A stretch of DNA of 64,000 nucleotides. Origin: Candidatus Omnitrophota bacterium (GTDB lineage: Bacteria > Omnitrophota > Omnitrophia > Omnitrophales > Aquincolibacteriaceae). A program made the position numbers and the translations under genes. Each line of letters opens with the position of its first letter. Position 1 is the first letter of the stretch. The notes beneath the pieces are model-generated. The model did not search any database. It was not told the origin of the DNA and worked only from the letters and a program-made list of their open reading frames with translations. This document shows positions 1 through 64,000 of the stretch, one piece after another. The stretch is taken from positions 5,440-69,439 of the forward strand of contig JBDRCT010000003.1 in the NCBI GenBank assembly GCA_043821445.1, given 5' to 3'.

Positions 1-690
1 GGCACATTCCGCCACTTCGATCATGTAAAGAGGCTCATTCCGTTTGCCCCGATTCGACTGGGGCGCAAGGTACGGCCCATCGGTCTCAAGGAGCAGGCGG
101 TCCTTCGGGCAGAGCGCGCAGGCTTCACGCAACCTGTCGTTCTTTTTGTAGGTCAGGGCCCCACCGAACGCAATATGAAAACCGAGATCCAGATATTTTT
201 TCATGGTCCCGGCGTCCGAGGAATAGCAATGGAGCGTCCCCCGGTAAGGCAACCGGGTGTGTTCCCGGAGAATACGCAAAAGATCTTCGTAGGCATCACG
301 GCAGTGGATAATGATAGGCTTACGGTACTTGTCATACCAGCCAAGAAAGGTCCGCAGAAGTTTCTCCTGCACGTCGCGAGGCGAATGCTCGTGGAAATAG
401 TCCAGTCCCACCTCCCCGATCGCAACCACTTTGGGATGCGTTAATAGTTTTTCGAGTTCGGCAAGATCTTCGGGATTGGCTGTTTTTGTCTCATGGGGAT
501 GAAACCCGACTGCGGCATAGACTTCTGGATATTGTTCAGCGATCGCGATAGCTTTTTGGGAACCTTCCAAGTCGGTGCCGATATTCAGGAAAGAACTAAC
601 GCCCCCCCGAATGGCCCGCTCGATCACTTCCCGCCGGTCAGCATCATACTGGGGAAAATGCAGATGGATATGAGTGTCCGTCAAATTCAT
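1..690 (-). CDS. tatD: TatD family metal-dependent hydrolase (partial; C-terminus beyond window start)
   Basis: Reverse-strand translation from ATG at 690 gives MNLTDTHIHLHFPQYDADRREVIERAIRGGVSSFLNIGTDLEGSQKAIAI. This is the TatD N-terminal HxH motif. The start ATG overlaps the metG stop (ATGA). The ORF runs off the window edge, so it is absent from the ORF track. Confidence 0.8.
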   Translation of the reverse strand, partial: MNLTDTHIHLHFPQYDADRREVIERAIRGGVSSFLNIGTDLEGSQKAIAIAEQYPEVYAAVGFHPHETKTANPEDLAELEKLLTHPKVVAIGEVGLDYFHEHSPRDVQEKLLRTFLGWYDKYRKPIIIHCRDAYEDLLRILREHTRLPYRGTLHCYSSDAGTMKKYLDLGFHIAFGGALTYKKNDRLREACALCPKDRLLLETDGPYLAPQSNRGKRNEPLYMIEVAECA

Positions 691-2231
691 GACGTCTTCT
701 CATCAAGACGCGAAAAAAGCGGCTCTCCCCGTTGAATCACAACATCTGCCTTCACAATAGACTGTGCAAACTCATACACACGAGGAATTTCCCAGTCCAC
801 CGGCACCTGAAGACGAATTAAGATTTCTTTAGCAGTTTGAGGCAAAAAAGAAAGTAATAAAACCGCAATGTGAGCTACGCATTCAGATAGAACAGCTAAG
901 ATCTGTGCAAGCTCTTCTTTGCGCGATGAATCTTTTGCCACACTCCAGGGCTTCGTTTCCTCCACAAACTGATTCGCTAGAGTGATCACAGACCAAATAG
1001 CCGTTAATGCTTCGCGAGGATTGTAATTAAGCATATGCTCTTTAACTGCGTGCCAAAGAGCAAAAGTTTTCTGCATCAGCCGATCATTAATTAATAATTT
1101 ATCATTTATTTTCTGCGTTTTTCCATCGGAATATTTTTCGATCATGGATGCGACACGGTGCCAAAGATTGCCGAGACCATTGGCAAGATCGCTCGTATAG
1201 CGTTCCGCCAAAAGATCTTCAGAAAAAGTGCCGTCCAGACCGAGCGTCACTTCATTCAAAAGAAAGTACCGGAGTACATCACTACCGTATTTTTGGACAA
1301 GCGCAACTGGATCCACGACGTTCCCGGTTGACTTCGACATCTTGGCGCCGCCGATCTGCCACCACCCGTGGGCAAACACAAGTTTCGGCATTTCAATACC
1401 CATGGCTTTGAGCATGATCGGCCAGAAAATCGCGTGCTGGCGGAGAATATCTTTTCCTATTAATTGAAGGTCCGCCGGCCAAAGAGACTTGAATTTTTTA
1501 TCATCCGTCAGATATCCGGCGCCTGTCACATAATTCAAAAGTGCGTCAAACCAGACATAAACCACATGGTCCTTGGACCCCGGATATTCGACCCCCCAAG
1601 TAAGGCGCGCCTTCGGCCGGGTAATGCAGAGGTCTTCGAGCGGCTCTTTTAAAAATCCAAGCACTTCGTTCTTGCGATACTCCGGCTGAATAAAATCCGG
1701 ATTCTCTTGAATGTAGCTCACTAACCAGGACTGATAAGCGGACATCCTGAAAAAATAGTTTTCTTCTTCAAGGCGATCCACCTCGCGGCGACATTCAGGG
1801 CACTTCCCGTCCTTGAGCTGAAGTTCGGTCCAGAATGATTCGCAGGGCGTACAGTACCAGCCATGATACGAAGCCTTGTAAATGTCCTCTTTTGACTCAA
1901 GATCACTCAGGACTTTCTGGACCGTTTTTTTATGATAGTCATCGGTGGTACGGATAAAGTGATCATACCGGATCCCAAGCACGCGCCAGAGTTCCTTGAA
2001 CTGAGGCACGATCTCATCCACAAAAGCCTTGGGATCCTTGTGTTGTTCAAACGCGGCCTTCTGGACCTTGATCCCGTGCTCATCGGTCCCTGTGATGTAG
2101 AAAACTTTCTCTCCCATTATCCGGTGAAAACGCGCGAACGTATCGCACAGGATGCTCGTATAGGCATGGCCGATGTGCGGTTTGCCGTTCACATAATAAA
2201 TCGGCGTCGTCAGATAATACGTTTTCGTCAT
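687..2231 (-). CDS. metG: methionyl-tRNA synthetase (short form)
   Basis: 514 aa. HIGH motif (PIYYVNGKPHIGHAYT) and KMSKS motif (KMSKSTGN). Confidence 0.95.
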   Translation of the reverse strand: MTKTYYLTTPIYYVNGKPHIGHAYTSILCDTFARFHRIMGEKVFYITGTDEHGIKVQKAAFEQHKDPKAFVDEIVPQFKELWRVLGIRYDHFIRTTDDYHKKTVQKVLSDLESKEDIYKASYHGWYCTPCESFWTELQLKDGKCPECRREVDRLEEENYFFRMSAYQSWLVSYIQENPDFIQPEYRKNEVLGFLKEPLEDLCITRPKARLTWGVEYPGSKDHVVYVWFDALLNYVTGAGYLTDDKKFKSLWPADLQLIGKDILRQHAIFWPIMLKAMGIEMPKLVFAHGWWQIGGAKMSKSTGNVVDPVALVQKYGSDVLRYFLLNEVTLGLDGTFSEDLLAERYTSDLANGLGNLWHRVASMIEKYSDGKTQKINDKLLINDRLMQKTFALWHAVKEHMLNYNPREALTAIWSVITLANQFVEETKPWSVAKDSSRKEELAQILAVLSECVAHIAVLLLSFLPQTAKEILIRLQVPVDWEIPRVYEFAQSIVKADVVIQRGEPLFSRLDEKTS

Positions 2232-3094
2232 AAAGAAACCACTTTCTGAGACGGGAAAAGTCGCGCAAGCCTCATCGCAAGCCGGGTTGTCATCAGTTTC
2301 TGATTTACGTTCATGTCGAGCGCCGTCTTGGAGTCATAAAGAAGGTCCATGGCCTCGAGCCATAAGTTCACTTTTTCGGGGTCCGTGTCTTCTCCCGACA
2401 CAATCTGGTAGACCTTCTCACGGGAAAGCGCCATCAGACTATCCAGTTTTAGCTTTGCTTCATTGCGAGGGATCGACCCATAAGTTTCAAAGATCTCGCG
2501 GACCGGCAGGGCCTCAAGCGACCCTGCGCCCATCGGAACGGACGGAGATAACATTGGCATGAGACGGATCTCAAATGAACGCGACTGGATCGTCTCCAAG
2601 AGATTGTTCTTATTCTCTACTAGGAGGCAAAAAACCGTATTTGGGGGTGGTTCTTCAAGGGTTTTCAGAAAGGCGTTCGCCGCCACCTCGGGCAACCGTT
2701 CCGCATTCGGCACAATACAAACTTTCCATGCGCCTTCAAAAGGTTTCATGGACGCCCAGTGGATCGTCTCACGGACCGCCTCGATCTTGATCGACCGTTC
2801 AGTGAGGTCTTCCCCCACCCATCGAACATCCGGATATCCGTGCTTCCATATCCGCTGCAGAAGTCCGGTATCTTTAAAACTAAAAAGCTTGGGATCACGA
2901 CTTTCAAGCGCATAGGCAAACGCCACCGCAAACTCTTCTTTAATGTCCGTGCTGTGGCGTTCGCTGCCCATCTCGGCCATTTCCCCTTCATTCCCGCACC
3001 CGCTGAAAATATAGGAGGACGCGACACGTCCTTCCCGGATATGGGACTCAAGAATTCGAACCGCCAGTTTCTGGGTGTTATTGGCCAAAAACAC
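2228..3094 (-). CDS. holB: DNA polymerase III delta-prime subunit (clamp loader)
   Basis: 288 aa. AANAFLKTLEEPPPNTVFCLL and ETIQSRS (SRC-like) motifs. Position tmk-holB-metG-tatD matches the classical cluster. Confidence 0.8.
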   Translation of the reverse strand: MFLANNTQKLAVRILESHIREGRVASSYIFSGCGNEGEMAEMGSERHSTDIKEEFAVAFAYALESRDPKLFSFKDTGLLQRIWKHGYPDVRWVGEDLTERSIKIEAVRETIHWASMKPFEGAWKVCIVPNAERLPEVAANAFLKTLEEPPPNTVFCLLVENKNNLLETIQSRSFEIRLMPMLSPSVPMGAGSLEALPVREIFETYGSIPRNEAKLKLDSLMALSREKVYQIVSGEDTDPEKVNLWLEAMDLLYDSKTALDMNVNQKLMTTRLAMRLARLFPSQKVVSL

Positions 3095-3691
3095 GTTCGA
3101 GCCTTTCCCGGACTATTCCGCTCACCCATTCCATGGGTTTGCTGGTATCGAGCACGACCATGCGCCTGGGTTCTTTTTTTGCGAAAGCAAGAAATCCCCG
3201 CCGCACCCGCCGGTGAAAACTCAGAGCCTCACGTTCGATCCGGTCATGCCGGCCCCCACGCGCAAGGCCCTTGGCAATATCAATATCCAGCACAAAGGTG
3301 AGATCCGGCTTGAGCGTCCCCCGGACCAGCCGGCTTGCGTCTTCGATAGCCCTCAATGGGATCCTACGGCCAAACCCTTGATAGGCTCTTGTCGAATCTT
3401 CAAAACGGTCACAGATGACGACCTTGCCTTTCTTAAGCGCCGGAATGATCTTTTCATGAACGATCTGCGCGCGAGCGGCAAGATAAAGGAGCAACTCTGT
3501 CACGGGACCCATTTCCTTCAGATCTTTATCCAGAAGGATCGCGCGAATAGCTTCGCTGATGCGCGTACCGCCCGGTTCCCGGAGCATGACCACTGAACGG
3601 CCTTTCTCTTTCAGAAAAGCGACAGCCTTACGGATCTGCGTGCTCTTCCCGCTCCCCTCCGCGCCCTCGAATGTTATGAAATATCCTTTTT

Positions 3692-3695
<4 letters not shown>
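3078..3695 (-). CDS. tmk: thymidylate kinase
   Basis: 205 aa. P-loop FITFEGAEGSGKSTQ and LID region with DRFEDS. Confidence 0.9.
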
Positions 3696-5121
<1,426 letters not shown>

Positions 5122-5125
<4 letters not shown>

Positions 5126-6324
5126 GCGGTCACCCTTTTCATGCTCACCACAGCTTCACAGGTCACCGCCAGACCTTCTCCTTCGGGGCCGAGACCTTCC
5201 CGGGTGCGAGCTTTGATGGAGACGTCCTGTTCGGGAAGTTCGAGACACTTTGCGACACTTTTACGGATCCTGGACTTATGAGCGTAGAGTTTCGGGGATT
5301 CCAAAATAATGTTCGTATCCGCGTGAAAAGGGCGCCATCCCCGCTTTTTCGCTTCCGTGAGGATCACCCCAAGGATCTTCGTGCTGCGAATATTCTTGAA
5401 TTTCGGATCACGATCCGAAAACCACTCCCCGATATCTCCGGCCCCGATCGCACCCAGGATCGCATCCGCAAGCGTGTGCAACAGCGCATCGCCGTCCGAA
5501 TGACCCAGTGCACCTTTAGGCGATGGGATCACAACACCGCCAAGATAGAACCTGCGCCCTTTGACTAACCGGTGGGTGTCAAATCCGATCCCGACACGGA
5601 TTTCCCGAAAATTATTTTTTTCCGTTATAGCTTTGGCAAGCATCAGGTCCGTCAGGGTGGTAAGCTTCGGGTTCCAATCCCCGTGAGACACCACTCGCAC
5701 GCGAGCGCCGATTGCTTCCAAAAGGCTCGCTTCGTCCGTCGCCTCAAACGCCTTAGGGTTTTGCTTGTATGCTTTCAGAATGGTTTCACGCCGGACGAGC
5801 TGTGGCGTTTCAGCTTCGTAAAGTGTGCCGCGATCCACCGTTTCACGAATGCGTCCGTCTTCTGTTAGAACCTTCTTGATCGTCGGCACCACTTTGCGTG
5901 CCAAGATCACGCCCTCCCAACCTTTACCTGCTTTCAGGACTTGCCGGATCGCTTGGGGTGTCACGAGCGGCCGTGCCCCGTCATGCACCATGATCCACTC
6001 GGAGTGCGGGGAAGTTTTTTTAAGTGCGTTCCATACGGACTCGGCCCGGGTCTTGCCGCCCAAGATCCATCGGACCTTCAAACCCTGGATCGAACGCGCC
6101 CATCCCTTCACTTCCGGACCCATCTCGGGACTGATAGCAACGATCGTTTCATGGATCCCGGGGATCTTGGCAAAAGCCCGAAGAGTTCTGAGAAGCACCG
6201 GCTCTCCGTTCAGTCGATAAAAAAGCTTGGAAGCATGCGGAGAAACCTTCTTGGCAGAACGATCCAGGCTTTGTTGAAAACGACTACCAAGACCGGCGGC
6301 AGGAATGATGAGGGAGACTCGCAT
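5122..6324 (-). CDS. ispDF: bifunctional 2-C-methyl-D-erythritol 4-phosphate cytidylyltransferase / MEcPP synthase (IspD-IspF fusion)
   Basis: 400 aa. N-terminus IIPAAGLGSRF is the IspD nucleotide-binding motif. C-terminal half IRVGIGFDTHRL...HSDGDALLHTLADAILGA is the IspF signature. Confidence 0.9.
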
Positions 6325-6329
6325 TCACC

Positions 6330-7493
6330 CTACCTCCCTCCTTCGTGAATCTGGGAACTCTGCGAATTCGATGGATTCTGATAGGACTGATGGCTCTGCC
6401 GGTCATGACCGTTACGCGAACGGCGAGTATCATTCCCGTGACCGCCTCGATTATCGCGCCAACGCTCTGCACCGCGTTCCGGATAATGGCCATTATCATC
6501 GGAAAGTTTCGCGAAGATCATACGCCCGGCCTGCGTCTGGAGCACGCTCGTGATCGTAACTTTCACCGTATGGCCCAAACGGCGTTTGCCGTTATCCACC
6601 ACCACCATGGTCCCATCATCGAGATACGCCACACCTTGTTCATGCTCCTTGCCTTCTTTGAGGATCTTGATCTCCATCTCTTCCCCAGGCATGACCACGG
6701 GCTTCAGCGCATTCGCAAGATCGTTGATATTGAGAACTTTTACACCCTGCAGTTCGGCAACCTTATTGAGATTGTAATCATTCGTGAAAACCTTAGCCTG
6801 AAGTACTTGACCCATTTTAACCAGCTTGGCGTCCACGGTGTTAAATTCCGGAAAATCCAACTCGTGGATTTTCACCTTAATATTCGGATTGGACTGGATC
6901 GCGTTCAAAACATCGAGCCCGCGACGCCCACGAGCGCGTTTTAAGGGGTCCGACGAATCTGCGATGAGCTGCAACTCCTTCAACACAAAACGTGGCAGGA
7001 TCAGCTTGCTTGAAAGAAAATGCGTATTCGCGATGTCCGCGATGCGACCGTCGATAATAACACTCGTATCCAAAAGGATCATTTCCTCACTCGGACCTTT
7101 AGAATCAAGATGCACGAACGGGATCATCAAACTGAATTCATCTTGCCCGCGAAGGACCGTGATAATGCCGAGGTAGGAAAAAACGATCGCCGTTGCGATC
7201 CCGAAATTACGCGTGACTTCTGAGGTAAAATGGGCATAAACGACCACCATCATAAAAAGCCGGTGCGTCAGAAGCCCAAGCGCCAATCCCAGAATGACCG
7301 CAAGAATATTGCGGACCGTGTATTGTTTAAAAAAGATATCAATCGAAACGATGAGAATGCCGACCATCGCCCCGATGGCCGCCGAGATCCACTCGCTGTA
7401 AGGCACCTGAAGGTTCAAGAGCCACTGAATTTGCGCAAGATACCCGAACAGGGTACAGCCTAGAATAAAAATAAACCTTATGGCAAGAATCAT
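6330..7493 (-). CDS. membrane-anchored PIN + TRAM domain protein (YacL-like)
   Basis: 387 aa. Four N-terminal TM helices. PIN domain ([13 protein letters not shown]...). C-terminal TRAM-like barrel ([23 protein letters not shown]). Sits upstream of ispDF as yacL does in Bacillus. Has an R/H/Q/S-rich low-complexity C-terminal tail. Confidence 0.7.
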
Positions 7494-7565
7494 GATAACT
7501 GCTCCTTTGATGTTGTGCGTATAACGTGTATGAAAGATTCATATTCACCGGTTCCTTTGAACAGG

Positions 7566-8375
7566 TCATGCTAGAAAGAAAAAGTACCACTTTCTTTTGT
7601 CTTTCGAGTCTTTCTTAAGGAGCTTCCACGGATGCGCCCGCACATCCTTCACGAACGCTTCCATTTCCTTATAAAGCTCGTCTTCCATTAAGAGTTTCCC
7701 GAGCGTCCCATCTCCTTTTTCGACTTTTTCAAGGATGTTGCTCAAAGAAGCGCTGGAAGACTCGATATTCTGGAAACTTTGATGCACATCTCCATCCGCC
7801 TTGAGAGAAGTGTTCAACGCCCCACTCAGCGACGAAAGATTACTGATCAGGGTTTTGAGGTCCTCAATCGTCCCCTGATCGTCCATACCCGCCTTGAACT
7901 TGCCCAAGATCGCGGCAAGATGGTCCAAGATCTCATGCGCCCGGTCAATCAGTTCTTCCACCGCGACCAAAGGCACTCCTTCCACCAACGCTCTTTTATG
8001 GAGCAGTGGAAAAGTCCCGGGGTTCGGCGTGATCTCCACATGCGGCTCGCTCAAGACATGCGTGCCTCGTATCGTGAAGCTGTAATTTTCTCTGATTTCC
8101 ACTCCCTTTTCAATGAAAAGTTTGACCTTGACGCGATTATTCTGTTTCGCTTCATCATAAACGAGATCCAACTGGCTTACCTCCCCAACACGGACCCCCG
8201 CCATACGCACCGGCGCCCCTTTATTAAGAATGCTGACATAGTTAAACATCACATCCACGGTATATCCCGAACGAAATAAATAAACCCCGCTGACAAAAAA
8301 GAGCACTAACGTCAAAAAAATGAACCCGAGGATCACGAAAACCCCCACCGACACCTCATTACTTTTCTTTTTCAT
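7566..8375 (-). CDS. mlaD: MlaD (MCE-domain) phospholipid-transport periplasmic component
   Basis: 269 aa. N-terminal TM anchor plus MCE domain (YTVDVMFNYVSILNKGAPVRMAGVRVGEV). Operon with mlaF and mlaE. Confidence 0.8.
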   Translation of the reverse strand: MKKKSNEVSVGVFVILGFIFLTLVLFFVSGVYLFRSGYTVDVMFNYVSILNKGAPVRMAGVRVGEVSQLDLVYDEAKQNNRVKVKLFIEKGVEIRENYSFTIRGTHVLSEPHVEITPNPGTFPLLHKRALVEGVPLVAVEELIDRAHEILDHLAAILGKFKAGMDDQGTIEDLKTLISNLSSLSGALNTSLKADGDVHQSFQNIESSSASLSNILEKVEKGDGTLGKLLMEDELYKEMEAFVKDVRAHPWKLLKKDSKDKRKWYFFFLA

Positions 8376-9142
8376 AATAACTCCGTCTCCTTTTGCTGCT
8401 TATCCGTGATCGGACCCCGTGCCGATCCGGTAATGAATTGCTGAATGACCGGGTCGGGGGAATTTCGGATCTCATCGGGCGTCCCGATACCGATGATTCG
8501 TCCCTCAAAAAGCATGGCAATCCGGTTTGCCACTTTGTAAGCACTGGTCATATCGTGGGTCACCACGATCGAGATCACTTTGAGTTGTTTCTGCATCCTC
8601 AAAATAAGCTCATTAATGACGTCCGCATTGATCGGATCGAGGCCCGTGGTCGGCTCATCATAGAGAATGATCTTCGGTTCATTGCAAATCGCCCGTGCCA
8701 AACCCACCCTTTTTTTCATCCCCCCTGAAAGACTGGCAGGCATCAGATTCTCGATCCCCTCTAAACCCATCATACGCAACTTTTCCAAGACTTTCTGACC
8801 GATCACTTCCTCAGAAAGATTGGTGTGCTCAAAAAGAGAAAATCCGACATTCTCAAGCACGGTCAGAGAATCAAAGAGCGCGGCGCCCTGAAAGAGCATC
8901 CCGAGCTGTAACCGGAACTGGTCCTGCTCTTCCAGATTCATCGAGAACATAGAACGTCCGTCAATGCGAATATCTCCTTCATCAGGCTCCAAAATCGCCA
9001 TGATATGCTTCAGAAGAACACTTTTCCCACATCCCGACCGGCCGATGATCACGATAGTCTCCCCTTCCTTGATGGTCAGGTCGACCCCTTTCAGGACATG
9101 GTGTGTTCCAAACCACTTGTGAATGCCTTGGATATGGATCAC
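8372..9142 (-). CDS. mlaF: MlaF ABC transporter ATP-binding protein
   Basis: 256 aa. Walker A GRSGCGKS, signature LSGGMKKRVGLARA, Walker B ILYDEPTTGLD. Confidence 0.85.
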   Translation of the reverse strand: MIHIQGIHKWFGTHHVLKGVDLTIKEGETIVIIGRSGCGKSVLLKHIMAILEPDEGDIRIDGRSMFSMNLEEQDQFRLQLGMLFQGAALFDSLTVLENVGFSLFEHTNLSEEVIGQKVLEKLRMMGLEGIENLMPASLSGGMKKRVGLARAICNEPKIILYDEPTTGLDPINADVINELILRMQKQLKVISIVVTHDMTSAYKVANRIAMLFEGRIIGIGTPDEIRNSPDPVIQQFITGSARGPITDKQQKETELL

Positions 9143-9160
9143 GAAACACCGTTCTTCCGT

Positions 9161-9997
9161 TTAAAAGAAATAAAAGATCGCTGAAAAAAGTGCGTCCGAA
9201 GCAATGACCATGATAAGCGAAACTACTACCGCAAGCGTTGTCGCTCGTCCCACACCTTCGGCCCCCCCGCGGGCCGTAAATCCGAAATAGCATCCCACGA
9301 TCGAAATAATCCCTCCGAAGAAAAAGGCCTTGATGAGTCCCGTCACAACATCCTTGACCGCCAGCGCATCGATCCCGCGTTTGATGTACATGTGCGAACT
9401 CATACCAAGTTTGAAAACTGAAATGAGGTAGCCCCCGAACATCCCGATCACATCCGCATAGATGGTCAACAAAAAAAGCATGAACAACGCCGCGATAAAT
9501 CTCGGAATGACAAGATACTGGATGGGATTCGTCGCAAGAGCCTTCAGAGCGTCAATCTGTTCGGTCACCTTCATGGTCCCGAGTTCTGCGGCGATCGAAG
9601 CCCCCACACGCCCGGCCACTACCATCGACGTCAATACCGGTCCAAGTTCGCGGCATAGCGAAACCGATATCAAGTCCGCGGTAAATTTCTCTGCGGAAAA
9701 AAGGCGGAGTTGATAAGCCGATTGCAATGCAAGGACCATGCCTGTAAAAAATGCCGTAAGAAAAACCAAGGGAAGCGACTGCACGCCGATCTTATTCATC
9801 TGATCGAGCGTGGCCTTCCAACGGATCTTTTTGGAAACCAATAAAATGCAAGCGTCCTTAAAAAGAAGTGCGATCCCTCCGGCACCTTGAAAAATATCCA
9901 GACACTCCGCCCCAAACCTCTGGAGCCACATCCGGACCGATACGGCCCGCCTCAGATCACTCCAATCCGTCATAATTCTCCTCTGCCATCGATACAT
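9161..9997 (-). CDS. mlaE: MlaE ABC transporter permease
   Basis: 278 aa polytopic membrane protein immediately upstream of mlaF. MlaE-like conserved core (QSLPLVFLTAFFTGMVLALQSAYQL). Confidence 0.8.
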   Translation of the reverse strand: MYRWQRRIMTDWSDLRRAVSVRMWLQRFGAECLDIFQGAGGIALLFKDACILLVSKKIRWKATLDQMNKIGVQSLPLVFLTAFFTGMVLALQSAYQLRLFSAEKFTADLISVSLCRELGPVLTSMVVAGRVGASIAAELGTMKVTEQIDALKALATNPIQYLVIPRFIAALFMLFLLTIYADVIGMFGGYLISVFKLGMSSHMYIKRGIDALAVKDVVTGLIKAFFFGGIISIVGCYFGFTARGGAEGVGRATTLAVVVSLIMVIASDALFSAIFYFF

Positions 9998-10031
9998 TCA
10001 CAAAGTTCTACCCTTACAAGACTCTATGCCT

Positions 10032-11957
10032 TCAAAACTTCAGCTTAGGGCCGAAAAGGACCGCCGGTTCTTCTTTTTCTTCATCCTCGGTCTCACCCAC
10101 ACCGGCCCCGGAATTTGACCCCTCAGAACGGGCCTCCAGCACCGAGAGCTCTCCCCAATCACCAATCTTTGAACGGTTCAATTCCAGAGTACGGTCTTTT
10201 TTATGGAGGACCGCCTCGATGCCCTTCCAGATGACCAGATTGTCCGGCGTCTGTATTTTTACCCCCGCGAATATATTGTCAAGCTTCAAATCCAGGGCCC
10301 CGTTCAGAAAGAAAACGGTCCGGCCTTTCCAGATCTTAGAATCCCTCAACGGCAAGTAAGGAAGAAACCCACGAAGCTGAATGATACCACGGTCATAATC
10401 AAGTTGCCCCCATTTTCCGTTGTGAATGTTGAAAATGCCCGAAACCTCGGGCTTTGCGAGATCCCCCTCCACGGAAAGCGTCCCCTCCAGAAGCCCCCCG
10501 AGCGCCTTTGGTAAAGGTTTCGCCGCGAACTGGTGCACAGTTCCAAGGTCAAAATCCGCCACGCGCAACAGGAGTTTTAGGTCCGAATTTTTCCAGAACT
10601 TGGTCACTCGTCCCGTGATTTGGAATTTTTTCCCCCATGTGCTCCGAATACCTGTGATCCCGGCAGGGCTTAATTCAAAAAAACCCTTTAAGTCCTCGAA
10701 TGGCTGACGGTCCAAAATAAAATAATCAGTTTCGTACTCCCCTTTAAAAAAAAGATCGCGGCCGTTCCAATGCGGCGATACGGAATGAAGAAAAAGTTTC
10801 CCTTGTGTGACAAGATCCATGCCAAAAATCTTGATATGATCTAAATGAAAGTTGAACACAAAATCTAGCCCGCGAAGATTGGAGTGGATCGCCATCCGCT
10901 TTGCGCCTTTTTCAAAACTCAGTTCATAGTTTCCGCTGGCAAAGTCAAGTTCCCCCTGACCCTGGTACCCCGAGTCCAAAACGATCGAATCTATTACAAA
11001 ACGTTTCCGATCCTGGTGGACTTTCCCGCGGAAATCAAAAACCTGCCCCTCCATGGGTTGAAAAGCTCCCTTGAGTGTCTGATGCGGCAGACTCAACGCA
11101 AAATCCAGTTTCATCCACGGGGTACCTTTCCCGATCCGGACATGCGCATTCACTTCGGGCTGCCCCTCATGATTCAAAAAAGCTCCGGAAAGCTCCGCAT
11201 ACCATCCGTATAATGTCCCCTGCAAATCATTAAAAAAAAGATCGCTTCCCACCCAACGGACTTTTCCCTTGAGCGCTTTAAACGGGAGCGGAATATCCTG
11301 CGCGAGATCCATGGCATCCAGTTCCAGCCAAAGATCATGTGTACTCTTGGAAGGATCCACCACGCCATAAATGTGGACACGCCCGCTCACCATGCCGGTC
11401 ATGCGGGCGTGAACGTCTATCTGGACTTTTTTATCAAGAGACGGCAGGATCTTGCCTTCTACTTCTTTGAGCAGAATCTCCTTGCCAAGCGACGAAAGCA
11501 AATAACGGATCTCTCCCCCTTTAAAATCCAAAGATGGCATCGAAAGTCCGGAAACTCCACTAGCGGCATTCTCAAAATAGCGGTAAGGAAATTGATCCTG
11601 TTCGATTAGAACCGCGGGATTCTTCAACACTACACCCACAGGGGCATCGAACTTCCGGCTCCAGAGCTGTTTCAGATCATAGCGAAAAAGAAGGTGGTCG
11701 GCACGGATCAGCTGGGAACCGCCTCGCGCAGAAGGGGTTTCGATGAGGATCTTTTCAAGCGCCAGCTGGTTCAGATGGTAGGGCTTGATCTCGCCAATGT
11801 GGACCGTAGCCTTAAGATACTCCCCGACCCTTTGCTCAGCAAAACGCTTGAAATCCGGCGAATGCGCGATACGCCCCAGAAGAAAATTGAAAAGAAGCAC
11901 GCCGGTCACGAAGAAAAGCGTAAAGAAGAAAAGAACGGCCTTTAGGAAAGAACGCAT
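10032..11957 (-). CDS. AsmA-family / YhdP-like large membrane-anchored protein (outer-membrane lipid homeostasis)
   Basis: 641 aa. Single N-terminal TM helix, long beta-rich periplasmic region, acidic C-terminus. Lies next to the mla operon. Family assignment rests on architecture only. Confidence 0.45.
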   Translation of the reverse strand: MRSFLKAVLFFFTLFFVTGVLLFNFLLGRIAHSPDFKRFAEQRVGEYLKATVHIGEIKPYHLNQLALEKILIETPSARGGSQLIRADHLLFRYDLKQLWSRKFDAPVGVVLKNPAVLIEQDQFPYRYFENAASGVSGLSMPSLDFKGGEIRYLLSSLGKEILLKEVEGKILPSLDKKVQIDVHARMTGMVSGRVHIYGVVDPSKSTHDLWLELDAMDLAQDIPLPFKALKGKVRWVGSDLFFNDLQGTLYGWYAELSGAFLNHEGQPEVNAHVRIGKGTPWMKLDFALSLPHQTLKGAFQPMEGQVFDFRGKVHQDRKRFVIDSIVLDSGYQGQGELDFASGNYELSFEKGAKRMAIHSNLRGLDFVFNFHLDHIKIFGMDLVTQGKLFLHSVSPHWNGRDLFFKGEYETDYFILDRQPFEDLKGFFELSPAGITGIRSTWGKKFQITGRVTKFWKNSDLKLLLRVADFDLGTVHQFAAKPLPKALGGLLEGTLSVEGDLAKPEVSGIFNIHNGKWGQLDYDRGIIQLRGFLPYLPLRDSKIWKGRTVFFLNGALDLKLDNIFAGVKIQTPDNLVIWKGIEAVLHKKDRTLELNRSKIGDWGELSVLEARSEGSNSGAGVGETEDEEKEEPAVLFGPKLKF

Positions 11958-11974
11958 ACACGCATGCTCTCGTG

Positions 11975-14440
11975 CTACGTCGCTTTTTCAAAAGAGATCC
12001 TTTCCCCACGGATCTCCGCTATGATCTTATCACCCTCTTCGAACTTCCCGCCAAGGATCTCTTCAGCCAACACATTTTCAATATAACGCTGGATCGTCCT
12101 TTTAAGAGGGCGGGCCCCGAACACCGGATCATACCCCTGATCGATCAAGAACTTCAGAACCTCGTCGGAAAGGATCAGCTCCATTTTCTTGTCCTTGAGA
12201 CGATCATGCACTTCCTTGAGCTCGATATGAATGATCTGCTCCAGATCCTGGCGCGTCAACGGATGAAAAACGATCGTGTCATCGACGCGGTTCAGGAATT
12301 CCGGTCGGAAAACTTTTTTGGTTTCATCCAGAAGCTTTTGCTTCAATCCTTCGTAATCCATTTCGTCTTTTTTGGGCGCAAATCCGAGATCGCCTTGTTT
12401 CCGGATAAGATCCGCCCCGACATTCGAGGTCATGATCAAAATGGTATTTCGGAAATCCACCTTGCGACCGAAAGAATCCGTCAAACGCCCCTCTTCCATG
12501 AGCTGGAGAAGGATATTGAAAACATCCGGATGTGCCTTCTCGATCTCATCCAGGAGCACCACCGAATACGGACGCCGACGCACCTTCTCCGTCAGTTGCC
12601 CGCCCTCTTCATAGCCCACATACCCTGGAGGCGCCCCCACGAGACGCGAAACGTTGAATTTTTCTCCATACTCGGAGCAATCCACCACGACCACCGCATC
12701 TTGATCCCCGAACATGAAATCCGCAAGCGCACGGGCGAGAAGCGTCTTGCCGACACCGGTCGGGCCCAAAAAAATAAATGATCCTATGGGCCTACGAGGG
12801 TTACGAAGCCCGGAACGGGACCGGCGTACCGCGTGCGATATCGCACGGATCGCTTCGTCCTGGCCGATGATCTTCCTATGAAGCTCGTCTTCCATTTTTA
12901 GAAGACGCGCCGTTTCTTTTTCTTCGAGACGTGAAAGAGGCACGCCGGTCCACTTGGAGACCACGAATGCGATGTCCTCTTCCGTCACCTGGACTTCAAC
13001 CTCGGATTTGGATTCCTTCCAGCTCTTTTTCATTTTCTGGAGTTCTTCCTTGGCCTTACGTTCATCATCCCGCATTTTTGCGGCTTTTTCGAAATCCTGG
13101 GCCTTGATCGAAGCCTCTTTCTCGCGCCGAAGGGACTCGATCTCGGTTTCAGCTTTTTTCAAGTCCTTGGGCATGGTCGTAACGGACAATCTCGCGCGCG
13201 AAGCTGCTTCATCGATAATATCGATCGCTTTGTCCGGAAGGAACCGGCCGGAAATGTAGCGATCGGAAAGTTTCGCCGCAGCCTCAAGCGCCTCGTCAAG
13301 GATCTTCACCCGGTGATGAGCTTCATATTTGTCACGCAATCCCCTCAAGATCAGGATCGTATCTTCCACGGACGGAGGTTCCACGACCACGGTTTGAAAA
13401 CGGCGGGCCAGAGCCGCATCCTTTTCAATGTATTTCCGATATTCGTCAAGTGTCGTCGCCCCGATACACTGGATCTCACCGCGGGAAAGAGAGGGCTTCA
13501 AGATATTCGAAGCATCGATCGCACCCTCGGCGCCTCCGGCGCCGACCAGGGTATGCAATTCATCAATAAAGATCATGACATTTTCTGTGCGACGGATCTC
13601 ATCCATCACAGCTTTGATACGCTCCTCGAATTGGCCACGGTATTTCGTCCCCGCCACCATTAACGCAAGATCGAGCACGACGATTCGCTTATCCGCCAGG
13701 ATCTCCGGCACATCGCCGCCGATGATCATCTGTGCAAGACCTTCCACGATCGCAGTCTTTCCGACCCCTGCTTCCCCCAAAAGCACGGGGTTATTTTTTG
13801 TGCGCCGCGCGAGGATCTGGATCACACGCTGGATCTCGTCTTGTCGGCCTACAACTGGATCGAGTTTCCCTTCTCGAGCGAGTTGTGAAAGATCGCGACC
13901 AAACGCGTCAAGCGCGGGCGTTTTTGTCTTGGACTTCCCACCGGGACCGCCACCGGGACCGCCCATAGCGGATGACGGCATTCCGGGTTCCGCGTTCGGC
14001 GTCGTGGAACCCAAAAGTTTGATTACCTCGGAACGCACCTTGTTGAGGTCAAGCCCCACGTTCATGAGCACATGGCTCGCCACGCCCTCACCCTCTTTGA
14101 TGAGACCTAGAAGCAAATGCTCGGTCCCGATATAGTTATGCCCGAGGCGACGCGCCTCATCCATCGCCAACTCGATTACTTTCTTGGCCTTGGGCGTGAA
14201 CGGGATGTCTCCGGAAACAATCGTGCTGGGTCCGAATTGGACAAGTTTTTCAACTTCCAAGCGGATGGTATCAAGCGACAGTCCGAGATTCTGGAGTACC
14301 GCCGCCGCAACACTTTCCCCTTCCTTGATGAGCCCGAGCAAAATATGCTCCGTCCCGATGTAATCGTGATTGAATCTTTTGGCTTCTTCCTTGGCGAGAA
14401 TGATGACCTTACGAGCTCTTTCCGTGAAACGATCGAACAT
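11975..14440 (-). CDS. clpC: ATP-dependent Clp protease ATP-binding subunit ClpC
   Basis: 821 aa. Duplicated Clp_N repeats ([13 protein letters not shown]..., [12 protein letters not shown]...). Two AAA+ modules (GEAGVGKT; GPTGVGKT). UVR-like linker. Follows mcsA-mcsB. Confidence 0.95.
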
Positions 14441-14506
14441 GGTGAACCTCCAAATTAATTAAACCGTTGTAAGACTGACTATAATAACGGAGATTTATGC
14501 CATTCT

Positions 14507-15571
14507 CTAAAGAATGACTTTTGCAAAATATTCCCGAATACGAGAAGCACGACGGGCATCCCGCTCCGTGGCGCTAAGTTCTTTACCGCTCATCTTTTGA
14601 AGATGTGCCGGTTGAATCAAAAGAAAAAGCTGGTTCAAATCCGTGTGTGTCACCTGTTCTTCCAGGACCCCGACATCGATCCCGACCTGCACAAGTGACA
14701 AGAGCTGAATCGCCTCAGAGGAGGACATCATACGCGCGGACTTGAGCGTCGCCAGAGCCCGCCAAATCTGATCTTCCATTTTGCTTTTGCGTTTTTTCTT
14801 GAGATACTCCCGGGCCTCGCGTTCATGCGTGATCACCTGCCGAATGACGCCCTCAAGATTCGAAATGATCTCTTCTTCCGGCTGGCCCAATGTGATCTGG
14901 TTTGAAAATTGAAAAAAATTCCCACTCGCCTGTGTTCCTTCGCCGTAAAGTCCGCGCACTGCGAGATTAAGTTTTGAAAGAGCCTGCAACACTTTATGGA
15001 CCTGTTTGGTCAGAACAAGACTCGGCAGATGCAGCATACATGAGGCCCGGATGCCCGTTCCGACATTTGTCGGGCAAGCTGTCAAATACCCAAGCGTCCC
15101 GTCGAAGGCATAATCCAGGTCTTTTTCAAGTTCACTGTCGATCTCATCGGCAATACGCCAGGTTTCGACGAGATTGAGACCCGACTGGAACACCTGGAGC
15201 CGTAAATGGTCTTCTTCGATCATCATCAGACTCACCATTTCATCCGGCGTGATCGCGACCGCGCTTCTACCTTCTTCCAAAAAAAGCTCCCGGCTGACCA
15301 AATGGCGTTCGAGAAGAAATTTCCGGTCAAGTTCAGAAAGTTCCGTTGAAGAAATGAAGTAAACATTTTTAAGGAAATTCGATCTTTTGACCGCCTCTCC
15401 GACCTCTTGAATGATCGCAATGCGCTGCCCGCCCGCAAGGCGGCTTAAAAAAGGATATTTCGCGAGATTGCGCGCCATACGCAGGCGCGAGCTGATCACC
15501 ACGTCACTTTCAGGCCCCGTAGCGCGAAGCCAATTTACCGGCTGGTCAATAAAACGATCGATCTCATTCAT
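14507..15571 (-). CDS. mcsB: protein arginine kinase McsB
   Basis: Phosphagen-kinase active site CPTNVGTGIRAS. Plausible start is MNEIDRF at 15571; the tracked ORF extends further 5' into mcsA. Overlaps the mcsA stop by 8 nt. Confidence 0.85.
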   Translation of the reverse strand: MNEIDRFIDQPVNWLRATGPESDVVISSRLRMARNLAKYPFLSRLAGGQRIAIIQEVGEAVKRSNFLKNVYFISSTELSELDRKFLLERHLVSRELFLEEGRSAVAITPDEMVSLMMIEEDHLRLQVFQSGLNLVETWRIADEIDSELEKDLDYAFDGTLGYLTACPTNVGTGIRASCMLHLPSLVLTKQVHKVLQALSKLNLAVRGLYGEGTQASGNFFQFSNQITLGQPEEEIISNLEGVIRQVITHEREAREYLKKKRKSKMEDQIWRALATLKSARMMSSSEAIQLLSLVQVGIDVGVLEEQVTHTDLNQLFLLIQPAHLQKMSGKELSATERDARRASRIREYFAKVIL

Positions 15572-16085
15572 CTTTCGGTCTCTTTGCCTTTTTGAACTTG
15601 GCCAAAGCTTGTTTGATCTCGTCCCGCAAACGCGCCGCTTCCTCGAATGCTTCTTCTTGAATGCTTTTGCGGAGTTTTTCCTGTAGCTGGCGCAGGTCGT
15701 GGACGCTGCGCGTTTCCTTCGGAATACGGGATGGTTTTTTACCAACATGAGAACCTGAACGCTGGACCTGTTTGATGACGGTCGCAAGAGGTTTTTGAAA
15801 AGAAACATAGCATCCAGCGCAGCCGAGACGCCCGTTCTTGGCGAAATCCTCATAATTCATACCGCAATCTTTGCAGACAAGCGGTATTTTCTTGCCTAAA
15901 GCGTCTGGCGCCGTCTCAAGACCTGGCATACCGGCCAGCAGATCCCCAAAGTTGAAATAGGTCTTGAACTCCGTGCCTTTTTCTTCGGCGCACGCTTCGC
16001 AAATATGAACCTCGGCCATTTGGCCGTTGACGATCTCTGTCAGATGGATGGTCGCTTCTTTTGTACCGCAAATATTGCAGATCAT
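15564..16085 (-). CDS. mcsA: McsA (zinc-finger/UVR activator of McsB)
   Basis: Start MICNICGT...CEACAEEKG. Two CxxC pairs, second Cys cluster CKDCG...CAGCY, C-terminal UVR-like EEAARLRDEIK. Start ATG at 16085 is preceded by GGAG. Confidence 0.8.
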   Translation of the reverse strand: MICNICGTKEATIHLTEIVNGQMAEVHICEACAEEKGTEFKTYFNFGDLLAGMPGLETAPDALGKKIPLVCKDCGMNYEDFAKNGRLGCAGCYVSFQKPLATVIKQVQRSGSHVGKKPSRIPKETRSVHDLRQLQEKLRKSIQEEAFEEAARLRDEIKQALAKFKKAKRPKDE

Positions 16086-16113
16086 GATGGGCTGGCTCCG
16101 GACTCGCGAAGAA

Positions 16114-17040
16114 TCAAAGCGTGTAACGCACACCGTCTTTATGGGTCAGCGCATGAAAATCTTTGAGAAGCATATTCGTGATCTTCCCCGGCTTGCCCTC
16201 GCCGATCCCACGCCCGTCGATCTTCACGACCGGGATGACCTCCGCCGCTGTGCCGGTCAGGAATACCTCGTTCGCATTAAAAAGATCATGCCTCGTAATG
16301 ATACGTTCCTCAAAAGGCAACTTGATCCTTTCCGCGATCTCGAGAATAGCCTGGCGTGTGATGCCCCTGAGCGCTCCGAGATAAGTGGGTGGTGTGAGCA
16401 GGATATGGTCTTTTACCGTCTGCCCCTTACCTGTTTTTTTGATCATGAATACGTTGTCGCCGGTGCACTCCGTCACATAGCCCTGATGATTGAGCATGAG
16501 CGCTTCTATGCAGCCACCATTCTTGGCTTCGATCTTCGCCATGATATTGTTGAGATAGTTCAGGCTCTTGATCGAGGGGTTTACGGCTTCCGGAAGATTC
16601 CGCACCGTCGGCACGGTAATGATTTCCAGTCCTTTTTGATAAAGGACCTTGGGATAAAGTGCAATTTTATCCGTAATAATGAAGACCGTGGCCTTTTTGC
16701 AAAGCCAGGGCGAAAGCCCGAGATCCCCTACTCCGCGTGTCACCGCCACGCGAATATAAGCATCCATCAACCCATTCTTCTTGAGCGTTGAAAGGATCGC
16801 GGCTTTCATAGCCTTCTCGTCCATGGGGATCGTGAGCATCAGGGTATGCGCCGATTCCCAAAGCCGTTTCAAATGTTCATCCAGTTTAAAAACAAGTCCG
16901 TTATACGCACGTATCCCTTCAAAGACACCATCGCCGTACAAAAGTCCGTGATCAAAGATCGAGATCTTCGCTTCGCTTTTGGGATACCATTTGCCATCGA
17001 TATAAATCTGAAGTTCCATTTTCTTCTCCTGGGTTCTCAC
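16114..17040 (-). CDS. ilvE: branched-chain amino acid aminotransferase (PLP fold type IV)
   Basis: 308 aa. LLYGDGVFEGIRAY and EVFLTGTAAEVIPV motifs. Confidence 0.85.
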   Translation of the reverse strand: MRTQEKKMELQIYIDGKWYPKSEAKISIFDHGLLYGDGVFEGIRAYNGLVFKLDEHLKRLWESAHTLMLTIPMDEKAMKAAILSTLKKNGLMDAYIRVAVTRGVGDLGLSPWLCKKATVFIITDKIALYPKVLYQKGLEIITVPTVRNLPEAVNPSIKSLNYLNNIMAKIEAKNGGCIEALMLNHQGYVTECTGDNVFMIKKTGKGQTVKDHILLTPPTYLGALRGITRQAILEIAERIKLPFEERIITRHDLFNANEVFLTGTAAEVIPVVKIDGRGIGEGKPGKITNMLLKDFHALTHKDGVRYTL

Positions 17041-17775
17041 CTATAAAACAGGTTTATTGTTAATGATCGTTTCCGGGGCCGGAACCATCGACTGTCCGGG
17101 GACCAGGACCCCGTCCTGCAAACGATAGGAACGCTCACGCCTTGATGCCATCTCCTCATCGTGTGTCACGACCAGAAATGCCTGACCTTCCTGCCGATTA
17201 AGTTCATTCAAAAGCATCATCACCGAACTCGCGGTCTCAGGATCCAGATTCCCCGTGGGTTCATCACAAAGCACCACGGCCGGATGGTTTACAAGCGCCC
17301 GCGCGATCGCCACACGCTGCTGTTCACCACCGGAAAGTTCGGAGGGGTAATGGGTCCTGCGGTTCCAAAGACGCACGCGCTTCAGAACTTCCTTGACCCA
17401 CGGCTTATTGGGCTTCCCCGCGATCAGAGTCGGCAAAAGCACATTTTCAAAAACGGTCAATTCCGGAAGTAAATGATAGAACTGGAACACGAAACCCACT
17501 TGATGACTGCGCAGCCGCGCGAGTTCTTTTTCCGACATCTCGACCATATCCTTGCCTTCAAAGAAAATCTTCCCGTCAGTCGCCCGGTCCAAACCGCCAA
17601 GGATGTGCAGCAGGGTTGATTTTCCGCAACCCGACTTTCCGGTAATAAAAACCATCTCTCCCTTGCGAACGATCAATTGCACCGAGCGCAAGATCTGCAA
17701 GGTCCCGGCTGGCGTCTCGTAATTTTTACGGACATCGAATGCGCTTAGCAGGGGGGCTTCTACAATGTTACTCAT
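17041..17775 (-). CDS. lolD: LolD/MacB-type ABC transporter ATP-binding protein
   Basis: 244 aa. Walker A GKSGCGKSTL, signature LSGGEQQRVAIARAL, Walker B VLCDEPTGNLD. Confidence 0.8.
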   Translation of the reverse strand: MSNIVEAPLLSAFDVRKNYETPAGTLQILRSVQLIVRKGEMVFITGKSGCGKSTLLHILGGLDRATDGKIFFEGKDMVEMSEKELARLRSHQVGFVFQFYHLLPELTVFENVLLPTLIAGKPNKPWVKEVLKRVRLWNRRTHYPSELSGGEQQRVAIARALVNHPAVVLCDEPTGNLDPETASSVMMLLNELNRQEGQAFLVVTHDEEMASRRERSYRLQDGVLVPGQSMVPAPETIINNKPVL

Positions 17776-19075
17776 AGCGGAGCGCCTCCACGGGATTGAG
17801 GTTCGCCGCCCGGTGTGCCGGGTAAAAACCCGCCACCACCGCCACGATCAGCGCGAAACCGATGATGGTCAAAACATCCGGCATATGCACCTCGGATGGG
17901 ATACGGTCGAAAAGATAGATATCGCTCGGGAACACTTCAAGCCCAGTGGTTTTTTTAAGGAAATCCGCCACGGGGTTCAGATTGTACGCAAGGGCAAGCC
18001 CCATCACCGCCCCGAGCATGATCCCCAGAGATCCGATACTGAATCCTTCCATGACGAAGATCTTGCGAATGCTCATGCGTGTCGCACCTAGCGCCCGGAG
18101 GATCCCGATATCCTTGGTCTTTTCCATCACGACCATGGTGAGCGTTGAAATGATATTGAACGCCGCCACCAGGATAATGAGCCCGAGGAGGATCGTCATC
18201 ACGCTCTTTTCGACCTTGAGCGCCTGAAAGAAATTCTGGTTCATGTCATACCAGGAGCGGAAAAAATACTGATTTGAAAAATCCCCCGCGATCACCCACT
18301 TCCATTTCTCCGCATCGTCCACGTTCTTAAAGCGCATGCTGATCCCGGTAACCTTGGAGCCCATCTGATAGACCTTTTGCGCCTGCTCGATAGAGACAAG
18401 TGCAAGCGATGTGTCAAAATCGTTCATTCCTACGCGATAGATCCCGCGTACCAGGAAGGGCCAGGTCCGCACATGCATCGGGAGCGGAACGAACGGGTTC
18501 TCTGGCTCCGGAATGGGTGTGATCATATAGATCACGTCCCCCACTTGCGCGCCGAGCGAGGCCGCGAGATTTTCCCCGATAAAAACACTGCCGCGACGCG
18601 TTTCGATTTTACGTTTAAAGAACCAAAGGAACCGCTTACGCTCAATTTGAACGGAATCCTTAAAATTCAAAGTCCCGGACACCATGTTCTTCTCAAAGAT
18701 GCTCAGATCTTCTGCCTCTGGATCGATCCCCTTAACGACAACTCCGGTGGCATTCTTAGTGTTCCTGAGAATGGCTTGCCCCTCGACGAATCTTGATGCG
18801 GAGACAAGTCCCGGAATGTTATGCCTTCGGATCATGGCAAGATCACGATCCGCATCCTCGATCCCGTCCACTTTTTCGATCTTCAAGTGCGGCTGAACAC
18901 CCACGATCTTGTTTTTCAGCTCACGGTCAAACCCGCTCATCACCGCAAGCACCACGATCAGGGCCATGACCCCAATCGCCACTCCGCCAACCGAGATCAT
19001 AGAGATAAGTGAGATAAAACCCGTCTTGCGCCGCCGCGTCAGATGTCTTCCTGCGATAAAAGTTTCAAATCCCAT
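17768..19075 (-). CDS. LolC/LolE-family (FtsX/MacB-like) ABC permease
   Basis: 435 aa. N-terminal TM, large periplasmic MacB-PCD-like domain, three C-terminal FtsX-type TMs. Overlaps the lolD-like gene by 8 nt. Confidence 0.75.
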   Translation of the reverse strand: MGFETFIAGRHLTRRRKTGFISLISMISVGGVAIGVMALIVVLAVMSGFDRELKNKIVGVQPHLKIEKVDGIEDADRDLAMIRRHNIPGLVSASRFVEGQAILRNTKNATGVVVKGIDPEAEDLSIFEKNMVSGTLNFKDSVQIERKRFLWFFKRKIETRRGSVFIGENLAASLGAQVGDVIYMITPIPEPENPFVPLPMHVRTWPFLVRGIYRVGMNDFDTSLALVSIEQAQKVYQMGSKVTGISMRFKNVDDAEKWKWVIAGDFSNQYFFRSWYDMNQNFFQALKVEKSVMTILLGLIILVAAFNIISTLTMVVMEKTKDIGILRALGATRMSIRKIFVMEGFSIGSLGIMLGAVMGLALAYNLNPVADFLKKTTGLEVFPSDIYLFDRIPSEVHMPDVLTIIGFALIVAVVAGFYPAHRAANLNPVEALRYE

Positions 19076-19090
19076 GTGTTCCTTTCACCC

Positions 19091-19132
19091 TCATTACACA
19101 CCGGGTCTGGCATGCCAGACCCGGTGTGTAAT
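19091..19132. repeat. 42-bp perfect palindrome (19-bp GC-rich stem, 4-nt loop) between lysS 3' end and the lolC-like start
   Basis: cattacacaccgggtctgg catg ccagacccggtgtgtaatg is exactly self-complementary. No U-tract follows on either strand. Confidence 0.8.
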
Positions 19133-19137
19133 GGGTA

Positions 19138-20529
19138 TCATTCTATCACTTCAGTCGCTTTTTTTTCCGGTTTCAACTGAGGAAATAGGATCACGTCGCG
19201 GATGGAAGCTTGATTGGTAAGAAGCATGACCAGGCGATCAATTCCGATCCCAAGTCCACCGGCAGGCGGCATCCCGTATTCAAGCGCCATCAAGAAGTCT
19301 TCATCGACCTTTTTTGACTCTCCGATAAGCTCTTTTTGTTCCATGAGACGCTCGCGCTGAATCGAAGGATCGTTTAACTCAGAAAAGGCGTTGGCGATCT
19401 CCATCTTCGCGACAAAAAGTTCGAATCGGTATACCAACTCCGGATCCTCGGTCTTGGCCTTCGCCAGAGGGGTCATGACCGTCGGGTAATCAATCACAAA
19501 AACAGGGTCCCAAAAATCCTTCTCGACCTTCTCCCCGAAGATCTCGTTTAAAATATCAATATCGTCCATATTGTCAGTCACTTCGACGTGAAGTTTCTTC
19601 GCCGCTTCGCGCACATTCACCTTGCGGAAGTCCATGCCGGTCGCTTTTTCAAGCGCGCCATAAAAGGAAATGCGCTCCCAGGGCCGTTTAAAGTTCAAAG
19701 TTTTGTCGCCATACGGGATCTCATCTTTTCCGTAGAGCGTCGTCACAAGGTAATGCGTCAGTTCTTCCGTGATATTCATCATGTCCTCGTAATCCGCATA
19801 CGCCTGGTAAAGTTCCAGCATTGTAAATTCCGGATTATGACGGACGGAGATGCCTTCGTTTCTAAAATTGCGGTTGATCTCATAGACTTTTTCAAAACCG
19901 CCCACGAGAAGTCGCTTGAGATAAAGCTCCGGCGCCACGCGAAGGAAAAGATCGGTGTGGAGCGTGTGATGATGCGTGACAAAGGGCTTTGCCCTGGCAC
20001 CGCCGGCCAGGGGCTGCATCATGGGCGTTTCCACTTCCATGAAATCTTTTTTGTCGAGAAACGCGCGGATCTCGCGAATAATGCGACTACGCGCTTTAAA
20101 GGTCGCTCTCACCTCATCATTCGAGATCAGGTCGACATAACGGTGGCGGTAGCGGGTCTCCACATCCTTCAGGCCATGCCACTTCTCAGGTAATGTGCGG
20201 ACTATTTTGGAAAGGCGCTCGAATTTCTCAACTTTGATCGTGGGCTCCCCCGTCTTGGACTTAAAGAGTTCTCCCTCGAGCCCGAGGATGTCCCCCAGTG
20301 AAAGCCCCGTAAAGAACTTATAGCTCTCTTCGCCAAGTATATCCTGTTTGGCGTAGATCTGCATGCGTCCGCCCTCGTCTTTTAAGTCCGCAAACGCGCT
20401 TTTTCCCATATCACGACGGGTCATAAGACGTCCTGCCACACGTACTCTTCGCCCCTCCCGGAAATTCGCCAGGATCTCCACGAGAGAATCCTTGGGGAGA
20501 AATCTTTGCCCGTAATCCGTTATGCTCAT
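19138..20529 (-). CDS. lysS: lysyl-tRNA synthetase (class II)
   Basis: 463 aa. N-terminal OB anticodon-binding domain. Class II motifs (FRNEGIS..., GGLGIGIDRLVMLL). Confidence 0.9.
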   Translation of the reverse strand: MSITDYGQRFLPKDSLVEILANFREGRRVRVAGRLMTRRDMGKSAFADLKDEGGRMQIYAKQDILGEESYKFFTGLSLGDILGLEGELFKSKTGEPTIKVEKFERLSKIVRTLPEKWHGLKDVETRYRHRYVDLISNDEVRATFKARSRIIREIRAFLDKKDFMEVETPMMQPLAGGARAKPFVTHHHTLHTDLFLRVAPELYLKRLLVGGFEKVYEINRNFRNEGISVRHNPEFTMLELYQAYADYEDMMNITEELTHYLVTTLYGKDEIPYGDKTLNFKRPWERISFYGALEKATGMDFRKVNVREAAKKLHVEVTDNMDDIDILNEIFGEKVEKDFWDPVFVIDYPTVMTPLAKAKTEDPELVYRFELFVAKMEIANAFSELNDPSIQRERLMEQKELIGESKKVDEDFLMALEYGMPPAGGLGIGIDRLVMLLTNQASIRDVILFPQLKPEKKATEVIE

Positions 20530-20672
20530 TTAGACTTATCCTTATTCCTTGATGCAGAATGATTTAAGACGATTTAAGACGTTATTATATGTTAGTTTCC
20601 AGACGGGGTCAATTGACGGATAACCTCTATTTACCTTGACCCTCTTTCTCCATTTGCTATGATTCCACTCCT

Positions 20673-21830
20673 ATGGAATTCATCGCAAATGCCACGTTAT
20701 TTCTCCTCCTTTTCATCCTGGCAGGCTGGATCTATCGCAGCTGGCGATCGTTATCCGAATTGAAGCAAGCACCCATCTTGAAGCTCACGGGGTTTGCATC
20801 CCGTCAAGGAAAAGTTTCGATCCTTATTCCCGTTAAGAATGAAGAGAAAAATATCAAGGATTGCGTCCAACCTCTTCTCGCCCAACTTCGTGAGGGCGAT
20901 GAGATCCTTGTCGTCAATAACTGTTCCGTGGACAGAACAGAAGCGATCCTTAAGAAGCTGGGGGCCATTGAGATCCGATCCGAAGATCTAGCTGGAAATT
21001 CACGCGCAAAGTTCAAATACCTTAACACCCCCTCCACTCCAGGGGGATGGACGGGCAAGAATTTCGCCCTTTACCTCGGGATCGAACATGCGGCAGGCGA
21101 CTGGTTGCTTTTCACTGACGCGGATACTTGCCACGAACCCGGGAGCCTCAACGCCACCCTTTCCTTTGCAGAAGAACGGAAGCTCGACCTCTTAACACTC
21201 CTGCCTCGTTGCCTCGCCCACGGCTTTTGGGAAGAGGTGATCCAACCCTGCGCAATGGGCTACATGGGACTTTGGTTCCCCGTCCAAAAGATCAATGATC
21301 CAAGATCCAAGGTTTATTTCGGGAATGGACAATACTTGCTCGTACGTGCGGAACATCACCGGAAGATCGGCGGACACGAGGGCGTAAAGGAAGCCTTTCT
21401 TGAAGACTTTGCGTTGATGAAAAAGACAAAAGAAACGGGAGCCCGCGGGATGTGCGCTTTCGGAATGGAGATCTACGGCACAAGAATGTATGAATCGCTT
21501 GACGCAATCTGGCGAGGCTGGCGCCGGATCTTCCTTCACGCATTCGAACAAAAACCGGAACTGATCTTGAAATACGGCCTGAGCGTTTTTTTCTTTTCAG
21601 TTTTCCCTTTTATAGCGCTCGTCATACTCCCTAGATCTTTCTCCGCCTCTCTGCTTCTTTGCGTCTTGATCCTGGGCATAACTCTCGCGACCGCCTTCAA
21701 GGCCTACGCCATCGTCAAAGCTAGAAGGCGTTATGCCTTCCTACATCCACTCGCGGCACTGGTCTTCACGGCCATTCTCCTCGACGCCTTTCAAATGGCC
21801 CTTCTCAAACGCCAAACCCACTGGCGTTAA
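20673..21830 (+). CDS. family 2 glycosyltransferase, polytopic membrane protein
   Basis: 385 aa. N-terminal TM, GT-A domain (ILIPVKNEEKNI...VVNNCSVDRTEAI, TDADT DxD-like), three or four C-terminal TM helices. The only plus-strand gene; divergent from lysS. Confidence 0.75.
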   Translation: MEFIANATLFLLLFILAGWIYRSWRSLSELKQAPILKLTGFASRQGKVSILIPVKNEEKNIKDCVQPLLAQLREGDEILVVNNCSVDRTEAILKKLGAIEIRSEDLAGNSRAKFKYLNTPSTPGGWTGKNFALYLGIEHAAGDWLLFTDADTCHEPGSLNATLSFAEERKLDLLTLLPRCLAHGFWEEVIQPCAMGYMGLWFPVQKINDPRSKVYFGNGQYLLVRAEHHRKIGGHEGVKEAFLEDFALMKKTKETGARGMCAFGMEIYGTRMYESLDAIWRGWRRIFLHAFEQKPELILKYGLSVFFFSVFPFIALVILPRSFSASLLLCVLILGITLATAFKAYAIVKARRRYAFLHPLAALVFTAILLDAFQMALLKRQTHWR

Positions 21831-21840
21831 CACAAAAAAA

Positions 21841-21872
21841 GCGTTATCTTGAATTTTTGCCCAAGATAACGC
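21841..21872. terminator. bidirectional intrinsic terminator between convergent GT2 and small secreted protein genes
   Basis: 11-bp stem gcgttatcttg / caagataacgc with a 10-nt loop. Preceded by A7 on the plus strand, which reads as U7 on the minus-strand transcript. Confidence 0.7.
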
Positions 21873-21892
21873 CTTTGTGAAATAAGCGGGTC

Positions 21893-22219
21893 TTAGCGAG
21901 AACTACCCTTGTTCGCCTTGCAATTCTTAGAACTCGACTTTCCGCTTTTTTTGGAGGAAAATTTTTCGGTGGAATTCTTTTTTGTTTTTTCCTTTTTCGG
22001 CTTCTCTGTTTTTATTTCACTAGCTTTTGCCCCCGTAACATTCACCCCATCATTCGCTTGGCCGGTCGTTGCATTGCTCACGGAAGTTTCTTCCGTGACG
22101 GTCGCCTGAGAATCCACAGGGACCATCGGATCCAGGTCCTGGGAGATCTCCGCCTGGGCTCCGGGAACACACAAATTCAATAACATCAAAACCAACATCA
22201 CAATGACCATCTTTTTCAT
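21893..22219 (-). CDS. small secreted Lys/Ser-rich protein (hypothetical)
   Basis: 108 aa. Sec signal peptide MKKMVIVMLVLMLLNLCVPGAQA, then a low-complexity K/S/T-rich tail. Last gene of the lipid operon. Confidence 0.5.
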   Translation of the reverse strand: MKKMVIVMLVLMLLNLCVPGAQAEISQDLDPMVPVDSQATVTEETSVSNATTGQANDGVNVTGAKASEIKTEKPKKEKTKKNSTEKFSSKKSGKSSSKNCKANKGSSR

Positions 22220-22265
22220 TCAAGAATCTCCGTGGATTTGTTGGAGAACGTTCGCGCTGGTCTTT

Positions 22266-23363
22266 TCAGATTGCCAGATAACCCACCTTGACGGCGTAAC
22301 GGACCAGCGTCTTTAGAAAGGCGTGGTCGGTCTTCGGCATCGGGATCCCGGTACCGCGCAGGATCTCGCGGGTATTGGTGGTATCGAACGTAAGGTGCCC
22401 GTTCAAGTAGCCCAGATAAGGCTCCATCATCGCGAAGACCATTTGCTCTTGCGCTCCCATTTTGCTTTTTTTAAAATACTTCGGGTCGATCACCTCGATC
22501 GGAGGAATGGTCGAATATTCCTCTTCTCCCACCTGTAAGAGCATGCCGATTGAAGGCGGCTTGGACGCCACCACATGGAAAGTCTTATTAATGCTCCGCG
22601 GATTTTTAATGATCGCACAAGTCGCCCGGATCACGAAATCAATAGGCACAATATTGAACGTGTTCTCACGATGTGTGGGGATCTTTGAAAGAACTCCGTG
22701 AGCGAAAAGCTTGATGAAAGGATAGATCACATTGAAATCCGAGACTACGCCGGTCTCGGAATGGCCTACCACAATGCTCGGACGGATGATCGTGACCGGA
22801 AGACCCTTCGTCATTGCTTCGCGTACCTTGGTCTCGGCCTTGTATTTACTCGACTCATAGTAATTCGCAAACACAGGTTTGGCCGGAAGTTCATCCTCTT
22901 TGGAACAATGGTCCCACACGCTCCCGGCCACGAACGCTGTACTGAAATAGACGAACCGCTCAAGTTTTCCTTTTTTACGAAGATCCCAAGCCAGTTCGAG
23001 CGCGTGTTCCGTGCCTCCCACATTGATCTGCTGACATTCCTTTTCGGTCCCGTTCAAGGCCGTAAGTGCCGCAATGTGATAGAAAACCTTGCACTCGCGT
23101 TCCAGGTATTCAAGCTCAGTTTTTTTGATCCCAAATTTGTGATGGGTCACGTCCCCTTCGATCACATGGATGCGGGAACCCAGATGAGAATTAATGTCGA
23201 TCGAAGTAAGGATCTTTTTGACCCGCTCCAAATGGGAAGCGCGGTTCTTCGCGCGGGCCAGGAGCGCGATCTGGGCATTGGTGGTCCGGAGCAGTTCCTT
23301 GACAAGCTCCTGACCCAACACACCGGTGGCACCGGTCATAAAGATCACGTTATGCGTCATCAT
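22266..23363 (-). CDS. thioester-reductase-type SDR (NAD_binding_4 / fatty acyl reductase-like)
   Basis: 365 aa. Rossmann motif FMTGATGVLGQEL, YxxxK YESSKYKAE, FSTAFVAG and IRPSIVVG. These are characteristic of terminal reductase domains and acyl-CoA/ACP reductases. Confidence 0.7.
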   Translation of the reverse strand: MMTHNVIFMTGATGVLGQELVKELLRTTNAQIALLARAKNRASHLERVKKILTSIDINSHLGSRIHVIEGDVTHHKFGIKKTELEYLERECKVFYHIAALTALNGTEKECQQINVGGTEHALELAWDLRKKGKLERFVYFSTAFVAGSVWDHCSKEDELPAKPVFANYYESSKYKAETKVREAMTKGLPVTIIRPSIVVGHSETGVVSDFNVIYPFIKLFAHGVLSKIPTHRENTFNIVPIDFVIRATCAIIKNPRSINKTFHVVASKPPSIGMLLQVGEEEYSTIPPIEVIDPKYFKKSKMGAQEQMVFAMMEPYLGYLNGHLTFDTTNTREILRGTGIPMPKTDHAFLKTLVRYAVKVGYLAI

Positions 23364-24657
23364 ATCTCCTCAAAGCTAAACAAATGTTCTGACCTCCGAA
23401 CCCGAACGAGTTGGAGAGCGCTATATTCACATCCGAGCGCCGGGCCGTGTTCGGCACATAATCCAGATCGCACTCGGGATCCGGTTCTTCATAGTTGATC
23501 GTCGGCGGGATCACGGAATTACGCATGGCCATCAAACAAATAATCGCTTCGACCCCACCGGCCGCCGCGATCATGTGCCCGAGCATGGATTTCGTCGAGC
23601 TCACCGGAACTTTCGACGCGAAAGCGCCCATCACTTTTTTGATGACGAGGGTTTCCAGCAAATCGTTCACGGCGGTGGAAGTCCCGTGCGCATTAATATA
23701 ATCAATATTCTGAGGTCCAACGCAAGCTTTTTCCATAGCAATTTCCATAGCTCGTGCCGCGCCGCGGCCTTCGGGGTCCATATCCGTAAGACGGTATGCG
23801 TCCGCCGTCGAACCGTAACCCACGATTTCCCCATGGATCAGAGCCTTGCGCCTACGTGCGTGCTCCAGCTCTTCCAAGATCAACACCCCTGCGCCTTCGC
23901 CGATTACGAACCCATCCCGTTTTTTGTCGAACGGCCGCGAGGCTTTCTCAGGCTCCTCATTGCGGGTGGAAAGCGCCGTCAATAAACTAAATCCTGCAAC
24001 CCCCATCGGATAGATCATGGAATGGGAACCGCCTGCCATGATAACGTCGGCATCACCGCGCTTTATCCATTCAAAGGCTTCTCCGATCGCCTGTGACGAC
24101 GCCGCGCACGCCGTCAAACAATTCGAAACCGGCCCGCGAATATCAAAAAGACGTGTCAGGTGTGTCACGGTCATGAAGGGCTGATTTTCGAGCTCCCGCA
24201 AAGCACTCATATTCTTGATCGCCAATTGAAGATATTTCCCTTTATCTACAATGTCGGCGCCCCCGACGTTATCTTTCGTAAAAGACGGAACCAAAGTTTT
24301 AATGAACGGACCGAAATCAATCCCGCTGTCGCCTGCGCCAAAATAAATACCGAAACGGTTTGGATTTACGGCAAGCGGTTCCAGGCTGGCGCCTTTGTAA
24401 GCCTCCGCGGCGGCCTGAAGCGCGAAGAAAGTGCTCCGGCTCGCACAGCTGAGCGGCGGATTGCGCTCAAGCCATTTTTCAAATGAGAATCCCTTGACCT
24501 CACCTGCGATGCGCGTCGGAAAACGGCTCGCATCGAAAAGAGTAATGGGACCGATCCCCGACTTTCCTTGTGTCAAACGAAGCCAGGTATCACGCACCGA
24601 ATTTCCAAGGGGTGTGACGGCACCCATCCCAGTAACTACCACTCTACGCTTTAACAT
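23350..24657 (-). CDS. beta-ketoacyl-ACP synthase (KS-alpha, FabF-like; active-site Cys and both His present)
   Basis: 435 aa. TACAASSQAIGEA (Cys), NAHGTSTAVND (His), GHMIAAAG (His). Confidence 0.9.
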   Translation of the reverse strand: MLKRRVVVTGMGAVTPLGNSVRDTWLRLTQGKSGIGPITLFDASRFPTRIAGEVKGFSFEKWLERNPPLSCASRSTFFALQAAAEAYKGASLEPLAVNPNRFGIYFGAGDSGIDFGPFIKTLVPSFTKDNVGGADIVDKGKYLQLAIKNMSALRELENQPFMTVTHLTRLFDIRGPVSNCLTACAASSQAIGEAFEWIKRGDADVIMAGGSHSMIYPMGVAGFSLLTALSTRNEEPEKASRPFDKKRDGFVIGEGAGVLILEELEHARRRKALIHGEIVGYGSTADAYRLTDMDPEGRGAARAMEIAMEKACVGPQNIDYINAHGTSTAVNDLLETLVIKKVMGAFASKVPVSSTKSMLGHMIAAAGGVEAIICLMAMRNSVIPPTINYEEPDPECDLDYVPNTARRSDVNIALSNSFGFGGQNICLALRRYDDA

Positions 24658-25937
24658 TTTTTAAATACCAGGGACGCGTTTTGGCCGCCCAATCCGAATG
24701 TGTTCAGAACGGCCACGTTGACTTGGCAAGATTTCGCTTTATCCTTGACGAATGGCAATGAACATTCCGGATCCGGGCTCTCAAGATTGACGACCGGAGG
24801 CACCTGTCCCTTTTTCGTGGTCATGGCCGCAACCACCGCCTCCACGCTCCCGGTTCCATAAACCAGATTCCCGGTCACGGGTTTTACCGCGGTGACGTGA
24901 AGCTTTTTGAAAGTGGAGGCATAAAAAGAATGGACTGCGAGCGACTCCTGGACGTCCTCCTGCGGAATGCCGCTCCCGTTCGCCACAAGGACATCAACAT
25001 CCGCGGGTTCGAGCGCGGCATCTTCGAGGGCCCGGCGGATCGCCACGCGCTTTCCCGTAAAGTCATCCGAATCGCGCGGATCATAATTAAAATCCGAGGA
25101 GGATCCATACCCTACGATTTCAGCATAGATCGATGCCCCACGCTTTTTCGCACTTTCAAGAGATTCCAAGACCAAGATCCCCGCACCTTCTCCCAGCACG
25201 ATCCCGTCGTGTTTTTTGTCAAAAGGACAATAAGCTTTTTCAGGCAGCTCTTCGCGTGTCGAAAGAAGACCGAGAAGCTGGAAACGCGAGATCCCCATTG
25301 CGTTAAGCTTAGAGTCCGTGCCGCCCGCAAGCATGATGTCCGCATCCCCGCGCTCGACCACGCGGTACGCTTCTCCGATCGCTTGCGTGCCCGCGGCCGA
25401 AGACGTCGTGATGGTATTGTTCGGCCCCCGGAGCTGATTCGCAACGGAGATATGACAGGCCGGCATATTCGGGAGATATTTCAGGAACCAGAGAGGAAAA
25501 AGCGAGCGGATGCCATCTTGCCCGAACTTGGTCATGGAGAAATGTCCGTTCTCATCCAGACCATTCCTGAAGCCCACCCCAATTTCGTCGAGGTCGTTAT
25601 TGATGACCCCGGTCCCCAGCGTCACACCGATACGTGTGGGATCATAATGTTCCGGAGAAAGCTTGGCGTCTTTAAGCGCGAGGCGGCTTGCGGCAACGGC
25701 CATTTGGATCTCGCGGGACATCAGCTTGATGGATTTGCGGTTCTCGATGAATTCTTTCGGTTCGAACCCGGACAACATCCCAGCATATTTGAAAGAGGGA
25801 CAATGGAGCCTAAGAGGATCGGAGCTCTGGATCGCGGAACGCCCGTGAAGCGCAGCATCCCAGTAAGGTTCCCAGCCGTTCCCGCACGGCGTGATAACCC
25901 CGAAACCAGTGATCACGACACGGCGTTTTTTAGTCAT
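24651..25937 (-). CDS. KS-like chain-length-factor (CLF/KS-beta) partner
   Basis: KS fold. Active-site Cys replaced (TTSSAAGTQAIGEA) and both catalytic His replaced (LVANGSGIP; GNLVYGTGS). Start taken at MTKKRRVV (ATG 25937). 7-nt overlap with the KS-alpha gene. Confidence 0.8.
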   Translation of the reverse strand: MTKKRRVVITGFGVITPCGNGWEPYWDAALHGRSAIQSSDPLRLHCPSFKYAGMLSGFEPKEFIENRKSIKLMSREIQMAVAASRLALKDAKLSPEHYDPTRIGVTLGTGVINNDLDEIGVGFRNGLDENGHFSMTKFGQDGIRSLFPLWFLKYLPNMPACHISVANQLRGPNNTITTSSAAGTQAIGEAYRVVERGDADIMLAGGTDSKLNAMGISRFQLLGLLSTREELPEKAYCPFDKKHDGIVLGEGAGILVLESLESAKKRGASIYAEIVGYGSSSDFNYDPRDSDDFTGKRVAIRRALEDAALEPADVDVLVANGSGIPQEDVQESLAVHSFYASTFKKLHVTAVKPVTGNLVYGTGSVEAVVAAMTTKKGQVPPVVNLESPDPECSLPFVKDKAKSCQVNVAVLNTFGLGGQNASLVFKKC

Positions 25938-26016
25938 GATTACCTGCGCATTGTTTGATCCAGGACAACCATGACTGTCTGAGTCGCCCTGCATAAAGAA
26001 AAAAAAGACTTGGACA

Positions 26017-26532
26017 TCATGACGGTTGGTCGCCCTGTGTTATGGGCCGTCCCTCGATCTTGTTTTGAAGGATGGACGAGCCTCGCTCCGCTTCGCGAGC
26101 GGGTGGAAGGATCTTCTTGCGGATATTAAAATAATCCATGAAAGCCTCGTGAAATGTGATGGACTTCGTCTGCTCCGCGGAAAGACCGCTCACCGCCATG
26201 AGCAAAAGTTTCGCTCGTGCCACCAATCCTTCAGCACATGTGATCGTCGCTTCCAACCAGCCGCCTTCGGCCCCAAGACTTTCGGACCAAGCCTCGATCT
26301 GAAGGGGGGTGCCGGACTTCGGAATCTTTGTGATGGTCGCGTTTTCGATCTTTGCAAAAATGAGATCTTTTTGGTAATCACTTTCCGCACCGACCAAAAG
26401 ACCGCCGGTCTGCGCCATCATCTCAATAAAGAGAACTTCCGAACTATAGGGAGCTCGGGGGACTTTGGCGAAAGCAACGGCCTTTTCCCCTTTGCGGATC
26501 GAATAGACTTCTTCAAGAAGAAGCCAACGCAT
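26017..26532 (-). CDS. hotdog-fold (FabA/FabZ-like) dehydratase
   Basis: 171 aa. Single hotdog domain with the FIEMMAQTGGLLVG core. Embedded between the CLF and PPTase genes. Confidence 0.55.
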   Translation of the reverse strand: MRWLLLEEVYSIRKGEKAVAFAKVPRAPYSSEVLFIEMMAQTGGLLVGAESDYQKDLIFAKIENATITKIPKSGTPLQIEAWSESLGAEGGWLEATITCAEGLVARAKLLLMAVSGLSAEQTKSITFHEAFMDYFNIRKKILPPAREAERGSSILQNKIEGRPITQGDQPS

Positions 26533-26533
26533 G

Positions 26534-26974
26534 TTATCTCCAGATCATGGCCTGTGCGCCCACCAGGTCCCCGCTCCGGAAAAAATGCCCTTCCCCACGA
26601 TAAAGCTTCTTGGTGCGCCCGGTTCGCCATTCCATCTCAAAGTGATCGCCTCCGCATCGTTTCATCCGCATGTCTTGAAACCCCTCGAGCCCCATCCAGG
26701 CTTCACCGCATGCCTTGAAAAACGCTTCCTTGGCCGTAAAAAGTTCGGCAAATCCTTTCAGGGAAAGGTGATTGAAGGAACGGCGTTCCGAGAAATTCAG
26801 GAAACGCTCACGAACATAACCCCTGTGGCGAGAAAGGAATTGCCTTATACGATTGCGGGACACCAGATCAACACCCACGCCGCACAGTTTGGCGGGCCGT
26901 CCCACGATCGTTTTTTGAAAGCTGGACGAACCTTGTCCCAGACGGCGGGAGGATTTTCGTTTTACGAGCAGCAT
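26534..26974 (-). CDS. AcpS-type 4'-phosphopantetheinyl transferase
   Basis: 146 aa. GVGVDLVSRNRI (Mg/CoA site) and FTAKEAFFKACG (AcpS signature). True start may lie downstream of the tracked ATG. Confidence 0.7.
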   Translation of the reverse strand: MLLVKRKSSRRLGQGSSSFQKTIVGRPAKLCGVGVDLVSRNRIRQFLSRHRGYVRERFLNFSERRSFNHLSLKGFAELFTAKEAFFKACGEAWMGLEGFQDMRMKRCGGDHFEMEWRTGRTKKLYRGEGHFFRSGDLVGAQAMIWR

Positions 26975-27375
26975 TGATCGGAGCAGGAATTCTTGCCTAA
27001 GCGATCACTGAGATAACGAAGGAGCATCTTTACCGTAAAACAATCCGCCAACTTCGTGATCTGCGGATCTTTGGTGAATTCTTCAAGCTCAAGATAAGGG
27101 AGCTTCACGCGAAGTTCCGCAAGACCTTCCACCGTGACCACGCCTTCCCTCACGAAACGCTCATCATTTAAAAGATGGCTCGGAAAAAGATCGCCGGCTG
27201 GGATCTTGAGATCGAAAGCCTTTTCAAGGCGGAAAACGATATCGATAAAATCGATGGACTCCGCGCCAAGGTCCCGCTTCAGGGAAGCTTCCGGTGTGAT
27301 CTCGGATTCATCCACACCCAGCGCGCCAGCAAGTGTTTGCTGAACTTTCGTAAAGAGCTCTTTCTCCATGATCAT
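26962..27375 (-). CDS. acyl carrier protein with C-terminal extension
   Basis: 137 aa. ACP motif DLGAESIDFIDIV (Ser attachment site), followed by an extra ~60-aa tail ending with a Cys-rich SCSDQCCS. Confidence 0.8.
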   Translation of the reverse strand: MIMEKELFTKVQQTLAGALGVDESEITPEASLKRDLGAESIDFIDIVFRLEKAFDLKIPAGDLFPSHLLNDERFVREGVVTVEGLAELRVKLPYLELEEFTKDPQITKLADCFTVKMLLRYLSDRLGKNSCSDQCCS

Positions 27376-27397
27376 TCTAGCTTCCTTCCTAAGTTGT

Positions 27398-27826
27398 CTA
27401 TGACAATGCGGATGATTGCGGGTTCTTCACTCTGGCCAAAGTCAACTTGGCCGATACGGCGACATCGCCGTGGTAAAACAACTTCGCATCCCAGGTCGTT
27501 TCCTCGCCCTCGCTTTGCGTGAGCATGAGCCGGCTTTCCCATTCGTCGCCGGGCCTGAGATATTTCGTGAACCGGGTCGCGCGGATTTGCTTCAAAAAAT
27601 AATGCTGCCCCTCACCGCTCGCGATCGATGCCAAATACCGCTCTGCGGTCTGTTTAAGCATCTCAAGTGCCAGCACTCCGGGCAACACGGGAAATCCTGG
27701 AAAATGATCTTTAAAGAATTCGGAGTCTTCAGGAATACGGCCGCAGGCCGTAATCCCCTCTCCTTCTTTTATCCAAAGGACCTTTTCGATCGCAAGCGCT
27801 GTCATGATTAAAACTCCGGGAAACAA
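27398..27826 (-). CDS. FabZ-like 3-hydroxyacyl-ACP dehydratase
   Basis: 142 aa. Canonical HFPGFPVLPGVLALEMLKQ motif. Confidence 0.85.
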   Translation of the reverse strand: MFPGVLIMTALAIEKVLWIKEGEGITACGRIPEDSEFFKDHFPGFPVLPGVLALEMLKQTAERYLASIASGEGQHYFLKQIRATRFTKYLRPGDEWESRLMLTQSEGEETTWDAKLFYHGDVAVSAKLTLARVKNPQSSALS

Positions 27827-27873
27827 CCAACGTGGAAAGGGAAACGATTTTGATTTGCGACCGGCGTTCCCCG

Positions 27874-28503
27874 TTATCCGTTACTCTCTTTTTCCAAAAC
27901 ATAGATCCCGTTCAAAATTCGGAATCCCGAAAGCCAAGTATAAAAACTTTTAAAAGAACTGACTTCAAAACCAGCCGCTTTAAAAAACTCCTGCCACTCG
28001 CCATCCTTACGAAACTGATGCGGATGTGCCATGAATTCCACATTCAAAAGCCTGTCACGGCAAATGGTCCAGAACCGGCCGGCTGCATGATGATAAAGGT
28101 CCTCTACGACCACGACCTTCTGGCGCGTCACTCGCCGCACTTCTTTGAAAAGCGCCTGCGGATCCTGCGCGTGATGAAGCATGGTCATGAGAATCGTCAC
28201 ATTAAAACTTTGATCCGGGAACGGGATCTTGACGCCATCATACAGCACCACCGGCGCCTTCCGATAACCGGGGCTTACAACATCCAGAACCAGATGCTCA
28301 TGCCCCCGCGTCTTGAGAGGCCCGGCATAAAAACCCCAACCGCCGCCTAGATCCAGAATCCGGCTTTTCCGAGGGATCCGATTTTCAAAAAGCTGGACGA
28401 TCTTTTCTGCCCGGGTCTCAAGAGCGCTATGAGCGAAATACCTGACAATTCCGTCCAGCACCCGGCGCTGAAAGACCTGCAGATGATTCTTAATGATGTT
28501 CAC
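27874..28503 (-). CDS. class I SAM-dependent methyltransferase
   Basis: 209 aa. Motif I ILDLGGGWGFYAGPL. First gene of the lipid operon. Confidence 0.75.
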   Translation of the reverse strand: MNIIKNHLQVFQRRVLDGIVRYFAHSALETRAEKIVQLFENRIPRKSRILDLGGGWGFYAGPLKTRGHEHLVLDVVSPGYRKAPVVLYDGVKIPFPDQSFNVTILMTMLHHAQDPQALFKEVRRVTRQKVVVVEDLYHHAAGRFWTICRDRLLNVEFMAHPHQFRKDGEWQEFFKAAGFEVSSFKSFYTWLSGFRILNGIYVLEKESNG

Positions 28504-28554
28504 AATCTCGCTTGCAATAGTTTTTGAGCGTGAAATTATAGCATAGGCCTGTTT

Positions 28555-28674
28555 CCGCCCAAACTTTTATTTCTTTTCCATAAAGGTAGTCTGGACGGCC
28601 CCAATCTCAGCTAGGCTTCGATTGATAGGTATTGGGACCGCCCAAACTTTTATTTCTTTTCCATAAAGGTAGTC
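28555..28674. repeat. duplicated 37-bp element (two identical copies, 83-bp pitch) plus a second duplicated 17-nt motif in the leader of the lipid operon
   Basis: ccgcccaaacttttatttcttttccataaaggtagtc occurs at 28555-28591 and 28638-28674. tggacggccccaatct occurs at 28592-28607 and 28756-28771. A short palindrome ccctca/tgaggg lies at ~28730-28750. Confidence 0.75.
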
Positions 28675-28795
28675 GGCCCTGACTTTCCACTAGCTTTTTT
28701 GATGAGGAAGCCAGGACAGTCCCAACCAACCCTCAAATTAACCTGAGGGTCGGGGCTGGACGGCCCCAATCTTAGCGACGCTTCGCCCCGCTTCT

Positions 28796-29290
28796 TTATC
28801 GGGTAGAAGATCGGGGAAAAAGGTCCGTCTTGAGACAAGTCACATGATCGATAAAAAGAACGCCCTCCAGATGATCGACCTCATGCTCCACGCAAATCGC
28901 TTCAATCCCGGTGCTGATCTTTTCCTGGAATTCGCCGCGTTCGTTCTGCCAGCGAAAGCGGACCCACTTATGACGCTTCAGGAACGCCGTGTAATCCGGA
29001 AAGCTCATACAACCCTCCTTGCGCGCTTCCGGCTCTTTTTTTTCAAGGATCACGGGATTGACAAGGACGAGACGTTTTGTCCTCGGATCGCGTTTCGAAA
29101 CATCCACGATCGCAACGGCCTTCGCAACCCCGATCTGTGGCGCGGCAATCCCTATCCCGTGCGGTTGGCTTTTCATGGCACGAACCAAAGCAGCCACAAG
29201 CTTCAAGAGTGAACGGTCGAATACTGTGACCGCTTGTGTTTTTTTTCTGAGGATAGGATCGGGAAAAGTCCGGAGAAGAATGGGTTTCAT
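28796..29290 (-). CDS. def: peptide deformylase
   Basis: 164 aa. GIGIAAPQIG, EGCMSFP and HEVDHLEG motifs. Confidence 0.95.
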   Translation of the reverse strand: MKPILLRTFPDPILRKKTQAVTVFDRSLLKLVAALVRAMKSQPHGIGIAAPQIGVAKAVAIVDVSKRDPRTKRLVLVNPVILEKKEPEARKEGCMSFPDYTAFLKRHKWVRFRWQNERGEFQEKISTGIEAICVEHEVDHLEGVLFIDHVTCLKTDLFPRSSTR

Positions 29291-29296
29291 TGGAGA

Positions 29297-29848
29297 TTAT
29301 AAAGAAACACGTTCCAAGGGTTTGACCTGGATCTCGATCTTCAACTTTCTCGAGACATTCGCTAAAAGAGTTTTGAGCTCCGCCAGAACTCCTTTATCCG
29401 GGACATCCACTTCCAAGAGCATTGCGTAAGTGGTCTTGGCGCCCTTGCCTAAGATCCGGCTGTCGAGATCCGTAATGTTGACACCCATCCCCGCCAACGC
29501 GCGGCTCACTTCATAAACGATCCCGGTACGGTCCTTGCCGAATGCAGTGATCATGCAGGGAAGAGAGCCTTTTGCATGTTTTTTCCCACGTGGGATCTTC
29601 CCTTTCAACTCGGTCACATGACAATCCAGGGACCAGGGAATGCCCCTCAAGAGCTCCAAACCTTGCAGCACACGAACCCAAGACACAGGCGACGGAAGGC
29701 AGGCGGTCATCATCATGACGAATCGCCCTTCCAAAAGAGTCATGCTAATATCCTCAAGATTACATCCCCGGGCGAACAAAAGACCGCTTACTTTGGCGAT
29801 GATACCAGGCTTATCTTTACCACTGACCGTGATGAGGATTTTTTTCAT
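29297..29848 (-). CDS. tandem ACT-domain regulatory protein (GcvR-like)
   Basis: 183 aa. Two ACT repeats (ILITVSGKDKPGIIAKVS...; MITAFGKDRTGIVYEVS...). Confidence 0.6.
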   Translation of the reverse strand: MKKILITVSGKDKPGIIAKVSGLLFARGCNLEDISMTLLEGRFVMMMTACLPSPVSWVRVLQGLELLRGIPWSLDCHVTELKGKIPRGKKHAKGSLPCMITAFGKDRTGIVYEVSRALAGMGVNITDLDSRILGKGAKTTYAMLLEVDVPDKGVLAELKTLLANVSRKLKIEIQVKPLERVSL

Positions 29849-31371
29849 TTTTTCTTCTTACGCTCCAGATATTTGGATAGTTGTTCAAGTCCCTGATTAA
29901 GAAGCTGATCTGCCCCGCTCTGCAACAACTTTGAACCGATATAATTCAGGTCCGGCTGGACCGCGGCATTCGGGAAAACGCCGCTGTAACGGAACGGTAT
30001 CATGACTTGGCCGTTCCGGTCTGCGATCAATTCCATCTCGCGAATCTTTTTCATTAAATAAGCTGAAATGGCTTGAGATAACAACAACTGCATGGAACCT
30101 TCGACACGCTTGTCCAGGATCTCATAGGTCCCCTGGCCGGACAACTGATAGTTGGAATGTGTCAGCCGGAATTCGTTGATCTGCATGATCCCGGTCTGTA
30201 CCTCATACAACACTTGCAAGGACTGGAACGGCGTGTCACGCTCCTTTAACATTGCATTCAATTCCGGCGGAGGCTCCCCGCCCAGGACATTTGTGATCGC
30301 AAGCACCGGGGAAAGACGGTCAAAAACCTCTTTGATAAGATTCCGGTTCCTGAGAGCACCGTCCAGGATCTCGATCGTTCCCTGTCCCTTAAGAGATCGT
30401 TGGAGTGTGGCGGGATTCGCTCCCTCGAAAGAAAGTTGCGCCTTGGCACTAAGACGGCCGGTCATATAATCGCTCCTCTTATAAACGGCTGGAATCACCG
30501 ATTCCATGTCCAGGTCACGCACCTCAAGCGTCCCTTCAAAATGCGGCAGGTTGTCGATCAATTTGAGATGGCCTTTGAACATGGCCTTCTCAGGACCATA
30601 ACGGAGCAAAAGATCCAGCGATCGCAACCCAAGGTCCAGATCCCCCTCCGCTTCGAGATTTCTTTTCGAGGAGTTAAACACAGCCCCCCCCGCCGTAAAA
30701 TGGAACAATGATGCGGAAGCTTTCTGCCACACCTCGGCCTCCAGCTTTTCGATCTCCAGTCCATAGACTGGCTCGACTGTTTCGTCCGTAAAGTGAATGG
30801 ACGCATCCCGGACGAGGATCTTCCCAAGCTTGAATTCCCAACCTTGAGTAATGCGATTTAATTTCATTAACGAAATATTTTCGACTCCCTCCGAAACTTC
30901 GGCCGTCGGAAGAAGACTTCCCTGAGAGAGAGCGACCGCAACGGCCGGAGCAGGAGTGGCGGATTCTTTGACGACCTGAAAATTCCAGGCTCCTCCACGA
31001 TCGCGTTTGAGGAAGATCTCGGGACTCTGGATCACGATTTGAGACATGCTGAAATGCTTCTGGAAGGCCGAAGTCAGATCAGCGTCGATCCGGACCTGAT
31101 CACTTTGAAAGATTTTCTCGAGGCTCTTGGGATGATAGAACTTGAGACTGGCCACCTGAAGTTGCGGCTGGGGTTTCCATTGGAACTTGATATTGCCAAG
31201 CTCTGCGCGAAAACCGGTCTGCTGGGTGAGATGCTTTTCGAATTCCGCCCGGAACATATTGGGATCAAAGTTACGGATCGCAAAGTAACCCACCGCACCG
31301 AGAATCATTCCGAGGATCAAAAGTACGGCAAAAAGACCTCCCAGGAATTTCAGGAAACCTCGTAAGACCAT
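29845..31371 (-). CDS. AsmA-family membrane-anchored protein
   Basis: 508 aa. N-terminal TM (LFAVLLILGMILGAVGYFA), long periplasmic beta-rich region, K-rich C-terminus. Second AsmA-like paralogue in the window. Confidence 0.5.
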   Translation of the reverse strand: MVLRGFLKFLGGLFAVLLILGMILGAVGYFAIRNFDPNMFRAEFEKHLTQQTGFRAELGNIKFQWKPQPQLQVASLKFYHPKSLEKIFQSDQVRIDADLTSAFQKHFSMSQIVIQSPEIFLKRDRGGAWNFQVVKESATPAPAVAVALSQGSLLPTAEVSEGVENISLMKLNRITQGWEFKLGKILVRDASIHFTDETVEPVYGLEIEKLEAEVWQKASASLFHFTAGGAVFNSSKRNLEAEGDLDLGLRSLDLLLRYGPEKAMFKGHLKLIDNLPHFEGTLEVRDLDMESVIPAVYKRSDYMTGRLSAKAQLSFEGANPATLQRSLKGQGTIEILDGALRNRNLIKEVFDRLSPVLAITNVLGGEPPPELNAMLKERDTPFQSLQVLYEVQTGIMQINEFRLTHSNYQLSGQGTYEILDKRVEGSMQLLLSQAISAYLMKKIREMELIADRNGQVMIPFRYSGVFPNAAVQPDLNYIGSKLLQSGADQLLNQGLEQLSKYLERKKKK

Positions 31372-31814
31372 ACACCCTCGCCTTTTTTCCTGGCTTCCTC
31401 CTGAACTTTCAAGAACTTGGCTTTGTGGCCGAAGTCCTGGGTCTCGGCCACTTTGGCGGCGCCGATCTTCACCAGGAACTCATTGATCAAAACCTCTTGT
31501 TCATCGGGAACCTCGTCTAGCTTTGCGGGAAACTTCAAGTATTTTGCCTTGAGATACGCGTAGGCGAACTCCTTGGCTCCCGGCACGGGATTGGCGATCA
31601 ATTTAAGCTGCAGATCTTGCTTCTGAGCGAGCACGCGAAGAACCGAGATCCCTTCTGTGTCCATCTGAACCCCGACGAGGACCACCTGCTTGCCACTCTC
31701 AAGCGTCAACGTCCCGTCCGTCCCGACCTCCGTCACGATCTCTGCGCAAAGGCCAGAAGAAAAAAGACAGAGGCCGGACAAAAGCAAAAACAGCCATCGC
31801 TTTTTTGAGTTCAC
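31350..31814 (-). CDS. SNase (thermonuclease)-like lipoprotein
   Basis: 154 aa. Signal peptide plus Cys. The C-terminal ...EARKKGEGVWS resembles the staphylococcal-nuclease-family ending. Confidence 0.4.
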   Translation of the reverse strand: MNSKKRWLFLLLSGLCLFSSGLCAEIVTEVGTDGTLTLESGKQVVLVGVQMDTEGISVLRVLAQKQDLQLKLIANPVPGAKEFAYAYLKAKYLKFPAKLDEVPDEQEVLINEFLVKIGAAKVAETQDFGHKAKFLKVQEEARKKGEGVWSYEVS

Positions 31815-32242
31815 GACACCCTGACTCTTCCATCGTTATAATCTATCTCGTTCAAGCCAAGCTCCACGGTCCGGTACTTTTTCCGAAGGGCTTTCAGTTC
31901 TTCTTGACCCGCTGGCATATACTGGTAGTAACGCACCAGCTCTTTTTTATTTAATACCACGGCGTCGCTATAGGCGGCCGGGATGCTCCAGAACCAAGTT
32001 AACCACATGATGTTCCAGAGATATTTTTCGTCGGACCCATAAGCGAGATACCCATATCCCGCAAAGGGCAATAAGCATAGCCATGCGGCAACGGCAGGAT
32101 TCTTGATCTTCACATTGCAGGTATTGACCCCGTAGGATTTCAACTCATACACCGCATTTTTTTCGGATTGAGTGAGCGACACACATCCGGAAAGCATCAC
32201 CACCAGCAACAACACCGCATTCAATTTCAAGAAATGATCCAT
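31811..32242 (-). CDS. hypothetical lipoprotein
   Basis: 143 aa. Lipobox LSGC after the signal peptide. Hydrophobic W/Y-rich C-terminal segment. Confidence 0.4.
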   Translation of the reverse strand: MDHFLKLNAVLLLVVMLSGCVSLTQSEKNAVYELKSYGVNTCNVKIKNPAVAAWLCLLPFAGYGYLAYGSDEKYLWNIMWLTWFWSIPAAYSDAVVLNKKELVRYYQYMPAGQEELKALRKKYRTVELGLNEIDYNDGRVRVS

Positions 32243-32255
32243 TGTTCGATCCTCC

Positions 32256-33623
32256 TTACGGGGTTTGCGATTTACGGACTACGCTTTTTAACCATTCTAG
32301 AGCATCTTCCCTGTTTTTGAAACGACCTTCTAGCTGCAAAACATAAGCTTCTTCCAAAACCGGCTTCATCGCCCGTCCGGGTTTCATGCCGAGCTCCATG
32401 AGATCGTGCCCGTTCACAAGCGGCTCGGGTTTTAACTCTTCATGTTCATATTCCTTGAGCTTGTCCCGGAGGAACGCGAGATTGTCCAGCATCCCGTGGC
32501 TCGCGGTACAATCCAAACGATGGAGCTCCATTTCCTCTTCAAAATACGGACGGCTGATGAATTGCTTGAGTTTTCCTGCCCGCATCTTCTGCACATCCAT
32601 GAATCTCATATGATTGGCGATGCATTCCGAAACTCCCTCGGTCTCCTCGTTTGAAAAACGCAGCCGCCGCATGATCTCGCGGGCGATCTTCACGCCCTCG
32701 CCGGAATGCTCATAAAAGGTCAAACGGCCTTTGCGTATTGCGGACGTCTTGGGCTTTCCAATATCGTGAAAAAGCACGGAGAAAGCGAGAATGGCCGAAA
32801 CCGGAGGCCGAAGGTGCTCCAAAAGAAGCCGCGTATGTTCATAGACATCGCCTTCGGGATGAAAATTCTCGGGTTGCTTTACTCCGCGCATTGCTTCCAC
32901 TTCAGGTAGTATCTCTTTCATGAGCCCGGATTCTGAAAGCAGTGTGAACCCACGCGCCGCTCCGGATCGCGTAAAGATCTTCACAAGTTCTTCGCGGATT
33001 CGTTCGGGACTCACTTCGTGGATTTCGGGAGCCTTCTCACAAAGCGCCTCCCAGGTTTTCTTCTCGATCTCAAAACCAAGCGTTGAGGCAAAGCGGATCG
33101 CCCGGAGAAGTCGCAGTTTGTCCTCTTTAAAGCGAGCCGCGGGATCGCCGATGGCGCGTATCACCTTGAGGGGCAGATCTCTCATCCCCTCCACAAAATC
33201 AATCACCTTCTCCGCGAAGGGATCATAGAACATGCCGTTCACCGTAAAGTCGCGGCGCTTGGCGTCTTCTTCGGGTTGGCTAAATGAAACTCGGGTGGGA
33301 TGGCGACCGTCCTGGTAACCCCCTTCGCAACGGAAGGTCGCAACCTCAAAAGGGGTTTCTTCTTCAACCACGATCATCACGCCGAATTGCTTGCCGACGG
33401 GGATCGTCCGGTGAAAGATCTTTTCGACCTCTTCAGGCGTCGCGGTCGTGGCAATATCAAAATCCTGAGGCTTTTGACCTCTCAAATGGTCTCGGACACA
33501 ACCGCCCGCGAAATACGCGATATATCCCTTGTCTTTAAGGGTCTTCGCGATCGCGAGTGCCAGCCGTCCTTTTGATTCGCTGAGGTCCATCGGGCCCGGG
33601 GCCATATCGCTCCGTGATGTCAT
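32256..33623 (-). CDS. cca: CCA-adding enzyme / tRNA nucleotidyltransferase with HD domain
   Basis: 455 aa. Pol-beta head domain FAGGCVRDHLRGQKPQDFDIAT. HD domain FHDIGKP. Confidence 0.85.
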   Translation of the reverse strand: MTSRSDMAPGPMDLSESKGRLALAIAKTLKDKGYIAYFAGGCVRDHLRGQKPQDFDIATTATPEEVEKIFHRTIPVGKQFGVMIVVEEETPFEVATFRCEGGYQDGRHPTRVSFSQPEEDAKRRDFTVNGMFYDPFAEKVIDFVEGMRDLPLKVIRAIGDPAARFKEDKLRLLRAIRFASTLGFEIEKKTWEALCEKAPEIHEVSPERIREELVKIFTRSGAARGFTLLSESGLMKEILPEVEAMRGVKQPENFHPEGDVYEHTRLLLEHLRPPVSAILAFSVLFHDIGKPKTSAIRKGRLTFYEHSGEGVKIAREIMRRLRFSNEETEGVSECIANHMRFMDVQKMRAGKLKQFISRPYFEEEMELHRLDCTASHGMLDNLAFLRDKLKEYEHEELKPEPLVNGHDLMELGMKPGRAMKPVLEEAYVLQLEGRFKNREDALEWLKSVVRKSQTP

Positions 33624-33649
33624 GCATCAAAGTTCATCGGAAACCAGTA

Positions 33650-33970
33650 TCAGACGTTAAAAAAATCGCGGGCAGCTTTATCTCCCGCGGCTTTTTGATA
33701 ATCCAGATAATCGATCAACATGAGATCGGGCCGTTTTTCGCCGAGGCGCTTGGCTAGCTGAAACCGCTCGGAGGGGTGGGTTTCAAGACGCCGGCTCGCG
33801 ATATACTTGAACACCGTCCCGCATTTCGGGCAGGCCTTGGTATCGTAGGCGTTTATCCCAAGCTCGTTGCAAGAAGCACAATTGCCCGAAAGATCCCCGA
33901 TGATGAGGAGATTTTTTTTGACTTCCTCAAGCACAAAGGGTTTGTAAGTACGAAGGTAATGCTGGGCCAT
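33650..33970 (-). CDS. hypothetical zinc-ribbon protein
   Basis: 106 aa. CxxC...CxxC (CASCN...CPKCG). Confidence 0.35.
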   Translation of the reverse strand: MAQHYLRTYKPFVLEEVKKNLLIIGDLSGNCASCNELGINAYDTKACPKCGTVFKYIASRRLETHPSERFQLAKRLGEKRPDLMLIDYLDYQKAAGDKAARDFFNV

Positions 33971-33999
33971 GGCTTAAAACTCCTCATGAAAGGAACGGG

Positions 34000-34443
34000 C
34001 TATTTTTTGAATACGAGATCTCCAGCGCGGACGCGGGACTTTACTTCAACGCCAAAATCATCGCCTTTTCTGGCGATCATGACCGGCTGGTGATCGATCT
34101 GCATAGAAACAACCTTTTGCTTGAAATCTGTTGTATGGCCCTTAAACAGAAGCTCATCCCCGATCCGGATCTCCCCGGTCTTGATCTTGAGCACAGCGGC
34201 ATTCACATGCGGAAAATAATGTGTGACCTCCGCAGTCGGCAATGCCGCCAAAGCAACTTTCACCATTCTCGTCTGTTTTTTTACCGCGACTTTTTTTGAA
34301 ACTTTCTTCTTAGCCGGCCTGGCCGCTTTTTTCTTGCCAGGCTTGACCGTTTTCTTTTTAGAAACTTTCCCCTTGGATTTTGCAGTCTTCTTGAGTTTGG
34401 TCGAACCAAAAATAGCCTTACCGATCTTTTTCAAAAATTTCAT
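34000..34443 (-). CDS. histone H1-like Lys/Ala-rich DNA-binding-type protein with C-terminal beta-barrel domain
   Basis: 147 aa. N-terminal ~60 aa is a KKxxKP-type basic repeat tail, followed by a compact ~85-aa domain. Confidence 0.4.
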   Translation of the reverse strand: MKFLKKIGKAIFGSTKLKKTAKSKGKVSKKKTVKPGKKKAARPAKKKVSKKVAVKKQTRMVKVALAALPTAEVTHYFPHVNAAVLKIKTGEIRIGDELLFKGHTTDFKQKVVSMQIDHQPVMIARKGDDFGVEVKSRVRAGDLVFKK

Positions 34444-34472
34444 GATTTTTCCTCCGTTGGATGCGAAACGGT

Positions 34473-35555
34473 TTAAGAATCTTCTTCCAAAGAGATTTCT
34501 TTGGGCGCCGGCCCCGCGACCTGCCCCTGATGCTGTTCCAGAATATTCAGCCGGTTCCGCAATTTTTGGAACCGCTGTTCCGTTTTTTCATACGCTGTAC
34601 GAGCGTGAGCCAAATGCCCGCCGATCTTTTCAAAATCCGTCAAACACTGCTCAAGATCCACTTCCAGCTGACCTAAATTTTCAAGGATGATCTGCGCCGA
34701 GCGCTCGATTCTCATGCCCTTAAGCCCGCGCACGATCGACTGGAGATAGACATAAAAACTATTGGGCGAGACCGGGATCACCTTGCGCTTCATGGCATAC
34801 GCCGAAAGGCTTTCATTCTGAGCATCATCTTTAATGATGGTCTCATAATAGATACTTTCGGACGGAATATACATGAGAGCAAACTCAAAGGTCCCTTCCT
34901 CCGGCAGGATGTACTTCGCCCCGATATCATCGATGTGCTTCTTGACGTCCCGCCAGAACCCCTTACGGGCTTCGGCCTGCTTTTCGTCACTCCCTGCTTC
35001 CAAGATGCGCTTGAAATTCTCGAGCGGGAATTTCGCGTCCACCGGGATCAATCCTTCGCCGAGCCGGATCACGGCGTCCACCTGGGAACCGTTCGCAAAA
35101 CGGTACTGAAGCGCGAAATGATCTTCCGGAAGAATCTGGCGCAAAAGTTCCGCGAGGAGCAATTCGCCCATTCCGCCACGGAGTTTCGGGGCGCGGAGAA
35201 TGTCATGGAGGGATGAAATGTCTTTCCCGATATCCATCATGGACTGCGTGGCCTGCTGCAAAACACCGAGCCGGTGTTGAACATCTCCCATGATCTGGCG
35301 GTAATTCTGCTGGTTCTCCTGGAGAAACTGGGAATTCTGTTTCATCTGGTCATTCATCTGACGCGCAAGGGCTTGGATCTGGTCTTGCAAAGTCGTATGG
35401 AGATTATGGAGTTCTTGCTGGAGCTGAAGAAAGGGCTGGAAGGTCTTATCGTCGGCAGCGGCCCGCTTGGACAAACGCTGAAAAATCCAGAGGACTGCGG
35501 CGAGGCCGCAAAGGGACGCCACAACAGTGATGAGAACTAGCAGCGAGACATTCAT
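34473..35555 (-). CDS. rmuC: DNA recombination protein RmuC family
   Basis: N-terminal TM, long coiled coil, C-terminal RmuC-like region (FALMYIPSESIYYETI). Start taken at MNVSLL (ATG 35555). The upstream tracked extension would read through the intergenic hairpin. Confidence 0.6.
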   Translation of the reverse strand: MNVSLLVLITVVASLCGLAAVLWIFQRLSKRAAADDKTFQPFLQLQQELHNLHTTLQDQIQALARQMNDQMKQNSQFLQENQQNYRQIMGDVQHRLGVLQQATQSMMDIGKDISSLHDILRAPKLRGGMGELLLAELLRQILPEDHFALQYRFANGSQVDAVIRLGEGLIPVDAKFPLENFKRILEAGSDEKQAEARKGFWRDVKKHIDDIGAKYILPEEGTFEFALMYIPSESIYYETIIKDDAQNESLSAYAMKRKVIPVSPNSFYVYLQSIVRGLKGMRIERSAQIILENLGQLEVDLEQCLTDFEKIGGHLAHARTAYEKTEQRFQKLRNRLNILEQHQGQVAGPAPKEISLEEDS

Positions 35556-35625
35556 AGGCGGATTATAAACTATTATTGTCTCGATGTCATTGCAGGGTTG
35601 CGTAACTCGTGCCACAGCCCACCCG

Positions 35626-35654
35626 CCACGCACCACGTGGCCCGTGGTGCGTGG
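35626..35654. terminator. GC-rich hairpin (12-bp stem, 5-nt loop) downstream of rne/rng; possible factor-dependent terminator or processing site
   Basis: ccacgcaccacg tggcc cgtggtgcgtgg. No U-tract follows. Confidence 0.5.
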
Positions 35655-35694
35655 TTCGTGGAACAGATAATTTTATGTCCATCGAGCATTCGTA

Positions 35695-37419
35695 CTATTT
35701 AATAAACGTAATATTGATATCTTCGCGGTGCGCGGTCGGCTCGGAATAGATCGAAATACGACTGCCCGTGTTCTTCTCGAGGAATCGTAGCGCTTTCTTT
35801 TCCTGCTGGAGCAGGCGTTCCGCAACATCCGGGTGCACATACGCATTCACGATGCGGTCCCTGGAATCCTTCAGGGACTTGCGCAATTCCCGGATGACCT
35901 GGATCGACATAGTCGCGGTCGACTTGATATTGCCCTTGCCCTCACAATACGGGCAGGTGTCGTAGACTGCGCTCTCAAGCGATGGGCGCATTCTCTGGCG
36001 CGTCATCTGGATCAGCCCAAGTTCGGAAACCTGCACCAAGTGTGTCTTGGCGCGATCTTTGCTCACCGCCTCTTTAAAAATATTAAAGAGGTTGCGGCGA
36101 TGCTGCCCTTGTTCCATATCGATAAAATCGATCACGATGATCCCGCCGACGTCCCGGAGCCGGAGCTGGCGCGCGATCTCCTGCGCGGCCTCGACGTTGT
36201 TCTTATACACGGTCTCCTCAAGACCCCGGTTGTTCCCGGTGAACTTCCCGGTATTCACATCGATCGCTACAAGACCCTCGGTCTGTTCGATCACGATATA
36301 ACCGCCCGACTTAAGATAAACATTCTTTTGGAACGTTCGCTCGATCTCTTTTTCGATCCCGTGACGTTCAAAGAGACTTCCCTTTTCCTTCGCGAACTCG
36401 ATATTGAGATCCTGCCCCGGCATATAGACCGAGATGAAGCGCTTAAGCTTCTTGAAGATCTCGGGATGATCCACTACGATCTTGGTGGTTTCTTCGTTCA
36501 CGTGATCACGGACCACGCGTTCCACAAGGCCGAGCTCCTGATGGATCATCACGGGCGCTTTTTTGGCCGAGATCATGCCGTGAATCTTCTTCCACAGCCG
36601 GATCAAATAACGGATATCCCGTGTAAAATCCGCGTCACTTCTTCCTTCCGCATTCGTCCGCACAATGAACCCAACGCCCTTCGGGATCTCCAGGCTTCTG
36701 AAGATACCCCGGATCCGCTCGCGTTCCGAACGGCTCTCCACACGCCGCGAGATCCCGATCTTTGATTCGCCGGGCATCATCACAAGATAACGTGCCGGGA
36801 TCGAAAATTGTGTCGTAAGGCGTGGCCCCTTGTTCCCGAGCGGTTCTTTGACGACCTGCACAATAACCTTCTGTCCGACTTTGAGGACCTCTTCGATCCT
36901 CGGACGCCGCTGATGCTGATAATGCTGTTGCGGTGGCTGATTCCGGCCCCCTTGTCGTCCCCCTTGCTGATGATGCCTCCCGCGCCCGCGGTCCCGTCCC
37001 CCGTGACGTCCCTGACCCCGCCCCTGCCCCTGAGGTTGTCCTGGTACTTGACCATGAACTTGGCCCGGTACCGGGGGCTGTGCCTGGAGATTGCCTTCAA
37101 CAACAACGCCTTCGGGGGGCTTTACTTCGGTGACTGTTCCTTCCGTTTTTTTCTCTTCCCCATCGTCAAATTCCGCATCGAGATCCAGTGGCGAGCGAAG
37201 CGCGTCGCCGACGTAAAGAAAACCGTCTTTCCCAGTCCCGATATCCACGAACGCAGCGTCGATCCCCGGGATCACGGTCTTCACGATCCCTTCGTAGATA
37301 TTCCCGAAAAGCTTCTTCGAGTCCCCGCGCTCGATATAGAATTCCTCAAGCCGGCCATCCTCGAGAATGGCGACTTGTTTTTCATTAGCATCCTGTGAAA
37401 TTAAAATTTTTCTTTCCAT
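35695..37419 (-). CDS. ribonuclease E/G family endoribonuclease
   Basis: 574 aa. S1 domain (VDIGTGKDGFLYVGD). RNase E/G catalytic core (DVGGIIVIDFIDM, Zn-link CPYCEGKG). Carries an internal Gly/Gln/Arg-rich low-complexity insert. Confidence 0.85.
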   Translation of the reverse strand: MERKILISQDANEKQVAILEDGRLEEFYIERGDSKKLFGNIYEGIVKTVIPGIDAAFVDIGTGKDGFLYVGDALRSPLDLDAEFDDGEEKKTEGTVTEVKPPEGVVVEGNLQAQPPVPGQVHGQVPGQPQGQGRGQGRHGGRDRGRGRHHQQGGRQGGRNQPPQQHYQHQRRPRIEEVLKVGQKVIVQVVKEPLGNKGPRLTTQFSIPARYLVMMPGESKIGISRRVESRSERERIRGIFRSLEIPKGVGFIVRTNAEGRSDADFTRDIRYLIRLWKKIHGMISAKKAPVMIHQELGLVERVVRDHVNEETTKIVVDHPEIFKKLKRFISVYMPGQDLNIEFAKEKGSLFERHGIEKEIERTFQKNVYLKSGGYIVIEQTEGLVAIDVNTGKFTGNNRGLEETVYKNNVEAAQEIARQLRLRDVGGIIVIDFIDMEQGQHRRNLFNIFKEAVSKDRAKTHLVQVSELGLIQMTRQRMRPSLESAVYDTCPYCEGKGNIKSTATMSIQVIRELRKSLKDSRDRIVNAYVHPDVAERLLQQEKKALRFLEKNTGSRISIYSEPTAHREDINITFIK

Positions 37420-37733
37420 GACCTTCTTGATCCTTTCGTTTGATCCATTAAAATGTCGTCATTCTGAGTCTGATGCTTTCTTGCGAAAGCAAGAATCAGA
37501 CGAAGAACCTCAAAACGAGATCCTTCTCCCGCCCTCGGCGGGATCAGGATGACGCGGCTTTTTGTTAAGGCTCTCAGTGAGGGCCTATTTATTTGCGGTG
37601 AAAACTGCGGAACTTAGGCGGGTGTAAAGCTTGTGGAAAGAAAAAGCGTCAACTTATTCCGAGGCGGATCTTTAACGAACCTTAAGGCCTGTCGGGGGCC
37701 TTCCTAAAAGAACCTAAAAGACCGGACCTGAGT
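37420..37733 (-). promoter_or_regulatory. structured ~310-nt leader/5' UTR of rne plus terminator hairpin of the upstream pilus operon
   Basis: Two hairpins at the secretin stop (accggacctga gt tcaggccggt, 37721-37743) and aaggcc...ggcctt. A GAAA-tetraloop hairpin ttcttgc gaaa gcaagaa lies within an extended imperfect stem around 37470-37510. A cccgcc ctc ggcggg hairpin is also present. Confidence 0.45.
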
Positions 37734-39410
37734 TCAGGCCGGTTTGTCCTTGTTCGTATCGTCCGAGACTGCTGGTTTCTCAGAATCTTTCACGCCCGGC
37801 GCGGCATCCGTGGCAGCCGTTTTTTGCTGGGCTTGAGCATCTTTTGACTGGTCATTCTTCCCGTCAACTTTGGCACCCGCAGGCTGTCCCTGCGAATCCA
37901 CCGTAGTAACTGTTACAAAAAAGAGCGTTTCGTTTTTACTATTATCTGCCATATCCTGTCGCTTGGAGCGGAACAATTTCCCCAGCAGAGGGATATTCCC
38001 CAAAAAAGGCACTTTATCTTCTGTCGAACCCACACTATCTGACATCAATCCGCCGATCGCAATGGTCTGGCCGCTTTGGATCAATACCTGGGTCATCGCT
38101 TTGGTGATGTTGAAGGAGGGCGCTGCCAATCCTCCAGCACCCGGAATGAATGTGATCAGAGGACCGGCACTGCTTATTTCCGGCTTCAGGTCGACAAGAA
38201 TCTCCTCGGCCGAATTAATGTGGGGCGTAACATTCAAAACAATGCCCAAATTTCTGTAATTATAGCCAGACACTTCCATACTGCCGGTCGTTTCGTTCCT
38301 TTCAAAATTTGGGATCGGATAGTCCGACCCCACCTGAATACTGGCCTTCTGATTATTCAGGACAACGATCCGCGGATTGGAAATCACCTTCGTATTGACC
38401 CGGGTCTCCAGAAAATTTAACATTGCAGAAAAACTCGAGAAATCCAAAGTACCGTACTGAAGGGAAGGCGTATCCCCTGCTACCTTAGCCACATAAGGAA
38501 GGCCACGCGCATCGACTGGATTCACTACGTAATCTGCCACGGCGACGGCGCCGCCAGAGGTGGATCCCGCTAAAACTGGGAAAAACTGATTCAACGCCGG
38601 CGAAGGAGCTTCGGATGTTTGAGTAAATGGAAATGTTGTGGGACGAGTACTTCCGCTGGTAAGCCCGCCCGCAACATTCCAATCAATGCCAAGGTTTTCG
38701 ATATTAGAAACCTCTGTATTAACGATCTTGGAATCGATAAAAGCCTGGGAAGTAATCTTATCGAGTTTTTTGATCACTTCCCCGATGCGGTAGAGGTTCG
38801 TGGGGATGTCGGTCACGACAAGCATGTTGGTACGCTCCGAAGACTTTATCTTGCCGCGCTCACTCAGCATATCCATGACCGAGGCCTGGATCTCCTTGGC
38901 CTTGGAATAATTCAGGACAAAGGTCTTTGTCTCGACCGGCTCGAGTTTCATTTCTTCGCGGGTCGTCACACGGATAATGTTCCCATCGCGTTCGAAAACA
39001 TAGTTATAGGTCCTCAAGATGACACTGAGCGCTTTTTCCCAGGGAACATTATCCAACCGAACGGTCACAAGACCCTTCACCTCCGGACCGGTCACAATGT
39101 TGACGTTACTTTTCATGCTTAGCACGCGAAGCACGCTTCCGATGTCCGCATCCTTGAAATCCAAGCTGATCGTGTCATCCTCGGCTACCGGACCAGACGC
39201 CGCGGCAGGCGCTGAAGCCGCTTCCGGCACAGAAGCCGTTTGCGTTACTGCGACCGGATTGGGGTCTGCGGCAAGGACGACACCGGCCACACAAAAGAGA
39301 CACGGGAGCAATACAAGAAAAACGGATGTCCACGGTCTTGCAGCCTGGGCCTTTTGCGAAGGCGGGATAAAATGATGAGACGTTTGTTTCATGAAGTTCA
39401 CGAGCTCCAT
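37734..39410 (-). CDS. pilQ: type IV pilus / T2SS secretin (PilQ/GspD family)
   Basis: 558 aa. C-terminal secretin domain (VLIQSGQTIAIGGLMSDSV...VPFLGNIPLLGKLFRS). N0/N1-type N-terminal domains. Confidence 0.85.
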   Translation of the reverse strand: MELVNFMKQTSHHFIPPSQKAQAARPWTSVFLVLLPCLFCVAGVVLAADPNPVAVTQTASVPEAASAPAAASGPVAEDDTISLDFKDADIGSVLRVLSMKSNVNIVTGPEVKGLVTVRLDNVPWEKALSVILRTYNYVFERDGNIIRVTTREEMKLEPVETKTFVLNYSKAKEIQASVMDMLSERGKIKSSERTNMLVVTDIPTNLYRIGEVIKKLDKITSQAFIDSKIVNTEVSNIENLGIDWNVAGGLTSGSTRPTTFPFTQTSEAPSPALNQFFPVLAGSTSGGAVAVADYVVNPVDARGLPYVAKVAGDTPSLQYGTLDFSSFSAMLNFLETRVNTKVISNPRIVVLNNQKASIQVGSDYPIPNFERNETTGSMEVSGYNYRNLGIVLNVTPHINSAEEILVDLKPEISSAGPLITFIPGAGGLAAPSFNITKAMTQVLIQSGQTIAIGGLMSDSVGSTEDKVPFLGNIPLLGKLFRSKRQDMADNSKNETLFFVTVTTVDSQGQPAGAKVDGKNDQSKDAQAQQKTAATDAAPGVKDSEKPAVSDDTNKDKPA

Positions 39411-39423
39411 TGTATCACAAAAC

Positions 39424-39795
39424 CTATGCTTTTTCCTCTTCCCTTATCCAAAGCGTTTTTTCTTCCCCCCCCACAGAAATGACGACATGGTCCTTCAATA
39501 TCTTAACGACCGTTGCATCTCCCACAGTTTCACCCTTCAAATAGGACTTTCCGTTCAAAATGGCCATCGAATGTTCGCCCGGATCATAGATAATACCTTC
39601 CAGTTTAACGCCGGATGAGGTTGTGGACACTGAAGTGTTGTCGCCCCCGTCGAGCGGCACAAAGGGATCCCGCCTGTTACCGGAATCGTAAAGAACTTCA
39701 GAAGCGGCAAACACCCCCGACGCCAGAGCTAGCAGTGCTATCGCCAAAAAAAATGCGCTCTTCTTACTTCTTAGCATTCGCCACCTTCTTAGCAC
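39424..39795 (-). CDS. pilP: PilP-like pilot protein
   Basis: 123 aa. Signal peptide plus a small beta-domain (VKLEGIIYDPGEHSMAILNGKSYLKGETVGDATVVKI). Position between pilO and pilQ. Confidence 0.55.
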   Translation of the reverse strand: MLRRWRMLRSKKSAFFLAIALLALASGVFAASEVLYDSGNRRDPFVPLDGGDNTSVSTTSSGVKLEGIIYDPGEHSMAILNGKSYLKGETVGDATVVKILKDHVVISVGGEEKTLWIREEEKA

Positions 39796-40447
39796 CCGCT
39801 GCCTTCTTCGTCTTCGCGGGTGGCGCCACTTGCGGCGGAGCTTTCAGGATCGCCCAAAGCTTCAGCTCCGCAATATGCCGTCCCGGCGTTTTTTTATCCG
39901 GCACGACCTCGAGGCTCTGTATTCTTAAAAGTTTTCCATGACTCTCAATGCGGCTCATCAAATTGCCAAGGTCATGATAGCCGCCGTGCACCGTGAATTC
40001 ATAGCCACGCGGTTGATATTTCAAGTGATAGGGTGCCGGAAAAGCCACTTTCGCGGTCAAAGGCTTCGAGGTCAACACTTCCACGCGCGACTCACTCGCC
40101 ATTTTTGAAGCGGAGCCCAACAATAGATCCATATCCTCGACCGTAAAAACACGAGCCCAGGTACTTTCAATGAGCGAACCGAACACCTTCTGATTCTCTT
40201 CCCATTCCGGCCGTTTCTTATTCAGGTCATTGACCTGGCGGATCTGAGTTTCCATGCTTTGAATATCACGCCGGAGCATGGGACGCTCGATCCAAGCCGG
40301 AATGACCAGAAAAACCACCAACAATAAAAAACCTATCGCACACAAAAAACCGACCACCCAGGTTTTTTTATCGACACTTTTCAGAAATGCTATAACATCG
40401 GCAAAAGGCAGGTTGAGCGGCTTCATGGTTTGGAGGTCACTCCCCAT
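39764..40447 (-). CDS. pilO: PilO
   Basis: 227 aa. Single TM, coiled coil, periplasmic domain, K/A-rich tail. Gene order pilM-N-O-P-Q. Confidence 0.6.
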   Translation of the reverse strand: MGSDLQTMKPLNLPFADVIAFLKSVDKKTWVVGFLCAIGFLLLVVFLVIPAWIERPMLRRDIQSMETQIRQVNDLNKKRPEWEENQKVFGSLIESTWARVFTVEDMDLLLGSASKMASESRVEVLTSKPLTAKVAFPAPYHLKYQPRGYEFTVHGGYHDLGNLMSRIESHGKLLRIQSLEVVPDKKTPGRHIAELKLWAILKAPPQVAPPAKTKKAAGAKKVANAKK

Positions 40448-41001
40448 TCAATTTGAGCGACAAAAATGGTCCCTTCCGTCTTTTCGTTGGCCCTTTTAGA
40501 AGTCGCTACCGCGACGGATGTTTGGAGCGGCAATTTCGTTTTCAGTTTCTGGAAATATTCCTCGATCTGTTCAATGCCGGTCTGTGTGCGGGATGCCAAC
40601 ACCACACCCTCCAGGGTCAACCGGCATCCACCGCCTTCCCGCTCCACTTTGAGTTCTGTAAGCCATCCCCTTGGAGGCAGGAAATCGCTCGCCCAAAAAA
40701 GTATCTGGGTGATGGGTTCCTTATTGAGCACGTTCGTTTCCAGAAAATCTTTTTCGCCCTTCATTTCAACCGCAACCTGCTGCTCCAGGGTCTTCAGCTG
40801 TGCCATGAGGGGACTCAACCTCGCCCATTCCTTACGCACGCCTTCGTAGGCAGAGCGCGCCTTGAGATAGTCTCCGTAGAAAAAAACCGTCATAAGAAGA
40901 AAAAGCACCCCGGCCAGAAGAGCCAGTGGAATATAGGGAATGCGCGTCGCGTTCGATTTCCCTTTCAGGAGCTCCTGAGGCAAAAGATTGATCTTGATCA
41001 T
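40423..41001 (-). CDS. pilN: PilN
   Basis: 192 aa. Starts MIKINLLPQE (PilN signature), then a TM. Confidence 0.75.
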   Translation of the reverse strand: MIKINLLPQELLKGKSNATRIPYIPLALLAGVLFLLMTVFFYGDYLKARSAYEGVRKEWARLSPLMAQLKTLEQQVAVEMKGEKDFLETNVLNKEPITQILFWASDFLPPRGWLTELKVEREGGGCRLTLEGVVLASRTQTGIEQIEEYFQKLKTKLPLQTSVAVATSKRANEKTEGTIFVAQIEWGVTSKP

Positions 41002-42095
41002 TCTTCGCGAAGCCCCAGTCCCAGCGCTACGGGTAAGAGAGATGTATTCGTTTTGAGAAGTTCGGGATCAACGCCCGGGGCCCATTTGATCTTCGGAAGG
41101 ATGTCCATAGTCACGACCGGGATCTGCAATCCTTCGCTTAATGCCTTCAAAACGGCGGGATGAGACACTACACCGCTCAAAAAGAGTTTTGCGACAGGTT
41201 TCGATTGTCCGGATTGATCATGATAATAGTCAAAAGAAACACGCAGGTCCCGGATCAACCCTTCAAGACTTTCCGTGATCGCTTGCACTTCATCGGGCGC
41301 CAGAGTTCCATTATTTTCAAAAAGATTTTCGATCTTTTCATCCGCGAGACTGGAACGGGTCTTGAACCGCTTGAAAAGATCGTAGGCCCCGTAAGAAATG
41401 TCACGGACAAAGCGGGGCTTCCCTTCCCGGATGATCCCGAGGGTTGATATCTCAGTGCCAAGGTCCAAAATGCCGCTGTGCCTAGAGAAATCTTCGAGGT
41501 GAAAATATTCCAAGGCGGCCATCGCCGAAAGAATGTCGACGTCCACCACCGACAGGCGGCATTCCAAATTACGGAAGATCTCAAGCGTCGGCTCAAGTTC
41601 CTGGCGTTTGATGGCGACCAACATTACTTCCATCTTTACGCCGTCATCGGTCGCGAAGGCCTCCTCCACCACCGCACAATCGAGCACCACATCGTTCAGC
41701 TCGAACGGAATGTACTGCTCGGCTTCGTATTTCATGGCACTGCGGAGATCATCGGCTTTCATTTTCGGAAAAGGGATGAAACGGATCACAACTCCGTGCC
41801 CCTTGAGGGCCACGCGGATCCCGTCCTTCCGGAACTTCTTTCCGTCCAGGAACGGTTTCAGGATCAAGGACGGTTTCTGGTCCTGGGAAGCGTTCTTGAT
41901 AATATCGAGATGATGAACAAAAAGATGTCCGGGACGTTTTTCAAGTTCAAGCAGTACCGTCCGCATGCGGCCAAGATCACACGCCGTGACCTTAGAAACC
42001 GCCGTTTTTTTCGACAGGATCATGGATGTAACACCATTTAAAAAATTTGAGAACTGTTGATCGGGCGAAGCCAACTTGTTGGAATCGTTATTCAT
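40998..42095 (-). CDS. pilM: PilM (actin-like ATPase)
   Basis: 365 aa. FtsA/actin fold. Upstream of pilN with a 4-nt overlap. The true start is probably internal to the tracked ORF. Confidence 0.7.
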   Translation of the reverse strand: MNNDSNKLASPDQQFSNFLNGVTSMILSKKTAVSKVTACDLGRMRTVLLELEKRPGHLFVHHLDIIKNASQDQKPSLILKPFLDGKKFRKDGIRVALKGHGVVIRFIPFPKMKADDLRSAMKYEAEQYIPFELNDVVLDCAVVEEAFATDDGVKMEVMLVAIKRQELEPTLEIFRNLECRLSVVDVDILSAMAALEYFHLEDFSRHSGILDLGTEISTLGIIREGKPRFVRDISYGAYDLFKRFKTRSSLADEKIENLFENNGTLAPDEVQAITESLEGLIRDLRVSFDYYHDQSGQSKPVAKLFLSGVVSHPAVLKALSEGLQIPVVTMDILPKIKWAPGVDPELLKTNTSLLPVALGLGLREE

Positions 42096-42133
42096 GAGAG
42101 AGAGATTAACAGAAAATCTCCAAGAAAACAGCC

Positions 42134-42168
42134 AAAAAAAACCCGCCCTGCTTTTTTCAAGCAGGGCG
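42134..42168 (-). terminator. Rho-independent terminator of the pilin gene
   Basis: On the minus transcript: 10-bp stem cgccctgctt / aagcagggcg with a 5-nt loop, followed by U8. Confidence 0.85.
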
Positions 42169-42201
42169 AGTCGAAAACCACTTTGTCTTGTTCCTTACTG
42201 A

Positions 42202-42681
42202 TTACCCACCAATGGCCGTACCACCCGCGCAACCCGTATCGGCCGCGGTCGGCGCTACACCTGCCGTCGGACCATAAACAACACCCGCCTGGTCAATGCA
42301 GTAGGTGTTTTCCGCAGCAGCCGTCGGCGTCGCCAGCAGAGAATACGTGCTGGAAGGAGAGGCGACCGTAAGGTACGTCAGAGTGAACCCATGCTTGACT
42401 CCGGCTTCGACCCACGAATCATCAAGATACGCAGGGCCCGTCGCCGGAGCGGTCGTCAATGCGGCAATATCAGCCGGATAGTCCGGAGGATTCTGCGCGG
42501 CACGATAACTTTCAGCAGCTCCGCTGAATGTCCTCAGATCCGACTTGATGGCACCCTCATTGGCATTGATTCGCGCCCGGAGAAGATTGGGGATGGCAAT
42601 AGCGGCCAAGAGCCCGATGATCGCAACTACGATCATGATCTCCACCAGCGTAAAACCCTTCCTATTTAATTTGATAAACAT
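42202..42681 (-). CDS. pilA: type IV pilin (prepilin with N-terminal methylation motif)
   Basis: Start MFIKLNRKGFTLVEIMIVVAIIGLLAAIAIP is a class III signal (G|FTLVE). ATG at 42681 is preceded by AGGAGG. The tracked ORF has a 23-aa upstream extension. Confidence 0.85.
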   Translation of the reverse strand: MFIKLNRKGFTLVEIMIVVAIIGLLAAIAIPNLLRARINANEGAIKSDLRTFSGAAESYRAAQNPPDYPADIAALTTAPATGPAYLDDSWVEAGVKHGFTLTYLTVASPSSTYSLLATPTAAAENTYCIDQAGVVYGPTAGVAPTAADTGCAGGTAIGG

Positions 42682-42872
42682 GTTATTCCTCCTGTTTCTA
42701 TGTTTGCCACTGCCTACTACTAGCCTAAGCTGGTATACATCATACGACAATACGTTGGATAACTAAACTAGTTTTTTTGTTATCCGAGTTATATCCCACA
42801 ACTTTAATAAGCATCACTGAAGGGCCCTGAGGCAGATTCCTGCATGTTTTTGCGTCGGGAGGAAGGATTTCC

Positions 42873-44114
42873 TTATTTGATCGCCTGAGTAAGCGTAAGG
42901 ATGGGAAGAAAGAGAGCGATCACGATACCGCCGATCACGATACCCAGAAAAGCAATAATGAGCGGTTCGATGAGAGATGTAAGACCGGAAACAGCAGTGT
43001 CCACTTGGGTGTCATAAAAGTCCGCGATCTTTGTAAGCATCTCTTCCAATTCTCCGGTTTCTTCTCCGATCGCGATCATACGAACGACCATGGAGGGAAA
43101 GATATCGCTTTTCTCGAGTGGGCTGGCAATGCTTTCTCCGCGCTTCACGGATCCCATAAGATCCGTAATGACTTTTTCGATCCGGGCATTCCCTGAAGTT
43201 TTAGAAACGATCTCCAGAGCCGCGAGGATCGCCACGCCGCTACGCAATAGCGTGGAAAGTGTGCGCGCAAACTTGCTAACCGCCACTTTTAAAATGATCG
43301 GGCCGAAGATAGGCATGCGAAGTGTGAAGGAGTCCCAAGGCAACCGGCCCATCGGAGAGCGAACGAATTGCCGGAACAGGAAAATACTTCCGCCCAGGAC
43401 GGAGAGGATCCACCACCAATTCGCCGCAAGATAGTTACTGATACTGATCAGGATCTGAGTTGGCGTAGGCAGTTTTGCGTTGAGACCTTCAAAGATCGTT
43501 GCGAACTGCGGGATCACGAAGGCAAGCATGAAGAACGTGATCCCGAAGGCCATGACCGAAACGGCCGTCGGGTACATCACCGCAGCTTTGACCTTTTTTT
43601 GAAGGGCGCTGGACTTTTCGAAATAATGGGCCACGCGGTCCAGGATCTCCTGCAACTTCCCGCTCATCTCACCCGCACGGACCATATGAATGAAAAGCGC
43701 CGAAAAGACTTTTTGGTGCACTTGCATAGCTTCGGAAAGACTTTTACCGGTTTGGAGGTCGCTATGCATCCTCCGAAGAACCAGCCGGAACTTCTCCTTA
43801 TCCATCTGTCCGGCGAGAATGTCCAGAGCCTGGATCAAGGGGATCCCTGCTGCGACGAGCGTGGCCATTTGCCTTGAAAAGATCACAAGGTCGTCCAACT
43901 TGATTTTCCCGGACTTTCCCTGCCGGATCTTGGGAGGGGCCGACCCCTTCTGAATACTCAGGATGGCAGATCCCTTCTTGGCCTGTTCCACACGGACTAC
44001 AAGATAGCCCTGCGTCTTCAGCTGGTGGACGAGCTCTTGCACGTCCTGGGCGTCCTGGAAGCCCTTCAGATCTTTTCCCGTCTTATCCTTGACCCAATAT
44101 TCAAACGATGGCAT
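42873..44114 (-). CDS. pilC: type IV pilus platform protein PilC / GspF family
   Basis: 413 aa. Two T2SSF repeats. Three TM segments. Confidence 0.9.
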   Translation of the reverse strand: MPSFEYWVKDKTGKDLKGFQDAQDVQELVHQLKTQGYLVVRVEQAKKGSAILSIQKGSAPPKIRQGKSGKIKLDDLVIFSRQMATLVAAGIPLIQALDILAGQMDKEKFRLVLRRMHSDLQTGKSLSEAMQVHQKVFSALFIHMVRAGEMSGKLQEILDRVAHYFEKSSALQKKVKAAVMYPTAVSVMAFGITFFMLAFVIPQFATIFEGLNAKLPTPTQILISISNYLAANWWWILSVLGGSIFLFRQFVRSPMGRLPWDSFTLRMPIFGPIILKVAVSKFARTLSTLLRSGVAILAALEIVSKTSGNARIEKVITDLMGSVKRGESIASPLEKSDIFPSMVVRMIAIGEETGELEEMLTKIADFYDTQVDTAVSGLTSLIEPLIIAFLGIVIGGIVIALFLPILTLTQAIK

Positions 44115-44117
44115 AGC

Positions 44118-45812
44118 TCACTCCCGGCTTGCAACGCGAAGCACTTCCTCGAGCGTGGTCACCCCGGATTTAAAGAGTCCCAGTGCGTTCTCGAAGAGTG
44201 TCTCCATTCCCTTTTCAACGGCAAGCTGATGAATAACATTACTCGATTTTTTCCGGATTACAAGCTCCCGGATGTCCGGGTCCACAAGCAGCACTTCACT
44301 TGCGCCGGTCCTGCCAAAATATCCCGTCATGTTGCACTTGATACAACCCTTTCCCGTGAACGGGGCGATCCTGTCCAATTCCGACTTGGAAAATTTACAG
44401 CGAAACAGGACTTCCGCGGGTATGACGGCCGGGGCCCTGCAATTCGGGCAGATCTTCCTGAGTAGACGCTGGGCGCCAACGCATACGACCGACGAGGCGA
44501 TCAAAAAAGGCTCCACTCCCATATCGATAAGACGTGTCATCGCACCGGCCGCGCTATTCGTATGAAGTGTGCTGAACACTAGGTGCCCGGTCAAGGCGGC
44601 TTTTACCGCAATATCGGCAGTCTCCGAATCGCGGATCTCTCCCACCAGTACAATGTCCGGACTTTGGCGCAAGAGAGCGCGTAAACCGTTCGCGAACGTA
44701 AGCCCGATCTCCGGTTGCACCTGCGTCTGCGTGATCCCTTCAACCTGATATTCGACAGGATCCTCTACGGTCATTAAATTCTTTTGCGGCGTGTTCAGAG
44801 AGTTAAGGATCGAATATAGAGTGGTGGATTTCCCACTGCCCGTCGGCCCGGTGATCAGGATCATCCCATAAGGCTTTTTGACCGCCTCAGCAAGAGCACG
44901 CGTCGGTTTTTCCGTAAAACCAAGCTTGTCAAGCCCCGTCCTGATCCCGCTCCGGTCCAGAACGCGCAACACCATTTTCTCGCCGAAATAGGTTGGCAAC
45001 ACGGAAACACGAAAATCGATCTGCCGGTCCTTGAGTAATAACCGGAACCGCCCGTCCTGGGGTAAACGTTTTTCAGTAATATCCAAAAGAGAAATGATCT
45101 TCGCCCGCGCCACGAGAGCGGGATAAAGCTCCAAGGAATGAGAAAACGACTCTTTCAAAACCCCGTCGACACGGTACCGAATACGGAATTCTTTTTCATA
45201 AGGCTCGAAATGGATGTCGGACGCGCGCGATTTGAGGGCTTTTTCGAGAATGAAGTTGACCATCTTGATGACGGGTGCATCATCGACTCCGGCCTGCACG
45301 ACAGACGGCAACTCCGTTTCATTCTCTCTGACAAGCTCCAGGCTGTCTGCGTCTTTTTCGGTAATGAACTCAGAAAAGTTTTTGCTTTCCGCGTAATGGT
45401 CGCTGATGGCAGCGGCGATCCGTGCAGGCGTGACCAATACCGGACTCACATCGCATCCCGTCAGATGCTTGATATCATCGAAAACCCTCAGTTGGAATGG
45501 ATCGCTTGTGGCCACGGTCACAAGTTTCCCGACGCGTCCTACCGGAAAAACATGATGCAGCTCAATGAATTTCCGTGAAAACATCCTCAGGACTTCTAGA
45601 TCGAACTGCATTCCGTGGAGATTCAAGGTGGGGATCTCAAGTTGAGCGCTCAAAAAATCCATGACCTCTTCTTCCAACAGGATCTTTTCTGAGAGGATAA
45701 TTTTCAAAATGCTTTCATTGTGTTTCTGTGCCGTCTGTTCCAAACGGTCACACTCCCCGTCGGAAAGCCCCATTGTTTTCACCCATGCTCGAACGATTTG
45801 CTTGTCGATCAT
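44118..45812 (-). CDS. pilB: type IV pilus assembly ATPase PilB / GspE family
   Basis: 564 aa. N-terminal T2SSE_N domain. Walker A ITGPTGSGKSTT. Tetracysteine CPNC...CIKC. Confidence 0.9.
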   Translation of the reverse strand: MIDKQIVRAWVKTMGLSDGECDRLEQTAQKHNESILKIILSEKILLEEEVMDFLSAQLEIPTLNLHGMQFDLEVLRMFSRKFIELHHVFPVGRVGKLVTVATSDPFQLRVFDDIKHLTGCDVSPVLVTPARIAAAISDHYAESKNFSEFITEKDADSLELVRENETELPSVVQAGVDDAPVIKMVNFILEKALKSRASDIHFEPYEKEFRIRYRVDGVLKESFSHSLELYPALVARAKIISLLDITEKRLPQDGRFRLLLKDRQIDFRVSVLPTYFGEKMVLRVLDRSGIRTGLDKLGFTEKPTRALAEAVKKPYGMILITGPTGSGKSTTLYSILNSLNTPQKNLMTVEDPVEYQVEGITQTQVQPEIGLTFANGLRALLRQSPDIVLVGEIRDSETADIAVKAALTGHLVFSTLHTNSAAGAMTRLIDMGVEPFLIASSVVCVGAQRLLRKICPNCRAPAVIPAEVLFRCKFSKSELDRIAPFTGKGCIKCNMTGYFGRTGASEVLLVDPDIRELVIRKKSSNVIHQLAVEKGMETLFENALGLFKSGVTTLEEVLRVASRE

Positions 45813-47578
45813 GGGCCGCCCCCTCTGGGTGGTAACCCAGCATCCGCTATCGTAACGCGGAAAACCTCATCGAGCGATGTTTCGCCCGTTAGGGCCTTTT
45901 GGACCGCAGATTCGCGCAGCGTGTTCATTCCGTGTTCTCGGGCTCTGGCCTTGATCGCATCCGCGGACGCACCTTGCATGATCAGCTCCAAGATATCCGG
46001 CTTCATTTCCAGGATCTCGGTGATCACGCTCCGGCCCTGATATCCCAGTTGGCGGCACTGCGAACAGCCTTTGGCTTTCCAGAGCTGGACCTTCTTTTTC
46101 GGATCCAGGTTCAGGAACTTATACATATCCGGTTCTAGATCGTATGCGAAGCGGCAACGCGGGCAGAGGCGGCGCACCAAACGCTGGGCCGAGATCATCA
46201 GCACCGTCGACGCAATCAGGAACGGCTCTAGTCCCAAATTCGCCATGCGGGTCACAGAACTCACCGCATCGTTGGTGTGAAGCGTGCTCAAAACGAGATG
46301 ACCCGTAAGCGCGGCCTTGACGGCGATATCGAGCGTTTCCGCATCGCGGATCTCCCCGATCAAGATAATGTCAGGATCTTGACGCAGGATCGAACGGAGA
46401 GCCGCGGGAAACGTCAACCCAATGGATTCGCGAACATTGACCTGATTGATACCGGCTATCTGATATTCCACAGGATCCTCGACGGTCGTGATATTGACCT
46501 GTGGAGAATCCAAATACTTAAGGACCGAATAAAGTGTGGTCGTCTTCCCGCTCCCGGTCGGCCCGGTCACGAGGATCATCCCATGCGGCTTCTTGGCGGA
46601 AGTCCGGATCACCTCCTGCTCTGATGCCGTAAACCCGAGTTTTTGAATGTCATGAGACTGTGCCCCGGTATCCAAAATGCGTAAGCAAACTTTTTCGCCG
46701 AAGCTGGAAGGCAATATGGAAACGCGCATGTCCACTTCCCGGCCCTGAGTTCTCACTTTAAAACGGCCATCCTGAGGCACTCGATGCTCCGCAATATTGA
46801 GCTGACTCATGATCTTGACGCGGGAAACAATGGCATCGCCAAAACTTTTTTGGGGTCTTACGATCTCTTCGAGAATACCGTCAATGCGCATGCGGATCCG
46901 GACAAAACCTTCCCAGGGTTCAATGAAAATATCGCTCGCACGGCGACGCACCCCCTCCACGAGCGCCATGTTGACAAGTTTCACGACTGGGGCCTGGTTC
47001 GCCTGCTCCATGAGGTCCGAGGCCTGCTGCTGCTTATCGAAGATCGCTTCGCTTTCGACCATATGGGCAAGAGAGATGAGGTCTTCGGTGCCTTCATCCG
47101 GAACGGGTTCTTCCAAGACAGCGGTCTCTCCCTGATAGGATTTCTGTATGTATTCCTTGAGCTGGGAATATTCCGCCACCGAGACCCGGATACGCTTTCC
47201 GGTCAAGGAGTGAAGTTCATCCAAAGTCTTTAGATTGGTCGGATTCGCAACCGCGACCGTCAACGTATTTTCATAGAGAACGATCGGGAGACACACATAG
47301 GCCTCCGCGATCTTCCGGGGAATGAGTTCCAGGACTTCTTTGTGAATGATAAGCATTTTGAGACTGACGATACGATAGCCGTACTCTTTACAAAGAATGT
47401 CCACGAGTTTTTTTTCGTCGCATTTTCCTTTCTGAAGAAGAATGTCCAGAAAATGGAGCTTTTTCGAGCTCTTGGCCTGCTCCTGGATCGCCTGCTGAAG
47501 TTCCCCTGAATTGACGACCCCGAACCGAAGAAGGGCTTCTTTCAGGTCCGGCAATGAACTTCGCTTGGGGTCCGTCAT
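45809..47578 (-). CDS. second GspE/PilB-family secretion ATPase (paralogue)
   Basis: 589 aa. N-terminal T2SSE_N-like domain. Walker A VTGPTGSGKTTT. Tetracysteine CPRCR...CSQCR. 4-nt overlap with pilB. Confidence 0.85.
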   Translation of the reverse strand: MTDPKRSSLPDLKEALLRFGVVNSGELQQAIQEQAKSSKKLHFLDILLQKGKCDEKKLVDILCKEYGYRIVSLKMLIIHKEVLELIPRKIAEAYVCLPIVLYENTLTVAVANPTNLKTLDELHSLTGKRIRVSVAEYSQLKEYIQKSYQGETAVLEEPVPDEGTEDLISLAHMVESEAIFDKQQQASDLMEQANQAPVVKLVNMALVEGVRRRASDIFIEPWEGFVRIRMRIDGILEEIVRPQKSFGDAIVSRVKIMSQLNIAEHRVPQDGRFKVRTQGREVDMRVSILPSSFGEKVCLRILDTGAQSHDIQKLGFTASEQEVIRTSAKKPHGMILVTGPTGSGKTTTLYSVLKYLDSPQVNITTVEDPVEYQIAGINQVNVRESIGLTFPAALRSILRQDPDIILIGEIRDAETLDIAVKAALTGHLVLSTLHTNDAVSSVTRMANLGLEPFLIASTVLMISAQRLVRRLCPRCRFAYDLEPDMYKFLNLDPKKKVQLWKAKGCSQCRQLGYQGRSVITEILEMKPDILELIMQGASADAIKARAREHGMNTLRESAVQKALTGETSLDEVFRVTIADAGLPPRGGGP

Positions 47579-47593
47579 GATCGCCTTTTCATA

Positions 47594-48037
47594 TCAGGAT
47601 GTCTCGTGATAAATGAAAAAGATCGCATTCAGAACTTCGGAGATCCGGGCAAGGAACACCTGGGGAATGCGCCCGGTCATCGTCCGGATCTTCTCAACGG
47701 CCGTGTCGTTCATGGGGTCCGTCATCGCGACATACACCTTTTTATGATCGCAATCGAACGCTACAACCATGTTCTCATGGCAAAAACCCGCCGTCAGCAT
47801 ACCGGCCATGTCGGGATTGATCGCGTAATTCCTAAGCGGGATATAAGGCATTTTGAACTGCCTGCACAAAGCGCCGATCAGCGACTCCTCGTCCACAAGC
47901 TTTTTTTCAATGAGGATCTGGCCGATCATGCCGCCCTTTTCTTTCTGAAAGGCAAGGGCCTCCTCCAACTGAGCTTTGGACAAAAGCCCATCCTCGATCA
48001 AGATCTCTCCGATCTTTTTCTTTTTTTTGGGTTCCAT
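47594..48037 (-). CDS. standalone T2SSE_N / MshEN-like domain protein
   Basis: 147 aa. KIGEILIEDGLLSKAQLEEALAFQ and MIGQILIEKKLVDEESLIGALCRQ match the tandem L-rich 24-residue motifs of MshEN-type c-di-GMP-binding domains. Sits immediately upstream of the tandem ATPases. Confidence 0.55.
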   Translation of the reverse strand: MEPKKKKKIGEILIEDGLLSKAQLEEALAFQKEKGGMIGQILIEKKLVDEESLIGALCRQFKMPYIPLRNYAINPDMAGMLTAGFCHENMVVAFDCDHKKVYVAMTDPMNDTAVEKIRTMTGRIPQVFLARISEVLNAIFFIYHETS

Positions 48038-48116
48038 TTTACCCCTTGTTCAATTCACTTATCTTTAAGTAACGGCACAAGTTGTAAAGAATTTTATGTT
48101 TTTTGCCCGTACTTCC

Positions 48117-48842
48117 CTAAAAAAACCGCTGGAGAGGACATCTTTCACAGCGGGGAACTTTCCGGCAATGATCTTTCCCCGTCCGGACGATCTGGGCGTG
48201 GAAATCGTTATAAAGGTCCCGGTTTTCCGGCAATGCCCGCATGAAGATCTCCCGCCATTGTTCATAGGTGTCACGGTCTTTGGCCAGCCCATGTCTGGAA
48301 AAGATCCTTTTGGTGTAAGCGTCGATCACGAAGGACATCTTACCCAACGCGTAAAGAAGGATGGAATCTGCCGTCTCAGGTCCCACTCCTTTGACAGTGA
48401 GAAGTTTTTTGCGAAGCACAGGCATTGTTTTCCGTTTCAGTTTTGAAAGATCACCCCGGCATTCCTGTTCCAAAAAATCCATGAAAGCCTTGAGCCGGTC
48501 CGCCTTGACGTTGAAGTATCCGGACGGCCGGATCAACTGTGAAAGCTTCTTTGCCGGGATCCGGCGCAGGGCTTCAAACGAAAGCTTCCTGGCTTCCTTT
48601 AGATTCAGAATCGCTTGTTCGACATTCGTCCAGGCGGTATTCTGCGTCAGGATCGCCCCGATCATAACCTCAAAAGGGGTGTCCCCCGGCCACCACCGCT
48701 GATGTCCAAAAGCCTTCCGCAAGGCCGTGTAAACCAGGCGAAGCTGTGAAGTTTTAAGTTTACGCTTTTTTTGACAAGGGATAGGTTTCAAGGATCTCAT
48801 ACCGAACGCCTTCCGGAAGAAGGTGACTTTGATAGAGAACAA
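48117..48842 (-). CDS. endonuclease III-family (HhH-GPD) DNA glycosylase-like protein
   Basis: HhH-GPD motif LLTVKGVGPETADSILLYALG...VIDAYTKRIF. N-terminus probably starts at MRSLKP (48800). C-terminal Cys cluster is incomplete (3 Cys). Confidence 0.7.
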   Translation of the reverse strand: MFSIKVTFFRKAFGMRSLKPIPCQKKRKLKTSQLRLVYTALRKAFGHQRWWPGDTPFEVMIGAILTQNTAWTNVEQAILNLKEARKLSFEALRRIPAKKLSQLIRPSGYFNVKADRLKAFMDFLEQECRGDLSKLKRKTMPVLRKKLLTVKGVGPETADSILLYALGKMSFVIDAYTKRIFSRHGLAKDRDTYEQWREIFMRALPENRDLYNDFHAQIVRTGKDHCRKVPRCERCPLQRFF

Positions 48843-49353
48843 AATGATCTGCGGTTTTTGCCGGGGTCGGCCATTCGAACGGGATCTTCGTCATGAGCGG
48901 CTTAAAATCTTTGCTTTTCCACTTCACGCGACCAATCGTCGCATGCGGCTGGAACGGCCTTGCTTCGATCTCAAAGCCAAGCGTCCGAACCTCCCCCTGA
49001 ATAGCCTTTTGCAAGGAAAGAAGTTTTCCGGCGTGTTCCTCGACCTTAAGCCAAATAATATTCGGCCTTTCAAGGCTTGGGAATCCCCCGACCCGGCCCA
49101 AGCTCAAATGAAGAGGTGAAAAAAGAGACGCTACCTTTTTGGAAAAAAGACGGATTAGTTCGACCTCTTTTGTGGAAACGGAGCCGAAAAAATGAAGCGT
49201 CAGATGGACCTTCAAGGGCTCGACCCATCGGACACCGGAAACCTCGTGGCGAAGCGGGCCCAGGAGGTTCTCTATTTCTTGACGGAAGATCTCATGGAGA
49301 GGAATCGCGAGGAATACCCGCGCCCGGGCCTGTTTTAGCAGATCTTCCGCCAT
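48760..49353 (-). CDS. thpR: RNA 2',3'-cyclic phosphodiesterase (2H family, ThpR/LigT)
   Basis: 197 aa. Two HxT/S motifs (VHLTLHFFG; PHATIGRV). Confidence 0.85.
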   Translation of the reverse strand: MAEDLLKQARARVFLAIPLHEIFRQEIENLLGPLRHEVSGVRWVEPLKVHLTLHFFGSVSTKEVELIRLFSKKVASLFSPLHLSLGRVGGFPSLERPNIIWLKVEEHAGKLLSLQKAIQGEVRTLGFEIEARPFQPHATIGRVKWKSKDFKPLMTKIPFEWPTPAKTADHFVLYQSHLLPEGVRYEILETYPLSKKA

Positions 49354-50555
49354 AGGTATTCAAGCGCTTTCGTCGCGGCCTTCTCCTGGATCTGATGACG
49401 CTCCCCCCAGAAAACATGCTTCCAGGTCCGGACCGTTCCGTCAGGTGACGCAAGACCGATATAAACAAGGCCAACCGGTTTCCGGGAACTTCCACCGCCG
49501 GGCCCGGCAATCCCTGTAATGCCGACGCCGAAATTGGATCCCATGCGGATACGGACCGATTTTGCGAGCAGCGAAGCGACCTCTGCTGAAACCTCCCCGC
49601 GCTCCCGGATGAGTGTTTTCGGAACGCCAAGATCCGTTTTCACGTCCGCATGGTACGTAATCACTCCCCCGCGAAAATAAGCGCTGGCTCCGGAATACGC
49701 CGTAATGCGCGAGGCCAAAAGCCCGCCTGTGCAGCTTTCCGCGACGGCCAGTGTTTGCTTTTTTCTTGTCAGGATCTTTCCGATCACGATGGAAAGAGGC
49801 GTTTCATCCCAGCCGTAAATCCAGTTCTTGAGCCGGGTCGCGATCTTTCTTTTGAGCCGCCCGAGAACAGTGGTTTTCTCCGAAAGAATGCAGATCGCGA
49901 TCTCACCGGCCGAGGGATAGATCCCGAAATCGAACGGATCGTCAAAAAAATCTTTTCCGAGCCTTTTCATCACATCGGGTTCCGAAATACCGACTATTCT
50001 TACGATCAATTTCCGGCTTTTAAAAAGGTTCCCGTACTTCTTTTTCAGGAATGGCAGGACCACGTCAAAATACATGTTTTGAAGCTCCGAAGGAACGCCG
50101 GGAAGCGCGATCACGATCTTGGATCCGGTCTCGACCAAAAATCCGAGCGCGATCCCAAAACGATTAACGAGGGGTTTCGCGTTCTCGGGATAAAAGGCTT
50201 CGCGTTTGACAAGAGGAGGAATGCGTTTACCGTAACGTTTATAGACTTTTTGCAAATGGCTGTACTGCCGGGCTGAAAAAACAAGGGGGACCTTGAAATG
50301 CGCGGCGATACCTTCACGGGTCACATCATCGGGCGTCGGCCCGAGCCCCCCCATCATGATGACCAGATCCACGCGACGGAGCACCTCGCCCAGCCGGAAA
50401 CGGATTGCCTCCATCGAATCCGGGCAGACGCCGTGGGAGATGACCTCGAACCCGAGGCCGGAGAGCTCACGGCCGAGGAATGCGGCATTTGTGTTGACCA
50501 CGCTCCCGCGCAAAACTTCATTGCCGACAGAGAGGATAGCGGCCGTGGGCTTCAT
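49335..50555 (-). CDS. cinA: CinA (competence/damage-inducible; MoCF-like + CinA C-terminal domain)
   Basis: 406 aa. N-terminal MoaB/MogA-like domain ILSVGNEVLRGSVVNTNAAFL. C-terminal CinA domain. Confidence 0.9.
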   Translation of the reverse strand: MKPTAAILSVGNEVLRGSVVNTNAAFLGRELSGLGFEVISHGVCPDSMEAIRFRLGEVLRRVDLVIMMGGLGPTPDDVTREGIAAHFKVPLVFSARQYSHLQKVYKRYGKRIPPLVKREAFYPENAKPLVNRFGIALGFLVETGSKIVIALPGVPSELQNMYFDVVLPFLKKKYGNLFKSRKLIVRIVGISEPDVMKRLGKDFFDDPFDFGIYPSAGEIAICILSEKTTVLGRLKRKIATRLKNWIYGWDETPLSIVIGKILTRKKQTLAVAESCTGGLLASRITAYSGASAYFRGGVITYHADVKTDLGVPKTLIRERGEVSAEVASLLAKSVRIRMGSNFGVGITGIAGPGGGSSRKPVGLVYIGLASPDGTVRTWKHVFWGERHQIQEKAATKALEYLWRKIC

Positions 50556-51565
50556 TTGAAGATCACGAACAGGATAATCCAGGCATAGAGCCCGGCACCG
50601 AGATCATCGGCCATGATACCCCAGTAACGCGGAATACGCTCAAGCGACCGCACGGGGAAAGGTTTAAATACGTCAAAAACGCGAAACAAAACGAACCCCA
50701 AGATCGCAGAAGACCAGGTGATCGGGATCAGCATGAACGTTACGAAAATACCGCAGACTTCGTCGATCACAATGTATTGTGGGTCCGGGTCCGGATCCGT
50801 GATCCGTTCATAAGCCAAAGCGCCCCACACGACAAAAAACACAAAAACCGCCCCGTAAAGCCCGCTACTCCACCGGGTCAGAAAAACTAGAAGAACACCG
50901 AGCAAACTTCCCCACGTCCCGGGAGCCCTCGGAAAGAGCCCCACCCCAGCCGCAAGAACGAACCTGTTGAATGCTTCGGATTCGAAATGAGCCCGTTGGT
51001 TCCAGAGGAACATGCCGCCTGAGATGATCGTCAATGCGACCGTCGTGATCAACAGGACCGGAAGAAGATAATAAAGCATACCCGTCACTACATCGAGCGC
51101 GGGATAAGGGTTCAGAAGTAAATAGGCAAAAGCGATCCACACCGTGACCGTCTGAAAACCGAATTTCAATTTGCCCATCATTTCGGCACCCAAGGACTTC
51201 CCTTCGAGAAGCCACCCGGTCCGGCAGAATGTCACCAGGATCTCACGGATAAAGATCGGAACCACCCACCAGATCGAATAAAAATGGAGGGCCGCAAAAG
51301 CAGCCATCGGCGCTAAGATCAGGATCTTGTCATTAAAAGGATCGATCCACTTGCCAAAGTCGGATTCAAGTTTGTACTGACGGGCGATCCAACCATCGAA
51401 ATAATCGGTGATCGCACCTACGATGAACAAAATAAAAGCCCAAAGATGTCCCGACGGGCTCGGCCGCAGGATCAAGAACGGTAGAGAAAGCCCGATCAGT
51501 CCCCGCGCGATGCTCAGCACGTTCGGGATCAGGAGAGAGTATTTATATTTCGCCCACGAGGTCAT
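50552..51565 (-). CDS. pgsA: PgsA-PgpA fusion: CDP-diacylglycerol--glycerol-3-phosphate 3-phosphatidyltransferase fused to phosphatidylglycerophosphatase A
   Basis: 337 aa. N-terminal CDP-alcohol phosphatidyltransferase motif DYFDGWIARQYKLESDFGKWIDPFNDK. C-terminal PgpA-like motif LFRVFDVFKPFP...YWGIMADDLGAGLYA. Lies upstream of cinA, as pgsA-cinA in Bacillus. Confidence 0.75.
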   Translation of the reverse strand: MTSWAKYKYSLLIPNVLSIARGLIGLSLPFLILRPSPSGHLWAFILFIVGAITDYFDGWIARQYKLESDFGKWIDPFNDKILILAPMAAFAALHFYSIWWVVPIFIREILVTFCRTGWLLEGKSLGAEMMGKLKFGFQTVTVWIAFAYLLLNPYPALDVVTGMLYYLLPVLLITTVALTIISGGMFLWNQRAHFESEAFNRFVLAAGVGLFPRAPGTWGSLLGVLLVFLTRWSSGLYGAVFVFFVVWGALAYERITDPDPDPQYIVIDEVCGIFVTFMLIPITWSSAILGFVLFRVFDVFKPFPVRSLERIPRYWGIMADDLGAGLYAWIILFVIFK

Positions 51566-52874
51566 AGTCTTGTGTATCCGTGATCTTGACGGTGTAAAAT
51601 TTTCCGACTGTTATTTCTTTTGCCGTTCGGATAAGAACACTGCCGTCTACTTCCGGCGCGTCCATGAAGGAACGCCCCGTCCACAAATTTGGATCTTTCT
51701 CATTCTGCGTCTCGACTAGCACCCGGAGCTCTTTGCCGAGATAACGGCGGTTCACTTCCCGCGCGATCTCCTGCTGCAACCGCATGGCCCGGTGATAGCG
51801 CTCTTCTTTGATCTTTTCGGGAACCTGTCCGGAGAATTCCGCGGCTGGGGAACCCTCTTCCTGAGAATACCGGAAAATCCCGAGGCGTTCGAATTTCGTC
51901 TCGCGCATGAAAGTCAGAAGCTCTTCAAAATCTTCTTCCGTCTCGCTCGGGAATCCCACGATAAAACTCGTCCGGATCACCACCCCGGGAATCATGGCCC
52001 GCAACTTCCGTACGAGCTCCGCGGTCTGCTTCTTCGTATTCCCCCGCCGCATAGCTTTGAGTATTTTATCACTAATATGTTGGAGCGGTAAGTCTATGTA
52101 GCGGCAGACCTGTTTTGACTTTGCGACGGCCCGGATGATCTCATCCGTCAGCGTCGAAGGATAAGTGTAAAGAAGACGCACCCACTTGACACCCCGCACC
52201 GTCCCTAAGGCTTCCAAGAGTTGTGGTAAGAGTGACTTGCCGGCATAATCCCATCCGAATCTCGTGATATCCTGACCGATCACGACAAGCTCCTTGGCGC
52301 CTTCGTCTGCCAATTGCTCCGCTTCCCGGACAAGGTCCGCGATGTGACGGGAACGGTAACGTCCGCGTAGCTTGGGGATCACGCAAAAGGAGCACACATG
52401 ATCGCACCCTTCCGAGATCTTAAGATAACGGAAATGAGGAGGCGTCAGAGAGATGCGCGCTTCATCGGCCCCGGCAAGATAACCGGCCTTGTGAACGCTG
52501 ACAAATTTCTTCCCATCCGTGACTTTTTTCAGGACTTCGGCGATTCGCATATAGTCCCCGGAACCGATAAAAGCGTCGACTTCGGGGAATTCTTTCTGGA
52601 GTTCCTCCGCATACCGCTGGACCAGACATCCCACCACGACCACTCCGAGCAGTTTCTTTTTTTTCTTCAGCTCGAGCAGTTTCAGAAGCGCGTCGATCGA
52701 CTCCTGCTTGGCGTCCCGGATGAACCCGCAGGTATTAAGCAGCACCACATCGCTTTTTTTGATATCTTGTGTGATCGAATAATGAGCACCCCGGACCTTC
52801 CCCAGAATGACCTCGCTATCCACGAGCGTCTTGGAACATCCCAAGGACATGATCCCAACTTTGATCTCTTTCAT
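51543..52874 (-). CDS. rimO: ribosomal protein S12 methylthiotransferase RimO (radical SAM MTTase with TRAM domain)
   Basis: 443 aa. N-terminal MTTase domain VGIMSLGCSKTLVDSE. Radical SAM CDHVCSFC. C-terminal TRAM. Confidence 0.75.
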   Translation of the reverse strand: MKEIKVGIMSLGCSKTLVDSEVILGKVRGAHYSITQDIKKSDVVLLNTCGFIRDAKQESIDALLKLLELKKKKKLLGVVVVGCLVQRYAEELQKEFPEVDAFIGSGDYMRIAEVLKKVTDGKKFVSVHKAGYLAGADEARISLTPPHFRYLKISEGCDHVCSFCVIPKLRGRYRSRHIADLVREAEQLADEGAKELVVIGQDITRFGWDYAGKSLLPQLLEALGTVRGVKWVRLLYTYPSTLTDEIIRAVAKSKQVCRYIDLPLQHISDKILKAMRRGNTKKQTAELVRKLRAMIPGVVIRTSFIVGFPSETEEDFEELLTFMRETKFERLGIFRYSQEEGSPAAEFSGQVPEKIKEERYHRAMRLQQEIAREVNRRYLGKELRVLVETQNEKDPNLWTGRSFMDAPEVDGSVLIRTAKEITVGKFYTVKITDTQDYDLVGEI

Positions 52875-52986
52875 TTTAAAAACTCCGTCCGTTTACTGGA
52901 AGACAAAAACAGCGGCATTGTAAGGTTTTTCCGTATGGAATAGGAAGGTTTTTATCAGCTTACGCGCTAGTCTTTTGAGAGATCGT

Positions 52987-55900
52987 TTACGCGGCAGACT
53001 GGATCGCCTGCAACGCCTGCATTGCGATTACCAGCATCTTGCTCAAAGCATCCTGGCTGAACGAACGGAAACCATTTTCATCTTTCTCTCCGTTGAGTAC
53101 TTCCTTGATCGCATCGACCTCGCTCGCGCTCAGGATTCGCTGGGACACGATGGACGCAAGGGTCGAAGTCGCGACCCGGCGGCTCACATCCGTACTATAA
53201 GGCTCCTTGATCATGAGCCCCCTGCCTGTATCCGTCTTGAACACTTTCAAAAATTGATCGGAACCCATAAAGACATAACCCAGTGGCCCTCTGGAAATCG
53301 CCGGCATTGTTTTCATTTTCGAGGTGATAAAATTATTCAGAGCAGTTTCCGGATTATTCTTATCGACCACGATGATATCAAAACGTTTTTCGGCGTTTAA
53401 TTCCTTAAGAGTTTTTGCTAATCGCTGCTCCATTCCCCTCTTTCGTTGCTCTGCTGCCGCAACTTCAGCCGCACCGTCCGCCATCAACACCATAACCTTC
53501 CCTTGCATTTTATTAACCAATGTCCCGAGATCTGCGGGCTCAATGATCGCATCCGCAGGCACGAGCTCAATCTCAAGCCCCTGCTTGTCCATGATTTCAA
53601 TTTGGGTCGTTTTCCCAAATAATGCTCCTGCCAACCCAGTAAAGACATCCCGAATAGCGGTGACCCAACCCGCGGTTTTCGCAGCGCTCGCGTTCGCAAG
53701 TTGCACAATAACATCAGCCATTTGCTCCGCCTTCAACCCGTCATCGAACACCATCCCCGCCACCGCCGCTACAATGACCGGCCCTTTCGCTCCCTGAACC
53801 TCCAGATTATTCACTGCCTCGACATTTGGCCCAATTTTAGCCTGCTCGACAACCAACATATCAGCAGGTGAGATTGCTTCACGAACGACCCTCATCTCGG
53901 AGCGTTGAGTTCCCGGCTCAGCTCCCGGAGATTCGGTTTCAAGGCGCTTTCCAACGGCCTTGAGTTCAGCCGCAACACGAGTTTTTTCGATTTTTGCTGC
54001 TTCAGCTTCGCGCACCTCAGAACGTTTCTCCGTCCCAGGCGCTCCACCCGGCATCTGATCGGTAAATTCCCTTTCAACAAAATCGTTCAACTTATCGATG
54101 CTGACTTCCTCCAGATCCCTGAAGGTCGCGAACATCTTCCTGGCCCCTTCCGCCCAGGATTCCTTTACTTTGGGCGGCTCACTCTCCCAAATAGCCAACA
54201 AGTCACTCACCGTCCTCCAGCGGGCATACTCATTTTCTCCCCTCCCGCCGTTCATCTTGAACCGGTCATAAATGGCGCCGGGATTGGCTTCCAAAACATA
54301 TTTTTGTATCGGGATGTACTTACCCTTAATTCCTGACAAGACCGCGAACCCTTTTTGCTGCGCCAGCCCCAACGCAACACAGAGAAGTGCTAATCCCGGA
54401 TGGAGCCCAATGCGCTGCGGAAAGGTCTCCCGAATCTGTTCCTTTTGATTAAGCCCGCCCGTGATCACAGCCACTCTCAATGCTTCACCGTTCTCTGCCT
54501 GCTGAGTATCAACGCCGATGCGATAGATCCATTGGGTCCTCTCACCTATCGCCTCCCCGATGGCTATGAGAACCCCGGAGGAGCCTTTCCCGAAGCCATA
54601 GCGCATTTCGATCAAGTAGGGTGTGCCACTGATACGCGCGATCTGTACGGATTGACGTCTCCGGAACTCCGGAGCGAACATCTGTTCCATTTTTTTCATA
54701 TTCTGTGTCGCCAAAACTAATTTTGTTTTGCTATCAAGTCCCGGCGGCAGATTGTAAAAAAACCGCCCTTGAGGATTCTGATCGATACGATATTGGCTCA
54801 AATAGGTCCTGAAAAAATCCTCGAAAACTTCGGCGGGAACGTTCCGCGGCACGACCTGGTTCTCCATCATCCACTCGAACAAGCTCCCGGTCTGCTTCTC
54901 TTCGATCTCCATGCTTTCCCGGAGCTTTTGGGACAAAAGCTTTAGCAGCTCATCGCAGGGTTTTTTTGTGAATGCCCGGATCCTGAAAATATAGTCCAGG
55001 GTTTGTTGGACCAGATCGAGCCTAAGCGGCTCACCCGCCGAAGGACTCAAAAGCCATGAAGCAATCTCATTCGCCTTCTCGTTCGAAAGGATCTGCCGTT
55101 TCTTGACGGAAACCGTCAGATACCCCAAAATATCCTCCCGCGTCTCGGAGCGAGCTGAAGGTATGGCCTCTTTAAGATGACCTGCGAGAGACTCCAAATA
55201 GGCTTCATCCACTTGCGGACCGACCCAATCGGGAGACTTTGTGAGATAGACTTTAGGATCGGGCTGGAGACCGTAGCGGTTCAGGAAATCCAAAAGCGGT
55301 GTGCTTTGTTTCCCGAAGTTATTTGGGTCGGTGTGATACCCTGCAGTTCCTAGTTCCTTTCTCATGTTCACCGTAATCCACTCCGGCGGCGACTCTTGGA
55401 GCGAATAAGCGTCAGCACAAACGGTCACGAATGTTTCGGTTCCAAAGATCTTCCCGGCCAGTTGATCCAGCTCCTTACCCTTCAGTTCAACGATCACAGG
55501 CCTGAACCACCATCCTATCTTTTGCATCGTCCAAATACGAATCGCCACAGGGCCCAGGATCTTTTCTGATGGCGGAACATGGACAAAATAAGTGATAAGT
55601 CCTTCGCGTAAAGCACGCGACCCCCAGTTCCCTTCGTTAATGGGTACTAAATATTGCTGCGTCCACGTTCCAACATCCGGATGGGCGTCAAAATTCACCA
55701 GGATCGGCAAAGCGGGGTTGGCCTCCCCCCGTTGTTTTCTCTCGCGGAACCGCTCCCGGAGATAATCTAAGACCCCGTCATGGGTCTCGATCGTGACCAC
55801 TTCTGTCCCAACTTTCGTCAGGACTCCTTTTCGCATTTCGGAGCGGGAAACGGGCTTTTCAGCAATGAGTTCGGAATAAGGCACGCGACGGCCGCCGAGT

Positions 55901-58900
55901 TCGTCTAGGGATTGTCTGGCTTTTTCGCGCTGAGCCTTGTAGAAAAGAAAAAGAAGCGCGGGAGCTTTGGCGGGGTTGAATCTGGCAATCTTACCGTATT
56001 TCCCTTCGTCCACGTCCATGGCCTTTTCGAGATCTTCCGGGGAAACCGCCTTTACCACATCCGAAAGCCACGCCGCCATCTTCATAACATTATCGATCTT
56101 TTGAAGAGGAGTGAGTTGAGAAGCGAGTCCGTTGAGACGCTCCAGGTCTGCTTGCTGGGCAATGATCAACAGAAGTATGGGAGATGTCGTTTCCGGAGTA
56201 CCCGGGATTTTTTTAAGTTCCTCTTCTAACTTCAACCCCGCCTTGTCAAATGTTTCGATGGTGGTGGGCGGACCACGATTCCTTTGGACATCCCCATGAA
56301 AAACTTCCACTATTTCGTCCGGGGCCACCCGGAAGATGATCTCTCCCCTTTCAAGCATCTCTGGGACCGTCTCTTCATCTTTGACCCCAAAAAGTTCGCG
56401 GGCGCTCCCGGAAACGGCTGTAATGGCCTGATCTCCGCCTTTATAGCCAACCCCGTCCATGTTTTGATATTCATGGAAGGCTCTCGGGATCGCCTGTCCC
56501 TTGTAACCCAGAACAATGAGGTGTCTCGTTTCCTTAATATCAACTTTCCGCGCTGCCTCCTGTCCCGCTCCTTCGGTTAAGAGACCTGTAAGGGTGTCGA
56601 TGATCTTCGGGTCCCTTTTTTCAGAGCTCGATGCCCGTTCTGCGAGCTTTTTCGACACCTCTTCGATCTTGTCCCGAGTCACTTCCTTTTTAACAAAAAT
56701 CCCGACTTTCACCTGATTCCTTTTCTTTTTAGCTTCCGAAAGTGCGTCATTGGCCAGCCACATCGCGCACTCATCAAAAAGTTCTATGCGCTCAGGCCTT
56801 AAAGTTTCTACGTCATCCTTTATATAAGTCCAATAATTGCCGCCGTCCTCGTGCTTAACGTCTTTCATCACCTCTTTAAAATAGTCCAGCACCCCGGACT
56901 GTTCCGGGAATTCAGGGTTCCCGGCAGCAGGAGCCGCTCCGATAGAAATAGTGAGAAATCCCCATTTTTGGGGAGTTGCGTTTTCAGATTGGATCTTTTC
57001 AAATCGGATCTCGTGAAGCTGATCGCCTTCCAGATTCAGTTTCGTATGAAGATCTCGCAAAAAGTCCTGCCATTTTCCCTCAGCATCTAACTTCCTCCGA
57101 TCGACACGGATGTATGTGCTCCCCGCATAAAGCACTGCGCTAAGTACGGAAGCATATTCTTTTGATTCGAAAATCTTCGCTTCATTTTCAGTAAGCGTTT
57201 TCTCCACTTCTAAAACCGCATAGCGTCCAAAAAATTCTTCATTGAGGTCTCGCAGGAAATTCTCCAGATCTTCTTGGGTAACTTTCCTTGCGGGAACGAA
57301 TATGATTTCATCGCCTCCAACACCCCGGTAAACTTCTAGGCCATATTTTTTGGCGATCACAAGTATCGTTTTCCGGTAATCGAGAACGGGTGAGTCTTTG
57401 GGCGTGATAAGATGCTCACCCGATCTTTCCAGGCTCATGACCCCCACGATGCCTTTCCCGCCGAGTGCGAGATTCTTGGCGCCGATCTTATCGAAATCCG
57501 ACATATAAAAACGGAAATTTTGAAGATCCGTCACACTTGGGTGTGCCCGCAGATATTTCAAACGTTGTTCCTTTCCGTCGTCCTGTGTTCCCCAGCCGTC
57601 CGATGATTTGAAAGCGTCCGGTTCAACACGAATTCCCAATTTTTCAGCTGTCTCAGGCGTCAATCGCGTGCTTGCGGGAATGGTAACCGTTTCAATTTCT
57701 CCGGTTTCCGAATTCCGGTGCGTGATCTTGAGGCCACCCTCTACTGCTACCTGGAGGTTCAGCAAATCTGCTACTGCCGCTTTGTGACTTGTCGGCGGAC
57801 TCGAATAGACATCGACAGCGCCGCCTTCTCTCATGGCCACTTCCAGCCCCCGAAGCTGCTCATTGATCTCGTCGATCTTCTCCTGTGTTATTTTCTCTGT
57901 CCGCATCTCGGAGCGTGGGAAAGCCATCAAAGCCGTTGCCGGTGTTTGCTGGGTGAACCGGTCCCCGGTATCGCCGCCATCAACAAAAAGAGCCTCCTTG
58001 ATGTCATAGGTGGTGTGCCAGTTTTCTAATGCCTCTATAAGCTTAGCCGTGGTCGGTCCCGTCCAACCAAAAATATCCCAGCCAAAAATATCCAGAGTGT
58101 GGACCCTTCCGCTTGGATCTACCCCCACAACGCTTTTCCGGCCTGAGAAAATACTTTTATGCCAATTCTCAATATTAGGATTCAAATTTCCTTCCGTGAT
58201 AGCCATGGGACCGGCCTGAAAACCTTGCGCCCATTGCTCTTTCGGGTAATTCTCCGGACGAAAGCCTTCTGCTGGCCTGATAAGCACGTCTCCGTTCCTG
58301 TTCAGTAGAAAAATTCCTTTCAACATGGCTGATCCGTTTTCTATGAATGCCCTATCCTGAGCATCCTCGCTCAACCGGAACCACCCTATGGCTCTCCTGC
58401 TTATCTCCCTAAAAGGATTGGCGTTCGAGACGTAGGTCCACCCCTCAGCCAGCAGTTGTTTGATATCCTTCCGTTCCACAATGCGGAACTCATATTTTTT
58501 GGGATCGAATTCGCGGGTCCCTTCGCTACTCCAATGATCGACCGTTGCCTTCTGTGCCACCCCAATCCCAAGAGACAAACCAAGAGCCCCCAGCAACAAG
58601 TTCCGCCTTGAGAAGATTTGAACCTCTTCCTGCCGCATCTCGGAACGCCCCTTGCCTTTGGGCGTGGCAGCTTTTCCGGCTTTTGCTTTTTGTGGACTGG
58701 GTTTCACGGTTTTCGGAGGGGTCTTTAAAATAGGATCCAGTTGTCGCGCGTACTGATTGAGCTCTGGGGTCAACCGTTCTACGGTATCTTTCGCATCGCG
58801 AACGGCCTTTGCCGCCTCGTTTTTGATCATTTCCCATTCGGCCGCCGTGTACCCTTTGTTGGAATAACCTTCCAGTTTTTTAAGCATTCGGCCGGCCTCA

Positions 58901-61900
58901 CCGAGATACCCCGTTTCAAGTTTTGCAAGGTTCCTTAGATTAATAGAAATGCGGTTCCTATATTGTTGAAGCTTCTTAAGATTGCGTTCTTTAGCGGGTT
59001 TATCCATTTCTCCCCGAATTGCTTCCGCAAGCGACTCGGCATCCCGGATCCTGCGAAGCGAGTTGGTAAGGGGCACGTTGACATGTTCGACCTGGTAGAG
59101 ATCCACCGTGAGATTCTTGAAAAGTGCGGCCGTTTGCTTCCGGTAACTGTCGCTTAAGGCTTCGCCCATCGTTCGTTCCACCAACTCTGCCGCAAACGCT
59201 TTAACGGCAACCGCTTTTAGGTAGGTCGCAAGCCCGTAATGAAGGTCGGCTTCCTCCCCCTCGTTCCTGGGCTTTGCGGTATCTCCCAGGTAAGGCGTAT
59301 TGTATTTCCTGTGGAACCGCGGCCACCCATCCTTCTCCCCGGGCCGGCCGGCAACATCCTGGGCTGAGGGTTCCATACGAATGAGGATAAACAGCCGCCA
59401 CAGGAGATGCTGCAACGTCGGGTCCGACGCGATACTTTCACGAACCCTGGCCGTTTCCGGTCTCCCCCTCTTTTTCTTTCTTATATTGTCTAAGTCCAGG
59501 GTGTTATATGTTGGGGACTTAAGCGCCTTATAAAAAGCGTCCACGCCGGGCGTCCAATTCTTTTCGATGAGCTGCCTAACAGGACTGCCTTCAGGAGCCA
59601 TCATTGCTTCGCGAAAAACGTCGACCGCCGATTGGGCTTCGATCTGGAAGGGGCCGGCCGCAGGACCTTTTTTCTTTTGATAGGGTTCGAACGTCGGATT
59701 TTCGAGATAGGTCAGATAGATCGCAGCGAACGCCAGATGCTGGATGCGCTCGGCACGTTCTTTTTCAGAAATGCCGGGATAAAGTGTCCTCTCGGAATCC
59801 CTTAAGAAAACCATGGTGTCCAGGTAGTGACGGACAATACGCTGCATCCGTTCGTCCTGTATATTCTCCGTATCGATCGCCGTCAAATCGCCTTGCAGCG
59901 CTTCAAGATCAAATGGGGTAAGTGCCCTCACCGGCGCGACGAGGGCCGTACTGACCGTCGAAGGTTTGCCTGGCAGCAATGCATTGTGAAACACGTAATA
60001 GACCGCCCCCCCAATCAGCAACACCAATGACAGTGTACCGATCACAAGCGTTCGTTTGATACGGGCAAGTTCGGACTTGGGAATTATGATCCTTAGCCGT
60101 ACTTTATCCTCATCCCGAATTTCGGAGCGGGAATTCTGAACGGCCCAATTGATGACTGCCTGGGACAGTTGACCGGGATAGGCGTTGATCAGGCCGGAGC
60201 TCGATATGCTGAAGACAACAACACTGTCTGGAACGGGCGGCGTTTTGTAACCGTCCGAATTGGGGTCGTATCGTGTTACCGCCAGCGGCACAGAGGCTGC
60301 CTTCGCGGGATCATATTTTGGGGGGTCGAAAACATAATATCGGGTTTTGAAAAATTCGGCGGTTTCAACGCGGGTAACGTTCTCCTCCGCCAAAAAGCTC
60401 CTGCTTCCAGCCAAACCCTGCTGGTAATGCGCCATATGGATCAATTCGTGGAGAAGGGTCCCTGTAAATATCTCCCATGCCGCGTTCCGGTCTTTTAGCA
60501 CCCAATCCAGAGCGCCCTGATCGACCGCGATAAGCTGCGAGTACGCCCGCCCACCTGCCCCACCTCCGGGCCTGTCTGTGCTATTGGGACTGACAAAGAC
60601 ATGATTTTGCCAATTGGGATCTGCCAGCAGGTCCCGGACAACGGGATCTCTGCTATTGGGCGCCATCGCCGCGATCTCTGCCCACGCTTCTTCCAGGACC
60701 TTTTTCGCTTCAGCCGGGAGATCACGGAATGCGGTATATCCAACCGGTATATCGCTCGGTGCAACTACCGAGAGGCCCCGCGCCCCCTGGCTGCAGGCCG
60801 TTCCCGCGGTCATCACAAACGCTGCAACAGGCGCGGTCCTCGCCCAAAACACCGGATTCGAAAAGTTTAGCGATGCCGCGAGAAGTACTAATGAGGCGTT
60901 CCGTTTTAATTTTGCGGAAACTCCCCGCACCCTAGGGGCAGAAGTCTCTACCTTGGCCTGCCGGCCCGCAGCGATCCATGCTTCATCCCAAACCCGGCGA
61001 ATCTCCTCTTCACGTTTTTCCAGGCCTGGAATTACATCATAAATGAACACGGCCTTTTCATCCCGCATCTCGGAGCGGCCACTAAACAACTCCGGATGTT
61101 TTCGGAGTATCCTATCGATCATCGGGCGGGCTGCTTGTTCCGCAAGCAGGGATCTTCTTATCCTTTTGTATCTTTCGATAAGCTTCGCACGAACTTCCAG
61201 TGAAACCCGCTGATCGCCCACTAGTTGGAGAAACTTCATGTTCTCTCTTGAAGCGCTAAAAAGGTCGTCCACGGACCCGTCCTCATTGAACCTGTCCCAA
61301 TGGTCATTCTTTTTGTTTTCTTCGCCGGCCAAACCCGCTAAAACGTTAATCGTTGTTTCTTTCCCGGCAGATCGCAACATCGCGGCTAATGTGGCCTTAA
61401 AATCTTCCTTATGCGCTCCCCGGTCGTCGAGGAGGGCCGCGTCCAACGCACTAAAGGCAGCAATGGGATCAGGGTCTTCCCCAAGCATCCGGATCGCCTG
61501 CCCTAAAGCCTTCCCATAAGTCAATTCCCGACGCTTGACCTTCTCCTCGAGCCAGAAAAAAAAGTCTTTTCGAAATTGTTCCCCACGTCCCGGCTCCCGA
61601 CTTAGTTGATCCATTTCGGTCAAGGCTTGGATATAAACCTCATCCATCGTTTCGGGCGTGGAACCACGGATCAGCTCCTTCCAGTGCGCCTCCATCTCCC
61701 GAAAAGCTTCGGAGTCCAAAGGACTGGCAGGTGACGACCTTGGACCTTCCGTTCGAGGGATCGCTGGGGAGACTTGACCTGCGTCGGGAGCTTTTTCGAG
61801 GAGTTCCTCCAGCCGCGCGATCTCGGCATCCATGCCGGCAAGAACTTCTTCTTTTGTAGCGATCGGGTCGATCCGACCGCTTGCGCCATTGAACTGGATC

Positions 61901-63990
61901 CCGCCCTTGTTAAACGCCAGATGACCGGGATCGCCCTCGTCCACATCAATGATAAAAACCCGGTTGTTTGCGCGAAATAATTTCTTCAAGTGGATATGTG
62001 CACCAACAATTCCGGCACAGCCAAGTCTCGTCAAGTAATTATCAAGAACAGCTTCATTGACCCGGGGCTCGGCACCGTCAACGGAGGAGCCGAAGAATTG
62101 ATCAATCCAGTCTTTTTTCTTGGCCCAAAATATATCTTTTGCGCTCAAAAAATACCCTGTCAGATGATCCTGATTGGCTTTTATTTCCAACCTCGGATCG
62201 TTCTCTAACCCCTTTTGAATGGCCGACCATTCTTCCCCAAGCCTCTCCAATGCTTCCCGGTCGATCGTGGGATTTCCGTCCTTGTTCATGGGAATACCGG
62301 CATGGACATGAAGGAACCCGCGCTCGTCCTCGGCAAAAAGTTTGAAATTCCGAACCATCCAGAGAGCCAGCTCTTGAACAGAGGAAAGATCCCGGACCAG
62401 CCAATCCGCTGCATAACCGCCAACCTTCTGTTCTGCTTCATTCATTTCCTTTAATGACTCTAAGAGCATTCTTTCGTCACCTGTCTTGCGTGCCTGGCTA
62501 TATTTTTGGATTGCCCGTCGATATTTAATTGCTGCTTGATTTGCCGCCTCGACTTCTCCCGGCCGGAATGGAAATCCAAACTCCTTGAGCGTTGCACAGG
62601 CGCCATTGATAATCCAATCCGTAAACGTACTCGGATCCTTTAATAGAACGGATTCGATCATAAAAACATCGTGGTTCCCGAGGAATAGGTCAACCTTGAT
62701 ATTGGGATGATCTTGGGTAAGTTGGACCAGTTCCTGAAAGATCTCCCAGACCCTTTTGTTTTGGCCTCCGCGGTCAAATCCGTCTCCGTGACCCATGATG
62801 TGAAGGGGCTTCCCGGTCCTGGCAGCTTCCTTTGCCTCCGACAGGATCGCTTCCAGATCCCCCACTTTCCCGTGCTTATCCCCGAATGTTAATATCTCGG
62901 GAATTTCACGGCCCTCCGCATCACGACCTGTTGCAATACGCTCCTGGGAACCTTTCAGGTAGTCGATCCTTTTTCTGTAATACTCTTTCGTTCCTGGCAC
63001 CTCCCGCATTTCGGAACGGGTAACGGGAGGCTGTTGTTCTTCGGCTTTTGGCGCCACCGTTGATCCGGCATTTATGTTAAGTTCTGCTAGAGCATTAATT
63101 AATGCATTGATCCGCGCGGATCTTTCCGCGTCTAGGCGATCTACATTTTGTTCTTTGACTACTTTTAAAGCCTGCAGGACCGTCGCTCCTAGAGCCTGTT
63201 GCCGTGTCCGTATCAAGCTCAAAACATCTTCCGGTTTTCCCCCAAGGACGCGCTGAAGATCCTGGGGATCGATCGAAGCCACATCGCGTACGGCTTGAAC
63301 CAGGAACTCAGGACCCGCTTCACTCAACGCTTTCAACACCAAGGGACCATCGAATGAGAACGGCGTACCGATCGGCTGGATTCCGGCAGCATTGGTCAGG
63401 TCATAGAGGACATAGTAGCGGCGTCCGTCGATCGTGGAAATACCGACATTATGGTCCAGTTTAAAATCGGTGGCCCCGGTAAGCGCCAAAAACGCCAGGA
63501 TCTTCTCGATCCCCGAAGTACGCGGGTCAGCCAACTCCGGCAAAGTCAGATCGTTTGCATCACGGGACAAAATGGCGGTCACAGAATTCAGAGAATTGAT
63601 GTCGTAGCGCAAACCCATAATCTGCGCGTTCCAATATCTGGAAAATTTTTCGGGCATTGATAAATCTTCCACAGAGATCTCGGTCCAGCGCGGTATGTTT
63701 ACACCCGCAAGCGCTGCTAACTGATACCCTCTCTTTTCTTTCTGCATTTCTGAAGGTGTGTCCAGTTTTAGGTACCATTTTTCATTCGTGGTCCTGTCGT
63801 TGACGTACCAGGCGTATTCCGGAGCTCTTTTCAAAACCTCTAAATCGACCGCTTTGGGAAACACCGCCGCGGCTCCCCCTTGATCCCGCACTTCGGACCG
63901 GGAAAGAACTTTCTTCAAACCCAAGTTGAGTTTGTGTTTTAACTCCTCCGTGAATTCCTCCGGGATGATCTTTCCCGTAGGCAACTTCAC
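52987..63990 (-). CDS. giant 3,667-aa multi-enzyme polyprotein; modules separated by conserved R-S-E-[MVIT]-R junctions
   Basis: Uninterrupted 11,004-nt ORF. Junction copies at aa 32, 326, 973, 1289, 1783, 2027, 2717, 2948, 3324 and 3364.
Modules:
- aa 36-325: kinase-like (TDFKLDHNVGIS...YVLYDL).
- aa 330-972: PPP metallophosphatase (GDxHG-like HIMGHGDGFDRGG; GNHD; VHAGIP; GAHIH).
- aa 977-1288: HExxH metallopeptidase (TLLHELIHMAHY).
- aa 1293-1782: TM signal-anchor plus possible lysozyme-like region.
- aa 1787-2026: Tat-like signal (SRRNLLLGALGLSLGIGVAQKA) plus phosphodiester-glycosidase-like (ALFVDGGDTG).
- aa 2031-2716: GGDEF-like palm (SDFDKIGAKN...RGVGGDEIIF).
- aa 2721-2947: DAHxD motif (LVNFDAHPDVG).
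- aa 2952-3323 and aa 3368-3667: unknown. Confidence 0.8.
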   Translation of the reverse strand: MKLPTGKIIPEEFTEELKHKLNLGLKKVLSRSEVRDQGGAAAVFPKAVDLEVLKRAPEYAWYVNDRTTNEKWYLKLDTPSEMQKEKRGYQLAALAGVNIPRWTEISVEDLSMPEKFSRYWNAQIMGLRYDINSLNSVTAILSRDANDLTLPELADPRTSGIEKILAFLALTGATDFKLDHNVGISTIDGRRYYVLYDLTNAAGIQPIGTPFSFDGPLVLKALSEAGPEFLVQAVRDVASIDPQDLQRVLGGKPEDVLSLIRTRQQALGATVLQALKVVKEQNVDRLDAERSARINALINALAELNINAGSTVAPKAEEQQPPVTRSEMREVPGTKEYYRKRIDYLKGSQERIATGRDAEGREIPEILTFGDKHGKVGDLEAILSEAKEAARTGKPLHIMGHGDGFDRGGQNKRVWEIFQELVQLTQDHPNIKVDLFLGNHDVFMIESVLLKDPSTFTDWIINGACATLKEFGFPFRPGEVEAANQAAIKYRRAIQKYSQARKTGDERMLLESLKEMNEAEQKVGGYAADWLVRDLSSVQELALWMVRNFKLFAEDERGFLHVHAGIPMNKDGNPTIDREALERLGEEWSAIQKGLENDPRLEIKANQDHLTGYFLSAKDIFWAKKKDWIDQFFGSSVDGAEPRVNEAVLDNYLTRLGCAGIVGAHIHLKKLFRANNRVFIIDVDEGDPGHLAFNKGGIQFNGASGRIDPIATKEEVLAGMDAEIARLEELLEKAPDAGQVSPAIPRTEGPRSSPASPLDSEAFREMEAHWKELIRGSTPETMDEVYIQALTEMDQLSREPGRGEQFRKDFFFWLEEKVKRRELTYGKALGQAIRMLGEDPDPIAAFSALDAALLDDRGAHKEDFKATLAAMLRSAGKETTINVLAGLAGEENKKNDHWDRFNEDGSVDDLFSASRENMKFLQLVGDQRVSLEVRAKLIERYKRIRRSLLAEQAARPMIDRILRKHPELFSGRSEMRDEKAVFIYDVIPGLEKREEEIRRVWDEAWIAAGRQAKVETSAPRVRGVSAKLKRNASLVLLAASLNFSNPVFWARTAPVAAFVMTAGTACSQGARGLSVVAPSDIPVGYTAFRDLPAEAKKVLEEAWAEIAAMAPNSRDPVVRDLLADPNWQNHVFVSPNSTDRPGGGAGGRAYSQLIAVDQGALDWVLKDRNAAWEIFTGTLLHELIHMAHYQQGLAGSRSFLAEENVTRVETAEFFKTRYYVFDPPKYDPAKAASVPLAVTRYDPNSDGYKTPPVPDSVVVFSISSSGLINAYPGQLSQAVINWAVQNSRSEIRDEDKVRLRIIIPKSELARIKRTLVIGTLSLVLLIGGAVYYVFHNALLPGKPSTVSTALVAPVRALTPFDLEALQGDLTAIDTENIQDERMQRIVRHYLDTMVFLRDSERTLYPGISEKERAERIQHLAFAAIYLTYLENPTFEPYQKKKGPAAGPFQIEAQSAVDVFREAMMAPEGSPVRQLIEKNWTPGVDAFYKALKSPTYNTLDLDNIRKKKRGRPETARVRESIASDPTLQHLLWRLFILIRMEPSAQDVAGRPGEKDGWPRFHRKYNTPYLGDTAKPRNEGEEADLHYGLATYLKAVAVKAFAAELVERTMGEALSDSYRKQTAALFKNLTVDLYQVEHVNVPLTNSLRRIRDAESLAEAIRGEMDKPAKERNLKKLQQYRNRISINLRNLAKLETGYLGEAGRMLKKLEGYSNKGYTAAEWEMIKNEAAKAVRDAKDTVERLTPELNQYARQLDPILKTPPKTVKPSPQKAKAGKAATPKGKGRSEMRQEEVQIFSRRNLLLGALGLSLGIGVAQKATVDHWSSEGTREFDPKKYEFRIVERKDIKQLLAEGWTYVSNANPFREISRRAIGWFRLSEDAQDRAFIENGSAMLKGIFLLNRNGDVLIRPAEGFRPENYPKEQWAQGFQAGPMAITEGNLNPNIENWHKSIFSGRKSVVGVDPSGRVHTLDIFGWDIFGWTGPTTAKLIEALENWHTTYDIKEALFVDGGDTGDRFTQQTPATALMAFPRSEMRTEKITQEKIDEINEQLRGLEVAMREGGAVDVYSSPPTSHKAAVADLLNLQVAVEGGLKITHRNSETGEIETVTIPASTRLTPETAEKLGIRVEPDAFKSSDGWGTQDDGKEQRLKYLRAHPSVTDLQNFRFYMSDFDKIGAKNLALGGKGIVGVMSLERSGEHLITPKDSPVLDYRKTILVIAKKYGLEVYRGVGGDEIIFVPARKVTQEDLENFLRDLNEEFFGRYAVLEVEKTLTENEAKIFESKEYASVLSAVLYAGSTYIRVDRRKLDAEGKWQDFLRDLHTKLNLEGDQLHEIRFEKIQSENATPQKWGFLTISIGAAPAAGNPEFPEQSGVLDYFKEVMKDVKHEDGGNYWTYIKDDVETLRPERIELFDECAMWLANDALSEAKKKRNQVKVGIFVKKEVTRDKIEEVSKKLAERASSSEKRDPKIIDTLTGLLTEGAGQEAARKVDIKETRHLIVLGYKGQAIPRAFHEYQNMDGVGYKGGDQAITAVSGSARELFGVKDEETVPEMLERGEIIFRVAPDEIVEVFHGDVQRNRGPPTTIETFDKAGLKLEEELKKIPGTPETTSPILLLIIAQQADLERLNGLASQLTPLQKIDNVMKMAAWLSDVVKAVSPEDLEKAMDVDEGKYGKIARFNPAKAPALLFLFYKAQREKARQSLDELGGRRVPYSELIAEKPVSRSEMRKGVLTKVGTEVVTIETHDGVLDYLRERFRERKQRGEANPALPILVNFDAHPDVGTWTQQYLVPINEGNWGSRALREGLITYFVHVPPSEKILGPVAIRIWTMQKIGWWFRPVIVELKGKELDQLAGKIFGTETFVTVCADAYSLQESPPEWITVNMRKELGTAGYHTDPNNFGKQSTPLLDFLNRYGLQPDPKVYLTKSPDWVGPQVDEAYLESLAGHLKEAIPSARSETREDILGYLTVSVKKRQILSNEKANEIASWLLSPSAGEPLRLDLVQQTLDYIFRIRAFTKKPCDELLKLLSQKLRESMEIEEKQTGSLFEWMMENQVVPRNVPAEVFEDFFRTYLSQYRIDQNPQGRFFYNLPPGLDSKTKLVLATQNMKKMEQMFAPEFRRRQSVQIARISGTPYLIEMRYGFGKGSSGVLIAIGEAIGERTQWIYRIGVDTQQAENGEALRVAVITGGLNQKEQIRETFPQRIGLHPGLALLCVALGLAQQKGFAVLSGIKGKYIPIQKYVLEANPGAIYDRFKMNGGRGENEYARWRTVSDLLAIWESEPPKVKESWAEGARKMFATFRDLEEVSIDKLNDFVEREFTDQMPGGAPGTEKRSEVREAEAAKIEKTRVAAELKAVGKRLETESPGAEPGTQRSEMRVVREAISPADMLVVEQAKIGPNVEAVNNLEVQGAKGPVIVAAVAGMVFDDGLKAEQMADVIVQLANASAAKTAGWVTAIRDVFTGLAGALFGKTTQIEIMDKQGLEIELVPADAIIEPADLGTLVNKMQGKVMVLMADGAAEVAAAEQRKRGMEQRLAKTLKELNAEKRFDIIVVDKNNPETALNNFITSKMKTMPAISRGPLGYVFMGSDQFLKVFKTDTGRGLMIKEPYSTDVSRRVATSTLASIVSQRILSASEVDAIKEVLNGEKDENGFRSFSQDALSKMLVIAMQALQAIQSAA

Positions 63991-64000
63991 GGCACTATTC

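Follow-up and report, generated by a model that had tools for sequence, protein, structure and literature searches.

A recurring R-[S/A]-E-x-R junction borders shuffled cargo modules in giant Omnitrophota proteins and is a probable polyprotein cleavage site

Introduction

To our knowledge, polyprotein gene organisation has so far been linked with viruses and a few toxins. In the MARTX toxins of Vibrio and relatives, one giant ORF encodes conserved N- and C-terminal regions around variable, unrelated effector modules, which are released by cutting at inter-module sites. Viral polyproteins (picornaviruses, potyviruses and nidoviruses; 3C-like proteases) also carry unrelated proteins in series in one frame, with a short recurring recognition peptide of genome-specific flavour at every border.

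The giant ORFs of Omnitrophota are a recognised puzzle. In two surveys (Nielsen & Lui 2026; West-Roberts et al. 2023), the encoded proteins are many-domain chains with near-universal signal peptides or transmembrane helices, and post-translational cleavage is suggested. C39 and S8 peptidase domains are named there as possible processors, and one survey calls the cleavage points unknown and a hindrance to structural analysis. Archaeovorin- and dockerin-type proteins were described by West-Roberts et al. 2023.

Here we analyse a stretch of 64,000 nucleotides from a Candidatus Omnitrophota genome (the window) with an 11-kb ORF in which one pentapeptide recurs. On balance, we consider it probable that this ORF encodes the C-terminal end of a polyprotein of carrier-with-cargo type and that the motif is its cleavage site.

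Results

The window holds the C-terminal part of a 6,270-aa family protein

The ORF (Table 1) is stop-free along its length and open to the window edge. It had been annotated as a single 3,667-aa ORF, and the frame is indeed uninterrupted, but it is not a complete gene: it runs past the window and is 100% identical to residues 2604-6270, the C-terminal 3,667, of the NCBI MAG protein ABH891_00465 (Candidatus Omnitrophota, 6,270 aa). The GTG at 63990, 10 nt inside the window end, had been taken for the start codon; it is not a start, and the frame is still open at the edge. The whole protein carries 18 R-S-E-x-R junctions against 0.38 expected.

Table 1. Features of the ORF in window coordinates
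Feature	Position	Strand	Description	Support or location
Gene	52987..63990	(-)	C-terminal 3,667 codons and stop of a 6,270-codon gene	match to ABH891_00465
Junction 1	63886..63900	(-)	RSEVR, CGG TCC GAA GTG CGG	P0001 residues 2634-2638
M1	63010..63891	(-)	294 aa, no significant family match	homologous modules in P0002 and P0008/L044, beginning 1 residue from junction
Junction 2	63004..63018	(-)	RSEMR, CGT TCC GAA ATG CGG	border M1/M2
M2	61069..63009	(-)	647 aa, N-terminal calcineurin-like metallophosphoesterase and helical C-terminal part	Pfam, motifs
M2 motifs	62869-62883, 62668-62679	(-)	GDKHG, GNHD	
Junction 3	61063..61077	(-)	RSEMR, CGC TCC GAG ATG CGG, exact consensus	border M2/M3
M3	60121..61068	(-)	316 aa, HELIH motif at 60436-60450	sub-threshold Tox-MPTase3 match, E = 0.043
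Junction 4	60115..60129	(-)	RSEIR, CGC TCC GAA ATT CGG	border M3/M4
M4	58639..60120	(-)	494 aa, begins K/R-rich, then transmembrane helix 59989-60051	
Junction 5	58633..58647	(-)	RSEMR, CGT TCC GAG ATG CGG	border M4/M5
M5	57907..58638	(-)	244 aa, NAGPA-like phosphodiester glycosidase domain	24.7 bits, cut-off 25
Junction 6	57901..57915	(-)	RSEMR, CGC TCC GAG ATG CGG, exact consensus	border M5/M6
M6	55837..57906	(-)	690 aa, no significant family match	homologous modules in P0002, P0020, L017
Junction 7	55831..55845	(-)	RSEMR, CGC TCC GAA ATG CGA	border M6/M7
M7	55144..55836	(-)	231 aa, DAHPD motif at 55675-55689	weak agmatinase match, E = 0.012
Junction 8	55138..55152	(-)	RSETR, CGC TCC GAG ACG CGG	border M7/M8
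M8	54016..55143	(-)	376 aa, no family match	junction-bounded homologues in P0002, P0004
Junction 9	54010..54024	(-)	RSEVR, CGT TCT GAG GTG CGC	border M8/M9
M9	53896..54015	(-)	mini-segment, 40 aa	two junctions as ends
Junction 10	53890..53904	(-)	RSEMR, CGC TCC GAG ATG AGG	border M9/C-terminal domain
C-terminal domain	52990..53895	(-)	conserved family domain, 302 aa, alpha/beta	ends in amphipathic helix and ...QAIQSAA (52990-53010)

The ten RSE[M/V/I/T]R motifs reported by the first-pass annotation were recounted as exactly ten, against 0.074 expected from the composition of the ORF and a maximum of 3 in 20,000 residue shuffles. In the rest of the window, R[SA]ExR is found at chance level and is confined to short frames with 31-194 codons between stops. 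The placement of the ten motifs at module borders also held up: in BLASTP and phmmer comparisons with relatives, blocks of homology mostly begin or stop 0-3 residues from a motif. GAx is also the usual next codon, as had been stated, with Asp or Glu following six of the ten junctions. The claim of six identical copies did not survive, since CGCTCCGARATGCGG is matched exactly by only two (junctions 3 and 6); six others differ from it by 1 nt, one by 2 nt and one by 4 nt. The x codon is ATG in six junctions, GTG in two, ATT in one and ACG in one.

Most modules are Pfam-dark. The phosphatase fold predicted for M2 was borne out (Metallophos, E = 3e-7) and alone passed the Pfam threshold. The glycosidase-like call for M5 falls just short, with a NAGPA phosphodiester glycosidase match at E = 3e-5 that lies below the 25-bit cut-off, and searches of Pfam, NCBIfam and PDB sequences gave no support to the kinase-like, GGDEF-like and ureohydrolase-like calls. 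Ahead of its NAGPA-like domain, M5 carries a signal-peptide-like segment (RR followed by a hydrophobic stretch, 58546-58608) directly behind the junction, and this hydrophobic start is kept in all five M5 homologues from other family proteins. Short segments such as M9 recur in the family, where 11% of inter-junction distances are below 60 aa.

The protein is a member of a very large family from Omnitrophota, with 9,070 representative clusters and a common layout of a signal peptide, a ~600-aa TIKI/TraB/Ere-fold hydrolase-like head, cargo and a ~300-aa alpha/beta C-terminal domain that closes with an amphipathic helix. The cargo consists of 0 to >20 unrelated modules (median ~256 aa) with R-[S/A]-E-x-R at the borders of each; the head of the window gene lies upstream of the window. 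The members examined range from ~900 to 7,830 aa, and among the family proteins length follows 1362 + 251 x junction count (r = 0.81). Those of ~1,000 aa consist of a fused head and tail and are mostly junction-less. The chain terminates in AA or SA in 118 of 154 proteins. The family is confined to Omnitrophota, with several paralogues per genome and loci among housekeeping genes.

The head has the alpha/beta TIKI fold with its parallel beta-sheet core, divided by a ~300-aa helical insertion (AlphaFold pLDDT 80-94 across most of residues 40-530). Conservation over 141 sequences is 99-100% at H81, E109, E187, R502 and H530. H81 and E109 lie 28 positions apart, as do His85 and Glu113 of Bcr135, the catalytic pair described for the superfamily (PMC6254334). 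A Pfam scan of the head (P0001 residues 1-663) matched no family model, giving only a weak unrelated match, and the TraB, Cofac_haem_bdg and Erythro_esteras models did not match the same residues. A profile search of PDB sequences with the head returned nothing, and Foldseek gave no significant match.

The motif is selected as a peptide and borders units of cargo exchange

Across 154 family proteins, R-[S/A]-E-x-R occurs 834 times against 25 expected. Its density is 1.74 per 1,000 aa in family genes and 0.19 in all flanking ORFs (~0.08, by our own calculation, after removal of four neighbouring junction-bearing ORFs), and large non-family proteins of the same genomes have none. The fixed positions tolerate little: 660 R versus 26 K at position 1, 660 S with 180 A and 26 P at position 2, 660 E versus 17 D at position 3 and 660 R versus 8 K at position 5. 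The x residue is V/A/M/L/S/T/I and never K/P/W/Y/C. These counts show strong selection on the amino acids of the motif (R>>K, E>>D).

Over 18 homologous borders, identity is 97% at the four fixed positions and 23% in the 20 flanking residues. Orthologues have shuffled cargo, and the breakpoints fall at the motif; in the syntenic orthologue P0003 the head is 79% identical and the same miaB-pgsA/pgpA-cinA-thpR-nth-pilB follows downstream, while the cargo set is largely different. The x residue agrees most often within a gene (identity 0.355), slightly less often between paralogues of the same genome (0.316) and much less often across genomes (0.140). Anciently diverged paralogous heads of one genome share one junction flavour. 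In some lineages A-x-S-L-G replaces R-[S/A]-E-x-R at like borders, including those around the M7 homologue, which in P0007 is flanked by xSLG motifs and not by RSExR.

These comparisons among homologues identify the motif as a protein-level recognition element that marks the borders of units gained, lost, duplicated and exchanged, with its variable residue tuned per genome. A short site recurs at the borders of independently folding units, as expected of a polyprotein. We found no description of R-[S/A]-E-x-R in the literature searched.

Synonymous codons at the junction are also constrained

The first-pass annotation had held that synonymous choice at the junctions is non-random, and this was confirmed in the window. 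Relative to the usage of the ORF itself, Ser is TCC in 9/10 junctions (P = 1.4e-5), the first Arg is CGY in 9/10 (P = 1.7e-4) and the last Arg is CGG in 7/10 (P = 6e-3). Counted family-wide over 79 loci, the first Arg is CGY in 81% (background 41%) and AGR in 4% (background 25%), Ser is TCC in 52% and AGY in 7% (background 34%), and the last Arg is AGG in 29% versus 13%. The x codons tend to end in G (GTG, 64% of Val versus 32%; GCG, 75% of Ala versus 36%). This bias is kept between orthologues whose modules are merely ~55% identical. Watson-Crick pairing of nt 2 with nt 11 is slightly in excess (0.501 versus 0.452 +/- 0.016; 0/1,000 within-locus shuffles higher). The flanks outside the 15 nt hold no conserved information, and the lower folding energy of junction windows follows their higher G+C (0.578 versus 0.512), with no folding excess beyond it. 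By these counts the junction is under a real constraint on synonymous codons, which comes on top of the peptide constraint and is not explained by it.

Three possibilities put the nucleotides or their translation first. In one, the 15-nt core C-CGC-TCC-GAG-NYG-MGG-G would act as DNA or RNA, for example in cassette recombination, as an ssDNA or mRNA mini-hairpin or in RNA processing, and the peptide would be largely its translation. The conserved family-wide bias, the small pairing excess, the coincidence of junctions with cargo breakpoints and the flavour common to paralogues of a genome would all suit such a site. Against it, the synonymous positions vary (CGC/CGT/CGG, TCC/TCG/TCT, GAA/GAG ~45/55) and the amino acids do not, one-step changes from Arg to Lys or Glu to Asp are almost absent, conservation ends at 15 nt, and folding energy tracks G+C. 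No recombinase is conserved beside the genes in the window and five related loci, a quite different peptide (A-x-S-L-G) serves the same borders in another lineage, and cleavage into stop-less mRNA would strand ribosomes. We regard a primary nucleic-acid constraint as improbable. The related proposal of a cassette-joining scar stands in part, in that the motif is the border of a cargo-shuffling unit and carries a codon-level signal; what fails is a passive scar, which would not hold R, S/A, E and R at 97% beside flanks at 23% identity and would not tell Arg from Lys.

The second possibility is that nascent R-S-E-x-R, together with particular codons or tRNAs (CGY ... NNG-[A/C]GG), causes ribosome skipping, release or stalling at each junction, so that dozens of proteins would arise from one stop-less cistron without a protease. 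This alone predicts peptide-level and codon-level constraint on the same five codons. We give it very little credence, and equally little to its being a bacterial counterpart of viral 2A 'StopGo': we know of no bacterial mechanism for chain separation of the 2A type, the codon preferences are strong but not absolute, and the variation of x between genomes and the A-x-S-L-G substitution would come more easily with a co-evolving enzyme than with a conserved ribosome.

The third, that nested products start internally at the ATG or GTG of the motif, draws on the predominance of these codons at x in the window and on the 37% of x codons family-wide that are ATG, GTG or TTG. The remaining 63%, including GCG, ACG, TCG and CAG, are not start-capable. 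Also, no Shine-Dalgarno sequence lies 5-12 nt upstream, where true genes of the window often show GGAG or AGGA, the three codons preceding x are conserved as amino acids, and the upstream codon bias is unchanged whether x can initiate or not. Internal starts, as first put forward, are hardly credible on this evidence.

Segments behind junctions resemble protein N-termini

Signal- or anchor-like hydrophobic segments occur within 60 aa past 96/1098 junctions versus 36/1099 controls. They favour the N-in orientation (46 versus 23, P = 0.008), and other internal transmembrane segments have no orientation bias (51 versus 55). Classical signal peptides with A-x-A ends lie directly behind some junctions, and cytoplasmic-type domains (response-regulator receiver, SecA motor) are found in chains that start with a signal peptide.

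These observations bear on whether the chain is cut at all. In a giant, membrane-attached multi-enzyme scaffold, R-[S/A]-E-x-R would be a linker motif on which a partner docks, such as a chaperone, a component of secretion or anchoring, or the head or tail of the family itself, and the hydrophobic segments behind junctions would be ordinary internal transmembrane helices. Strict residues and a genome-level flavour would suit any protein-protein recognition and not just a protease, and head and tail remain fused in cargo-less members. Surveys of Omnitrophota giant proteins likewise describe chains with numerous transmembrane helices and regard them as single membrane-anchored products (PMC10066038). 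However, successive helices of one chain must alternate, yet the first segments behind junctions favour one orientation. The A-x-A signal peptides straight after junctions and the cytoplasmic-type domains in signal-peptide-led chains also sit poorly with an uncut chain, and it is hard to see how the segments of 9-40 aa between two motifs would serve as docking spacers. We consider an uncut scaffold unlikely.

Discussion

The reading of the ORF as a processed polyprotein, one of those raised by the first-pass annotation, is favoured by the comparative data: strict residues, a motif kept while its flanks diverge, and a per-genome flavour. The different motif of other lineages and the signal-peptide-like starts directly after the motif favour it as well. 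We propose that a site-specific endopeptidase would cut at R-[S/A]-E-x-R and free the modules as separate proteins, and some of these may rely on an N-terminal signal peptide or membrane anchor of their own. A cut between E and x has the drawback that, wherever x is Leu (13% of motifs; 12/12 in P0125), the freed module would start with a bacterial N-degron. A purely proteolytic model does not predict the synonymous-codon constraint, which is a separate problem from the polyprotein question.

Which enzyme might cut? The HExxH module carried by the ORF itself (M3) had been suggested, but it cannot be the enzyme, because the motif occurs throughout the family and M3 has no homologue among the other members examined. 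Of the genes in the window only one is protease-related, and it codes for a ClpC-type ATPase. More tentatively, the TIKI-fold head itself may be the endopeptidase, since its fold includes the site-specific endopeptidases TIKI (acting on Wnt) and RRSP (acting on Ras); known members of the superfamily are often membrane-anchored (PMC6254334). The head has a signal peptide and may therefore sit outside the cytoplasm, apart from the nascent chain. Cargo-less, junction-less members keep the catalytic residues of the head, so that cleaving junctions in cis cannot be all it does. The TIKI/Ere fold also includes esterases and a haem-binding protein, which counts against a proteolytic head. An unlinked, single-copy protease could do the cutting instead; the junction flavour shared by paralogues is more easily explained by one factor acting in trans, or by paralogues recombining, than by specificity in cis.

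A strict, countable junction code would let such proteins be split in silico into their true units for structure prediction and annotation, at ~250 aa per junction and across >9,000 sequence clusters. It would also define expected termini, so that cleavage would become a direct proteomic question. If cleavage occurs, a whole bacterial phylum would routinely use shuffled-cargo polyprotein expression instead of operons. For synthetic biology, the junction would be a short, orthogonal site for cleavage, perhaps with a protease of TIKI fold to go with it.

Comparison with known systems

Among Omnitrophota giant proteins, the 6,270-aa protein of the window gene is too short for the surveys, which set their lower limit at 10 kAA (Nielsen & Lui) or at genes >~30 kb. 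Relative to the 'multi-enzyme metabolic cluster' class of Nielsen & Lui 2026, it is shorter than 10,000 aa but has the domain tiling and the signal peptide or transmembrane segments. The texts of Nielsen & Lui 2026 and West-Roberts et al. 2023 contain no junction motif, linker or polyprotein concept.

The head has the fold of the TIKI/TraB/PrgY/erythromycin-esterase/ChaN superfamily. Its own invariant His, Glu, Glu and His include a first His-Glu pair spaced as in Bcr135, and it differs from the superfamily in having no Pfam or PDB match at sequence level and a fold split by the helical insertion. We know of no member of this superfamily that heads a polyprotein or cuts R-S-E-x-R.

The sfx sites of the R64 shufflon, the 17-bp repeats of Borrelia vls and integron attC resemble the junction as short borders of coding cassettes conserved at the nucleotide level. 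Our comparison with them turns on a linked recombinase, absent from the window and five related loci, and on a structured site, for which the junction shows one weakly covarying pair and no folding excess beyond G+C. They also differ from the junction in that its core is 15 nt with variable synonymous positions and selection on the encoded residues is far above that on the bases.

The likeness to viral polyproteins extends to the genome-specific flavour of the recognition peptide. Unlike them, the Omnitrophota gene is a cellular chromosome gene whose module content changes fast between orthologues; no chymotrypsin-like or papain-like protease module was detected, and we know of no viral site matching R-[S/A]-E-x-R. 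The gingipain polyproteins of Porphyromonas gingivalis (RgpA, Kgp, HagA) are multi-domain precursors cut at Arg/Lys. They hold a few related adhesin and protease domains with a cysteine protease inside and lack a pentapeptide code, in contrast to the dozens of unrelated modules here.

MARTX toxins share with the family the single giant ORF, the conserved terminal regions and mosaic central modules that differ between related genes. Release of modules by cutting is described for MARTX, whereas for the Omnitrophota family we infer it. RTX or glycine-rich repeats were not found by Pfam/NCBIfam in the window modules or head, nor was the MARTX cysteine protease domain (peptidase C80) in the window modules or in the part of the N-terminal 2,603 residues that was scanned (1-663). 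In contrast to MARTX, the family is Omnitrophota-only, with multiple paralogues per genome and housekeeping neighbours. The inter-domain sites of MARTX are loose and Leu-based, and the Omnitrophota site is a strict pentapeptide; a TIKI-fold domain is one cargo effector among others in MARTX and the invariant head in the Omnitrophota family.

Ten junctions in a frame that extends beyond the window

An uninterrupted open frame on the minus strand runs from 63990 to a stop at 52987-52989 and, as the first-pass annotation had reported, carries ten R-S-E-x-R pentapeptides, with M at x in six, V in two, I in one and T in one. The composition of this ORF predicts 0.074 copies, and the maximum in 20,000 residue shuffles was 3. 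In a six-frame translation of the remaining 53 kb of the window, the motif occurred only at the chance rate, in short frames (31-194 codons from stop to stop). Six junctions had been described as exactly CGCTCCGARATGCGG; instead, two of the ten are exact, six differ by 1 nt, one by 2 nt and one by 4 nt. Nor does the window end 10 nt upstream of the start codon, as had been supposed: the GTG at 63990 encodes a valine inside the gene. Residues 2604-6270 of a 6,270-aa protein from a Candidatus Omnitrophota MAG (ABH891_00465, here P0001) match the ORF at 100% identity, and the gene thus extends beyond the window; its upstream 7.8 kb entered the analysis as protein sequence. The full P0001 contains 18 copies of R-[S/A]-E-x-R (0.38 expected), the form of the motif that we call the junction.

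Positions of the junctions in the window ORF
Feature	Window position	Strand	Description
Junction 1	63886-63900	(-)	R-S-E-x-R in window ORF
Junction 2	63004-63018	(-)	R-S-E-x-R in window ORF
Junction 3	61063-61077	(-)	R-S-E-x-R in window ORF
Junction 4	60115-60129	(-)	R-S-E-x-R in window ORF
Junction 5	58633-58647	(-)	R-S-E-x-R in window ORF
Junction 6	57901-57915	(-)	R-S-E-x-R in window ORF
Junction 7	55831-55845	(-)	R-S-E-x-R in window ORF
Junction 8	55138-55152	(-)	R-S-E-x-R in window ORF
Junction 9	54010-54024	(-)	R-S-E-x-R in window ORF
Junction 10	53890-53904	(-)	R-S-E-x-R in window ORF

Cutting the ORF at the motifs yields pieces of 33, 294, 647, 316, 494, 244, 690, 231, 376, 40 and 302 aa, among them the cargo modules M1-M9, numbered from the N-terminus, and a C-terminal tail. 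M2 is a calcineurin-like metallophosphoesterase (supported in Pfam). M5 matches NAGPA phosphodiester glycosidase slightly below the Pfam threshold (24.7 vs 25 bits), and M3 contains an HExxH motif with only a sub-threshold Pfam match to a toxin metallopeptidase. For the remaining pieces neither Pfam nor NCBIfam gave a match, and searches of PDB sequences with M1, M6 and M7 were also negative; an AlphaFold model of M7-M10 from a 10-row alignment had a mean pLDDT of 47, too low for a fold search. The description "polyprotein of unrelated enzymes" therefore stands as to unrelated modules, and as to enzymes for one module at threshold and, nearly, a second. M9 (window 53896-54015, minus strand) is only 40 aa long. 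Segments below 60 aa make up 11% of inter-junction segments family-wide, the relative P0003 has some of 9-25 aa, and at least one short segment is what remains of a module after an internal deletion (M7 in the relative P0002).

A family of giant proteins with constant ends

The full window ORF as query retrieved six long relatives, and all complete ones share both ends: a head, consisting of a signal peptide and a ~600-aa domain with HIQNAHA...EGA...GGFH, and a ~300-aa tail domain with an amphipathic helix at its end followed by -[S/A]-A. In 1.84 billion representatives clustered at 50% identity, a head profile matched 9,070 clusters at E <= 1e-3 and 4,979 at E <= 1e-30. The same profile found 252 loci in one-genome-per-species contigs, often several per genome, and every locus with a named phylum is from Omnitrophota.

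Across 154 family proteins R-[S/A]-E-x-R occurs 834 times (25 expected) and ranks first among recurrent gapped pentamers in most of them. Protein length follows 1362 + 251 x motif count (r = 0.81), with a median distance between motifs of 256 aa; members of ~1,000 aa consist of head and tail, and mostly lack the motif. Family genes carry 1.74 motifs per 1,000 aa, against 0.19 in all flanking ORFs, or ~0.08 by our calculation once four neighbouring junction-bearing ORFs are left out; a 2,598-aa RHS-like and a 2,319-aa GH94 protein of the same genomes have none. The shuffles, the family-wide excess and the density relative to flanking ORFs rule out chance or low complexity as the origin of the motif. 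Large ORFs with 3-7 junctions each adjoin family genes at L079 2-3872, L082 2-9644, L049 13555-21676 and L055 14303-20654, which suggests tandem family genes or a gene continued past a frame break.

The C-terminus is AA in 64 and SA in 54 of the 154 proteins (118/154 together). The amphipathic helix followed by [S/A]-A-COOH is present at window 52990-53010 (minus strand) and in nearly all complete members among P0001-P0154, and these ends resemble C-terminal recognition tags.

Junctions border exchangeable cargo

When P0001 was compared with its relatives by BLASTP, blocks of similarity mostly started or ended 0-3 residues from a motif; phmmer placed 12/16 module starts and 9/16 module ends no more than 15 residues from a target motif. 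The positional orthologue P0003 has the same downstream genes and a 79% identical head; its cargo is only partly shared and includes tandem duplicates of other modules. In P0003 (L001 10001-27526) one module occurs twice in tandem (residues 736-1015 and 1036-1331), and three or four copies of an apparently kinase-like module, several hundred residues long, can be counted by eye.

P0002, which is syntenic with P0001 (its gene is followed by miaB), retains M1, M2, M4, M6 and M8 together with extra modules, and its M7 is internally deleted with both flanking junctions still in place. At L002 10230-11556 this gene is broken by a stop within its last, kinase-like cargo module; an ORF restarts 38 nt past the stop, continues through a junction and the tail domain up to ...IRQAA, and is followed by miaB. 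The interruption reflects a frameshift, a misassembly or a pseudogene. Gene splitting at junctions was considered and rejected: the P0002 break falls within a module, and P0007 has an unrelated gene upstream.

Selection acts on single residues of the motif

Against a baseline of 660 RSE.R in the 154 proteins, we counted 26 with K at position 1, 180 with A and 26 with P at position 2, 17 with D at position 3 and 8 with K at position 5; any other residue at these positions occurs at chance frequency. At x we found V 162, A 121, M 111, L 87, S 57, T 45 and I 39, and never K, P, W, Y or C. Over 18 homologous borders, identity is 97% at the four fixed positions and 23% over 20 flanking residues; the upstream flanks have a linker-like excess of A, S, P and G. 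A passive cassette-joining scar, one of the readings first offered, would not give such residue selection beside diverged flanks.

Within a protein, uniformity at the variable residue exceeds expectation (0.268 vs 0.154 +/- 0.006), and x identity is 0.355 within a gene, 0.316 between paralogues of one genome and 0.140 between genomes. In CAZDVO01 every motif of both loci is RSESR (9/9 and 6/6), and in DAOPYQ01 nearly every motif of both loci is RAE[K/R]R. Other lineages have KSExR, RSDxR or RPExR, and several use A-x-S-L-G (P0007, P0121, P0131, P0136), which borders the M7 homologue in P0007. This pattern points either to a recognition partner common to a genome and drifting between genomes or to frequent junction exchange among paralogues.

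Modules may be released with free N-termini

Strong hydrophobic 17-mers lie within 60 aa past 96 of 1,098 junctions, compared with 36 of 1,099 random positions. Many of these segments resemble classical signal peptides, as in RSEVR-TPFARITKAIFFAAVMFMLMLPASVRAQ. In the window, M4 has a K/R-rich stretch and a transmembrane helix at its N-terminus, and M5 begins immediately past its junction with an RR, hydrophobic and A-x-A-like signal sequence; a hydrophobic start is retained in M5 and all five of its family homologues. With the arginines of the motif itself excluded, the first segment past a junction has its K/R excess on the N-terminal side in 46 cases vs 23 (P = 0.008), a bias absent from other internal hydrophobic segments (51 vs 55).

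In the second-ranked reading of these junctions the chain would stay intact with the motif docking a partner, and a recognition partner common to a genome would suit docking as well. One uncleaved chain, however, would have to alternate the orientation of successive helices, unlike the observed bias, and we consider an intact chain unlikely. Cytoplasmic-type domains (a response-regulator receiver, a SecA motor) also occur in chains with an N-terminal signal peptide; together with the hydrophobic starts they indirectly support release as separate proteins. The most likely reading, to which we give slightly more than even weight, is a carrier-with-cargo polyprotein whose modules are freed by a site-specific endopeptidase at R-[S/A]-E-x-R.

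Synonymous codons at the junctions are constrained

Codons were counted at 294 junctions from 79 independent loci (357 junctions with the window and four more loci). The first Arg is CGY in 81% (background 41%) and AGR in 4% (25%); the Ser is TCC in 52% and AGY in 7% (background 34%). Codons at x end in G: GTG is 64% of Val (32%), GCG 75% of Ala (36%), ACG 73% of Thr (40%) and TCG 54% of Ser (19%). The last Arg is AGG in 29% (13%). The consensus is C-CGC-TCC-GAG-NYG-MGG-G, and the window has the same bias. Orthologues with only ~55% identity between their modules still share the bias, which marks it as maintained and not inherited by inertia. Synonymous conservation, as first noted, is real; the recent propagation proposed with it is not, since the bias is family-wide and kept between diverged orthologues.

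The codon constraint means that a purely proteolytic model is incomplete. Internal translation initiation at the embedded ATG or GTG, suggested initially, is rejected as the least probable of all readings, the bias being equal where x cannot initiate. Shine-Dalgarno avoidance as the cause of the bias fails in the same way, the bias being equally strong at those junctions; in addition, GGAG arises only from CGG or AGG followed by AGY, which leaves the general loss of CGR, AGR and AGY unaccounted for. Local RNA structure was likewise dismissed: junction windows fold at -17.1 vs -13.9 kcal/mol, but their G+C is 0.578 vs 0.512, and the lower energy is therefore not counted as evidence. Watson-Crick complementarity between nt 2 and nt 11, the third bases of the first Arg and x codons, is weakly raised (0.501 vs 0.452 +/- 0.016; exceeded in 0/1,000 within-locus shuffles) and would fit a 3-4 bp CCGC/GCGG stem. 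The other 18 position pairs gave no excess complementarity after multiple-test correction, and third-position correlations were set aside as confounded by between-genome G+C differences. A site that acts primarily as nucleic acid would account for constraint on synonymous codons, and a ribosome-level event at the junctions could also do so. Sequence information is absent beyond 15 nt of the junction, and selection on the encoded residues is strong; we regard a primary nucleic-acid site as improbable and a ribosome-level event as very improbable.

The head is a candidate processing enzyme

Members of the TIKI/TraB/erythromycin-esterase superfamily are described as sharing a 2His/2Glu catalytic set and include site-specific endopeptidases (PMC6254334). 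H81, E109, E187, R502 and H530 are conserved at 99-100% in 141 family heads, and the H81-E109 spacing of 28 equals that of His85-Glu113 in Bcr135. On these grounds a TIKI-type fold is reasonably firm; we infer from it that the head may be a peptidase and the junction its substrate. Within the carrier-with-cargo reading the head would thus be the leading, putative, endopeptidase. Simple cis cleavage is opposed by the signal peptide of the head, by putative catalytic residues kept in cargo-less members and by anciently diverged paralogous heads that share one junction flavour. M3, whose HExxH had been proposed as the processing protease, is rejected: it has no homologue in any other member examined and its Pfam match is sub-threshold. 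The tail is a generic alpha/beta fold with no informative structural match, and Foldseek of the P0089 model against PDB gave nothing significant.

A cut at E|x would expose M, V, A, S or T, similar to natural mature N-termini. Such N-termini avoid most bacterial N-degron residues, Leu (13% of motifs at x) being the exception. The scissile bond could equally be R|S or follow the last Arg.

Genomic surroundings

The window is ordinary chromosome, and tRNA genes, mobile-element genes and recombinases are absent from it. The giant gene is followed by miaB, pgsA-pgpA, cinA, thpR and nth and, further on, by a type IV pilus/T2SS block (37734-47578, minus strand) with a secretin, PilM, a T2SSF platform protein and two adjoining T2SSE ATPases; the same block lies downstream of the orthologous giant gene in L001. 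Beyond it are RNase E/G, rmuC, cca, fabF genes, tRNA synthetases, mcsB-clpC, mla genes and ispDF; a PIN-TRAM fusion protein (6330-7493, minus strand) sits amid housekeeping genes. An ATP:guanido phosphotransferase of McsB type (protein-arginine kinase) is encoded immediately upstream of the ClpC-type AAA+ ATPase (11975-15853, minus strand; Clp_N, AAA_2, ClpB_D2-small), a Firmicutes-style pair here in an Omnitrophota genome. The junction has two invariant arginines, and any link to this pair is hypothetical.

Relation to known systems

The literature on Omnitrophota giant proteins proposes C39 or S8 domains for cleavage, calls the cleavage points unknown and describes a "multi-enzyme" class in which no junction motif is mentioned. 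Full-text searches on the motif and on polyproteins, whether of Omnitrophota or of bacteria at large, returned nothing relevant. R-[S/A]-E-x-R provides a phylum-wide, usable segmentation code that makes the cleavage question directly testable. The RTX repeats and CPD that define MARTX toxins were not found by Pfam/NCBIfam in the window modules or in P0001 residues 1-663. In layout, MARTX toxins are the nearest bacterial analogue of the family, and the nearest analogue overall is the viral polyprotein.

Follow-up and report, generated by a model that had tools for sequence, protein, structure and literature searches.

Viral polyproteins, such as those of the Flaviviridae, carry many units in a single ORF, with short conserved cleavage motifs where units meet, internal helices for signalling or anchoring directly behind some of these boundaries, and a protease encoded in cis. 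The giant proteins of the Omnitrophota, which are a current puzzle, have been described as multi-enzyme metabolic clusters (bioRxiv 10.64898/2026.06.07.730766) and as Archaeovorin or dockerin types (bioRxiv 10.1101/2023.11.21.568195), and their transmembrane (TM) helices have been read as anchors that hold uncleaved proteins in the membrane (bioRxiv 10.64898/2026.06.07.730766). Both papers call the cleavage points of these proteins unknown, and neither mentions export signals inside the chain, a motif at junctions, or a scaffold of N- and C-terminal parts common to the proteins. A further point of comparison is the group of dual Sec/Tat polytopic proteins, such as the actinobacterial Rieske protein Sco2149, in which an internal helix is Tat-dependent (PMC3471235, PMC5449189).

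The window analyzed here, by which we mean the whole 64-kb stretch of DNA, contains the C-terminal 3,667 codons of a scaffold protein, P0001 (52987..64000, minus strand), as established from the ORF, its motifs, and comparison with the full-length sequence. The complete protein consists of 6,270 aa and is encoded by a Candidatus Omnitrophota MAG. P0001 shares with the published giants its phylum, many unrelated enzyme domains per chain, sparse TM helices, and T2SS/T4P-like genes close by, whereas the published proteins have at least 10 kaa. Within P0001, a Tat-like helix that follows an R-S-E-x-R junction and heads an exported-type sugar-phosphodiester hydrolase module suggests that such giants are cut like viral polyproteins. 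In contrast to the viral systems, the Omnitrophota scaffolds form a cellular, chromosomal family with several paralogues per genome, they use the motif R-[S/A]-E-x-R or lineage-specific alternatives, and their cleavage is a process that we infer here.

Scaffold organization and the junction motif

The giant ORF runs over 52987..63990 on the minus strand, with the frame still open at the window edge. Members of the scaffold family follow one plan. A conserved N-domain that carries a Sec-type signal peptide comes first, the enzyme cassettes follow in an array that varies between members and in which every cassette opens with R-[S/A]-E-x-R, and the chain closes with a conserved C-domain, located in P0001 at 52990-53889 (minus strand) with ...QSAA as its last residues. 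Among named records, the family is limited to Omnitrophota. The N-domain has an EreA/ChaN/TraB fold, for which the RRSP endopeptidase is a further match; when the PDB was searched with sequence profiles of M4, M5, and the N-domain, nothing significant was returned. MARTX toxins provide an additional reference, from which P0001 differs in that neither RTX repeats nor a CPD cysteine protease domain was detected in any module (Pfam/NCBIfam) and in carrying a Sec-type signal at the N-terminus instead of a T1SS signal at the C-terminus. Nor are export signals inside the chain a feature of MARTX toxins.

Ten junctions are found in the window ORF, starting at 63900, 63018, 61077, 60129, 58647, 57915, 55845, 55152, 54024, and 53904 (minus strand). 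The pattern RSE[MVIT]R occurs ten times in this ORF as compared to 0.0095 expected from 2,000 shuffles, and zero copies are present in every other ORF of the window. As in a polyprotein, several independent functional units lie in one ORF, parted by a recurrent short motif. The codons used for the motif vary (CGT/CGC/CGG, TCC/TCT, GAA/GAG, and CGG/CGA/CGC/AGG), and this synonymous variation indicates that selection acts on the peptide and not on a DNA element, which rules out a DNA-level repeat or mobile element as the origin of the junction. A count across 17 relatives yielded 170 junctions, and a further 265 were counted in 121,755 aa of independent sequence. At position 4 of the motif, the 170 junctions have Val (47), Met (35), Ala (22), Ser (18), Ile (16), or Leu (14), with Thr and Gln also seen. 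Homologous modules align from their very first residues, at the junctions, while module order varies among proteins. The junctions are true module boundaries, and the comparison shows that modules are gained as units, by cassette shuffling.

Other lineages of the same scaffold carry alternative short junction motifs (GARL[AST], GFGA, and ASLG), which is the pattern expected if a protease and its site co-evolve. The junction should also be accessible to a protease, because residues 1-9 of module M5, located at its junction, are disordered in the AF2 model (pLDDT <50) and small and acidic residues are abundant in the junction flanks. No description of the motif was found in the searchable literature, where the RSEMR string gave unrelated matches only.

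The Tat-like segment and NAGPA-fold domain of module M5

Module M5 opens with an RSEMR junction at 58633..58647 (minus strand), which corresponds to residues 1782-1786 in window numbering (with GTG 63990 as the start) and 4385-4389 of P0001. It extends to the next RSEMR junction at 57901..57915 (minus strand), where M6 begins and where the cassette ends of homologues align. A first-pass annotation of this DNA had described a canonical Tat signal peptide, starting at the junction Met and embedded 1,786 aa inside the ORF. The segment is present as claimed: immediately behind the junction, the minus strand encodes MRQEEVQIFSRRNLLLGALGLSLGIGVAQKA (58546..58638), and its start at the junction Met, Met1785 in window numbering (58638-58636), was confirmed. 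Its placement deep in the ORF also stands, but position 1,785/1,786 had to be corrected to residue 4388 of 6,270, because the window cuts the ORF off at its 5' end. The segment has an n-region with S-R-R (residues 1794-1796 in window numbering, 58611-58603), a Gly-rich h-region formed by the uncharged 17-residue stretch NLLLGALGLSLGIGVAQ (residues 1797-1813), and a Lys in the c-region, which reads K-A|T-V and ends at about 58545. Residues 14-42 of the module are predicted by AF2 to be helical.

The term canonical, however, overstates the match to known Tat signals. The window peptide scored 12.4 bits (E 0.16) with PF10518 TAT_signal, for which the curated cut-off is 22.7 bits, and gave no match with TIGR01409 (cut-off 16.7 bits). 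Of the proposed twin-arginine consensus, the Ser and the RR are there, but S-R-R-N-L-L-L is without the Phe and Lys of S/T-R-R-x-F-L-K. Likewise, the proposed AxA-like c-region, VAQKA, has Gln at -3 and is no clean AxA, although the alternative G-V-A|Q would fit. Compared to Tat signal peptides (PF10518, TIGR01409), the M5 segment shares the S-R-R, the moderately hydrophobic Gly-rich stretch of 17 residues, and the basic c-region, and the domain behind it is likewise expected to function outside the cytoplasm. Unlike them, the M5 segment is separated from the N-terminus by 4,387 residues and falls below both HMM cut-offs. As encoded, the segment is thus not N-terminal, and it would become so only after junction cleavage. 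Judged from the sequence, the M5 segment may be Tat specific, with the RR, the Gly-rich h-region, and the c-region Lys in favor. Internal peptides of two relatives do exceed the TIGR01409 cut-off (P0006, 23.7 bits; P0004, 17.3 bits). A tblastn search with Tat proteins, which is a weak test, found no Tat genes in the window and none in related loci totalling 1.23 Mb; a second weak test among the 1,076 ORFs of the available DNA gave no ordinary Tat-substrate candidates. A literature search on Omnitrophota with Tat, twin-arginine, TatC, or polyproteins found nothing relevant.

The statement that an internal Tat signal makes sense only with a free N-terminus also proved too strong, since internal Tat-dependent helices are present in dual Sec/Tat polytopic proteins (PMC3471235, PMC5449189). 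These proteins share with M5 an internal RR and a modestly hydrophobic helix preceded by an even number of helices of greater hydrophobicity. They are, however, small and cofactor-bearing with the exported domain last, whereas P0001 continues for ∼1,850 residues beyond M5, thousands of residues separate the M5 helix from the helices before it, and it is located at a conserved junction motif.

The region of ∼200 aa after the segment had been guessed to be DUF2233-like, and here the fold analysis, together with HMM matches in the cassette family, agrees with the guess. Pfam PF09992 scored 24.7 bits on the window copy, just under the cut-off of 25 (E 3e-5), and matched nine of 13 homologous cassettes, with a best E of 4.8e-7. 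The AF2 model of M5 (pLDDT 87.1, pTM 0.82) was matched by Foldseek to 3ohg (DUF2233; E 1.5e-7, TM 0.58) and to the NAGPA catalytic domain in 6pky/6pku/6pki (E 7e-6 to 1e-4, probability 1.0). Based on this model, the M5 domain has the three-dimensional DUF2233/NAGPA fold. The globular, phosphodiester glycosidase-like domain, as delimited by Pfam, AF2, and Foldseek, occupies 57919..58515 (minus strand) and contains the DGGDTG motif. It has the fold and the FQxGP and DGG motifs of DUF2233/NAGPA glycosidases (PF09992; 3ohg, 6pky), while the identity of the M5 subfamily to solved members is 11-14 %; the residues invariant in the cassette family are F143, Q144, G146, P147, D223, and G225. Unlike other DUF2233/NAGPA proteins, the M5 subfamily is found only as internal scaffold cassettes or in scaffold fragments. 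An exhaustive HMMER search placed all M5 homologues in other giants, scaffold proteins, or their fragments, with no free-standing subfamily member among 1.84 billion representative proteins, and a word-indexed homology search with M5 alone gave no matches. Characterized DUF2233/NAGPA members act outside the cytoplasm, and an export signal on M5 is therefore functionally coherent.

Helices that follow the junctions

We compared 15 homologous cassettes of the M5 type, all within related proteins. In 13 of the 15, the same layout is kept: a junction, basic residues, an uncharged helix of 15-25 aa, and the NAGPA domain, with the junction at most 51 aa upstream of the basic stretch and helix. This conservation persists even though the cassettes share only 22-45 % identity and the flanking linker sequence is not conserved. 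Their junctions include RSEVR, RSEAR, RSENR, RSDTR, GARLA, and GFGA. An RR precedes the helix in eight of 15 M5-family cassettes as compared to six of 53 other post-junction helices (Fisher p = 0.0013, a test that overstates independence because the cassettes are homologous). The remaining cassettes, about half, have no RR and carry ordinary K/R signal-anchors of 21-25 aa.

Helices of this kind are not restricted to M5. Across the family, 17 of 31 hydrophobic helices lie within 80 aa after a junction (p = 7e-6) in one count and 53 of 98 in another, as compared to 17.4 % expected (p = 2e-16). Of the post-junction helices, 43 are more positive on the N-flank, ten are equal, and four are negative (sign test p = 3e-9), while helices far from junctions show no bias in flank charge (13/11/19). 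In L021, up to eight consecutive isolated helices occur in which the K+R count of the C-flank is never above that of the N-flank, with equal counts in two of the eight. This non-alternating polarity contrasts with what the positive-inside rule would require of an uncleaved chain. It should be noted that the N-flank bias is gone once the arginines of the junction itself are left out (22/17/18), so that the polarity argument rests on the junction motif. In addition, the Tat-like helix is located 67-276 aa beyond the nearest junction in P0004, P0006, P0040, and P0051, and a free N-terminus near the RR is thus not universal among the relatives.

In P0001, both the M4 and the M5 helix are N-positive. 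Module M4 (58648..60129, minus strand) opens with the junction RSEIR at 60129-60115 and has a post-junction TM helix, RIKR followed by TLVIGTLSLVLLIGGAVYYVF, at about 59998-60054 (minus strand). M4 has no relative in Pfam or, by sequence-profile search, in the PDB; an apparent resemblance to lytic transglycosylases is at the motif level only and was set aside as evidence.

Proposed cleavage, possible membrane topology, and alternative origins

The comparisons support the view that M5 is a discrete module with a fold of extracytoplasmic type and that the segment at its N-terminus serves for export or anchoring. Our current hypothesis, held with moderate confidence, is that it acts as the module's own export or membrane-anchor signal and is most likely used after the junction has been cleaved, as in a polyprotein. 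M5 itself is best read, as part of this hypothesis, as a mobile NAGPA/DUF2233 cassette in a giant modular scaffold. A free N-terminus made by cleavage is indirectly supported by the position and the uniform polarity of the post-junction helices. We infer the cleavage, the responsible protease, the use of Tat or Sec for export, and the placement of the domain outside the cytoplasm as follows. The chain would be cut at or near the junction, either by the scaffold's own N-domain, with its fold like that of TIKI/RRSP endopeptidases, or by some other protease. The junction arginines and the S-R-R would then become the positive n-region of a new N-terminus, and the 17-residue Gly-rich helix would send the NAGPA domain, folded or unfolded, across the cytoplasmic membrane or anchor it outside. 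The route could possibly be Tat for the P0001 copy and ordinary Sec/SRP signal-anchoring for many sister cassettes. One difficulty is that the N-domain is predicted to reside outside the cytoplasm because it has a Sec-type signal peptide, which is hard to square with cutting of junctions in the cytoplasm.

P0001 could also be an uncleaved giant membrane protein with the M5 helix as an internal topogenic element, either a Sec/SRP start-transfer sequence or a Tat-dependent final helix, an explanation that we consider rather unlikely. Exactly two strong hydrophobic segments precede the M5 helix in P0001 (residues 14-28 and 3916-3934); after Sec insertion of both, the N-terminal signal and the M4 TM helix, the RR would be cytoplasmic and the NAGPA domain would be carried outside, and documented cases exist in which an even number of Sec-inserted helices precedes an internal Tat-dependent one (PMC3471235, PMC5449189). 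Omnitrophota giants have furthermore been described as membrane-anchored with ∼1 TM helix per 370 aa (bioRxiv 10.64898/2026.06.07.730766), and the distance of certain relatives' Tat-like helices from every junction is in line with a role that needs no cut. However, the ∼1,850 residues of cytoplasmic-looking M6 to M10 would then cross the membrane behind the NAGPA domain, the positive flank of the M4 helix would face outside, and the polarity of consecutive post-junction helices would have to alternate, which across the family it does not. An intact chain also leaves no role for the conserved five-residue boundary motif or its lineage-specific alternatives.

The segment could instead be a relic, namely a signal peptide that is left over, without a targeting role, from a time when the cassette was a free-standing gene for an exported NAGPA protein, before its in-frame fusion. 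Acquisition of modules as shuffled units is compatible with such an origin, and the Met before some internal Tat-like motifs resembles a fossil start (P0006 "TMSRRRFLR", P0047 "DMSRRNWLR"). We nonetheless find a relic improbable, as 13 of 15 diverged cassettes keep the helix and its basic n-region while their linkers are not conserved, post-junction helices are statistically strong family-wide, and the subfamily has zero free-standing members in the proteins searched. Initiation at the junction ATG (58638), raised in the first-pass annotation as the alternative to cleavage, would yield M5 as a protein of its own that starts with a Tat signal, and to this we give hardly any credence. An SD-like AAGGGG does lie 8-9 nt upstream of the ATG, with a predicted pairing of -6.6 kcal/mol as compared to a median of -4.7 for the gene starts of the window, but among the 215 in-frame start codons inside the ORF this ATG ranks no higher than 24th. 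No SD-like element precedes the other five junction Mets, where pairing is at 0 to -4.3 kcal/mol, Met occupies position 4 in just 35 of 170 junctions, and homologous cassettes begin with the Met-free junctions listed above; as a general mechanism, internal initiation is ruled out by the position-4 residues and the pairing energies.

We also considered, and regard as very improbable, that the scaffolds are effector polyproteins delivered by a predatory or episymbiotic bacterium, in which case the junctions would be cut in the host or prey and the freed cassettes would attack the host envelope. The whole chain would leave through its N-terminal Sec signal and the neighboring T2SS/T4P-like apparatus, the TIKI/RRSP-like N-domain would cut R-S-E-x-R junctions inside the host or prey, and cassettes headed by Sec, Tat, or anchor signals, such as the NAGPA module, would hijack host translocases.

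Under the polyprotein hypothesis, the five-residue motif with its lineage variants, which delimits shuffled cassettes, provides candidate cleavage points, and the common N- and C-terminal scaffold together with the post-junction export or anchor signals forms a directly testable architecture. If cleavage does take place, the scaffolds would constitute a large, chromosomally encoded family of bacterial polyproteins, each product of which is sorted on its own, an organization that is otherwise mainly known from viruses and a few toxins. If the chain remains uncleaved, an internal Tat-like helix in a ∼690 kDa protein would still extend the paradigm of dual Sec/Tat integration.

At the L001 locus, which contains a minimal scaffold gene, no dedicated protease or Tat gene adjoins the scaffold. 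An M48 peptidase is encoded a few genes away, which we judged not to be meaningful. Whole-ORF scans of genome contigs and metagenome contigs returned zero relatives, and the N-domain profile A1 is a usable query for contig scans.

Signal-like segment and the module it heads

The giant open reading frame of the window occupies 52987-63990 on the minus strand, and because its frame is free of stop codons as far as the window edge, its 5' end must be cut off there. Minus-strand translation of the region around the junction and the signal-like segment gave the peptide ...KGKGRSEMRQEEVQIFSRRNLLLGALGLSLGIGVAQKATV..., in which the RSEMR junction lies at 58647-58633, the junction Met at 58638-58636, the S-R-R at 58611-58603, and an uncharged stretch of 17 residues ends at 58552 (all minus strand). 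The segment that the first-pass annotation had placed directly after RSEMR inside the giant ORF is therefore real. Ten RSE[MVIT]R motifs are present in this ORF, as compared to 0.0095 expected from shuffling, and the other ORFs of the window contain none. The codons of the motif differ synonymously between copies, which indicates that the conserved entity is the peptide and not a DNA element.

The module opened by this junction, M5 (57916-58647, minus strand), matches Pfam NAGPA with 24.7 bits (cut-off 25), and the match is found in 9 of 13 aligned M5-type cassettes. An AF2 model of M5, built on the alignment of homologous cassettes (pLDDT 87, pTM 0.82), consists of a disordered junction (residues 1-9), a single long helix (14-42), and a compact alpha/beta domain (45-243). 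The top Foldseek matches of the model were the DUF2233 structure 3ohg (E 1.5e-7) and the NAGPA catalytic domain (6pky, 6pku, and 6pki, probability 1.0). Together, these results bear out the initial guess of a DUF2233-like domain. When 1.84 billion representative proteins were searched exhaustively with HMMER, 18 relatives of M5 were found. Each one open to assessment is either an internal cassette in a scaffold protein (the longest having 7,830 aa) or a fragment of such a protein.

Scaffold family and its cassettes

A database search with the whole window ORF identified the full protein, P0001, which has 6,270 aa, 18 R[SA]E.R junctions, and a Sec-type signal peptide at its N-terminus (MKTAWMGKRTKKTVSLLTMGFFLVSQFAFA followed by NPG); the Met of the Tat-like segment is residue 4388. 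The same search found six further relatives of 3.4-5.8 kaa. A conserved N-terminal domain of ∼620 aa is common to five of the six, a similar short C-terminal tail to all six, and R[SA]E.R separates variable modules in every relative except P0007, which has none. In module-by-module BLAST, alignments of homologous modules start at residue 1 of both partners, right at the junction, and module order varies between proteins; the junctions are thus true shuffling boundaries. Other scaffold lineages carry junction variants, namely GARL[AST] in P0047, GFGA in P0052 and P0053, and ASLG in P0007 and the loci L056 and L067.

A profile of the N-domain detected 252 loci in species-representative genomes, of which all named records are Omnitrophota or Omnitrophica, and several MAGs encode several paralogues each. 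The profile also found proteins of ∼1,000 aa (P0010, P0015, P0020, P0022, P0025, P0028, and P0031; e.g., L001 10001-13108) in which nothing but the N-domain and a tail-bearing C-terminal region seems to be present, an "empty scaffold" with no cargo. In the 1,404-aa scaffold P0054, the sole cassette is NAGPA. Given these small forms, the giants resemble a small scaffold expanded by cargo. All family members share a similar C-terminal tail, ...[Q/K/R]-[S/A]-A-COOH (QSAA in the window, 52990-52998, minus strand), which may serve in recognition or sorting.

M4 (58648-60129, minus strand) has a post-junction TM helix at ∼59998-60054, an invariant GPAAGPFQIEAQ motif, and no relatives in Pfam or PDB; M4 and M5 cassettes adjoin in P0001 (M4 then M5) and in P0040 (M5 then M4). 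At the place of M5, P0002 has a HELGH multi-TM cassette. M2 (61078-63018, minus strand) is a calcineurin-like metallophosphatase cassette common to P0002, P0003, P0005, and P0055. M7 (55153-55845, minus strand; motif NFDAHPD) has a homologue within P0007, a giant with a SecA-like N-terminus and without RSExR junctions, which indicates that cassettes are exchanged between different scaffold types.

Nature of the post-junction segments

The segment was originally described as a canonical Tat signal. By inspection it is Tat-like: S-R-R precedes a Gly-rich run of 17 uncharged residues, and the c-region includes a Lys. However, "canonical" was an overstatement, as it scores 12.4 bits on PF10518 (cut-off 22.7) and does not match TIGR01409. 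Of 15 homologous cassettes, 13 have a basic stretch and an uncharged helix, 15-25 residues long, no farther than 51 aa downstream of a junction. RR immediately precedes the helix in eight of the 15, five have S-R-R (the window copy, P0046, P0047, P0051, and P0055), and "ISRRGILK" of P0051 is a textbook Tat motif; the cassettes without RR have K/R-type signal-anchors of 21-25 residues. Only 6 of 53 other post-junction helices of the family have RR (Fisher p = 0.0013, a value that overstates independence because the cassettes are homologous). TIGR01409 is passed by internal peptides of P0006 and P0004 that head modules of other kinds. Searches of the window and of 1.23 Mb of related loci for TatA, TatB, and TatC (tblastn, a weak test) found none. 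A similarly weak search of 1,076 ordinary ORFs of this DNA for Tat substrates gave only four N-terminal Tat-like hits, three of them false positives of the FabF/FabB type and the fourth an ORF that is apparently spurious. Specific routing of the segment through Tat is possible but somewhat doubtful.

Of the 31 strongly hydrophobic segments in 17 giants, 17 come after a junction at a distance of no more than 80 aa (18.6 % expected, p = 7e-6). An independent set of translated GTDB loci (121,755 aa, 265 junctions) gave 53 of 98 (17.4 % expected, p = 2e-16). Some of these helices resemble classical Sec signal peptides (e.g., GRSELRSNWWQK followed by IGLALMGLALSLNVARAQ) and others are Tat-like (e.g., PVTRR followed by TFFAASLGLLASALTVEAG). 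Counts of K+R in the N-flank were greater than, equal to, or fewer than those in the C-flank in 43/10/4 post-junction helices (sign test p = 3e-9), a bias that comes largely from the junction's own arginines (22/17/18 when these are left out); helices distant from junctions have no such bias (13/11/19).

Our preferred reading is that the segment serves to export or anchor the cassette to which it belongs, just past a module boundary. By the positive-inside rule, polarity should alternate in an uncleaved chain but not in a set of signal-anchors or signal peptides that act independently. In single proteins, isolated post-junction helices follow one another in runs of up to eight, in which K+R of the C-flank never exceeds that of the N-flank (two ties in eight), and polarity does not alternate in L021, L024, and M4 and M5 of P0001. 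That the chain stays uncleaved, with the segment as an internal topogenic helix, has precedent in the internal Tat-dependent helices of dual Sec/Tat polytopic proteins (PMC3471235, PMC5449189) and would suit the exactly two strong helices upstream of the segment in P0001. However, this would require ∼1,850 further residues to be moved across the membrane, would put the positive flank of the M4 helix outside, and would leave the junction motif without a role, making this reading unlikely.

Initiation at the junction ATG could also give M5 a free N-terminus, and an SD-like element (-6.6 kcal/mol) is present there. However, this ATG ranks only 24th among 215 internal in-frame starts, other junction Mets score 0 to -4.3 kcal/mol, and only 35 of 170 junctions have Met at motif position 4. 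Internal initiation is thus rejected as a general mechanism and is very improbable for M5. A fossil signal is scarcely more credible, as the helix is kept across cassettes of 22-45 % identity.

The export or anchor signal of M5 looks like one instance of a family-wide pattern, in proteins that resemble bacterial polyproteins with putative cleavage. West-Roberts et al. suspected that Omnitrophota giants are cleaved and stated that the cleavage points are unknown (bioRxiv 10.1101/2023.11.21.568195). Nielsen and Lui describe "multi-enzyme" giants with sparse TM helices and are silent on junctions, linkers, cleavage, polyproteins, and Tat (bioRxiv 10.64898/2026.06.07.730766). Our literature searches turned up no account of either the R-S-E-x-R motif or the N/C scaffold.

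Candidate protease and genomic neighborhood

The N-domain has the invariant residues H81 (IQ[ND]AH), E109 (VEGA), and H530 (GG[FY]H) and no relatives at the sequence level in Pfam or PDB. Its fold (P0001 residues 1-605, outside the window) is EreA/ChaN/TraB-like and also matches the RRSP endopeptidase. Since this superfamily includes the TIKI Wnt protease, the N-domain is plausibly a site-specific endopeptidase and thereby a candidate junction protease. Lineage-specific junction motifs are what co-evolution of protease and site would produce. The preceding Sec-type signal peptide predicts an N-domain outside the cytoplasm, which is in tension with such a role.

The remainder of the window is ordinary bacterial chromosome, with MiaB, a PgsA/PgpA fusion, CinA, and a T4P/T2SS-like cluster. 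The latter (37734-47578, minus strand; secretin, PilM, PilC-like T2SSF, and two PilB-like ATPases) lies ∼5-15 kb downstream of the giant gene, in agreement with the published association of giant genes with T4P/T2SS. A single ORF at 50552-51565 (minus strand) contains CDP-alcohol phosphatidyltransferase (PgsA-like) and PgpA domains, suggesting that two successive steps of phosphatidylglycerol synthesis have been fused.

Follow-up and report, generated by a model that had tools for sequence, protein, structure and literature searches.

A predicted signal anchor behind a recurrent junction pentapeptide in a giant Omnitrophota protein, a probable polyprotein

Described systems and the giant gene

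The polyproteins of flaviviruses and pestiviruses carry a cytosolic-side protease site just ahead of an internal signal or anchor sequence, for example at the capsid-prM junction. They are eukaryotic viral proteins of the ER membrane, served by a known viral protease and by the host signal peptidase. The MARTX toxins of Vibrio are giant precursors whose effector cassettes vary by shuffling from strain to strain and are set free by cleavage at short sites between the domains; they combine RTX repeats and Peptidase_C80 with a purely C-terminal T1SS route. E. coli MltG/YceG and SAR endolysins such as P1 Lyz are membrane-anchored murein hydrolases of lysozyme fold, tethered to the periplasmic face by a single TM helix at the N-terminus.

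In the phylum Omnitrophota itself, very long ORFs that encode signal peptides or TM helices have been described ('Archaeovorin' and dockerin types). In the available text of two surveys (West-Roberts et al. 2023, bioRxiv 10.1101/2023.11.21.568195; 2026, bioRxiv 10.64898/2026.06.07.730766), these giant proteins of 30-147 kaa are classed as single chains ('SP+TM' class), post-translational cleavage is suspected and cell-wall-degrading domains are proposed; the cleavage points are stated there to be unknown (10.1101/2023.11.21.568195).

The stretch of 64,000 nucleotides analysed here (the window) contains the 3' 3,667 codons of a giant ORF, whose apparent start at 63990 is an artefact because the ORF continues past the window edge. 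The full product is MFH1799306.1 (Ca. Omnitrophota; P0001 below), a protein of 6,270 aa with 2,603 more N-terminal residues than the window ORF. As in the viral polyproteins, one long ORF would, by analogy, give products on both membrane sides; unlike them, it is a bacterial chromosomal gene among housekeeping genes, its junctions read RSE.R (GARLA in other lineages) and its cleavage is putative. With the MARTX toxins it shares the organisation as a giant precursor of cassettes and their shuffling, here seen among relatives, and the cutting at short sites would be a further likeness. It differs by an N-terminal Sec-type signal and by Sec-, Tat- or lipoprotein-type signals on its cassettes, which MARTX effectors do not have, and neither RTX repeats nor Peptidase_C80 were found in the Pfam scan (E <= 0.1) of the nine window cassettes. 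The first 701 residues of the full protein were also scanned.

Compared with the giant proteins of the surveys, the present one is small (6.3 kaa). 'Archaeovorins' are recognised by SecA_DEAD/SecA preprotein-binding, many TM helices and C39 or S8 domains; here, the Pfam scan of the window part gave no SecA_DEAD, C39 or S8 domain, and the whole 6,270-aa protein has one strongly TM-competent segment only. Its cassette borders are marked by a recurrent pentapeptide, unlike in the descriptions of the surveyed giants, and no junction motif came up in searches of the available text of 10.1101/2023.11.21.568195 or 10.64898/2026.06.07.730766. Literature searches for the motif strings returned only irrelevant matches, and those for bacterial polyprotein precedents nothing pertinent.

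We propose that the strongly TM-competent helix serves as type-II signal anchor to M10, a cassette that would be autonomous and exported, in a probable polyprotein cut at its junctions, a reading that we consider probable, with real room for doubt. As we read it, the cassette would be laid out as a junction, a charged n-region, the 21-residue helix, a flexible linker, a globular core, a long-helix tail and a Pro/Lys-rich linker, up to the next junction. The features are the following, with amino-acid positions of the window ORF.

52987..64000, minus strand: giant ORF, 3' 3,667 codons, with the 5' end beyond the window
61063..61077, minus strand: previous junction RSEMR, start of the HExxH cassette, whose end is RSEIR (motif, Pfam scan)
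60115..60129, minus strand: junction RSEIR, start of cassette M10 ('module 4' of the first-pass annotation), aa 1288-1292
60052..60114, minus strand: charged n-region DEDKVRLRIIIPKSELARIKR, predicted to be on the cytoplasmic side, aa 1293-1313
59989..60051, minus strand: hydrophobic helix TLVIGTLSLVLLIGGAVYYVF, predicted type-II signal anchor (N-in/C-out), aa 1314-1334 (hydropathy)
59923..59988, minus strand: anchor-core linker HNALLPGKPSTVSTALVAPVRA, poorly conserved and of low model confidence
59122..59922, minus strand: conserved globular core of M10, tentatively of lysozyme / lytic-transglycosylase-like fold (model)
59695-59709, minus strand: YLENP in the core, including the invariant ENP (alignment of homologues)
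59626-59667, minus strand: invariant GPAxGxxQxE in the core (alignment of homologues)
59290-59307, minus strand: invariant YNT in the core (alignment of homologues)
58717..59121, minus strand: long-helix (coiled-coil-like) C-terminal half of M10 (model)
58648..58716, minus strand: Pro/Lys/Ala-rich linker closing M10 (model, flank composition)
58633..58647, minus strand: next junction RSEMR, start of the NAGPA-like cassette (motif, Pfam scan)
58546..58614, minus strand: signal-peptide-like segment of the next cassette, FSRRNLLLGALGLSLGIGVAQKA, with a Tat-like RR motif

The helix and the core of cassette M10

The succession of RSEIR, a basic stretch and a 21-residue helix, noticed in the first-pass annotation, is borne out by the minus-strand ORF, which reads ...NS-RSEIR-DEDKVRLRIIIPKSELARIKR-TLVIGTLSLVLLIGGAVYYVF-HNALLPG.... 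The range then assigned to it (60040-60127) takes in the junction and the basic stretch but no more than the first four helix residues; the helix extends 51 nt further. The helix corresponds to aa 3917-3937 of the full 6,270-aa protein (aa 1314-1334 of the window ORF). Its Kyte-Doolittle 19-residue mean (2.17) is the maximum of the ORF, charged or strongly polar residues are absent over its 21 residues and D/E/K/R over 28, and an approximate summation of Hessa-scale values gives about -0.1 kcal/mol. With an Eisenberg <muH> of 0.16 for an <H> of 0.76 the helix is not amphipathic, and at 21 residues hydropathy does not make it too short to span a membrane, the two findings that would have spoken against the annotation. 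Since its 15-residue flanks contain 5 K+R before and 1 after the helix, it is expected to be N-in/C-out. Uncharged and with a positive N-flank, it has all the sequence properties of an N-in/C-out signal anchor, so that the likeness first noted stands. In the AF2 model of the cassette, its residues 19-48 form a helix, which is modelled with moderate confidence.

A KD19 of at least 2.17 was reached in 179/1000 composition shuffles of the 3,667-aa ORF; the hydrophobic stretch by itself is therefore not beyond chance and the evidence is comparative. An exhaustive search of representative proteins gave 10 homologous cassettes (434-494 residues, about 494 for M10), several of them mutually related, so that the counts are not independent. 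A word-indexed protein search found no match with the M10 cassette and only two with the C-terminal cassette, and metagenome scans yielded no relatives. A hydrophobic 17-mer (KD 1.5-2.8) is present in the 48-99 residues ahead of the core in all 10 homologous cassettes, with an identity of 19% in this pre-core region versus 35% in the core. Judged by inspection, a TM anchor precedes the core in P0001-6 and P0009, while a lipobox-like FTGC (P0008) or a Tat-like MSRRRFLR (P0007) occupies its position; in P0010, a stand-alone 443-aa gene with a 215-nt upstream spacer, an N-terminal signal-peptide-like segment is found there. Going by these alignments, the pre-core segment appears to be kept in function and not in sequence, its conservation and position exceed chance, and the M10 core is predicted to be extracytoplasmic.

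With the whole-cassette model, Foldseek matched nothing beyond helical bundles, a noise due to the long C-terminal helices, and the core was therefore modelled again alone, without the helix (pLDDT 80, pTM 0.82); in the longer model, a linker of low confidence comes after the helix. The invariant core residues include E-N-P and, 12 residues on, GPAxGxxQxE (the SLT pattern is a Glu followed by G-x-x-Q-I about 15-20 residues later), as well as YNT and E..P. An hhalign comparison aligns PAAGPFQIEAQSA with GASGLMQIMPGTA of Slt70 at E = 0.08, below significance. Foldseek with the core model found no match at E < 0.2; lytic transglycosylases and g-type/tail lysozymes account for many of the weak matches in the top 50 from the PDB and for most of the weak ones that are named in BFVD, and two unnamed BFVD matches have probabilities of 0.93-0.97 and a target-normalised TM of about 0.6. 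SLT (PF01464) matched none of the 10 homologous cassettes, although matches up to E <= 10 were admitted, a PDB sequence search with the cassette gave no match and its Pfam and NCBIfam scans no significant family. In its model, the core thus weakly resembles lysozymes and lytic transglycosylases, an assignment that lies under every significance threshold. By analogy, M10 once free would work like MltG/YceG or P1 Lyz; unlike these, it has no sequence-family match, its helix is encoded 3,900 residues into a larger ORF and, with 7/21 Gly/Ala/Ser/Thr, is less SAR-like.

Junctions and targeting signals along the chain

The full protein contains 16 copies of RSE.R, 10 of them in the window part, and among the long ORFs of the window the motif is confined to the giant one. 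RSE.R is also the commonest gapped 5-mer in seven of the 10 related sequences examined; two lineages have GARLA at their junctions instead (GAR.A occurs 13 times in P0005 and 13 times in P0006). The upstream flank of the junction is enriched in P/G/A/S and depleted in aromatics, I, L and D, the junction falls in the low-pLDDT ends of the AF2 model, and the cassette homology blocks begin and end at RSE.R/GAR.A motifs. The short site thus recurs where one independently folding unit gives way to the next, as is looked for in polyproteins. In eight giant relatives the cassette starts at the junction motif while the upstream cassette varies (HExxH here, kinase-like in the related locus L001, NAGPA in P0004). 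Relatives have shuffled sets of cassettes, in which the terminal ones are conserved and the HExxH cassette is not, and the L001 DNA joint falls at the 15-nt junction.

Of 29 internal hydrophobic segments, 13 start 0-45 aa past a junction versus 3.0 expected (p <= 2e-4); when the M10-type cassette is left out, 7 of 19 do so versus 1.95 expected (p = 0.002). All the Tat-like motifs with an h-region lie 2-7 aa past a junction or near the start of P0007 (aa 60). In the next cassette, SRRNLLL and 17 uncharged residues are found 7-10 aa past RSEMR (aa 4400-4416 of the full protein). What had been called a Tat-like module is thus a signal-like segment with an RR motif; the Tat label is motif resemblance that the HMMs miss, as TIGR01409 was not listed for this cassette at E <= 1 and its Pfam scan (E <= 0.1) contained no Tat-signal family. 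The twin-arginine pattern that TIGR01409 and PF10518 recognise is S/T-R-R-x-F-L-K followed by an h-region. The post-junction TRRAFLGK of a relative scored 12.8 bits against TIGR01409 (cutoff 16.7). The N-terminal modules were also said to have no targeting information, which holds for the three cassettes named (kinase-like, phosphatase and HExxH, the last qualified by a weak 20-aa uncharged run) but not for the true N-terminus of the full protein, which opens with its own Sec-type signal peptide (aa 13-31).

P0001 has three N-in-type signals in succession (aa 13-31, 3917-3937 and 4400-4416), and no convincing reverse-oriented helix was found between them, so that an unbroken chain would be hard to reconcile with all three. 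The idea that modules end up in different compartments needs a chain broken at the junctions, a break that we infer from the anatomy and the comparison.

No protease common to all relatives was found. Within the window cassettes, the Pfam scan gave no peptidase family except a weak Tox-MPTase3 (E = 0.043), in a cassette unshared by relatives; a weak M50 match occurs in P0003 only. The conserved first and last cassettes, scanned for a protease or secretion signal, matched no known family. A resemblance of the first cassette to TraB/Tiki-type proteases and a GGDEF-like motif in cassette M12 were considered; Pfam supported neither, and they do not enter the argument. No linked protease gene was found among the genes upstream of the L001 giant gene (a GH94 enzyme and an unknown protein) or those downstream in the window, which are housekeeping genes, and, distant pilus genes apart, no secretion-system gene is linked to the giant gene.

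Two other origins of the junction-helix unit were rejected. A C-terminal sorting signal (sortase/exosortase type) for the cassette before it does not fit the order of motif, charged stretch and TM, a basic tail after the TM is absent and most junctions have no following TM. An RNA element or a foreign insert is contradicted by the absence of Rfam matches and by an even GC (0.49-0.56).

One chain or several products

The most serious competitor, although we think it rather unlikely, is an uncleaved multi-pass giant membrane protein in which the helix would be an internal start/stop-transfer segment and RSE.R a linker or a recombination scar. Internal signal anchors are indeed common in bitopic bacterial proteins and can insert co-translationally without a free N-terminus, which counts against the need for cleavage. 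The scanned cassettes contain no convincing protease and the L001 joint shows that junctions double as recombination points, while the surveys, in their available text (10.1101/2023.11.21.568195, 10.64898/2026.06.07.730766), report signal peptides and TM helices on single chains of unknown cleavage points. However, the positive N-flanks at the N-terminal signal, 3917 and 4400, with no opposite-sense helix, would impose at least one positive-inside violation on such a chain, and would misplace one of two things, the kinase-like and phosphatase cassettes (about 3,900 aa) or the core, relative to the side indicated by the stand-alone and lipobox homologues. Nor would a pure scar be expected to preserve the residues R, S, E and R while their codons change synonymously, or to be replaced wholesale by GARLA in other lineages. 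This same conservation is more than a start site needs, and so weighs on the view, very improbable to us, that the fourth junction codon is an internal translation start and the helix a true N-terminal signal anchor made without proteolysis. That codon is ATG, GTG or ATT at 9 of the 10 window junctions and a frameshift in L001 leaves a GTG-started ORF opening at the junction; but it is ACG at the remaining window junction, further junctions of the protein show Q, A or S there (RSEQR, RSEAR, RSESR), and an SD-like sequence precedes 2 of 10 junction codons versus 18 of 33 real starts, on which ground we rejected the junction as an SD-plus-start site.

An effector polyprotein delivered MARTX-like into prey or host, and processed there so that the signals use the Sec/Tat systems of the prey to reach its envelope, is wholly speculative and in our opinion improbable. 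The published text available to us proposes that Omnitrophota are predatory or host-dependent and links their giant proteins to cell-wall attack, and the cassettes are shuffled between conserved terminal ones in the manner of MARTX effector domains. Against it, the protein begins with an ordinary Sec-type signal, the window part contains no RTX, CPD or other delivery domain (Pfam) and there is no linked secretion-system gene apart from the distant pilus genes. Slightly less probable again is its elaboration, in which cassettes cut in the prey at the lineage-specific pentapeptides would follow its SRP/Sec, Tat and lipoprotein routes by means of the anchor and the neighbouring signal peptides and dismantle the envelope from inside, the kinase-like and phosphatase cassettes acting in the prey cytoplasm. 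Finally, a stretch that plays no part in the membrane, being hydrophobic by chance (for which the shuffles speak) or a helix buried inside a soluble domain, is hardly credible given a hydrophobicity kept at the same position in 10/10 homologues despite 19% identity, its substitution in other lineages by lipobox-like, Tat-like or signal-peptide-like segments, and a core that is modelled confidently without the helix, which a low-confidence linker separates from it.

We therefore retain the anchored cassette of a probable polyprotein: helix and junction argue, without proving it, for a giant protein cut into separately targeted pieces. A putative endopeptidase would cut the precursor at or beside the RSE.R junctions, so that a new N-terminus would lie about 20 residues before the helix; as encoded, the helix lies at aa 3917 of 6,270, and a cut at RSEIR would put it 26 residues from the new N-terminus. 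As a type-II signal anchor it could then engage the SRP/Sec-YidC pathway, with the basic n-region remaining cytoplasmic and the core becoming periplasmic and tethered to the inner membrane, an orientation predicted from the sequence and its homologues. The first cassette would use its cleavable Sec-type signal and the next cassette its own signal peptide, cassettes without a signal-like segment would remain cytoplasmic, and one gene would thus give products for several compartments.

Whether the giant ORFs of Omnitrophota yield one chain or many products is an open question, and missing cleavage points block its analysis, according to the available text of 10.1101/2023.11.21.568195. The present finding provides candidate cut sites, RSE.R or, in other lineages, GARLA, and cassette borders at which giant proteins may be split before structure prediction. 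It also provides a topology argument, as several same-sense export signals in one ORF are hard to satisfy without a chain break. If confirmed, a chromosomal, virus-like polyprotein with pieces individually equipped with Sec-, Tat- or lipoprotein-type signals would, to our knowledge, be an arrangement so far not described for a bacterium. If the chain is uncut, the helix would still be a conserved membrane anchor fixing the topology of a 690-kDa protein; if the polyprotein reading is true, one gene would provide products to the cytoplasm, the membrane and the periplasm at fixed ratios.

The helix after RSEIR and the giant ORF that carries it

The RSEIR junction, one copy of a pentapeptide that recurs at cassette borders, and the hydrophobic helix behind it sit within one very long minus-strand ORF of the window. 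An exhaustive protein search found this ORF to be 100% identical to the 6,270-residue P0001 (MFH1799306.1), annotated as "hypothetical protein" in a Candidatus Omnitrophota MAG; two related loci likewise come from Omnitrophota MAGs. The 5' end lies beyond the window edge, and in-frame codons (...NSAVKLPTGK) precede the listed GTG at 63990. The full protein has 16 junctions (RSE.R copies, 10 of them in the window part) and an N-terminal Sec-type signal peptide (MKTAWMGKRTKKTVSLLTMGFFLVSQFAFA/NP), followed by a conserved first cassette. The window ORF reads NS-RSEIR-DEDKVRLRIIIPKSELARIKR-TLVIGTLSLVLLIGGAVYYVF-HNALLPG around the helix, with the following features:

Window nt 60115-60129, minus strand (ORF aa 1288-1292): RSEIR
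Window nt 60052-60114, minus strand (ORF aa 1293-1313): basic stretch
Window nt 59989-60051, minus strand (ORF aa 1314-1334): helix
Window 63990-64000 and beyond the window edge: truncation of the giant ORF

The helix is thus present as the first-pass annotation described it; the range then given, 60040-60127, takes in RSEIR and the basic stretch and ends four residues into the helix. No other 19-mer in the ORF is as hydrophobic as that of the helix (KD 2.17), and the helix lacks charged or strongly polar residues. With 21 residues and low amphipathicity (<H> 0.76, <muH> 0.16), it is neither too short nor too amphipathic to span a membrane. A simple Hessa-scale sum gives about -0.1 kcal/mol, and K+R number five on the N side and one on the C side. 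When the 3,667-residue ORF was shuffled 1000 times at constant composition, 179 shuffles contained an equally hydrophobic 19-mer, so the hydrophobic stretch alone is not beyond chance. Taken as a whole, the signal-anchor reading is well supported.

Ordinary chromosomal genes lie downstream of the giant gene (MiaB/RimO-like radical-SAM enzyme, PgsA/PgpA, CinA, LigT, endonuclease III-like). GC is even (0.49-0.56) over nt 52000-64000, where no Rfam match was found. A tandem pair of PilB/T2SS-E-type ATPase genes and a PilC/T2SS-F gene are located about 5-10 kb downstream (42873-47578, minus strand).

Conserved position of export-type segments

M10, the 494-aa cassette running from RSEIR to the next junction, has ten homologues among 1.8 billion representative proteins. 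The homologous block starts at a junction motif in all eight giant relatives with visible upstream sequence and stops, in the same eight, at the following junction, 434-494 residues on. All ten homologues have a hydrophobic 17-mer (KD 1.5-2.8) within 48-99 residues ahead of the conserved core; pairwise identity in this pre-core region is 19%, compared with 35% for the core; for the linker it is 12%. By inspection, the type of signal differs and its position is constant: P0001-P0006 and P0009 have a single TM anchor, P0008 has a lipobox-like FTGC behind the h-region, P0007 has a twin-arginine MSRRRFLR, and P0010, a genuine stand-alone gene (443 aa, upstream spacer 215 nt), has a signal-peptide-like segment (...VNVSYA-ATV) at its N-terminus. 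We read this pattern as a sign that the core probably acts outside the cytoplasm and would be delivered there by the hydrophobic segment. The AlphaFold2 models agree with the helix as a putative independent anchor: the whole cassette (pLDDT 78) shows a helix of moderate confidence at residues 19-48, a low-confidence linker (47-65), a confident globular part and pLDDT <50 at the junction-proximal ends, and the core alone is modelled at least as well (pLDDT 80, pTM 0.82).

The same register is found family-wide. Eight giant proteins together have 29 internal hydrophobic segments, of which 13 begin 0-45 residues past a junction, versus 3.0 expected under random junction placement (p <= 2e-4); when all M10 copies are excluded, the figures are 7 of 19 versus 1.95 (p = 0.002). 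The first post-junction segments have positive N-flanks, and all Tat-like motifs with an h-region lie 2-7 residues past a junction or near the P0007 start (aa 60). P0006 has Tat-like SRRLFI and TRRAFLGK 2-7 aa past two GARLA junctions. The RSEMRS-SGLLATLLLAGSMLWAVDA-NG of P0008 has the look of a textbook, if predicted, signal peptide.

In the window protein, the NAGPA-like cassette next to M10 starts with SRRNLLL and 17 uncharged residues. It had been called Tat-like; the RR motif and uncharged run are there, TIGR01409 does not recognise the segment and the Pfam scan of the cassette returned no Tat-signal family, so the label denotes motif resemblance only. The 690-aa cassette that follows (55843-57912, minus strand) contains VYRGVGGDEIIFVP, which we take to recall a GGDEF-type nucleotide cyclase motif; no Pfam family matched it at E <= 0.1. 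On the other side of M10 are:

60127-61074, minus strand: HExxH cassette (LLHELIHMAH), just upstream of M10
60841-60900, minus strand (ORF aa 1031-1050): uncharged run of the HExxH cassette

This cassette has a weak Tox-MPTase3 match (Pfam, E = 0.043) and no homologue in other giant relatives (BLAST, E <= 1e-5). It had been thought devoid of targeting information, a view weakened by its 20-residue uncharged run NASLVLLAASLNFSNPVFWA, 55 aa past the junction (K+R five on the N side, one on the C side), which may be a weak export signal.

Junctions, topology and possible cleavage

A de novo count ranks RSE.R first among gapped 5-mers in 7 of 10 related sequences examined, and RSE.R is absent from the other long ORFs of the window (six-frame translation). 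GAR.A (GARLA) replaces it in P0005 and P0006, with 13 copies each (14 and 16, respectively, for GAR[LM][ASV]), and P0009 uses [RK]SE[LF]R. The motif is kept at the amino-acid level despite synonymous codons (CGT/CGC/CGG, GAA/GAG, CGG/CGA/AGG). The 12 residues before it are enriched in P/G/A/S and depleted in aromatics, I, L and D; E/Q/D are enriched after it.

Cassette order is shuffled among relatives: the NAGPA cassette precedes M10 in P0004 and follows it in the window protein, and P0003 reads M14-M06-M07-M08...M10...M12. In L001 (JAZDFE010000028.1, 9900-10100), the kinase-like M07 is joined straight to M10, without the phosphatase and HExxH cassettes, and the DNA switch-over falls at the 15-nt junction. 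A frameshift about 60 nt upstream of this joint, perhaps genuine or perhaps introduced in assembly, yields ORFs of 1,816 aa and 2,203 aa. In L001 ORF 10004-16615, which is P0002, aa 474-505 hold a 21-residue NAGPA-cassette remnant flanked by two junctions, RSEMR-NFLLGNPGLSLGDVAVHMALP-RSEVR, retaining traces of the signal-like segment and the cassette's final residues.

Three segments of the full protein are of export type, each with a basic N-flank:

Full protein aa 13-31: N-terminal signal (AFA/N as signal-peptidase site, by eye)
Full protein aa 3917-3937: M10 helix
Full protein aa 4400-4416: signal-like segment of the next cassette

No convincing opposite-sense helix was found between them. 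Successive helices in an unbroken chain must alternate orientation; the protein would either leave two of the three unused or have a break in the chain between them, and this topology would argue for a broken chain. If the chain were intact and the N-terminal signal led it, about 3,900 residues of kinase-like and metallophosphatase cassettes would have to be exported as well. We favour, at somewhat better than even chances, a giant precursor cut at its junctions. Once freed, M10 would have a basic N-tail of about 20 residues and would insert as a type-II signal anchor, placing its core in the periplasm, and cassettes without signals would stay in the cytoplasm. The traits of the helix, its conservation, the register of cassettes with junctions and the excess of signals just past junctions are observed; cleavage, orientation and enzymatic activity are inferred. 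The topological splitting of the polyprotein claimed in the first-pass annotation is plausible.

An uncleaved multi-pass protein, the default reading in the literature on Omnitrophota giant proteins, keeps perhaps a one-in-five chance in our estimation; it is at odds with the charge-bias argument and with a junction that is conserved as amino acids and lineage-specific. Delivery into prey as an effector polyprotein has nothing specific in its favour and seems improbable. Internal translation initiation at the fourth junction codon is very unlikely, as SD-like sequences precede 2 of 10 junctions versus 18 of 33 real starts and some junctions have ACG, Q, A or S at this position. That the helix is a chance or buried one, as its hydrophobicity alone would allow, is contradicted by the comparative data and barely credible.

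The proposed cleavage at junctions has its nearest functional precedents in flavivirus C-prM type polyproteins, with a protease site just before an internal signal sequence, and in bacterial MARTX toxins, with shuffled cassettes freed by inter-domain cutting; a Pfam scan of the window part found no defining feature of either family. For Omnitrophota giant proteins, two reports suspect cleavage (10.1101/2023.11.21.568195; 10.64898/2026.06.07.730766), and the first gives the cleavage points as unknown; text searches of both found no junction motif, and a literature search with the motif strings returned nothing relevant.

Besides the HExxH cassette, three others were considered as possible sources of the cutting protease. 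In P0003 (aa 2319-2540; L002 giant ORF aa 3777-4000), the TM cassette is followed by a 4-5-helix membrane module with HELGH inside a hydrophobic helix and a weak Peptidase_M50 (site-2 protease) match (E = 1.9e-4, below the Pfam cutoff). This possible intramembrane protease cassette is absent from the window's protein and, among relatives, is found only in P0003. No known family matched either the conserved first cassette or the conserved last one (Pfam and PDB for the last):

52990-53901, minus strand: last cassette, 304 aa

Every giant relative reaching its C-terminus ends in a counterpart of this cassette, mostly with similar tails (...QAIQSAA, ...QAIGSAA, ...QAIAQAA, ...SIRASA); the cassette could act as secretion signal, degron or enzyme.

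Possible identity of the M10 core

Sequence searches of M10 gave no significant match in Pfam, NCBIfam or PDB. Its invariant core residues are E-N-P, 12 residues later G-P-A-x-G-x-x-Q-x-E, and further on Y-N-T, a pattern reminiscent of the E-S...G-L-M-Q-I...Y-N motifs in family-1 lytic transglycosylases. The results of three comparisons are weak but consistent. With hhalign, PAAGPFQIEAQSA pairs with GASGLMQIMPGTA of the E. coli Slt70 catalytic domain (E = 0.08). Foldseek with the core model gave no match under E = 0.2; many of the best 50 weak PDB matches are lytic transglycosylases, goose-type lysozymes and phage tail lysozymes, and the same three classes make up most of the named weak BFVD matches (two unnamed ones reach probability 0.93-0.97 and target-normalised TM ~0.6). 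These inconclusive but suggestive data may point to a lytic transglycosylase/lysozyme-like core. The periplasmic placement that the anchor would give is exactly what a murein-acting enzyme would need.
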